Source: Eledone cirrhosa
Taxonomy: Eukaryota
Assembly: GCA_964016885.1 (NCBI GenBank)
Contig: CAXHJY010000415.1
Coordinates: 1-50,138, forward strand
Length of the DNA: 50,138 bases
Reading direction: 5' to 3'
The first letter of the stretch is position 1. Each line of letters starts with the position of its first letter. Shown piece after piece: positions 1-50,138 of this stretch. Under the pieces are notes generated by a model. It made no database searches and had not been told where the DNA came from. It saw only the letters and a list, made by a program, of their open reading frames with translations. The position numbers and the translations under genes are program-made.

Positions 1-169
1 GACAGATTCAGAATACTGAGTGCATATCTTACTATTATCTTCGAACTTCTCTTAAACTAATCAACAATATGCCAAATCAACAGACACATTCACAAAAAAA
101 CAAAAAGCCCAATAAAACAAAAAAACCAGAAAAACAAAAGAAACCACACCTAAAAAACAAAAAAACACA

Positions 170-355
170 CATACTCACTCACACACTTACGCGCAACCAT
201 AAAGACACACATAAACACATATACACACATAAAAACACACACACATATATAAAAAATATATAAACATATACAAATATAAATATATATTCATGTACACACA
301 CATACATACACACATACATACATACATATATAAAATACATATACACACATACATA

Positions 356-415
<60 letters not shown>

Positions 416-541
416 TACACATATACACATATATATATACACACACATACACACACACACACATACATACATATATATATACATATATACAAATACATAC
501 ATATATATACAAATATATATACATATATACATATACATACA

Positions 542-577
<36 letters not shown>

Positions 578-710
578 CACACACACACAGATACATACAC
601 ACATACACATACATACACAGATACACACATATATACACAAATAAATACACTCACACGCATACATACAAACACGAGTATACATATGTATAAATATCTATAC
701 ACACACACAT

Positions 711-777
<67 letters not shown>

Positions 778-814
778 CATATACACACATACAAACACAC
801 ATATATATACACAC

Positions 815-877
<63 letters not shown>

Positions 878-930
878 CATATACATACACATACACACAC
901 ACATACATATACGTACACACATACACACAT
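170..930. repeat. Mixed (CA)n/(TA)n/(TACA)n low-complexity tract
   Basis: Directly visible. Similar tracts form the 3' regions of the decayed PLEs at 8480-9150 and 23940-24780, so this may be another PLE tail. Confidence 0.9.
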
Positions 931-7510
<6,580 letters not shown>

Positions 7511-8478
7511 GCTATAAGAACAGATTAAAGTTTAAGCAAAGAATCGCTGCTCTCAAAATTAACGGGATCTTCTGAAACTCAAAAATTTAATCTGTGAACG
7601 CAGAAGTAAATATTTCGATAAACGTTGCAACCGAAGCAAAAAAGGAAGACCATATTTTGGTTCGTGAAGACGTTCCCTGGTAATGAACGGAAAAAAAGTT
7701 CACAACCGATTTTCACAAAACTTGACACATGGGCTACGTTTGTTCTACAGATGAATGTGAACTCTCAGAATTGGCACATATTGAGTAGGGGACCCCTGGA
7801 GGCAGGAATCCCCTTACGAAAAAAGCCCATGATTTTGTAAAAGTATAGTTTTCGAAGCAGCACTGAAGTATTGACATAAATGGTATACATAACAGCTATT
7901 TAATACCCGAACAACGCCGGGTACCTCTGCTAATATATATATACGGAGAGAGAAAGGGATATAAACGAGAGTGAGCAAAGGCAGAAAACTGGAAAATATT
8001 TTCAGAAGGAAAACACAGAGTAGTTAGACACCCCCACCCATATATATATATATATTTATTAAAATAACTGATTGAAGTTTAAGCAAAGAATCGCTGCTTT
8101 CACCCTTAACGGGATCTTCTGAAACTAACAAAGTCAATCTGTGAACGCAGAAGTGAATATTTCAAAAAACGTTGCAACCTGAGGAAGACAGGAAGACGAT
8201 ACTTTGGTTCGTGGAAACGTTTCCTGGCAAAGAACGGGAAAAAACGAAGTAATACATCATTATTTGGAGCGGTGAAAAACAATTACACGCAAAGACAAAA
8301 CCACGTTTATGGTATAAAAGAAGTCGTAGACTAATATTCTATTAGGTGGTTCATAGAGACGTTCTCTGGTAATGAACGGAAAAAACGAAGATAATACGTC
8401 ATATGTGGAGCGTGGAGAACGATTGCACGCAAAGACAAAACCACGAGAATGGTATAATTGAAGTCGTAGACTAAAATT
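7511..8478 (+). repeat. Left arm of a diverged inverted repeat (composite of non-coding repeat units and a Helitron-like end)
   Basis: 7511-7698 is the reverse complement of 12781-12936; 7699-8478 is the reverse complement of ~11408-12260. Internal ~137 bp subrepeat at 8200-8475. Confidence 0.88.
7699..7933 (+). mobile_element. Non-autonomous Helitron-like 3' end fragment
   Basis: Ends in the hairpin TACCCG-aacaacgc-CGGGTA, then cctctgCTAA and T (CTRR rule). The same terminus sequence lies on the minus strand at ~27782-27797. Confidence 0.6.
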
Positions 8479-8479
8479 C

Positions 8480-11400
8480 TAAATAGGAAATAGAATGATT
8501 CTCAGCTTCAGAGTTAAGAATAAAGTAAATAAAATACAGAGGTAATTGAAATTAAATAAATAGATACACGCATCCATATACATACATACACAAGCATGCG
8601 CGAAAACACTCGCCATATGTATACAAATACACGCACGTACACACAAAAGAAACGCACGCACATACAGAACCCAAGCTACGCCTGTACCCGCACGCGTACG
8701 AATGTATACACCAAATACATAAAAATATATATTTAAAAAATATATATATATATACATATATGTGTGTGCACATATAATTAAATAAACGTATATAAATAAA
8801 TAAATACGTATATAACAAGCGTACACACATACCTACATGTAAATACACATATGTTCGGAGACGTACGTCAACCAAAACTCAAAGTAAACATATACACACC
8901 CTACATACGTACGAACCCGCATACTCACACAGACGCAAACCTCACGTATACACATAACCAAAAGCATATGTACCCGAATATATAATATATACGCCATAAC
9001 ATATACAATCAAATATACGTACGAGAAAGTATACGTACCTTCACAAAACATACAGGTAATATATACTTACCTATGCAAATTAGTAATGGTATAAACAAAA
9101 CATATACTTAGCTATCACATCAAGACGTAAAATATCCGCGTATATTTCTTACTATCCGTTAGGGTATAATATGGGGCTGTAATACAGGAAAGTTTTGTGC
9201 AATTTATGTTTACAAGCCGAAATTGCCTCAGATTTTTTGTTTAAGATGTGGTCTTTGGCGTAGAGTATTTCCAGGGCGTCAGCCACGCAGAGGACACATG
9301 GTTTTTTATTTCCGTTATACGATCTAGCCCTAGCTAGGATCTCCCAGTAAAACTTATATTGGGTGTGGGTGATTTTAGACTCCAGATATAAGCTGAAAGT
9401 GACGTCATATTCCTTCTTAGAGGGTTACGAAAAGAATGAGTATGCATGTAAAAACGCTTCTTGAATCTATTGGCGGTTAACCCTATGTAGGCCCTACGGG
9501 ACGTGGGTGTTTCAACCTTGCAATTGTAGACAATGTTACTAGAGAGGCATTTCCCGGATAGGGGCAGTCAACCCGATTCATACAATTACAGTTAGTACTA
9601 ACTACAGGGTTGCACGTGATCCTACGGCTAGGTAGTTTAGCTAATTTTGAAGCTGAGATGTTATGTGCAAGGTTAGGAGTCGTGGAGTAAGAAATTTTAA
9701 TAGTATTTCTATTAAAAATGTTACTATATTTATGTGTAGGGGGAAAATGCTTCGTAATAAGGGAAAGGAAGATCTTAGCTAATGGTGTGGCCACCTCCAT
9801 ATTATATGGGGGGGGGGTTATACCATATAATGCGTCAGAATCTATTTCTTCTAGGTCTATTCTCGTACTCTGTATATGCTACCTTATCGACAAATCCACT
9901 CCGAGCAAGGGCTTCATTGTAATATGTGGAATGGTAGTTGAAAATATGCTCGTTAGTAGATAGACGGGAAAGCCTCAAAGGAACGTTTCTTACCAGGTTC
10001 TTGGTTATGCTGGCATGATGGTTAGAATGCTTACTTATGTAATTAAGCATATCATTCGGCTTTCTATACGGGCAATGCAAGCCATTCGATAAATTGAGAG
10101 TAAGGTCGAGGTAATTAACGACCGAGAGGTTTCTCTCAACCTGTATGGAGAGGTTGAAGCCTTTAAAGATGGCTGTAAGTTATTTTCTGAACCTGTCGCA
10201 AGGACGTCGGCCGCACTTAGTCATGGTCAAAAGACTATCATCACGGTACAAACCACCGCCCACGTTGGGGAATTCTTCCTTGATAGAGAAAAGGCCGATA
10301 AGATCAGTAACCTCCACAGAATCGCTGGCGTTATACTCACGTCGAATGAGGTACTATTAGGTTTTTTAATCCAAATAGAGTCGTCGAAATTAATCACCGA
10401 CCTATGGGCATTGAGGATGACATCAACTTCGAAATCCTTAACCACTGTGAGTGTTTTAGCGAAATTGATAGCTCTAAGGAGAAGTGGTAAAGTGATGGAG
10501 GAGTAGTAATTATTGATGTCGAATTGGATAAAACGGCAATGTTCCTTGTTGCATATGCCGTTGAACCAATCAATCACTGCGAAAGAATTGTTCCACAGTG
10601 CAAGAGGGGCCAAACTTCTAATTTCAGGTATAATTCTATCAAGAATCCTTTTACTAAGTCTACCTAAATCGGACTTCGTAGGGTTAATAAGCCGAATAGA
10701 GGGGTTGTTCGGAAAATTAGATTTGTGATCCTTCAGGGTAAAGTGGGGAGAAATAGGGTCCAGAGGTTCACCGGTCTAGGATGTTGAGATCAGATGTGAT
10801 TTTAAACCCAGCATCGTTGATTTCATTAATGACGCTCCGATTAGTTCTACGGTAATCCTTAGTTACAGCATTATGTAGCAGTTGATGGTAAGTACTACGC
10901 TCTACTTGATATAGATTGCCAGTTTTGTCGGAATGGACGTGCACGGTATTAGAATCCTTAATAGAACGAATTCTATTCTTAAGTGCCTGCTGGAAGGAAT
11001 TGCTCCTATTCCGAAAATTGATACTCCGTATGAGTTCGAAGACATCATTTTCGAAGGGTAGCAATGCTGGGATACTCGGAGGGTTATTATAAGGTTTTAA
11101 ATCCAAATTTATCCTGTTTGTTGTCTGCTTTTCCCTGATTATCGAAATAAAAGGCACGCCAACGCAACCTTTTTTTTGTATCAGGAGTTTTAGGTATGTT
11201 TTCCTGCCTGGTACGGGTATTGTTCTTTGTAGAAATATTCAGATGTTGTTTCTGCATGATGAATATAAGTCAATAGAGTGCTCAACCGAGGAAGCCAAAT
11301 AGTAATAATAATAAATTTGAAGACTAAAATCCAAATAGGGCTCGATAAGGATAAATATATATCAAATATATAAGAACCGTAGAGCAAATATTTATATATG
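8480..11400 (-). mobile_element. Decayed near full-length Penelope-like element, lineage 2 (Naiad-like), copy 1
   Basis: RT and GIY-YIG fragments, a CA-rich 3' region and a 5' UTR. Homologous to 23580-26582. Clade assignment is from remembered motifs only. Confidence 0.85.
9160..11257 (-). pseudogene. Frameshifted PLE RT + GIY-YIG endonuclease
   Basis: Fragments MQKQHLNISTKN, RLRWRAFYF, SDKTGNLY, FIQFDINNYYSSI, YRDD, PYRKPND..YISKHSNH, KHFPPTHKY..IFNRNTIKISYS, CNC..DCP, YIGLTANRFKKRF. Many frameshifts. Confidence 0.88.
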
Positions 11401-11407
11401 TATAGTT

Positions 11408-11926
11408 AAAATTTTAGTCTACAACTTCAGTTATACCATTTACGTGGTCTTGTCTGCGTGCAATTGTTCTCTCCGTTCCACATATGACGTATTATCTTCG
11501 TGTTTTCCGTTCATTGCCAGAGAACGTCACTATGAACCACCTAATAGAATATTAATCTACGACTTCTTTTATACCATAAACGTGGTTTTGTCTTTGCGTG
11601 TAATTGTTTTTCACCGCTCCAAGAATGACATATTATCTTCGTTTTTGCCCGTTCTTTGCCAAGGAACGTTTCCACGAACCAATGTATCGTCTTCCTGTCT
11701 TCCTCCGGTTGCAACGTTTTTTGAAATATTCACTTTTGCGTTCACAGATGGACTTTGTTAGTTTTAGAAGATCTCGTTAAGGGTGAAAGCAGCGATTCTT
11801 TGCTTAAACTTTAATCTGTTATTTTAATAAATATATATATATGGGTGGGGTGTCTAACTACTCTGTGTTTTCCTTCTGAAAATATTTTCCAGTTTTCTGC
11901 CTCTGCTCACTCTCGTTTATCTCTCG

Positions 11927-12012
<86 letters not shown>

Positions 12013-12936
12013 ATATATATAAGCAAAGGTATCCGGCGTTGCTCGGGTATTATATAGCTGTTATGTATACCATTTATGTCAATACTTCAGTGCTGCTTCG
12101 AAAACTATACTTTTACAAAATCATCGGCTTTTTTCAAAAGGGGGTTCCTGTCCCCAGGGGTCCCCTACTCAATATGTGCCAATTCCAGAGATTAGATTCA
12201 TCTGTAGAACAAACGCAGCCCATGTGTCAAGTTTTGTGAAAATCAATCGGTTGCGAACTCTAGAAGTTATGACGTTTTGTTGCATTGCACTACAGTGCTT
12301 CAGTTGACTCCAAGGAAGCGGTTAAATGGGGTTATCTGCCGGGAGGCCCTATAATCAATATCTGGAAAAATGAAAGTGCCCATGACCATCCGCAGTACAT
12401 AAGTAACCTATGTTTTAAGTTTGGTGAAAATACTGTAGAAATGCATAAGGTTTACACACACGCGCGCACGCGTGCGTGCGTGCGTGCGTGTGTGTGTGTG
12501 TGTGTGTTTGTGTGTTTGTGTGTATGTGTGTATGTATTTGTGTGTGCGTATGTATATGTATGTGTATGTCCGTCGGCACATACGTATTTACTGGCCTAAA
12601 TCTTCACTATTTACTTTTACCATTTTAATAACCTCTGTCATTTTGCTTTTCAATGTTATGTACATCATTATTAAACTCCAGTGCTGGAAATCACTTGGTT
12701 ATTTTAAATATAATATTAGTCTAACGACTCCATTTATACCATATACTTGGTCTTGTCTTTGCATGAAATTGTTCTTCTCGCTTTTTTCCGTTCATTACCA
12801 GGGAACGTCTTCACGAACCAAAATATCGTTTTCCTGTTTTGCTCAGCGTTCACAGATTAAATTTTTTAGTTTCAGAAGATCCCGTTAATGTTGAAAGCAC
12901 CGATTCTTTGCTTAAACTTTAATCTGTTCTTATAGC
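11408..12936 (-). repeat. Right arm of the inverted repeat, with a (CT)n expansion and ~520 bp absent from the left arm
   Basis: Reverse complement of 7511-8478. Extra segment ~12260-12780; Helitron-like terminus near 12020-12050. Confidence 0.85.
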
Positions 12937-12996
12937 AAATATATATATATATATATCTATATATACATACCTACACATATATATGCTGTCTTCAGA

Positions 12997-13056
<60 letters not shown>

Positions 13057-13167
13057 AATTAGTATATCCACCAACATATATATACAGATGCATACCTATG
13101 CTAGCAAATATGTAGGTTTTGTCTTAGTAACTTTGTGGTTCAATGCAAGGGGATGCAGAACAATAAT

Positions 13168-13626
13168 ATGAAAGACGTAAAATAAGAAAATTATAAAAAT
13201 TAACTTACGAAAATTTCACTCCAACTAATTAGTTTCTGAAAGGGAATAAACATGGTTTCCGAATGGAACAGCATGTATAAATCCTTTCGTCATCAGGGAA
13301 GTCTATTCTCAGCTAAGTTCCCAGGCAATGCGTGGACACATGGAACTTATACAAAAATAATTCAGTGGATGGAAAAAAGCAAAGCGTGGACTAAGTTCCA
13401 AGACACTAAAAAAATCACAGCCTACTTGGTCGGTGGCAAATTCAAAAGAATCAATCACGTGACATCGAGGTTAATCAGTGAGGAGTGGTGTGTTAAGAAG
13501 ACAGCAGCCGGACCATTACTATGAACTATTGCAGCAGTTTTGGCAAATTTTTGGTCAACAAAATAATTTGGAGATAATTATAAAGTAAGTTAATTTTTAT
13601 AATTTTCTTATTTTACATCTTTCATA
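13168..13626 (-). mobile_element. Short non-coding element (unit A) with ~40 bp terminal inverted repeats and a hammerhead motif
   Basis: TATGAAAGACGTAAAATAAGAAAATTATAAAAATTAACTTAC at the left and its near-complement at 13585-13626. Diverged second copy at 45053-45462. Confidence 0.7.
13218..13302 (-). ncRNA. Type I hammerhead-like motif with long stem II
   Basis: Minus strand: ACTTCC CTGATGA c GAAAGG...CCTTTC a GAAA CTAATTAG TT GGAGT; palindromic stem III. Confidence 0.55.
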
Positions 13627-13793
13627 TATATATATATTTATATATATATATATATTAGAAAGTGAGGTTTTTTTTACAAAATGAAAAATAACCGAGGTGT
13701 CCTACACGAGTGAAAGTATAAAGAAAAAGAGATGAAATCGAAAATGCAACTGGAGTCTTATTTTTTTTTTTAAATATATATATTTATTTGGTT

Positions 13794-13831
13794 GCTTTAC
13801 CGGTTTCGCAGTTCTTCTGCTTTTCAAAAGG
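13794..13831 (-). ncRNA. Minimal hammerhead, U3-A8 core variant
   Basis: Minus strand: CTT TTGAAAA GCAG aagaa CTGC GAAA CCGG TA AAG. Confidence 0.6.
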
Positions 13832-13906
13832 TGAGTTGAGATGGATAGTCTGTGGTTTTTCTCACATCTGATGTGAGAAAAACCACAGACCCTCCATCTC
13901 AACTCA

Positions 13907-13944
13907 CCTTTTGAAAAGCAGAAGAACTGCGAAACCGGTAAAGG
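13907..13944 (+). ncRNA. Minimal hammerhead, U3-A8 core variant
   Basis: CCTT TTGAAAA GCAG aagaa CTGC GAAA CCGG TA AAGG: stems I and II intact, palindromic stem III ACCGGT, GUA cleavage triplet. Confidence 0.68.
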
Positions 13945-14016
13945 AACCAAATAAATATATATATTTTTTAAAAAAATAAGACTCCAGTTGCATTTTCGAT
14001 TTCATCCCTTTTTCTT

Positions 14017-14066
<50 letters not shown>

Positions 14067-14154
14067 CCATCGATTACCTGTACTAGACACAGAGCTCTGG
14101 TTAGATACTATTAACAACCAAAAACAAATCCTCCATTCCCATTATGCCAAACCC

Positions 14155-15045
14155 ATGACTTCCAAACATCTGATCCACCGAAACTCGGCCATTTCGGACC
14201 ATACCAAAATCAACATACTGATTGCGGATTTGGTACGGGTGATGAGAAATGTGTCCCGCATGTGCAACCCCGAAGAACTAGAGAGACACATACAACACTT
14301 CATCCACCGTATGCAGTTCTCTGGCTACAATCAGAGAGATAGAATCAGAGTGTATAAAGGAGCCAGAACCAAATGGGAAAAAATGGTAAATAATGACATA
14401 AATGGGACCTGCCCCTTGTATAGGAGCAAATTTTGGAATAGAATAGAAAGAACTAAGAACAAGGCCAATAGAATAAACTCATGGTATGATAGCAATAAAT
14501 ACCAGAGTGTAATGTTCATCAATACAACCCCTAGAGGCGAACTAGCCTACAAATTTAGAAGGGCCCTAAAGAAACATAACCTCAATATTAAGATAGTAGA
14601 AAGACCTGGTACCTCCGTAAAAACACTTATTAGCAAGACATACCCGTTCCAAAGACCCTCATGTATAGATAAGAAATGTATAACCTGTAAAATAAGCCCC
14701 CATATTAACTGTAAAACTAGAAATGTAGTATATAGCATAAGATGTACTGAAGGACAATGTAGAAACAAAAATGTAGTGTACATAGGTGAGACAGCTCGTA
14801 GTATAGGGGAACGAATAAATGAACACTGGCGAGACCTCCAAGATAGTAAAGAATCATCTGTGCTCTACCAACATGCTAAGATAGAACACAGGGGTAAATT
14901 AGAGAGCATAGAAATAAAAATAGAATCCACACACAAGAAAGACGCAAGGTTTAGGCAAATTACAGAGGCAGTAAGCATAAAAGAATTAAAACCAAAATTA
15001 AATAGAAAATATGAGTGGAACAGCAACATCACAACTTACAATTAA
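14155..15045 (+). pseudogene. 5'-truncated duplicate of the PLE C-terminus (thumb, Cys linker, GIY-YIG)
   Basis: Almost identical to the last ~298 aa of the ORF at 16626-19334; motifs VVYSIRC and YIGETARSIGERINEH. Confidence 0.92.
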
Positions 15046-15350
15046 GGACAAAATGAAAACACACACACACATAGAACAAACAACTTACAATTGAAAACAC
15101 ACACAAAATGAAAACACACACAAGACAAAATGAAAACACACACACACATAGAACAAACAAGCAACCAACAATAAATAAATAAATAAACAAACAAATAGAA
15201 AAATATAAATAGAAAAATAGAAAAATGAACACAAACACACACAGACACCCGGATGTGGCGCATGCGCAAACTGAGCACGCAACCCACACACAAACAAAAT
15301 GGCGTAGGATAGAAGAAAGGAAAGGCACAGAAACGAAGAAAGAAATCCCC

Positions 15351-15395
15351 AGTCACTGAAGAGGTCACAGAGTGTGTGACGAAAGAACTATGACT
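15351..15395 (+). ncRNA. Minimal type I hammerhead in the 5' pseudo-LTR
   Basis: AGTCA CTGAAGA g GTCACA gagtg TGTGAC GAAA GAAC TA TGACT. Hammerheads in PLE pLTRs are established. Confidence 0.78.
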
Positions 15396-15528
15396 ATATA
15401 TATATAAACAACTATCTGGTTGTGGAACCAACCAACCAACCAGAAATTTATAAATTTGTAAATTTATAAATATTTAATAAATTAAATTGAAGTGAAAGCA
15501 ACTGGTGCGTGTGTTTCTTATTGGCAAC

Positions 15529-16653
15529 ATGACCCTCCCAAAGTATAACAATATCGGTTTCAACACACGATTTCAGATAAAGAATCTTGCTAAACAAATT
15601 CAGAAACGAAATATCGTAAGCCTTAGCCAGGCTAACAAGATACTGAAAACCACCATGTTCTGTTGTCTACGAAAAACCATAACATCTCGACAACTACACT
15701 TCATAAAACTGTGCACCACTTCTAGAATCTACACCAACACCATCAATACTGACGTTAGAAGATTACAACTCACCAAAAAACAAGCAGATAGGCTAAAACG
15801 AACTTTAATTCTAAACATAAAAAAGAAGATCTATAGAGAATTAAGTCATCAAGAAAAACTAAAGCGTAACCTAATAGATGAAATATCTAAAATCACCACA
15901 CCAGCAGAAAAACTAACATTTATAAGCCTTATACGCCCCGAAGAACAGTACATTACTCAAGAATGTAATAAGCACTTTAACAGAAAATTAAAGTGGCTTA
16001 AACAGGCAAAGCTAAATCGGGATACTATAGAGTATACCAATAGATATCCCGACAAAATTGACGGTATCAACATGGCCGACACCTCATTATCTGAAGAGTT
16101 CAACAATGAAAATACCAACATCTATGGAAACACGGAAATAGATAATAATGAAATGTCTGTGTTACGTCTGCCACCCAAATTTGCGACATTCAAGAAGGTA
16201 AATATGATTAGTTGTCTGTCAGAAATAGAAAAATCATTTACGAAACTACGCTGGAGCATCAAAAACAAAAACAAAAGCAACAATATACGCACACACATAT
16301 ACAACACACATCCCAACAACAACAGACACACAGACACAAACAACAATAACAACAACAATAGCAACATACCCAGATACAACAACAACAATAGCAACATACC
16401 CAGATACAACAGACACGCAGACACAAACAACAATAACAACACACACGGAGACAATAATAACAACAACACACACATCAACAACAACAACAATAGCAACATA
16501 CCCAGATACAACAACAACAGACACGCAAACACAAACAACAATAACAACACACACAACAACGATAACACACACACACACGGAGACAACAACAACACACATC
16601 AACAACAACAACACACACGCATTCAATGCCTCTCACCACCACCACAATCTTAA
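15529..16653 (+). CDS. PLE protein N-terminal part with Asn-rich region (frameshifted relative to the RT part)
   Basis: Start MTLPKYNNI is conserved at 19818, 44168, 36783(-) and 50032(-). Homologous to the N-terminus of 40317-43661 (YPD.ID.I.M.D..L.EEF.N, LPPKFA). Confidence 0.8.
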   Translation: MTLPKYNNIGFNTRFQIKNLAKQIQKRNIVSLSQANKILKTTMFCCLRKTITSRQLHFIKLCTTSRIYTNTINTDVRRLQLTKKQADRLKRTLILNIKKKIYRELSHQEKLKRNLIDEISKITTPAEKLTFISLIRPEEQYITQECNKHFNRKLKWLKQAKLNRDTIEYTNRYPDKIDGINMADTSLSEEFNNENTNIYGNTEIDNNEMSVLRLPPKFATFKKVNMISCLSEIEKSFTKLRWSIKNKNKSNNIRTHIYNTHPNNNRHTDTNNNNNNNSNIPRYNNNNSNIPRYNRHADTNNNNNTHGDNNNNNTHINNNNNSNIPRYNNNRHANTNNNNNTHNNDNTHTHGDNNNTHQQQQHTRIQCLSPPPQS

Positions 16654-19334
16654 CAAACACACAGACACAGAAAACAAGTAATGACAGTAGCACAGAAATC
16701 AGAGAAATAAGAGAAAGTAATAGGATTAAAAGGAGAAGGGAGACTAAGGACAAAGAGAATAACCAAGACGAACACACAGACACACAAAATAGGGTAGATA
16801 ACAACATTGAGCCAGTGGAAAGAGACAGGAGTAATTATGAGAGACATAGAAACAACCATGAAGCTGAGGCTGATGCCGTTGGTGGAAATAGAAACAACAC
16901 AACTAACAATAACAATAGCACTAGTACACATAAAGCAGCAGCCTGGAACTCTCCGTTTTATAACCCCTCCGATAAATCATTCGACCTGCGACGAGTCCAC
17001 GCCACGACTTTGCCATTTAACAAACGCACGCAGTTGCCGTCGCAGGTCGATGAACAAACAGAGGCACAATTTAGTATAGCTAAATCCGAACTTAGAAATA
17101 TTATAGAACAGTATAGCAAGAAGCATAATAGAATAGAGGCCCAGCAACTGGGAGAAGAATCTGCAAATGGCTTGCGTAAGCTCATGCAGCGCTCGCGTAA
17201 TGGAGAGATAGCATGCTTTACAACAGACAAGTCTGGCAGAATGTCGGTTGACAGCCTGCCAAACTACATCCAGGCAATGCAACCCCACATCACTAACACA
17301 AGAGAGGTAACACCACAGGAGCATGAGGATAGAGAAAAAACCCTCAATGCCCATATGGTGATGTGGACAAATATAATGCAGCCCAACAAAAGGACTGCCA
17401 ACAACTTCCAGGCCTGGAACAATGACGTGCCGGCGTTGTATGGGCTTCGTAAAGACCATAAAACGGGCTGGGACCCTGTCGCGGGACCACCAACACGGCC
17501 AGTCTGTGGGGCTAACATTGCTAGTAACTACAGACTGTCCTACTTCCTCTCCCTGATCATACGCCCCATCATTGAGATGTCCCCAGATGTGTGTGACAGC
17601 ACGGAGGACCTCCTCAGCAGAATCGGCGTGGGTAACCGATCTGGGGACCTAACAAACTGCATAATAGGCAGTATGGATGTTGTCTCCCTGTATCCATCTA
17701 TTGACGTGGATTTTGCTGTGGAGAAATGCGTCGAAATGATCAGCGAGAGCAAGGTTGAGTTCCGTGGGATTGATACCAGTGAGCTGGGACTTCTACTTAA
17801 GCTTACCCATAGTAATAGTTACCTAGACACTTATGACCTTAGCAACCTGTGCCCTACAAGACCAGCAAGAGGCAGACCACCTACCATTACCTCAATGGCC
17901 AAGAAAACCCACACAGATAGATGGAACGGGTGGACCAGAGCCATACGGACACCCGAAAACCACGATGAACTGAAGAAAATGATTGCACATGCGGTAGGGG
18001 CCAGCATAAAACTAACCCTTAAGGAACATATGTTCAAATTTAATGGTAAAACATATGCCCAAGAGGAAGGAGCAGCCATTGGTGTTAGCATTGCAGGCGA
18101 CATAGCTAACTTATTCATGGTATGGTGGGACAGTAGACTTAAACAAAAACTTAATGAACAATTAGAAGACAGCTTAACCATGATAATGTACTCCCGCTAC
18201 GTAGATGATATAAACATCGTAGTTAAGACACCCCCACTAAAGAACAGTCAGGAACTAGAGAAAAACACAATGGAAAGCATCCAGCAAATAGCAAACTCCA
18301 TCCACCAGAGCATTAGAGTTACTATAGACTACCCAAGTAGACACCCCAACCATCGATTACCTGTACTAGACACAGAGCTCTGGTTAGATACTATTAACAA
18401 CCAAAAACAAATCCTCCATTCCCATTATGCCAAACCCATGACTTCCAAACATCTGATCCACCGAAACTCGGCCATTTCGGACCATACCAAAATCAACATA
18501 CTGATTGCGGATTTGGTACGGGTGATGAGAAATGTGTCCCGCATGTGCAACCCCGAAGAACTAGAGAGACACATACAACACTTCATCCACCGTATGCAGT
18601 TCTCTGGCTACAATCAGAGAGATAGAATCAGAGTGTATAAAGGAGCCAGAACCAAATGGGAAAAAATGGTAAATAATGACATAAATGGGACCTGCCCCTT
18701 GTATAGGAGCAAATTTTGGAATAGAATAGAAAGAACTAAGAACAAGGCCAATAGAATAAACTCATGGTATGATAGCAATAAATACCAGAGTGTAATGTTC
18801 ATCAATACAACCCCTAGAGGCGAACTAGCCTACAAATTTAGAAGGGCCCTACAGAAACATAATCTCAATATTAAGATAGTAGAAAGACCTGGTACCTCCG
18901 TAAAAATAAAAACACTTATTAGCAAGACATACCCGTTCCAAAGACCCTCATGTATAGATAAGAAATGTATAACCTGTAAAATAAGCCCCCATATTAACTG
19001 TAAAACTAGAAATGTAGTATATAGCATAAGATGTACTGAAGGACAATGTAGAAACAAAAATGTAGTGTACATAGGTGAGACAGCTCGTAGTATAGGGGAA
19101 CGAATAAATGAACACTGGCGAGACCTCCAAGATAGTAAAGAATCATCTGTGCTCTACCAACATGCTAAGATAGAACACAGGGGTAAATTAGAGAGCATAG
19201 AAATAAAAATAGAATCCACACACAAGAAAGACGCAATGTTTAGGCAAATTACAGAGGCAGTAAGCATAAAAGAATTAAAACCAAAATTAAATAGAAAATA
19301 TGAGTGGAACAGCAACATCACAACTTACAATTAA
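16626..19334 (+). CDS. PLE reverse transcriptase + GIY-YIG endonuclease
   Basis: TDKSGR, LYGLRKDHK, PTRPVC, GSMDVVSLYPSI, QEEGAAIG, YSRYVDD, LPVLD, CxxxxCxxC linker, YIGETARS..ER..EH, LNRKYEW. Confidence 0.95.
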   Translation: MPLTTTTILTNTQTQKTSNDSSTEIREIRESNRIKRRRETKDKENNQDEHTDTQNRVDNNIEPVERDRSNYERHRNNHEAEADAVGGNRNNTTNNNNSTSTHKAAAWNSPFYNPSDKSFDLRRVHATTLPFNKRTQLPSQVDEQTEAQFSIAKSELRNIIEQYSKKHNRIEAQQLGEESANGLRKLMQRSRNGEIACFTTDKSGRMSVDSLPNYIQAMQPHITNTREVTPQEHEDREKTLNAHMVMWTNIMQPNKRTANNFQAWNNDVPALYGLRKDHKTGWDPVAGPPTRPVCGANIASNYRLSYFLSLIIRPIIEMSPDVCDSTEDLLSRIGVGNRSGDLTNCIIGSMDVVSLYPSIDVDFAVEKCVEMISESKVEFRGIDTSELGLLLKLTHSNSYLDTYDLSNLCPTRPARGRPPTITSMAKKTHTDRWNGWTRAIRTPENHDELKKMIAHAVGASIKLTLKEHMFKFNGKTYAQEEGAAIGVSIAGDIANLFMVWWDSRLKQKLNEQLEDSLTMIMYSRYVDDINIVVKTPPLKNSQELEKNTMESIQQIANSIHQSIRVTIDYPSRHPNHRLPVLDTELWLDTINNQKQILHSHYAKPMTSKHLIHRNSAISDHTKINILIADLVRVMRNVSRMCNPEELERHIQHFIHRMQFSGYNQRDRIRVYKGARTKWEKMVNNDINGTCPLYRSKFWNRIERTKNKANRINSWYDSNKYQSVMFINTTPRGELAYKFRRALQKHNLNIKIVERPGTSVKIKTLISKTYPFQRPSCIDKKCITCKISPHINCKTRNVVYSIRCTEGQCRNKNVVYIGETARSIGERINEHWRDLQDSKESSVLYQHAKIEHRGKLESIEIKIESTHKKDAMFRQITEAVSIKELKPKLNRKYEWNSNITTYN

Positions 19335-19639
19335 GGACAAAATGAAAACACACACACACATAGAACAAACAACTTACAATTGAAAACACACACAAAATGA
19401 AAACACACACAAGACAAAATGAAAACACACACACACATAGAACAAACAAGCAACCAACAATAAATAAATAAATAAACAAACAAATAGAAAAATATAAATA
19501 GAAAAATAGAAAAATGAACACAAACACACACAGACACCCGGATGTGGCGCATGCGCAAACTGAGCACGCAACCCACACACAAACAAAATGGCGTAGGATA
19601 GAAGAAAGGAAAGGCACAGAAACGAAGAAAGAAATCCCC

Positions 19640-19684
19640 AGTCACTGAAGAGGTCACAGAGTGTGTGACGAAAGAACTATGACT
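19640..19684 (+). ncRNA. Minimal type I hammerhead in the 3' pseudo-LTR
   Basis: Identical to 15351-15395. Confidence 0.78.
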
Positions 19685-19843
19685 ATATATATATAAACAA
19701 CTATCTGGTTGTGGAACCAACCAACCAACCAGAAATTTATAAAGTTGTAAATTTATAAATATTTAATAAATTAAATTGAAGTGAAAGCAATTGGTGCGTG
19801 TGTTTCTTATTGGCAACATGACCCTCCCAAAGTATAACAATAT

Positions 19844-19905
19844 ATATATATATATATATATAGTATATATATATATATATATAGTATATATATATATATA
19901 TATAG

Positions 19906-19939
<34 letters not shown>

Positions 19940-19960
19940 GTATATACATATATATATATA

Positions 19961-20008
<48 letters not shown>

Positions 20009-20161
20009 TATATATATATATAGTATATATATATATATAGTATATATATATATATATATAGTATATATATATATATAGTATATATATATATATAGTATAT
20101 ATATATATATATATAGTATATATATATATATATATATAGTATATATATATATATATATATA

Positions 20162-20197
<36 letters not shown>

Positions 20198-20400
20198 TAT
20201 ATATATATATATATAGTATATATATATATAGTGTATATATAGTGTATATATATATATATATATATATAGTGTATATATATATATATATATATATAGTGTA
20301 TATATATATATATATATATAGTGTATATATATATATATATATATATAGTGTATATATATATATATATATAGTGTATATATATATATATATATATATATAG

Positions 20401-20431
<31 letters not shown>

Positions 20432-20450
20432 TATATATATATATATATAG

Positions 20451-20481
<31 letters not shown>

Positions 20482-20521
20482 TATACATATATATATAGTA
20501 TATATATATATATATATATAG

Positions 20522-20603
<82 letters not shown>

Positions 20604-20681
20604 TATGAAGAGAGAAGAAACATTTAGATATAATTAGTAATAAAATGTATCATACCTACACTGCTCCTAATATATATATAG

Positions 20682-20765
<84 letters not shown>

Positions 20766-20790
20766 TATATATATATATATATATATATAG

Positions 20791-20821
<31 letters not shown>

Positions 20822-20904
20822 TATACATATATATATATATATAGTATATATATATATATATATAGTATATACATATATATATATATATAGTATATACATA
20901 TATA

Positions 20905-20939
<35 letters not shown>

Positions 20940-20960
20940 CGAGAGAGGGAGAGAGAGAGA
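19844..20960. repeat. Interrupted (TA)n array ending in (GA)n
   Basis: Directly visible; short unique island at 20601-20668. Confidence 0.95.
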
Positions 20961-20989
20961 AATGCTTTGTACGGCTTTTGTTTGGAGGA

Positions 20990-22340
20990 AGGAGTGACCA
21001 GCACTACGTTGTTTTATAAATAGAGACATACCCATGAAAATCATACCTTATCGGTTTAATACTCACTGGATAGTGGAAATATATTAGGGGTATTTCAAAC
21101 TTATGTGTGAATATGCAAATGAATATGTAAATAATTGAAAAACAACCGTTTTTTTAAACGACTATGGAGATAGAGAGAGAGACGAGATAATATGAGAAGG
21201 ATAAAAAAAGTGCAAGAAAGAAACAAGAGAAGATGAATAAAAACGTATAACGTTAACTTGAGGGAAATATACATCTTAATAGTACGTGTTTTTACGATTA
21301 TTAGTTGTTTTAATGAAATAAAAATTATTAAAATTAAAATTTTCAAAAAATTAGAATTATATACGTATATATTTTATGAAACTTTAAGAAGTCGAATTAG
21401 AGCAAATGTTATAGATATTATGATTTAGAGATATCAATATATTAAGACCAAGTGGATGAGATGTTTATGGAAATAAGTAGAAATATTATAAGTTCTATAT
21501 AGTTCTGAATGTTGAATTCTGGCGATGTCTTCAATAAATAAATAAATTCGTTCTTAGATTAATAGAGCTTTTACATTTAAGTATGAAAAGAATTTCCTCA
21601 ATACACAATTTGCAGAATCTAGATAAAGCTGTTTTCCAGTACGCGGGTGCTTATGAAACTGTTTCCCAAACTAATGAATAGTCCATATTCTTGCATTTTA
21701 AGTTCCATATCAGGTTTGAAAGAGAAGTTGAAGATTTTTTATCAAATCTTCGAAAAGAACAATTGTGGTTATTCCAGCGACTTTTAAATTCTGTAGAAAT
21801 TGCACCGACATAGTTAAATATATTATCACTAGTTTTAACTGTGCATTTATAGACCACGTTTTTATCTAAACACTTATTTTGTAAAGGACAGTTTGATTCA
21901 ATTCTACAGTTACATTTTGCGGAGTTGTTGTTGTTCGGAACGGTACTATTATGTTGGATATTGCTAGAGACATTACTGCTATTTTGGTTATTTTGGTTAG
22001 GGTTTAAATTCCTATTATTAATTCTATTTATATTTTGTGCTATGTTCATAGTAGTAGAGTAGGATAGTTTTATAGTATGTCTGTTAAAGGTTGAGTGGTA
22101 TCTGTGGGCTTTAGGAAAACATTTATCCAGTGCTTTAAAGAATAGCTTTGCTAAAGGTGTGTTTACGCTTAATGAGAATGGGGGTGAGTACCAAATAATA
22201 TTTCTAGTTCTAGTTCTTCTGTTAGTTTTAAAGTTTAAGTTAATTTTTTAAATTATTATTACAATTAATAGTAGGGTGATTTGCCTTATTACTGTTGTCG
22301 ATGTATTTAATCCTATTTGTATACCCTGCTCTATTTAAAT
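20990..22340 (-). mobile_element. 5'-truncated decayed lineage-2 PLE (GIY-YIG and 3' region)
   Basis: IIWYSPPF, CNCRIESNCPLQNKCLDKNVVYKCTV, YVGAISTEFKSRWNNH, CKLC. Homologous to 34940-36660. Confidence 0.82.
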
Positions 22341-22993
22341 AGAGCAGGGTATGCAAATAGGATTATACAAACTATAGGAACTTCTCCGGGACATGTGGAC
22401 ACATCAGGGCCTAGTCCTTACTTAAGCTATATTGACAATAACAACACATTGGGATGGTAACTTCCCTCTAGCTATAAGGACAGCAGTCCCACCACACCGA
22501 GCCCACGGTAAACCACCCCCTGCACAATCACCACCCCTACCCCTGCGTCGATCGACTCCTGTGACAACACGTACTTATGCATATGTTATATAAGATTGTA
22601 CATGCATAGATACTTACATGTATGCATGTGGGTGTGTGTGCATGTGGGGGTATGTGTGTGGGTGTAGGTGTGTGTGTGCGTGTGCATAGGGGATGCACCT
22701 GGGCCTGTGTTGTGCGTGTGTGATTGGAACGATGTGAGTTAACACACACGCATATGTACCCTATGCCGAGATAGGAACTGTAATCATCTGAATTACCGGT
22801 TTTTAACACTCGGGTTCTAGTGTTTTACACTCCACCCTTGTCTCATTTGCTCTTAAAACGCACCACACCATGATAGTGTAAAGATTGTGATCCTTTGCAC
22901 TTCCCGATCCTGACACACAGCCTTTCTACTTCAGTCAATATTTTCCAAATCTTTCAAACTTTGAGATTGGTTATAACACACACGCATTTTATT

Positions 22994-23530
22994 TACGGTT
23001 GTTACTTAAATAGAAGTATGTATACGTACATACTTATATTTAAGTAACTGCCGTACTAAGGGTAAGAAATGAAATTTCGTTTCAATTTTTCCATTTATTG
23101 TTTTCGGTGCGCCCGGCCGATTAACTCACTCGATATGCAAATTAAGCTGCTTAGCCGTTAATATGCATAAGGAAAGTATATACTTTCAGACGTTCAATCA
23201 TCTGGCAGGAAGGTATACGGTGCTGGCGATAGCTAATAAGCTTGAAACTAGTACATCGTTCCTTTGTCAGTGTTGAACAAAAGGGCAACGATGGTTGCTG
23301 AACACTGTACGGCTTAATTCGGGATGTTTGTTTACAAACACACCGAGCATTATAATAAATGTTCGGTAAATCCATACGTACATATATATATGTGCGCATG
23401 TATGTATATATATATATACATACTACTATACGTCTGTATACATATATGTATGTACGTATACATACTTATATTTAAGTAACAGCCGTACTAAGAGTGAGAA
23501 ATGAAATTTCATTTCAATTTTTCCATTTAT
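22994..23530. repeat. ~80 bp repeat in two direct copies plus a ~60 bp hairpin
   Basis: 23017-23098 matches 23447-23528; 22994-23055 is an imperfect palindrome. Confidence 0.7.
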
Positions 23531-23695
23531 ATACATATATATATATATATATACACGGGTGTGTATGATTGTGTATAGAAGATTATATTATTAAAAGGTA
23601 TTCCAACTTTGTCTGATTTACTCGTTTTATTTACAATCCTTTAAAATTATAATAATATTAGAATGAAATAGTATGGTAGAATGTTAAGTGTTAAT

Positions 23696-23734
23696 TGAAC
23701 AAGTATTTTCATGCTTTCGCAATCTTCAGGTTCA
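23696..23734 (-). ncRNA. Type I hammerhead-like motif with vestigial stem II
   Basis: Minus strand: TGAAC CTGAAGA ttgc GAAA GCAT gaaa ATAC TT GTTCA. Confidence 0.55.
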
Positions 23735-23988
23735 TATTCTGTGGTGACAGTCAAGTTTGCAATTTTCAACTGATATATATATGTATATTAGAAAAGGGAA
23801 GTAAGGTTCTATACACATCAGTGGATATAGAGAAATGGTGAAGTTGGAAATAGCACGGGAAATATATTTTAGTGTCTGTTTTTGTTTTTTTTCTTTCTTG
23901 AAGATCTTGAAGATCCGCATGAGGTGAAACATATATTTATATATATACATACATGAATTATATATAGATTTAATTATATATACATACA

Positions 23989-24055
<67 letters not shown>

Positions 24056-24237
24056 CGCACACACACACACATACCTACATGTAAATACACATATGTTCAC
24101 CAAACGTACATATACCAAAACCCTATTTACACATCTACACACCATACATACCTGCAAACGCACACACACACTCATACATACCCATATATACATATATACA
24201 AAACATACAGTAACGAATACACATACCCAACGATAAT

Positions 24238-24272
<35 letters not shown>

Positions 24273-24959
24273 CATATATATAAATATACACATACATATA
24301 CATACACATATACACACACAAACTCATATACATATACATATATATACATATATAAATACACGCATACATACATAACATACATACACGCATACATACATAA
24401 CATAAACATTCACATATATATATATTTTAAAAAACATCTATATAAATCCACACACGCAAAACAAATATAATACACGTACATACACATTCACATACACATA
24501 CACACATACCCATACATCCACACACACACCCACACGCACACACATACACACATATATATATATACATAAATATATATAGATATATATAAACACACACACA
24601 TATATACACAAATATACAATATACACATAAATATACAAAATGAATATATACAAATACATATATACACACATACACATATACACATATACACATAACTATA
24701 CAAAAATGCACGCATACAAAAATACACGAACAAACACGGAATACACATATACACATAACTATATACACACATACCAGTATATATAATAAATACTCCTATA
24801 AGTTATACAAACATATATACGTACGATAAAGTATACGTACCTCCACAAACATACAGGTAAGGTATACTTACCTATACAAATAAGTAATGGTATAAACATA
24901 AAATATACTTAGCTACCACATCAAGACGTAAATTATCCGCGTATTGTTCGTACTATCCG

Positions 24960-26582
24960 CTAGGATATAATACAGGAAAGTTTTATGCAATTTGTGTTTA
25001 CAAGCTGAAATTGCCTCTGATTTTTGTTTAAGATGTGATCGTTGGCGTAGAGTATTTCCAGGGCGTCAGCGGCGCAAAGATCACATGGTCTTTTATTTCC
25101 GTTATACGATCTAGCTTTAGCTAGGATCTCCCAGTGTAACCTATATTCTGTATGGTTGTCTTTTAGACTCCAGATATAAGCTGAAAGTAAAGTCATGTTC
25201 CTTCTTAAAGGGTTAAGAAAAGAATGGGTATGCATGTAAAGATGCTGCTTGAATCTATTGGCGGTTAACCCTATGTAGGCCCTACTAGAGGTGGGTACCT
25301 CGACCTTACATTTGTAGACAATATTACTGGAGAGGGCAATCAAGCCGATTCCTACAATTAGTGTTAGTACTAGATATAGGGTTGCACGTGTTGTTACGGC
25401 TATGTAATTTAGCTAAATTTGAAGCAGTGATGTTATGTGCAAAGTTAGGAGTCGTGGAGTAAGATATTTTAACGGTATTTCTATTAAAAATATTATTGTA
25501 TTTATGTGCTGAGGGGAAATGCTTCTTAAAAAGGGAGAGAAAGATTTTAACTAATGGTGTGGCCACCTCCATATTATATGGTGGGTTATACCATATAATG
25601 CGTCGGAATCTATTTTTCCTAGGTTTATGCTCATACTTAGTATATGCTACCTTATCGACAAATCCACTCCGAGCAAGAGCTTCATTGTAATGGTTGGTGA
25701 AAATATGCTCGTTTGTAGAAAGACGAGAAAGCCTCAAAAAACGTTTCTTACCAGGTTCTTGGTTATGCTGGCATGATGGTTAGAATGCTTACTGATGTAA
25801 TTAAGCGTATCATTCGGCTTTCTAAACGGGTAGTGCAAGCCATTCGACAAATTGAGGGTAACGTCGAGGTAGTTTATGACCGAAAGTTTGGCCTCAACTT
25901 GTATGGAGAGGTTGAAGCCTTTAACGAAAGCTGTGAGTTCTTTTCTAAACCTGTCGCAAGCGCGGGGACAGCACTTAGTCATGGTCAAAAGACCGTCATC
26001 GCGGCACAAGCCTCCGCCTACATTAGGGAATTCTTCCTTGATAGAGAAAAGAAGGAAAAGGCCGATAAAATCTGTAACATCCGCCGAATCACTGACGCCC
26101 ATACTCACGTCAAATGGGGTACTATTAGATTTTTTTATCCAAATGGAGTCGTCAAAATTAATCACCGACTTACGGGCATTGAGGATGGCATCAACTTCAA
26201 AATCCTTAACCACCGTGAACGTTTTAACGAAATTGATAGCTCTGAGAAGAACTGGTAAAGTGATGGAGGAGTAGTAGTTGTTGATGTCAAATTGGATAAA
26301 ACGGCAATGTTCCGTGTTGCATATTCCATTGAACCAATCAATCACCGCGAAAGAATTATTCCACAGTGCAAGAGGGGCCAAGCTTTTAATTTCAGGTATA
26401 ATTCTATCTAAAATTATTTTACTAAGTCTACACAAATCAGACTTCGTAGGGTTAATTAGCTGAATAGAAGAGTTGTTAGCAAAATTGGGTTTGTGATCCT
26501 TCAGGGTACAGTGGGAAGAAATAAGGTCCAGAGTTTCGGTCCGGTCCTGGATGTTGTGTTCAGAAGTGATTTTAAACCAAGC
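24960..26582 (-). pseudogene. Frameshifted PLE RT + GIY-YIG
   Basis: QFDINNYYSSI, FDVSMG, CRDDGL, NYLDVTLNL, IIWYNPPY, NIVYKCKV, YIGLTANRFKQ, CDLC. Confidence 0.9.
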
Positions 26583-26931
26583 ATATATATATTTTATATA
26601 GAAAGGGCTTCTACAGAACTAGAACTGTTTCATTCGTGAGAAATCATCAGGGATGTGGTGGTATTTATATCCTTTCTGGTGGTAGGAGTGGGTGGTGATT
26701 GGGATGGGTGGAGGTCATTGGTTGGTGGGTTTAAAGAAAAAGGAATTCTTTAAAAACTATATTTAGAGAAACAAAGGCAGAAAGAATTCTATAGACAGGT
26801 TCACCCTGGGGGTGCCACTCCTGATTTTAAAGGTTCACTTAAGCTAACAATGGCTATGCTCAAATCTCTACAAACACACTCACACATATAAGCCCTCACT
26901 CCACACACTCGCACAAACAAACACTCTTATA

Positions 26932-26967
<36 letters not shown>

Positions 26968-26968
<1 letters not shown>

Positions 26969-29900
26969 TAGCTGAGCTACCTGCTGATGCCCGCCGGGTA
27001 TTTTATGAAAGTTACAATATATTTGGCACACATTAGAAAATATTTGACCATTCAAATATGATTGCTGAATTTTTAACCAAAATAGGAATTATAGCAGAAT
27101 ATTTATTGCTGTTTGGTCAATGTAAATCATCTAGATAAAAATATTATTTTTTTCCAGTGGCGATTTTTTGAATACTCGTCCCTATTACAGTCAGCATATA
27201 TAATGCTTTACTCATAGATGAATCATTAGGTATGTTGTCAGTGAAAAGGGCATGACCAAAAAAACATTTAGATTTTTTTTATTTATCATTTTCTTTCTTT
27301 TTTTTTTTTTTTGCTCAATCTGAACCTCTGAAATTCAAACAACATGTAAAGACTATTTTAAAAACCAAAAATAAAATAAGAAAATACATTTACCATTGGT
27401 TTATGATTTAATGAAGCATTTACTTACTCATTTCTGTAATTCGGGGAAAGTGTATTTAAATTTGTACACTGTAGCTTTCACCAATCTTTGCCTCTATGGC
27501 AGTAGGATCTTGTTTGAGGGAGATTTGTTTTCTATTTCTATTAGATATACCAACAGTTATAGTGGCTCACATGACATACATAGATACATACACACACATG
27601 TATGTGTGTAAGACAGTTGTTTGTGATTTGAAATGGATTTTGCTAATATTTCTAGTAGATCGAGTTATCACATAGAACCATTCCTTTTCGCTTCATACAT
27701 ATATACATACCTGAGGTGGGATTTGAAGGAAATTTGGCTGCTATTTATACTCAACAAAATCCTCACTTATACTACTTTATATAGCAGAGGTACCCGGGAA
27801 TGCCTGCATATTCTTCCAAAGTAGCACCTTGCAGTAAATTTGCGGCTTCAGAATTCCTTTCAAACTACATGACTAAGGAATTAGGATCTGTGTGTATTGT
27901 CATTGAATGAGGAATTACGACATTGCTCATTCCAAAGCCTCTGGATAAACAACATTCTTGGTTTTGCCCTGTGGTACCACAATGAAGAGACAATCAGGGT
28001 TACCAACCCTTGTTGTGCCAACATAGAGTTGACCATGTGAAAAGACAGGATCTGCCAGATTCAACCCAACGACTTTCAATGATTTCCCTTGAGATTTATT
28101 AATGGTCATGGCAAAAAAGATCCTGATCGGAAATTGAAGTCTTTGAAATTCAAATGGCAAATCAGTTGGCTTCAGAGGTATTCTGGGAAGGAAACAATTA
28201 TTACCAGCAAATTTTCCTGACATGATTGCAACTTCTAGAACATTGGACATCATATTTTTCATGATGACTCTTGTGCCATTACAAAGTTTTGGAGGATCCA
28301 GAATGCGAAGTAGCATAACCGAGGTTCCAAGCTTCAGTATCAGGTTGTGTGGAAGAATTCCCGCTCGTTCAAGACTGTTCAAAATTTCAGTTGGATAGTT
28401 TACAACTTGATCTTGAGAAGTGATTGTGTCAACTGATTTGTAGCATATTTTCTCTCCCAGTAACATCTCCAGCAGCCTTCTGTTGATTTCTTTCACAACA
28501 ACATTTTTAGGTGCTAAGATTGCTCGCTTACAGAGCCATTTCGGATCACTTGCCTGGTTTGAATTTTTGGGAACACTCTGGCAATCAGTTCTTGTTCTGT
28601 GTCAATGATATGGGAAAATGACAACTGAATATGCTCATTGGAGTCCTTTTCAAAAAGTTCATTTCCAAATTTAAGTAGTTGGATGGCAAACTCACTGACA
28701 CCTTCGTCACCAGTTAAGTGCACTCGCATGTTGGTTGTAAGGAAAGCGGGACCAGAGATAGGATGTTTTCAGACAGGCATTGACCTGATCAGCTCGAGTC
28801 CCTCGAAGAATTACAGGCAGATTTTGTTTGAAATCACCAGCAAGAACCATTATTACTCCTCCCATTATGCAACTATTTTCTCTCAGATCCCTTATCGTCC
28901 GGTCCAAAGCTTCAATTGCTCCTTTATGGCTCAGAGTAGCTTCATCCCAAATTATCATCTTGCATGTTTGCAGAAGCTTGCCCTTGGGTGAGTTCTTCTT
29001 GATGTTGCAAAAAGATTGTTCATGCCGTGTGAGATCTATGGGCAGTTTAAACATGGAATGTGCAGTTCTTCCTCCATCCAGAAGTGTTGCTGCAATGCCA
29101 CTTGAAGCCACAGCAAGGGCAATATGTTGCTTTTTGCGAACTTTTGCAAGCAGGAGGTTTATGAGGAATGCTTTCGATGACGTTGTGGTAGGCGTATTTC
29201 TGGTCATCCATCAATCGAAGTTCATTTTCATCCACAAACTTATGCAATGCTTGAATATCGTAGTTTGTCTCCTGAAAAATGTCTTGTGTTACCTCCATTT
29301 CTTCATCTGGCTCTGGCATCCCGCAGTTATCTAATGTGCTATTCATTGCCCGGGGGCATATTCCATATACATATTGCCATGATGTCTTCGGGCTAGGTGT
29401 AGATAGTCGTCCGACATTGTTTTTGTACTCCTGCCAAAGTAGATGAGCTTCATCAATTCCACATGCTGTGAGCATAATAGCAAATAATTGTCTTATTTGA
29501 CTGGCTAATTGAGTGATTGCTGCTTCTTCTAGGTACTTCTTCCAGTGTCTATTGTAATGCAGGAGTCCATGCTGTTTACATGCTTCTTAGTATGCTGCGC
29601 ACTCCCTTCCTCTGAAGCCCCTAAGATCCTCAAATGATGTTGGTCCTCGAACAGTATGCAGAAGTAGCCATAAATAAAAACATTCTCTGTTGTTGTGATG
29701 GACATTGTAAACACGCCCAATAGCATCACTTGACTTGACTTCATGACCTTCCACTAAATGACCCTGCTTTCTCCGATTCCAGGTCTTTCAATTGGTCCAG
29801 GTGTAGTATGTTGCGACTTCAACATATAAGAGGCATCGAGCAAATTCATCATTCTGGCAGAGTTTAAATAAAGCAGTTAGTGTAGTGTCATGTGATGTTT

Positions 29901-32240
29901 GTGCCAACTGATGAGCAGTGATCTCAGTGAAGTACACTCTCTGTCCATTTTCTAGATGGACTGAGATATGACCACTGTTGGGTGGCATTGGTGGATATCG
30001 AATCCAAAGATTCGCCAGATAGCTTCATTGCTGGAGATGTATCGACCTGTTTGATACCGTTTGACCTCATCCAGCCCACCATCATTGAGTTCTTTGTCAG
30101 TAATAAATGTAGCCATGTCATTGCCCTTGTTGATATATTTTGTGACATATAGTATTGCCTTGACGGAGCTGCAATACTCAACATATGATATGAGCTTTTA
30201 AAGGCTTACACAACAATTTGTTGTGTGGGACGACCCAGCAATTGTTTATGGTCAGCTCCGCTCTCCGAACGGTTAGGCTTGCAGTATTGCCGCCATGTTC
30301 TGGTCTACGCCTACGATAAAGGGGGTATCCATTATTGTCAGTCCGAGTTTCCAGAATAAAAGCTCTAGGATAATGTTTGCTGCATTTTTTATCTTTCATG
30401 CAGGGAGAGGCTGGATTGATGACTCCACATGGACCATGAATGATTTTGGACTTGATGGTTTCAAAGAGCTCTGGATCACCACCTTTATCAAACAACTCTC
30501 CTGAAATGATCTTATCAACATCATCTGGTCTTATCTTCTTCTTGCACCAGATTAGTGTGTAATCGTGAGGAAGACCTCTCGTCTGCCACTCAATAGTGGT
30601 CATCCAAGCACTAAGCTCACCAAAGATTCTTCCTTCTTTTAGGAACCAGATGAGTATTTTTTCTATTGCTTTTCATGGGAAACCCGAGCAATAAGGTCAT
30701 GGCAATTCTTTGGTTTTTGATTTTGAAATAATTCATTGGATATTTCTAACCAGTTTTAATTGCATGTAAATGTAATGAAGAGATCTGGCCGACCAAATTT
30801 TCTGACATAGGCCATTGCATCTTGCGTACGTTCATGAATGTAACGTGGTCCTCTCGTGAAGCTTGATGGTAGATTGACTGGCTAGCCAATATTTCTTGGG
30901 TCAACATCAGAATTGATGGTATCTCTAAGGTGGATGTAGTTATCTGCCCTCAACTTAGTTTGATTCCTTCGCAGAAAACCCAATCTTTCTGTTTCAATTT
31001 TGGCATACATGTCCACCATGAACTGGCTGTTTACTTTTTTTGAATCGCAGAACTTGGTTGAAGTGATCACGTATCATGAAATGTTAAGCATAGAATTCTT
31101 TGCAGCTGATTGATCGGCCAATTTCTTGTCCCGTTCCTGGGCTGATCTGCCGTAGCTGAAAATGATATCCATCTTGACCATTCCAAAAGATGAGCGGATA
31201 TTGGAGTGAATCATAGGCTCTATGAGTTTCACAAATTGGCTCCAAATGTCCATTTCGTTTTTGCAAAACAATGTCACGTCGTTCATGCTGTTCATCAACC
31301 ATTATGATTGCAACTTCATCAGTGACAGATGCATTGAATCTGCATTCATGTTCTGGAGCTGGGCGTTTTTCTGCCCTAATGATGATTTTACGTTCTCTGG
31401 TGTTGTTCATATGCTCCAGTGCATATTTAAATACACTGACGTACATGTGATGTTGGTGAAGCATTTCTTGTAACTTTATGACTATGTAGAACTGCAATCC
31501 ACCATGGACATTGGTACATCTTTGTTGTGCCTGTGTTTCATTTCAACCCATGAAGTAAACCTGCACAAATTTGTGAGGCTCATGTGAAAGTGGCAGAAGG
31601 CGGCCCATTAAGTGGTAACACTGTCCCTGGATTTTATTAGTTGTACAGAATCTAAAGTCAGTCACATTCCTGTCACCCAAAAAGATGTCATTTGAAAGGC
31701 AGAATTATATTTTATGATGTATTTATCGAAGTGTCGTGCTTCTGGTGTATGCTGAATGAGCAGAATATTCAGAAATTCAGGAGGTTCTTGTATTGTTTTA
31801 AGGCTCACTTTGCCTTTTGAGCAGCATAGACTTGGTGTTACCGCTGCCCACTTCTTGGCACCACAATACTGGCAGCATTTGTTCATTTTCCCAATGTTGA
31901 TTTGTGGATTACTGCTGTAGTCCTTTTGGGGGTCATCAGCCAGTTCATTTTACTTGGAGATTGCTCTCCTGCTCGGGCAGTAGAACGATGTGCTTGATTA
32001 GCATTTCGTCTGATTTGCTGCTGTTCCTTAATTTGTTGTTCTTGTGTAGCATCAGTCCTTTGTTCCCTTTCATTCAAACGGTGTGCTCGTGCTAAAGTTG
32101 TTTGGGCTCTGTTAGCAGCTAGACGGGCATGCCGAACTTCTTCACTTTCTTCAGATCGCTGTGTTTTCTTGCTCTTAGCCTCTGAAGATAACCTTCCATA
32201 TAATGATCTGGAACGTTTTCTAGGCATTTGAAGTGATATT
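26968..32240 (-). mobile_element. Decayed autonomous Helitron (5' end not identified)
   Basis: Rep-Hel remnant; minus-strand 3' end with an imperfect GC hairpin (26978-27000), then CTAG (26971-26968) followed by T. Confidence 0.8.
27927..32227 (-). pseudogene. Helitron Rep (HUH/Y2) - Pif1 helicase pseudogene
   Basis: MPRKRS start, CQYCGAKKW...CCSKGKV, YNSAFQMTSF, YDSLQYPL, KIETERL, GRPDLFITFTCN, EWQTRGLPH, HGPCG, YVTKYINKG, VHLENGQRVYF, VASSGIAATLLDGGRTAHS, IIWDE, GDFKQNLPV, AMTINKSQG, FSHGQLYV. Numerous stops and frameshifts. Confidence 0.95.
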
Positions 32241-32257
32241 ATTACACACCACACGAG

Positions 32258-32322
32258 AAAATAAAGTACCAGTAATGCACTGGAATAATTGTTGGCCTTG
32301 TGCCAAAAGTAGAAACAATTAT
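32258..32322 (+). mobile_element. SINE 3' fragment
   Basis: Near-identical to 49386-49450 (aaaataaagtaccagtaat...ggccttgtgccaaaagtagaaacaattatt). Confidence 0.7.
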
Positions 32323-32334
32323 TACACACCTAAC

Positions 32335-32608
32335 CGGTGTGTACATGGGGTGGGGTGTAAGTCGGTGTGTGAGTGCGTGTATATATGTACAGGTGGATGC
32401 GTGCGTGTGGGGGTGTGGGTGTGCGGGTGCTAGTGCGAGAGATGGGGATGTTAGTATTGTTAGTGGTGGAGTGGACCAAAGGGTGGGGGAGGTGAAACTG
32501 AGGGGTGTGTTAATAGTGTTAGTTGGGGATGTGTGTGGGGGAAATGTGGGAGGTCGAAGGCTAAAGGAATAGGGGATGGGAGTTCAGGCCGGGGGGAATC
32601 CGTAGGGT
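32335..32608 (-). mobile_element. Fragment of lineage-3 PLE 3' region
   Basis: Reverse complement aligns to ~46738-47050 (ccccccggcctgaactccc..., ctaacaatactaaca). Confidence 0.7.
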
Positions 32609-32697
32609 GAAGATATACATGTAGAAGCAGGATTCTTATAGAATTCCAGTAATAATCAGGAGCTGATTATACAGAGCGATTGCCGCTCCAGCATAAA

Positions 32698-32731
<34 letters not shown>

Positions 32732-32768
32732 GTATATATATATATGTATATATATATGTATATATATA

Positions 32769-32837
<69 letters not shown>

Positions 32838-32994
32838 GTATATATATATGTATATATATATGTATATATATATGTATATATATATATGTATATATATATG
32901 TTATTATATATATATATGTATATATATATGTATATATATATGTATATATATATATGTATATATATATGTATATATATATATGTATATATATATG

Positions 32995-33052
<58 letters not shown>
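32698..33052. repeat. (TA)n/(TATG) microsatellite
   Basis: Directly visible. Confidence 0.95.
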
Positions 33053-33059
<7 letters not shown>

Positions 33060-33254
33060 GTGGGTTTTTTTTTACAAAATGAAAAATAACCGAGGTGTCC
33101 TACACGAGTGAAAGTATAAAGAAAAAGGGATGAAATCGAAAATGCAACTGAAGTCTTATTTTTTTTTAAAATATATATATTTATTTGGTTCCTTTACCGG
33201 TTTCGCAGTTCTTCTGCTTTTCAAAAGGTGAGTTGAGATGGAGGGTCTGTGGTT
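33053..33254 (-). mobile_element. Single-arm copy of unit B with U3-A8 hammerhead (33191-33228)
   Basis: Matches 13655-13857 and has the same TTTCTAA-(TA)n end. Confidence 0.85.
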
Positions 33255-33811
<557 letters not shown>

Positions 33812-34529
33812 TCTCTTACTACCTAATTAGTTTAAAATCTTCTTTTTCTCAAACGCTTTTATATTTTTTACAAATATACCCATCTTTCTACCTTATTTCA
33901 GTATATTATACAATATTACTCATACTATGTCGTTAGCGGTCCCCTAATTTTCTTCTTTTTTTAATTTTTAATTTATAATCTTTAATCTTCAACTTTTACT
34001 TCTTAATTCATCTTATAACTCACTATAGCATTTTCCTTATATTCTCGGCCATACAAATCTTTATTTTTAATATATACTAATATTACCATTAGAGAAATTT
34101 TGTAAACATATATTTTTTTGACATTATATATTTTTTTCTTCCTTGAATTTTTACTTTCTTCCCTCCTTCCGTGCTCGTATTAAATCTATTATTTACTTTT
34201 TCCTATTACAATATATAGAAACAAACTTGGACCCTAATTAATTCCTCTAAGTTCATAATTCATTTAACCTTATCTTCATTCACCTTATCTTCTTAATATA
34301 TTTTATTCTAATAATAAATTTTAATAAATTCCTTTTCGCACAACTTATTAAACCCTTCAATATATAAACGTTAAATAAATAGTATTCTTAATTCCTTTTT
34401 CTTTAATCATAAGCATCACCATTCATAAACCTCATTAACTTTTAATTTCGTAATTTTTTAATTATGTATTATCTTACAACGGTTTTTTTTTTTATTTTTC
34501 TCTGTGAGACATTGTTTCTCGGTATTAAA

Positions 34530-34588
<59 letters not shown>

Positions 34589-34802
34589 ACTCATTTTCTC
34601 CTTCTCTCTCATCCTTCATTCTTATACTCCTCCTCCGTTATCCTTTCCTTATTATTATATTTGTTTTCTTCTATCTATATTCTTTCTTCCTCTTCCTTAC
34701 CTTTTCCTTCCCCCCTTCCTTTCCTTTTTTGCAATCTCATATATCTATCTTATTTTATTTTTCACATGCTCGCAAGTGTTTTTTAAACTTCATATCATGT
34801 CT

Positions 34803-34881
34803 CCATATTTTATATGATGAGAACGCAAATATCATCCCATGATGATATTTCTTTTTGAAATGCGCCTAATAAAATACATGG
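34803..34881 (+). ncRNA. Degenerate hammerhead remnant
   Basis: TATTTTAT aTGATGA GAA...ATATCATcccATGATGATAT...t GAAA TGCGCC TA ATAAAATA. C3 is mutated; lies at the 3' end of the upstream PLE fragment. Confidence 0.45.
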
Positions 34882-34939
34882 AACTCTTTTAACCATCCTT
34901 TTATTTTATATTATATATATATATATATAGAGAGAGAGA

Positions 34940-36658
34940 GAATTAATAATAGAATCTTAAATTGAAACCCTAACCAAAATAACCATAATAGCAATAATAA
35001 TATTTCTAGTAATATCCAACATAATAGTACCGTTCCGAGCAACAATAACTCCGTAAAATGTAACTGTAGAATCAAATCAAACTTCCCTTTATAAAATAAG
35101 TGTTTAGATAAAAACGTAGTCTATAAATGCACAGTTAAAACTAGTGATAATATATTTAACTAAGTCGGTGCCACTTCTACAAAATTTAAAGATCGCTGGA
35201 ATAACCATAATCATTCTTTCAGAGGATCTGATAAAAAATCTTCTACTTCTCTTTAACATCTTATATGGAACTTAAAAAGCAAGAATATAGACTATTCAAT
35301 ATCTTGGAAACGATTTCGAAAGCAGCTGCATACCGAAATATGGCTTTATCAAAATTCTGTAAATTGTGTATTGAAGAAAATTTTATATAATTAACTGTCA
35401 AAACTCTATTAATCTCAGGACAGAATTATTTAATTCTTGCAGACATCGCCAAAATTCTACATTCAGAACTATGTGTAATTTATAATATTCCTATAAATCT
35501 TTAAAATGATCCTATCTTTTTTAACAATTTAAATTTGTTATATATTAATATCTCTAAATCATAATATCTCTAATATGTGTAGTACTTTCACCTTTCAGAA
35601 AATATTTCTTATAATATATATATATATTTATTTATTTATATATATATATGTGTATAGATATTTATATATATTTATGTATATCTATGTAATTTTAATTTTA
35701 ATTTTTTAATTTTTTATTTCTTTAATTCTTACATCATATTTTTTCATTGACACCCTCTAAAGCTATTTTTTTAAACGTAGATTAATAACCATTAACTGGC
35801 TTTAGGAAAATGTATCCTATGCAAGAGGATGTTTAAATACTCATATTTCTTTCGACTAAATAATTAATCAATCTCACACTAACTATTAAAACATTTATCG
35901 ATTAACAAATAAAATTGGAGTTATACTTCCTTTCTCAGTCATATAAACTTATTAAACCTATCCCCGTTAATTTAAAACATTCTCAAAGCCGAACAAGTTA
36001 TCCAAATATATAAATTCATAATTTTAACTACCTATTTATGTACATAAAATACAAAATCAATCCCCTCGTAACTCATATTAAAAACAACCACCTAAAACTT
36101 GAACTACCTATTTATTTATTTATCTACATAAAACACAAAGTCAACATCACTCGTAACTCATAGTATAAACAACTAATAATTGCAAATTATCCTTTTAATA
36201 AAAATACATATGCTATTATTAAAATATATATAGATATTTATATATTTAACCCACTACAATATTATAATAAAATAAATACTTACTAACATAATTCTCCATA
36301 TAAATATATACATAATATAGGTAAATATTCAAATTTATTTCCCCCAAATTAACGTATATAAGTGGTCTTCTTTTTCTTTTTCCTTCTTCCTCTTTTTCTT
36401 TTTACTTTTTTACTTTTTTCTTTTTTCTTTCTTACTCTCTTACTACTATATCTAAACTTTCTATAGCGTTTAAAATAACGGCTTTTCAATCATATAACTC
36501 AACATTATTTACATATTCATTTGCATACTCATCCATAAGTGTGAAAAATCCGCTCCTTAATCTCAATACCCAAGGAAAATTCAACTGATAAGGTATGTTT
36601 CCTTGGGTATGTCAACATTTATAAAACATTCTTTGTATTTTATCTGATGAAAGCGTAC

Positions 36659-36660
<2 letters not shown>
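34940..36660 (+). mobile_element. 5'-truncated decayed lineage-2 PLE (GIY-YIG remnant and AT-rich 3' region)
   Basis: 34950-35560 is homologous to the reverse of 21400-22020; 36460-36628 is homologous to the reverse of 21010-21165. Confidence 0.8.
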
Positions 36661-36716
<56 letters not shown>

Positions 36717-36717
36717 G

Positions 36718-39700
36718 TTTTGCAAGGTTTTTTATATGAAATCGTGTGTCCAAACAGATATTGTTATATTTGGGGAGGGTCATATTTGCGTAATATTGCC
36801 AGAATTAATAACAGAACACACTCACTGTTTGGTTGGTTTTCGCTTCTCGCTGTCTTTTATATATATATATCTGCGATCTAACTTACTCGGTCCTCAATGT
36901 TGCCATTGACTGACCGGCGGTCAAAAATAATACAGATACAATATAGACACAAACACATATATATAGTTTACATAATTTACATAAACCTTTCGTTGCACAT
37001 CTGCAACATCGTCAGTGGTGTTATATTCATTGTTCCTCCTGTTGTGTTGTATGTCTACGCCATTTTTTTTGTTCAGTCTGTCTATATATTTATTTATTTA
37101 TTTGCTTGTTTGTTTATCTTATTTTATTTTGTCTTCTTTGCGCATGCGTTTGCGTTTGCGTGTGTGTATAGTGTTATGTGTGATGTGTGACTAGTGTGTA
37201 TAGTGTTGTGTCTGCTGGGTGACTAGTGTGTGTTTATGTGCTTGTGTATGTATTTATTTATCTTATTTTATTTAATTTTATTTACTTATTTATACTTCTC
37301 TTAGGTCAGTGTTGTTTGTTTGGGTGTTGTTGTTGTTCCACTCATTCTTTCTGTTTAGCTTTGGTCTTCTAATTTCTATTTCACTGGCCTCTCTGATTTG
37401 CCTATCTGCTGGGTCATTCCTATGTTTAGATATTATTCTAATTTCTATGTTGTCTATGTTACCGTCATGTTGTTGTCTAGCATGTTCGTATAGTACTGAC
37501 CCGTTTTTTCGTCCTTTTAGTTCCCCCCAGTGTTGGTCTATCCTTTCACCTATGCTACGAGCTGTCTCACCTATGTATGTTGTTGTCATGTTTCTGCAAG
37601 TACCCTCTGTACATCTTATGCTATAGACTACGTTTCTAGTTTTACAGTTTATCCGGGGGTTCACCTTACATATGATACATTTCCTATTGGTACAGTGGGT
37701 TTTCTTAAACGGGTAGGTTTTGCTGATCAGGGATTTTATGGTGGTTCCTGGCTTTTCTACCACCTTTATTTTTAAGTGGGTCTTTCTCAGGGCCTTTCTA
37801 CACTGGTTAGCTAATTTCCCTCCAGGGGTGGCGTCCACAAACATGACACTCTGATATCTCTGGTTGTCGTACCATGATGTGGCCTTCCCTATCTTATGTC
37901 TAGCCCTATCTAAGCTATTCCATGATTTGCTCCTGTATAGTGGGCAAATTCCTTTCATGTCCAGTTCTATGAGGGTCTTATACTTTTCCATGGCTCCTTC
38001 GTATACTCTGACTCTGTCTCTTTGGTTGTAGCCAGAGAACTGCATGCGGTTGATGAAGTGTTGGATGTGTCCTTCCATTTCTGTTGGGTCGCACATGCTG
38101 GACACATTCTTCATCACTCGTACCAAATCTGCGATCAGAATATTAAACTTAGCACTACTGGACATTGCTGAGTTTTTGAGTATCAGGTATTTGGAGGCCA
38201 TGGGTTTAGCATAGTGTGAGTGGAGAATTTGGGCTCTCTCGTCTATAGTGTTAATCCAGAGTTCTGTGTCTAATACAGGTAGTCTATTGTTAGGGTGTTT
38301 GGAAGGGAAGTCTATAGTTACAGTTATACTCTGGTGTATGGAATTAGCTATCTGCTGGATGCTTTCCATCGTGCTACGTTCTAAATCAAACTTGTTAGTG
38401 CTCTCTAGTGGGGGTGTTCTTATAACTATATTGATATCGTCTACATAACGAGAGTACATGATGAGGTCTATGGAGCTTTCATTAAGGAGATCTTTAAGTC
38501 TCCTTTCCCACCATACCATGAAAAGGTTGGCAACATCACCAGCTATGCTGACGCCGATGGCTGCTCCCTCATTTTGGGTGTAGATTTTCTCATTGAACTT
38601 AAATATGTGGCCCTTTAGGGTAGTTTTGATACTAGCCCCTATTGCATGTGCGACCATTTTTCTTACCTGATCAGTGTTTTGGGGGGTCCGTATAGCTTTG
38701 GTCCACCCAATCCACCTTCCTATGGGAGTCTTTTTAGCCATTGAGGTTATGGTGGGGGGTCTACCTCTTATAGGTCTACTAGGGCAGAAACATCTAAGGT
38801 CATGGCTGTCTAGGTAGTCAGTGTCGTAGGTAAGTCTAAGTAGGAGGCCCAGTTCGTCTGTGTCGACGTCGCAGAACTCCACCTCACTCTCAATGATCAT
38901 CTCCACACATCTTTTCACAGCAAAATCAATGTTAATGGATGGGTACAGTGACACCACATCCATGCTGCCTATTATGCAGTTGGATAAGCTCCTGTTTTTG
39001 TTGCACTCACTGATTCTGCTGAGGAGGTCCTCTGTACTTTCACATACATCTGGGCACATCTTGATTATGGGGCGTATAACCATTGAGAGGAAGTAGGAGA
39101 TCCTGTAGTTGCTAGCTATATTAGCTCCGCATACGGGTCTTGTTGGTGGTCCTGTTGTCGGGTCGTCGACTGTCTTGTGGTCTTTGCGGAGCCCATACAA
39201 GGGTGGTATGCCATTGTTAGACGCCTGGAAGTTGTTGGCAGTGCGTCTGCTTGGCTTTAGGATGTCAGTCCACATCATCATGTGAGCGTTGAGGATTTTT
39301 TCTCTCCCATCGTGTGTTAGTTGTGCAACTTCGCTCGTGTTGGTGATGTGGGGTTGCATTGCCTCGATGTAGTTCGGCATGCTATCTATTGACATCCTAC
39401 CAGACTTATCTGTGGGTAGACACACTACCTCACCATCCCTTGTGCGCTGCTTGAGGCTAACCAAGCCTTCTACAGGTTTTATCCCAAGTTGTTGGGCCTC
39501 TGGTCTGCTCTGTCTCATAGTGTACCTGTCTACTACTTGTCTAATCTTATTTCTAGCTATGGTGAACTGTGCCTCCGTCTCGTCATCTATTTGCTGTGGT
39601 ATGCAAACTCTTTCATTAAAGGGTAACCTCGTAGGATAGATATTACCCATCTTATATGTTTTGTCAGCTGGGTTGAAAAATAGTTTCTCTAAGGGGTTGT

Positions 39701-40281
39701 CGTTATTTCTATCGTCATAGTTGTGTGTGTTGCTATTATTGTTATCATGGTGGTTGTTGTTGTTTCTATCATTAGCATTAATATTATTATTCTTATGATT
39801 GCTAGATGTATTGTTGTTTACTTCACCGTTATTGTTGTTGTTGTTACTGCTATTTCTACCATTGTGGTTGTTACTATTATTATGTTTCTTGTTTTTGTTG
39901 ATGTTGCTACATGTACTATTTCCATTATTACCACTGTGGTTATTGTTGTTGTTGTTGTTCGTATTGTTACCGTTATTACTACTGTGGTCACTGTTGCTGT
40001 GTCTGTGGTTAACGTTTCTATTATTATTATTATTGTGGTTGTTGTTGTTCTGTCTATCGCTAGTATTATTGCCATTATCACTATTTCTCACTTTCCTGCC
40101 ATTGTTATGGTTATGGCTGTTATTTCTATACCCAGAGTTATTGTTTATATTACTACTACCGTTATTATTGTTGTTGTTGTTTACCTTTGCATTCCAACGT
40201 ATTTTTGTGAAACACTTTTCCAGCTCCGTTTTGCATTCCATGGGGTTAATCTTTTTGTAGATGGCAAATTTTGGTGGTAAC
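36718..40281 (-). mobile_element. PLE family 1b, inverted (left) arm
   Basis: 36758-40281 is the reverse complement of 40670-44193; the 3' end joins (TA)n at ~36717. Confidence 0.95.
36971..37025 (-). ncRNA. Hammerhead-like motif (mirror of 43926-43980)
   Basis: CTGACGA t GTTGCA gatg TGCAAC GAAA GGTT TA. Confidence 0.55.
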
Positions 40282-40283
40282 AA
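37290..40283 (-). CDS. 5'-truncated but uninterrupted PLE RT + GIY-YIG ORF
   Basis: 997 aa open frame, nearly identical to 40317-43661 from LPP onward. No natural start codon. Confidence 0.9.
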   Translation of the reverse strand: MLPPKFAIYKKINPMECKTELEKCFTKIRWNAKVNNNNNNNGSSNINNNSGYRNNSHNHNNGRKVRNSDNGNNTSDRQNNNNHNNNNNRNVNHRHSNSDHSSNNGNNTNNNNNNNHSGNNGNSTCSNINKNKKHNNSNNHNGRNSSNNNNNNGEVNNNTSSNHKNNNINANDRNNNNHHDNNNSNTHNYDDRNNDNPLEKLFFNPADKTYKMGNIYPTRLPFNERVCIPQQIDDETEAQFTIARNKIRQVVDRYTMRQSRPEAQQLGIKPVEGLVSLKQRTRDGEVVCLPTDKSGRMSIDSMPNYIEAMQPHITNTSEVAQLTHDGREKILNAHMMMWTDILKPSRRTANNFQASNNGIPPLYGLRKDHKTVDDPTTGPPTRPVCGANIASNYRISYFLSMVIRPIIKMCPDVCESTEDLLSRISECNKNRSLSNCIIGSMDVVSLYPSINIDFAVKRCVEMIIESEVEFCDVDTDELGLLLRLTYDTDYLDSHDLRCFCPSRPIRGRPPTITSMAKKTPIGRWIGWTKAIRTPQNTDQVRKMVAHAIGASIKTTLKGHIFKFNEKIYTQNEGAAIGVSIAGDVANLFMVWWERRLKDLLNESSIDLIMYSRYVDDINIVIRTPPLESTNKFDLERSTMESIQQIANSIHQSITVTIDFPSKHPNNRLPVLDTELWINTIDERAQILHSHYAKPMASKYLILKNSAMSSSAKFNILIADLVRVMKNVSSMCDPTEMEGHIQHFINRMQFSGYNQRDRVRVYEGAMEKYKTLIELDMKGICPLYRSKSWNSLDRARHKIGKATSWYDNQRYQSVMFVDATPGGKLANQCRKALRKTHLKIKVVEKPGTTIKSLISKTYPFKKTHCTNRKCIICKVNPRINCKTRNVVYSIRCTEGTCRNMTTTYIGETARSIGERIDQHWGELKGRKNGSVLYEHARQQHDGNIDNIEIRIISKHRNDPADRQIREASEIEIRRPKLNRKNEWNNNNTQTNNTDLREV

Positions 40284-40316
40284 GCTGAACGGCTAAAACA
40301 CACAATAACAGTTAAA

Positions 40317-43300
40317 ATGAAAAGAACAACATACACAAAAGTCAACGCACTCTACAGACAAAAACGCATCAACGGTAAGGAAATCCGAAATCTCATCACA
40401 ACAAACGAGAGAGATGACTTCATGAGCGTCATCCGACGCGAAACGAAATATGCTCAAAACGAATGCTGTAGGCATTTCAAGAAGAAATTAGAATGGATGA
40501 ATAAGAAAAAACTACAAGAAAGGAAAATCGAATATTCTCAAAAATACCCAGATAACATCGACAACATCCGTATGAGTGATGTAAAACTACCGGAAGAATT
40601 TACCAATGACCACACAGTAAATATCTATGGGAACACTTTAATCAGTGAACAAGAACAACAAATCCTAAAGTTACCACCAACATTTGCCATCTACAAAAAG
40701 ATTAACCCTATGGAATGCAAAACGGAGCTGGAAAAGTGTTTCACAAAAATACGTTGGAATGCAAAGGTAAACAACAACAACAATAATAACGGTAGTAGTA
40801 ATATAAACAATAACTCTGGGTATAGAAATAACAGCCATAACCATAACAATGGCAGGAAAGTGAGAAATAGTGATAATGGCAATAATACTAGCGATAGACA
40901 GAACAACAACAACCACAATAATAATAATAATAGAAACGTTAACCACAGACACAGCAACAGTGACCACAGTAGTAATAACGGTAACAATACGAACAACAAC
41001 AACAACAATAACCACAGTGGTAATAATGGAAATAGTACATGTAGCAACATCAACAAAAACAAGAAACATAATAATAGTAACAACCACAATGGTAGAAATA
41101 GCAGTAACAACAACAACAATAACGGTGAAGTAAACAACAATACATCTAGCAATCATAAGAATAATAATATTAATGCTAATGATAGAAACAACAACAACCA
41201 CCATGATAACAATAATAGCAACACACACAACTATGACGATAGAAATAACGACAACCCCTTAGAGAAACTATTTTTCAACCCAGCTGACAAAACATATAAG
41301 ATGGGTAATATCTATCCTACGAGGTTACCCTTTAATGAAAGAGTTTGCATACCACAGCAAATAGATGACGAGACGGAGGCACAGTTCACCATAGCTAGAA
41401 ATAAGATTAGACAAGTAGTAGACAGGTACACTATGAGACAGAGCAGACCAGAGGCCCAACAACTTGGGATAAAACCTGTAGAAGGCTTGGTTAGCCTCAA
41501 GCAGCGCACAAGGGATGGTGAGGTAGTGTGTCTACCCACAGATAAGTCTGGTAGGATGTCAATAGATAGCATGCCGAACTACATCGAGGCAATGCAACCC
41601 CACATCACCAACACGAGCGAAGTTGCACAACTAACACACGATGGGAGAGAAAAAATCCTCAACGCTCACATGATGATGTGGACTGACATCCTAAAGCCAA
41701 GCAGACGCACTGCCAACAACTTCCAGGCGTCTAACAATGGCATACCACCCTTGTATGGGCTCCGCAAAGACCACAAGACAGTCGACGACCCGACAACAGG
41801 ACCACCAACAAGACCCGTATGCGGAGCTAATATAGCTAGCAACTACAGGATCTCCTACTTCCTCTCAATGGTTATACGCCCCATAATCAAGATGTGCCCA
41901 GATGTATGTGAAAGTACAGAGGACCTCCTCAGCAGAATCAGTGAGTGCAACAAAAACAGGAGCTTATCCAACTGCATAATAGGCAGCATGGATGTGGTGT
42001 CACTGTACCCATCCATTAACATTGATTTTGCTGTGAAAAGATGTGTGGAGATGATCATTGAGAGTGAGGTGGAGTTCTGCGACGTCGACACAGACGAACT
42101 GGGCCTCCTACTTAGACTTACCTACGACACTGACTACCTAGACAGCCATGACCTTAGATGTTTCTGCCCTAGTAGACCTATAAGAGGTAGACCCCCCACC
42201 ATAACCTCAATGGCTAAAAAGACTCCCATAGGAAGGTGGATTGGGTGGACCAAAGCTATACGGACCCCCCAAAACACTGATCAGGTAAGAAAAATGGTCG
42301 CACATGCAATAGGGGCTAGTATCAAAACTACCCTAAAGGGCCACATATTTAAGTTCAATGAGAAAATCTACACCCAAAATGAGGGAGCAGCCATCGGCGT
42401 CAGCATAGCTGGTGATGTTGCCAACCTTTTCATGGTATGGTGGGAAAGGAGACTTAAAGATCTCCTTAATGAAAGCTCCATAGACCTCATCATGTACTCT
42501 CGTTATGTAGACGATATCAATATAGTTATAAGAACACCCCCACTAGAGAGCACTAACAAGTTTGATTTAGAACGTAGCACGATGGAAAGCATCCAGCAGA
42601 TAGCTAATTCCATACACCAGAGTATAACTGTAACTATAGACTTCCCTTCCAAACACCCTAACAATAGACTACCTGTATTAGACACAGAACTCTGGATTAA
42701 CACTATAGACGAGAGAGCCCAAATTCTCCACTCACACTATGCTAAACCCATGGCCTCCAAATACCTGATACTCAAAAACTCAGCAATGTCCAGTAGTGCT
42801 AAGTTTAATATTCTGATCGCAGATTTGGTACGAGTGATGAAGAATGTGTCCAGCATGTGCGACCCAACAGAAATGGAAGGACACATCCAACACTTCATCA
42901 ACCGCATGCAGTTCTCTGGCTACAACCAAAGAGACAGAGTCAGAGTATACGAAGGAGCCATGGAAAAGTATAAGACCCTCATAGAACTGGACATGAAAGG
43001 AATTTGCCCACTATACAGGAGCAAATCATGGAATAGCTTAGATAGGGCTAGACATAAGATAGGGAAGGCCACATCATGGTACGACAACCAGAGATATCAG
43101 AGTGTCATGTTTGTGGACGCCACCCCTGGAGGGAAATTAGCTAACCAGTGTAGAAAGGCCCTGAGAAAGACCCACTTAAAAATAAAGGTGGTAGAAAAGC
43201 CAGGAACCACCATAAAATCCCTGATCAGCAAAACCTACCCGTTTAAGAAAACCCACTGTACCAATAGGAAATGTATCATATGTAAGGTGAACCCCCGGAT

Positions 43301-43661
43301 AAACTGTAAAACTAGAAACGTAGTCTATAGCATAAGATGTACAGAGGGTACTTGCAGAAACATGACAACAACATACATAGGTGAGACAGCTCGTAGCATA
43401 GGTGAAAGGATAGACCAACACTGGGGGGAACTAAAAGGACGAAAAAACGGGTCAGTACTATACGAACATGCTAGACAACAACATGACGGTAACATAGACA
43501 ACATAGAAATTAGAATAATATCTAAACATAGGAATGACCCAGCAGATAGGCAAATCAGAGAGGCCAGTGAAATAGAAATTAGAAGACCAAAGCTAAACAG
43601 AAAGAATGAGTGGAACAACAACAACACCCAAACAAACAACACTGACCTAAGAGAAGTATAA
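40317..43661 (+). CDS. PLE RT + GIY-YIG with poly-Asn insert (lacks roughly the first 85-95 aa)
   Basis: TDKSGR, LYGLRKDHK, GSMDVVSLYPSI, GAAIG, YSRYVDD, Cys linker, YIGETARS, LNRKNEW. 1114 aa uninterrupted. Confidence 0.95.
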   Translation: MKRTTYTKVNALYRQKRINGKEIRNLITTNERDDFMSVIRRETKYAQNECCRHFKKKLEWMNKKKLQERKIEYSQKYPDNIDNIRMSDVKLPEEFTNDHTVNIYGNTLISEQEQQILKLPPTFAIYKKINPMECKTELEKCFTKIRWNAKVNNNNNNNGSSNINNNSGYRNNSHNHNNGRKVRNSDNGNNTSDRQNNNNHNNNNNRNVNHRHSNSDHSSNNGNNTNNNNNNNHSGNNGNSTCSNINKNKKHNNSNNHNGRNSSNNNNNNGEVNNNTSSNHKNNNINANDRNNNNHHDNNNSNTHNYDDRNNDNPLEKLFFNPADKTYKMGNIYPTRLPFNERVCIPQQIDDETEAQFTIARNKIRQVVDRYTMRQSRPEAQQLGIKPVEGLVSLKQRTRDGEVVCLPTDKSGRMSIDSMPNYIEAMQPHITNTSEVAQLTHDGREKILNAHMMMWTDILKPSRRTANNFQASNNGIPPLYGLRKDHKTVDDPTTGPPTRPVCGANIASNYRISYFLSMVIRPIIKMCPDVCESTEDLLSRISECNKNRSLSNCIIGSMDVVSLYPSINIDFAVKRCVEMIIESEVEFCDVDTDELGLLLRLTYDTDYLDSHDLRCFCPSRPIRGRPPTITSMAKKTPIGRWIGWTKAIRTPQNTDQVRKMVAHAIGASIKTTLKGHIFKFNEKIYTQNEGAAIGVSIAGDVANLFMVWWERRLKDLLNESSIDLIMYSRYVDDINIVIRTPPLESTNKFDLERSTMESIQQIANSIHQSITVTIDFPSKHPNNRLPVLDTELWINTIDERAQILHSHYAKPMASKYLILKNSAMSSSAKFNILIADLVRVMKNVSSMCDPTEMEGHIQHFINRMQFSGYNQRDRVRVYEGAMEKYKTLIELDMKGICPLYRSKSWNSLDRARHKIGKATSWYDNQRYQSVMFVDATPGGKLANQCRKALRKTHLKIKVVEKPGTTIKSLISKTYPFKKTHCTNRKCIICKVNPRINCKTRNVVYSIRCTEGTCRNMTTTYIGETARSIGERIDQHWGELKGRKNGSVLYEHARQQHDGNIDNIEIRIISKHRNDPADRQIREASEIEIRRPKLNRKNEWNNNNTQTNNTDLREV

Positions 43662-43925
43662 ATAAGTAAATAAAATTAAATAAAATAAGATAAATAAATA
43701 CATACACAAGCACATAAACACACACTAGTCACCCAGCAGACACAACACTATACACACTAGTCACACATCACACATAACACTATACACACACGCAAACGCA
43801 AACGCATGCGCAAAGAAGACAAAATAAAATAAGATAAACAAACAAGCAAATAAATAAATAAATATATAGACAGACTGAACAAAAAAAATGGCGTAGACAT
43901 ACAACACAACAGGAGGAACAATGAA

Positions 43926-43980
43926 TATAACACCACTGACGATGTTGCAGATGTGCAACGAAAGGTTTATGTAAATTATG
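43926..43980 (+). ncRNA. Hammerhead-like motif in the family 1b 3' region
   Basis: CA CTGACGA t GTTGCA gatg TGCAAC GAAA GGTT TA TG. Stem I is weak; same position as the family 1a hammerhead. Confidence 0.55.
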
Positions 43981-44200
43981 TAAACTATATATATGTGTTT
44001 GTGTCTATATTGTATCTGTATTATTTTTGACCGCCGGTCAGTCAATGGCAACATTGAGGACCGAGTAAGTTAGATCGTAGATATATATATATAAAAGACA
44101 GCGAGAAGCGAAAACCAACCAAACAGTGAGTGTGTTCTGTTATTAATTCTGGCAATATTACGCAAATATGACCCTCCCCAAATATAACAATATATATATT

Positions 44201-44458
<258 letters not shown>

Positions 44459-44480
44459 TATATATACACACATATATATA

Positions 44481-44980
44481 GGCATTAGGATTGGTGCTCT
44501 CAAATACCGATGTATACATGAATGTATGTATAGTATATTTGGCAATATACAATATGATTAATTAAAAACATTTTGAAGACCATAAGCTATCGGTTTTAAA
44601 GTAGTGATTATGTCACTTAATTCTTGTCGGCAAAAGAAGGGAGAGAAGCTAACAGGCTGTTTCACGCTGTTTGGCGATCATCAGAGTCACGCACTCACTG
44701 CTTCCGCCGAAAATTATAGAAGTTGGATTCTTATAGAAGTTCAGTAATAATCAGGAGCTGATTATACGGAGCGATTGCCGGTCCAGCAAAAATTAGGCAT
44801 TAGGATTGGCGCTCTGAAATAGCGACGTATACATGAATGTATGTATAGTATATTTGGCAATATAGCGTATGTTTGATTAAAGGCATTTTGAAGACCATAC
44901 GCTACCGTTTTAAAGTAGTGACTGTTTGCTTCTCTCTCTTCTTTCGTAAAGAAGGGAGATAGTCACTACTTTAAAACCGA
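44481..44980 (+). repeat. Partial tandem of a non-coding repeat ending in a hairpin at (TA)n
   Basis: 44481-44610 matches 44796-44920; terminal inverted repeat gttttaaagtagtgact / agtcactactttaaaac. Confidence 0.75.
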
Positions 44981-44984
44981 TATA

Positions 44985-45052
<68 letters not shown>

Positions 45053-45061
<9 letters not shown>

Positions 45062-45462
45062 CGTAAAATAAGATAATTATAAAATTAACTTACTTACTAA
45101 AAAATCACTTCCAACTAATTAGTTTCTGGAATGGAGTAAATATATTTTCCGAAGAAACATATAGAAAATCATTCCGTCATCAGGAAAGTCTTTTTCCGTA
45201 TAGGTCTCCAGGCATAGCGAGGACACTGGAAACTTATTAAAAAAATAATTCAGTGGAATGGAAATAGCGATGCGTGGACTGGAATCCAAGCCATTGAGAA
45301 AATCACTGCCTCTACGTCTGTGGCAAATTCAAAAAGAATCAATCACTTACATCGAGGTCAATCAGTGGAAAGCGAGTGGTTATTAAGACAGCGGCCAGCT
45401 TACTACCATAGTAGCAGTCATGGCCAAATATTGCTCGACAAATGAATTGGAGATAATTATAA
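45053..45462 (-). mobile_element. Unit A, second copy, with hammerhead motif at 45107-45189
   Basis: Homologous to 13168-13583. Minus strand: ACTTTC CTGATGA c GGAATG...CATTCC a GAAA CTAATTAG TT GGAAGT. Confidence 0.72.
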
Positions 45463-45469
45463 GGAATTT

Positions 45470-45812
45470 AAAAGGAAAAAAAGATGAAATCGAAAATGTA
45501 ACTGGAGTTATTTTTAAAAAACATATATATTTATTTGGTTGCTTTACCGGTTTCGCAATTCTTCTGCTTTTCAAAAGTAGAGTTGAGATGGAGGGTCTGT
45601 GGTTTTTCTCAGATGTGAAAAAAACCACAGGCTCTCCATCTCAACTCTACTTTTGAAAAGCAGAAGAACTGCGAAACCGGTAAAGCAACCAAATAAATAT
45701 ATATATATTTTTTAAATAAGACTCCAGTTGCATTTTCGATTTCATCTTTTTTCCTTATACTTTCACTCGTGTAGGACACTTCGGTTATTTTTCATTTTGT
45801 AAAAAATACCTC

Positions 45813-45821
<9 letters not shown>
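45470..45821. mobile_element. Unit B fold-back, second copy (hammerheads at 45542-45577 minus and 45650-45685 plus)
   Basis: Arms ~45470-45609 and ~45617-45756; long arm ends TTTCTAA-(TA)n on the right. Confidence 0.88.
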
Positions 45822-45888
<67 letters not shown>

Positions 45889-45892
<4 letters not shown>

Positions 45893-46160
45893 TTTAAAGT
45901 AGTGACGATGTCACTTACATCTTTTCGGCGAAAGAAGGGAGAGAAGCTAACAGTAACTACTTTAAAACCGATAGCGTATAGTCTTCAAAATGCTTTTAAT
46001 TAAAAATACGGTATATTGCCAAATATACTATACATACATTCATGTAAACATCGCTGTTTAAGAGCACCAATCCTAATACCTAAAGTTTGCTGGACCGGCA
46101 ATTGTTCTGTATAATCAGCTCCTGATTAATACTGGAATTCTATAAGAATCCAGCTTCTAT
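45889..46160 (-). repeat. Inverted copy of 44715-44980
   Basis: Diverged reverse-complement match. A further fragment lies at 32621-32697. Confidence 0.78.
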
Positions 46161-46373
46161 ATATATATATATATATATATAAATTAAATAGAATTAAAAT
46201 CGTCTTGATTTCATTTTTCTGTAAATACCTCAATGCAAGTAAGATTTGACAAAACCCATTCCAGAGCACACTTATGCCAGAATATTACAGAAAACACTAT
46301 TTATTATATATTGTAATACATATGAGAAGGAACCGAAGCAATCAAAAATTATTACTTCTATTTCTAGTCCTAC

Positions 46374-46430
<57 letters not shown>

Positions 46431-46553
46431 TAACAGATTAAAGTTTAAGCAAAGAATCGGTGCTTTCACCCTTAACGGGATCTTCTATATTTGATATATA
46501 TTTATCCTTATCGAGCCCTCTTTGGATTTTAGTCTTCAAATGTATTATTATTA

Positions 46554-47946
46554 CGCCTGGCGGACCGAGTCACGGAGCACCTCCGTGATATTCGTCTCGG
46601 GGGCAGTTCCCCCATCGCCCGCCTTTTGGTGGCCCTGGACATTCCGCACGCCATCTCACAGTCTGTGGCCTACTCCAGTGCCACGGAACCCCCGCCAATC
46701 GCCTTACGGTCGAACAACGAACTATCTTCAACTTACAGACCCACACTCCCCCCGGCCTGAACTCCCCACCTTTATTCCTTTAACCTTCGACCGCCCCCCT
46801 CCCTCCACACTTATCCCCCACTAACACCACTAACACACCCCACCTTTTCACCGCCCACCCCACAACTAACAATACTAACACCTCCACTCCACCCCACCCT
46901 CATCTGACCACCCTTCCCCAACTAACATACTAACATCCCTTCCCTCCCCTCTTCTCCTGCTCCCCCCTCCTTATCACACGCACACACCCACCGGCACACG
47001 CGCTCACACTAAACACACACCCTACTACCACCACTAACCCTCACCCCCACACCTCCATCCCACCACCACGCAACTAACCTCACTAACACCCCCTAACCCC
47101 AAGCACACGAACACACGCACCCACTTACACCACCCACCCCACACGCAACTAACATCACTAACACCCCCCAACCCCACGCACACGTACCCACACACCCTCG
47201 TACACCACCAACTCTACACACCCTACCACCACTAACCCCCACTCACACCTGCATTCAACCCCTCCCCACCTCCCGTATACTAACACCCACTAACACCTCT
47301 TCATCAAACTACACACACACCAGTACACCACACTCCCTCCATAGAACCACACACACCCTTCTCTCCCCTCTCCACCCACACCCTCGCTCAACACTCACTC
47401 ATCCCACTAACACCCCTACTAATACACACACACACACCCTCCTCACTCCAACTTTCACACCTACCCATCCTCGCCCCTTTACCATTCCACCAACTGCTGC
47501 TATGCCCTGTGACCACCTCCCAGCACAAACAGACCACAGCACTCCCACTGCTGACCACTTCCTGTTGCGCGCGCACCCCACATCTCTCCTCTTCCGACCA
47601 TCGCTTCATGGAATACCCACACGCAGAAATTGACCAGCCACCAATCCACTAAACATCTTCGGAATTTACCAACTTTTCAACCATCCTCTTACGCAATCAC
47701 CTATATAACTCACCCACACACACACCCCAAAAAAATGTTTTTTCTCCACACGCCACCTACACCCACAACACGCTTAAACCTCACACACTCGTGCTTTCCA
47801 CCACATATCTACACCCTCAGCATCCTGATTCCTCTCCCCCCACCCCTCTATCCACACAAGCACAGACACTCCGACCCACAAACTCCGCCCCCCAATCACA
47901 CCTCTTCTTGAACATGCAACCCCGTTCTTCCCCCAACCCTTACTTT

Positions 47947-47991
<45 letters not shown>

Positions 47992-48414
47992 CTACACACA
48001 CACACCACCTTCAGCCCTCCCCGCTCGGACACCCCGTCTCCCTCTCCCCACTCCACCCGCCACCCCCCTACACACCCTACACCCTTCCACCACCTGTTTA
48101 ACCCCCTTTTAATTCCAGTTTATTTTGATCATGCCTTTATTTTTAAATTTATCTCATTCCTTGTATTTTGATCATGCTTTATTTTTATTTCTATCTCTAT
48201 TTTTTATTTTTTCATTCGCACCGTTTCCTTTCGCTATATGTCTCTCCACCACTCCCCCTACACACCCTTTGAACTCTGTTCCCACACACTTCCCACCTGG
48301 GGAAGGGCTTATGCCCGAAACGTCGTCCCCCAGCAGCACCCCACTCTCCAGAGCGTGAAATTAATAAACATTTGTTGTACTGCCTCTCTGTTTTGTCCCT
48401 GTTCAAATTTTTTC

Positions 48415-48415
<1 letters not shown>
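46554..48415 (+). mobile_element. 5'-truncated lineage-3 PLE: GIY-YIG tail, C/A-rich 3' region, hammerhead remnant
   Basis: Frameshifted RLADRVTEHLRDIR...GHSARHLTVCGLLQCHG...NRLTVEQRTIFNLQTHTPPGLN (46554-46765). Ends at (TA)n. Confidence 0.75.
48297..48327 (+). ncRNA. Degenerate minimal hammerhead
   Basis: CTGgGGA a GGGC ttat GCCC GAAA CGTCG TC. A6 is mutated and stem I is not evident. Confidence 0.45.
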
Positions 48416-48497
<82 letters not shown>

Positions 48498-49269
48498 TAA
48501 CTTTACTACACAGTTGGTTCAACAGTGTAGCACTCGATGTTAAGTGGGTCCTATGGCTAATGATGTGTTGTGCATAAGGTAGTCGGTGTTCCTAAGAAAC
48601 AATGTTAATAATAATAATAATAATCGTTTCTACTTTGGCACAAGGCCAGCAATTACCCATTGCAAATAATAATAATAATGATTTCATTTATTGACCACAA
48701 GGGGCGACATGTAGGTGGCAATACAAAGACAGGGATGGTCGTGGTTTACAATTCAATTGAGTAAAAATGCACGATAACAAAGCCAATTATAATAATAATA
48801 ATAAGGAGGAGGAGGAGGAGGAGGAGGAGGAGGAGGAGGTATAAAAATAGTATCATTATGTTTACTAGCAGAAAAACAACCCTTCGGGTGGTTTTTCTGC
48901 TAGCATGTGTAGTGTGTATATTGATATAAAACGCAGGTATATATGATACATCAATACATCATGTAGATATGATACATCAAATAAAATCGTAATTGACAAT
49001 ATATAATACATAGAAATTGAACGAAGACTGTTTTATGCTGTCTTATTTAATCAGTAACATTATCCATGATACATTAAAAAAGACGATATTATATATAAAC
49101 TGCATTAGGAGAAAATTAGTGACAGAAAATTAGTATGTTTATTTAAGCAATGGGCAACCGGAAGTGTTGACATTTCAGAAATTTTAAAGAAGTGAATCTT
49201 TAAATAAACAAACTAAATTTAATCAACAGCCACGAAATTTAGTAGATAAATTATGTAATATTTATTTAT

Positions 49270-49450
49270 TTGGCAGTATCGGTAGAGGGTCGGACGCCAT
49301 GCTTTGCAGCACAGTTACGTCCCTTTACGGACTGAATTCAAATCCCGCCGAGGTTAACTTTGCATTTCATCCTTACGGGGTCGATAAAATAAAGTACCAG
49401 TAATACACTGGAATAATTGCTGGCCTTGTGCCAAAAGTAGAAACAATTAT
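49270..49450 (+). mobile_element. tRNA-type SINE remnant
   Basis: B-box-like gaattcaaatccc, then gccgaggttaactttgcatttcatcc..ggggtcgataaaataaagtaccagt and an ATT tail. Inverted tail fragment at 48620-48655. Resembles cephalopod SINEs (from memory). Confidence 0.65.
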
Positions 49451-49542
49451 TTATTCAAAGTAATCCAACTTATTTTACTAATGGGATAAAAAATTATAAA
49501 CCGTATGCAGTCCCGCGCTCCTTCCTTTATTATAGTTTAGAT

Positions 49543-49611
49543 TCACGTGTGACGCACGTTTCGCGATTGATCGTGTCCGACTCTGCAATAAAGAGCTCAT
49601 CAGACTCGTGA
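49543..49611 (-). ncRNA. Type I hammerhead with canonical core
   Basis: Minus strand: TCACGAGT CTGATGA GC...GC GAAA CGTGCG TC ACACGTGA (GUC site; one mismatch in stem I). Confidence 0.68.
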
Positions 49612-49677
49612 TGTCCTTAATGAGAAGAGATATCTATATAACGATGGATGGAGAAAGCTCCTATCATTGAAAAAAAA

Positions 49678-49770
49678 CAAGAGTCTGATGAGCTATCGAT
49701 TCTAGTCAGGCACGATTGATACTAATCGTACCTTGAGCTGATTGAACGTGAAACGTACACCATATGTGAA
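49678..49770 (+). ncRNA. Degenerate related hammerhead, opposite orientation
   Basis: GAGT CTGATGA GC...(ACGATT gatact AATCGT)...GT GAAA CGTACAC. Cleavage site mutated. Confidence 0.4.
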
Positions 49771-49912
49771 TAAAAATAACGATGCAATTTTGGCACCTCG
49801 TTCCTACATCTTATGACACACACACACGCACACACACATGCACATATATATATATATATATAAAGGGAAAAAAATATATTTTTCTTCCTAATAATCGTCT
49901 TTTTCTCCCTGT

Positions 49913-49951
<39 letters not shown>

Positions 49952-49952
<1 letters not shown>

Positions 49953-50138
49953 CGGAGATGAATTAGTTTTGCGAGGTTTTTTATATGAAATCGTGTGTCG
50001 AAACAAATATTGTTATACTTGGGGAGGGTCATATTTGTGTAATATTGCCATAATTAATAACAGAACACACTCACTGTTTGGTTGGTTTTCGCTTCTCGCT
50101 TCTGTGTCTTTTATATCGGTAATCTAACTTACTCAGTC
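49952..50138 (-). mobile_element. 3' end (pseudo-LTR) of another family 1b-like PLE, running off the window
   Basis: Matches 36718-36892; encodes [24 protein letters not shown] and then joins (TA)n. Confidence 0.88.

What the first reader, a model, noticed from the sequence alone, without database searches (positions are those of the whole stretch)
36718..44193. 7.4 kb palindromic double PLE: two 3.5 kb arms, 3' ends outward in (TA)n
Seen: 36758-40281 mirrors 40670-44193 around a 388 bp spacer that is itself PLE coding sequence. Both RT-EN frames are open and both are 5'-truncated at different points. At least three differences exist (PPK/PPT codon, CCC/CCT, gatcgc/gatcgt) and the 3' endpoints differ. 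Established: short inverted pLTRs occur in PLEs. Inference: since (TA)n is self-complementary, both ends of one break could prime reverse transcription and the two cDNAs join head to head (possible AAC microhomology at 40279-40281). The locus is a potential long-dsRNA source and fragile site.
Basis: partly seen in the sequence, partly recalled or inferred. Interest (0 to 1): 0.75.

Follow-up and report, generated by a model that had tools for sequence, protein, structure and literature searches.

The report
Two-armed Penelope retrotransposon mirror insertion
This 7.4-kb mirror-image stretch is one of many head-to-head insertions of a young Penelope-like jumping gene, a layout already described, and the copies suggest that both ends of the cut DNA likely copy the same template from two fixed start points, which makes an open question about how these elements insert testable.

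Summary
The palindrome is in the assembly as described: 3,524-bp arms, 3 mismatches, 388-bp coding spacer. It is not unusual here. The family has 5,030 exact pLTR matches; 26 of the first 64 clusters are head-to-head, some with longer arms on chromosome-scale contigs. The layout (inverted 5'-truncated copy, one-sided tail) is published (PMC8557442, PMC3846280).

Family statistics constrain the mechanism. 31 of 32 outward-facing end pairs join one tailless end with one tailed end. Arms share one haplotype: 9 discordant of 816 comparisons, 135 expected. Junctions carry microhomology or short inserts; this one has 2 nt (AC), not AAC. In 46 of 66 neither arm contains the other, against simple fold-back.

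Best reading: both ends of one cut prime reverse transcription at two fixed sites on one donor's RNA, probably one molecule, and the cDNAs are end-joined. No laid run (8 of 24) spans this junction and no empty site was found, so the locus itself is unverified; dsRNA and fragility are untested. This scan reached the same idea earlier on other DNA.

The parts
36662..36717 (.). (TA)n tract, left target flank; follows the end of an unrelated repeat
   Evidence: sequence; flank is a repeat family, no allelic copy among 40 of 4057 candidates scored
36715..36757 (-). 43-nt tail (unit positions 1-43, start of the ORF), present only on the left arm; 2 differences from the family
   Evidence: 849 exact ends of this type in the genome
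36758..40281 (-). left arm, 5'-truncated at unit position about 617; open RT-EN frame 37290-40292 without its first ~214 codons
36964..37015 (-). hammerhead-like motif of the left pLTR (mirror of 43936-43987)
   Evidence: mirror of the right-arm motif
40280..40281 (.). head-to-head junction, 2-nt microhomology AC, no TA tract between arms
40282..40669 (+). 388-bp spacer: coding sequence reached only by the right arm (unit 228-615); 2 private variants (40316, 40401)
40670..44193 (+). right arm, mirrored part; with the spacer it covers unit 227 to the tailless end; ORF 40281-43661
40770..41255 (+). asparagine-rich tract, in frame, N-terminal to the RT; longer than in aligned homologs
41259..43658 (+). 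RT (DKSG, YVDD) followed by CX4CxxC linker and C-terminal GIY-YIG-type endonuclease with two Cys and two His
   Evidence: motif names from PMC8557442
43936..43987 (+). hammerhead-like motif (CUGACGA, 6-bp stem II, GAAA, long stem III); stem I weak, no Rfam match
   Evidence: by eye and folding; Rfam negative
44168..44193 (+). ATG and first 8 codons of the next unit inside the pLTR, ending at the tailless site
   Evidence: 2,140 exact tailless ends in the genome
44192..44454 (.). (TA)n tract, right target flank
   Evidence: flank beyond is repeat, no allelic copy among 40 of 5545 candidates scored

Best explanation
The stretch is a head-to-head insertion of a young endonuclease-bearing Penelope-like retrotransposon, with one tailless and one tailed end, likely made in one event in which both ends of a cut in (TA)n primed reverse transcription on one donor's RNA. 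Shown: the anatomy, the one-tail rule, the shared haplotype of the arms, microhomology or short inserts at junctions. Inferred: the endonuclease cuts both strands; one 3' end starts at the tailless site and the other 43 or 58 nt further 3'; both RTs move toward the RNA's 5' end; where the tail-primed copy passes the other start site both arms copy the same sequence; the two cDNAs stop at different points (here unit 227 and 617) and host end-joining links them. Odds: two-ended priming at two fixed sites on one donor's RNA about 0.75; literally one RNA molecule about 0.55. The locus is a dead-end copy without start codon or upstream pLTR.
For: One-tail rule: 31 tailless+tailed, 1 tailed+tailed, 0 tailless+tailless among 32 outward pairs in C1:1-163 Mb, 50% mixed expected, p 7e-9; that one exception has mirrored flanks for about 550 bp, so it looks like a different event. 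Tail-blind sample: 23 of 24 simple palindromic loci (one duplicate and one nested locus left out). Genome-wide 2,140 tailless vs 1,191+849 tailed ends. Haplotype: 9 of 816 polymorphic-site comparisons discordant in 50 arm pairs, 135 expected; locus-private variants recur in all units of both arms at B, D, E. Junctions: of 52, 17 have inserts; 23 of the other 35 have 2 nt or more microhomology vs 14.5% by chance. Arm 5' ends lie within 40 nt in 14 of 66 vs 3.5 permuted. Tail-primed arms of 80 nt or less: 14 vs 5 tailless, p 0.045. Target duplication at L067. In vitro, anole Poseidon cleaves and extends both strands and starts at two adjacent internal RNA sites bounding the tail (PMC11167929).
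Against: PMC11167929 saw no difference in start site between the two strands and no homology of start site to target, so it does not show the pairing rule. Two further loci have two tails without mirrored flanks (L053, L108) and one old locus may have none (L103). At locus C the arms differ by a 139-bp deletion and 6 substitutions. A shared haplotype shows one donor, not one molecule, and the cross-locus null mixes subfamily ages. Matching 5' ends could come from later deletion of the palindrome centre. In the window all 3 mismatches lie within 116 bp of an arm edge (p about 3e-4, a post hoc test) and shared private variants are skewed AT-to-GC (16:10 vs 28:59, p 0.011), both compatible with arm-to-arm conversion or assembly smoothing. 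No A-to-G strand bias marks the shared variants as RNA edits. Many insertions are one-armed. No read evidence for this locus. Arm lengths were read by hand.
Confidence: 0.7

Rival explanations
1. Two RNAs from the same donor, each held by one subunit of an asymmetric complex, are copied from the two ends. Same outcome, two templates.
For: Explains shared haplotype if one donor is active per cell; explains locus C and the two-tail loci; needs no strand displacement. A dimer is predicted for the anole protein (PMC11167929).
Against: Gives no reason for strict tailless+tailed pairing, for matching 5' ends in arms over 350 nt (5 vs 0.36 expected) or for the excess of tail-only stubs.
Confidence: 0.15
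2. Fold-back or self-priming: one strand folds on itself and copies itself (self-priming on an antisense template, PMC3846280), and the tail is trimmed on one side during resolution.
For: Explains identical arms; 4 loci have both arms ending within about 1 nt, one in a natural hairpin (L058, L072, L074, L119).
Against: The copied arm should lie within the first. In 46 of 66 loci, and in the window, the tailless arm reaches further 5' while the other holds the tail. 22 of 52 junctions are blunt or carry inserts, with nothing to anneal.
Confidence: 0.06
3. Arms came from unrelated templates or separate insertions and were made alike later by gene conversion or by assembly polishing.
For: Edge clustering of the window's 3 mismatches; AT-to-GC skew of shared variants; six variants shared by the window's arms were absent from 57-110 sampled alignments, and 13 copies carrying one of two of them did not carry the others.
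Against: Diverged loci keep private arm differences in the interior yet share subfamily alleles (L088: 8 unshared private, 8 shared polymorphic). 34 of 37 arm differences are new alleles, not family polymorphisms. Separate insertions into (TA)n would leave TA at the junction and random end types.
Confidence: 0.05
4. This particular locus is an assembly or read fold-back artefact.
For: Small 50-kb contig; no allelic site; no bridging contig or read.
Against: The mirror stops at family-specific ends, excludes the flanks, has a spacer and 3 differences, and follows the family's one-tail and microhomology pattern seen on chromosome-scale contigs.
Confidence: 0.04

Closest known systems
EN+ Penelope-like element insertions with an inverted 5'-truncated copy and one-sided tail (Craig 2021, PMC8557442, passages; Pen2a_Av, Arkhipova 2013, PMC3846280, passages and Discussion)
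   Same: Partial tandems, inverted 5'-truncated copy adjoining the 5' end, tail on one end, microsatellite target, Asn-rich in-frame tract.
   Different: Tail is 43 or 58 nt rather than 30-40; Asn tract lies before the RT; both arms here are kilobases long. The passages read describe the layout but give no pairing counts, and PMC3846280 favours self-priming.
Poseidon of Anolis carolinensis in vitro (Frangieh 2024, PMC11167929; parts 1-2 of 4 read, supplements not)
   Same: ORF starts in the pLTR; internal start sites bound the tail; AT-rich target; both strands cut and extended.
   Different: That work did not link the two sites to the two strands or to inverted copies. This element has the CX4CxxC linker that Poseidon lacks, and its start sites are TA steps matching the target.
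LINE-1 twin priming (PMC11702581, passages)
   Same: Both ends of one break primed; inverted head-to-head junction with microhomology or end-joining marks.
   Different: In L1 the two cDNAs cover adjacent, non-overlapping parts and the inner primer site is variable. Here both start sites are fixed 43-58 nt apart and the arms overlap almost fully, giving palindromes.

Membership tests
EN+ Penelope-like element (C-terminal EN) | Single ORF, RT followed by GIY-YIG-type endonuclease | tested here: met
   1210-aa ORF; DKSG, YVDD and VVY...YIGET motifs conserved in the alignment. By motif only: Pfam gave 0 hits, PDB only weak RT hits, E 0.059 and 0.18.
EN+ Penelope-like element (C-terminal EN) | Partial tandems forming pLTRs; ORF start inside the pLTR | tested here: met
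EN+ Penelope-like element (C-terminal EN) | Optional tail at one end; inverted 5'-truncated copy | tested here: met
EN+ Penelope-like element (C-terminal EN) | Hammerhead ribozyme in the pLTR | tested here: inconclusive
   Core and stems II and III visible, stem I weak; no Rfam match; cleavage untested.
Neptune or Nematis clade | CX2-5CxxC linker before EN and internal CCHH | tested here: met
   CTNRKCIIC, then C, C, H, H; definitions from PMC8557442
Neptune or Nematis clade | RT phylogeny with named clade members | not tested
   No named clade references among the 120 homologs listed; the two clades are not separated here.
Penelope/Poseidon clade | No zinc-finger linker | tested here: not met
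   linker present
Hydra clade | DKT, CxCX5C linker, no CCHH | tested here: not met
   DKS, CX4CxxC and CCHH present
Naiad/Chlamys | N-terminal endonuclease | tested here: not met
   EN is C-terminal
L1-type twin priming product | Two cDNAs cover non-overlapping parts of the RNA | tested here: not met
   Arms overlap by 3,524 nt; only the tail-only stub loci fit.
L1-type twin priming product | Target-site duplication | tested here: inconclusive
   Hidden in (TA)n at this locus; seen at one sister locus, L067.

The most novel reading that the evidence does not exclude
Double copying of one RNA is this element's normal insertion route: two RTs on a single RNA start at two fixed sites from opposite target strands and the second displaces the first, so every insertion begins two-armed and one-armed copies are cases where one arm stayed a stub. 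Arrays of up to three units with shared private mutations would come from going round a circular 4.1-kb RNA.
Probability: 0.35. Interest if true: 0.75.

Novelty: new member of a known kind. Interest (0 to 1): 0.45.

Why it matters
How Penelope-like elements form inverted copies and one-sided tails is stated as unresolved in the papers read (PMC8557442, PMC3846280, PMC11167929). This family supplies thousands of young copies, intact 1210-aa ORFs and a sharp rule (one tailless plus one tailed end, one haplotype) that an existing in vitro assay could test with two barcoded RNAs. It also implies roughly 1,300 or more element-made palindromes in this genome (26 per 100 matches times 5,030; an extrapolation from the start of one contig), which matters for assembly and possibly for hairpin RNA. 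The single locus adds little by itself.

Tried and rejected
Read support: 8 of 24 listed runs laid on the junction; none bridges it, and they lack the window's private spacer alleles where they cover them, so they are uninformative. No RNA holder listed. Empty site: flank searches scored 40 candidates each and found only repeats. Sister copies of the window's haplotype: 13 loci sharing one rare allele and 2 sharing a tail allele share no others. RNA-editing mark in shared variants: A>G 7 vs T>C 6, none. Excess private variants in the window's spacer and tail (4 in 431, p 0.014) vanished when pooled, 0.19% vs 0.16%. Complex prediction for two copies of the N-terminal 245 residues: no verdict. 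Pfam, Rfam and PDB searches gave nothing usable. First self-comparison timed out. Literature searches for a two-ended model for PLEs listed none; subscription papers such as the 2005 and 2006 PLE reviews are outside the library and were not seen, and no supplements were read, so the pairing may be in print there.
Full report
Observation. The mirror is exact as reported: 36758-40281 against 40670-44193, 3,524 bp, three mismatches, no gaps, 388-bp spacer. Both frames are open. The window is the whole of contig C442 in a 3.0-Gb assembly. The junction microhomology is AC, 2 nt. The left arm carries 43 extra bases (36715-36757) that are the start of the next unit, the tail; the right arm stops at the tailless site.

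The element. Tandem copies define a unit of about 4,140 bp and a 1210-aa ORF that starts inside the pLTR; full-length frames occur in 5 of the 11 arrays checked at 1209-1210 aa and one at 1208. [quoted passage not shown] By the motif definitions in PMC8557442 (passages) this is Neptune or Nematis type; no tree was made. 162 homologs passed E 1e-20 among 7,997 candidates scored; the best named one is an Octopus vulgaris protein at 68%. A hammerhead-like motif lies at 43936-43987; Rfam did not recognise it. The window's two arms lack 84 and about 214 N-terminal codons and have no upstream pLTR.

The locus is typical. A pLTR 29-mer has 5,030 exact matches. Among the first 100, neighbours within 10 kb face outward 27 times and inward 4 times, and 26 of 64 clusters hold an outward pair. 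Of 45 consecutive ends in C1:88-133 Mb that looked unpaired by exact pattern, 19 were clearly two-armed on inspection and 2 more had short tail stubs; with the 10 pattern-paired loci in C1:86-133 Mb that is at least 29 of about 55 loci. Larger examples exist on chromosome-scale contigs, such as arms of 6.8 and 10.1 kb. This layout is published: an inverted 5'-truncated copy next to the 5' end and a tail at only one end (PMC8557442; PMC3846280, passages and Discussion).

One tail per insertion. Exact ends running into (TA)n number 2,140 tailless, 1,191 with a 58-nt tail and 849 with a 43-nt tail. In C1:1-163 Mb, where all three lists are complete (208 ends), outward pairs are 31 mixed, 1 two-tailed, 0 tailless pairs; independence predicts 50% mixed. 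The two-tailed one (L118) has flanks mirrored for about 550 bp. A sample chosen without regard to tails gave 23 of 24 (duplicate L054 and nested L070 left out). Real exceptions: L053 and L108 with two tails, possibly L103 with none. Ends use the TA steps at -2, +42 and +56 but not those at +22 and +24, so the sites are fixed by something beyond pairing with the target. Five copies that looked single carry an inverted 8-16-nt tail stub on their far side.

One template lineage. At 46 polymorphic sites, 50 arm pairs disagree in 9 of 816 comparisons, against 135 expected from pairs of different loci; 6 of the 9 lie at an alignment end or gap. Of 37 arm differences in an earlier set, 34 are new alleles. 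In multi-unit arrays, locus-private variants recur in all units and both arms at B, D and E; the three units at D share one truncated frame. This shows one donor. Hints of one molecule: arm 5' ends lie within 40 nt in 14 of 66 end-sampled loci against 3.5 permuted, and 5 against 0.36 for arms over 350 nt; tail-primed arms of 80 nt or less outnumber tailless ones 14 to 5, p 0.045 (lengths read by hand; complex, duplicate and older loci were left out there). Against: locus C, where the left outer unit lacks a 139-bp deletion found in all three right-hand copies.

Junctions. Of 52, 17 have inserts of 1-31 nt, several copied from adjacent sequence, 5 are blunt, and 23 of the 35 without inserts have 2 nt or more of microhomology against 14.5% by chance (the calls used eight reference units and the null one, which may inflate the excess slightly). 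This resembles the end-joining marks at L1 inversion junctions (PMC11702581, passages). L067 shows a duplicated target, CACTACACTAT.

Mechanism. Inferred: a cut on both strands gives two primers; one starts at the tailless site and one at a tail site; both copy toward the 5' end; the cDNAs are joined. The anole enzyme cuts and extends both strands and starts at two internal sites bounding the tail, but showed no strand difference in start site (PMC11167929, parts 1-2 of 4). That PLE RTs lack RNase H and could displace a strand is recalled, not from a call. Simple fold-back fails where the tailless arm is longer while the other holds the tail: 46 of 66 loci and the window. Later conversion may contribute here: the three mismatches sit within 116 bp of arm edges, six rare variants are shared by both arms with no sister copy found, and shared variants are skewed AT-to-GC.

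Not shown. No run bridges this junction, no empty site was found, and hairpin RNA and fragility are untested. The mirror's respect for family ends makes an artefact unlikely.

Prior work. Five literature searches listed no paper proposing paired two-ended priming for PLEs; key subscription reviews and all supplements were not seen. PMC4209133 and bioRxiv 10.64898/2026.07.22.740005 were read as passages only. Earlier notes of this scan reach the same idea for ribozyme repeats in this genome and for PLEs in other genomes; they are not evidence. My reading was recorded before the first look-up; the circle idea and the editing test came partly from those notes.

Verdict. Real in the assembly, a new member of a known kind, interest 0.45. 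The value lies in the family-wide rule, not in this locus.

Noticed in passing
window 14066-19844 (+): A sister PLE family, about 73% identical in the RT-EN region, as a partial tandem (14066-15458 repeats 18349-19747 at 99.3%) between (TA)n tracts; its ORF start and tailless end are nearly the same sequence as in the studied family, and its low-complexity tract is Thr-rich.
   Followed up: partly
window 49952-50138 (-): The contig ends inside another, about 90% identical copy of the family that begins with a 58-nt tail after (TA)n.
   Followed up: partly
L036-L038 (G000:C1:181.298-181.313 Mb): Array whose right-arm units share a 139-bp 3' deletion that the left outer unit lacks, with a mosaic of private alleles.
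   Followed up: partly
L118 (G000:C1:21325500-21332499): Two-tailed palindrome whose flanks are also mirrored for about 550 bp; a larger inverted duplication or an assembly error.
   Followed up: partly
family unit positions about 3800-3840 and 204-227: 5' truncation points cluster here; the first may be the RNA's 5' end, the second includes the window's right arm. Not tested statistically, and the second is partly biased by how loci were chosen.
   Followed up: no
L068, L069, L051 flanks: (TA)n tracts on both sides carry the same periodic interruptions, as if a short target unit was reiterated.
   Followed up: no
window 27930-31542 (-): Broken frames that look like a Helitron Rep/PIF1 helicase (recalled motifs, no search).
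   Followed up: no
window 8943-10814, 21478-22247, 24744-26618, 34960-35493: Fragments of a further RT-like repeat family in several copies.
   Followed up: no
window 13790-13948 and 45537-45690: Short self-palindromic repeats of about 155 bp, 90% alike.
   Followed up: no
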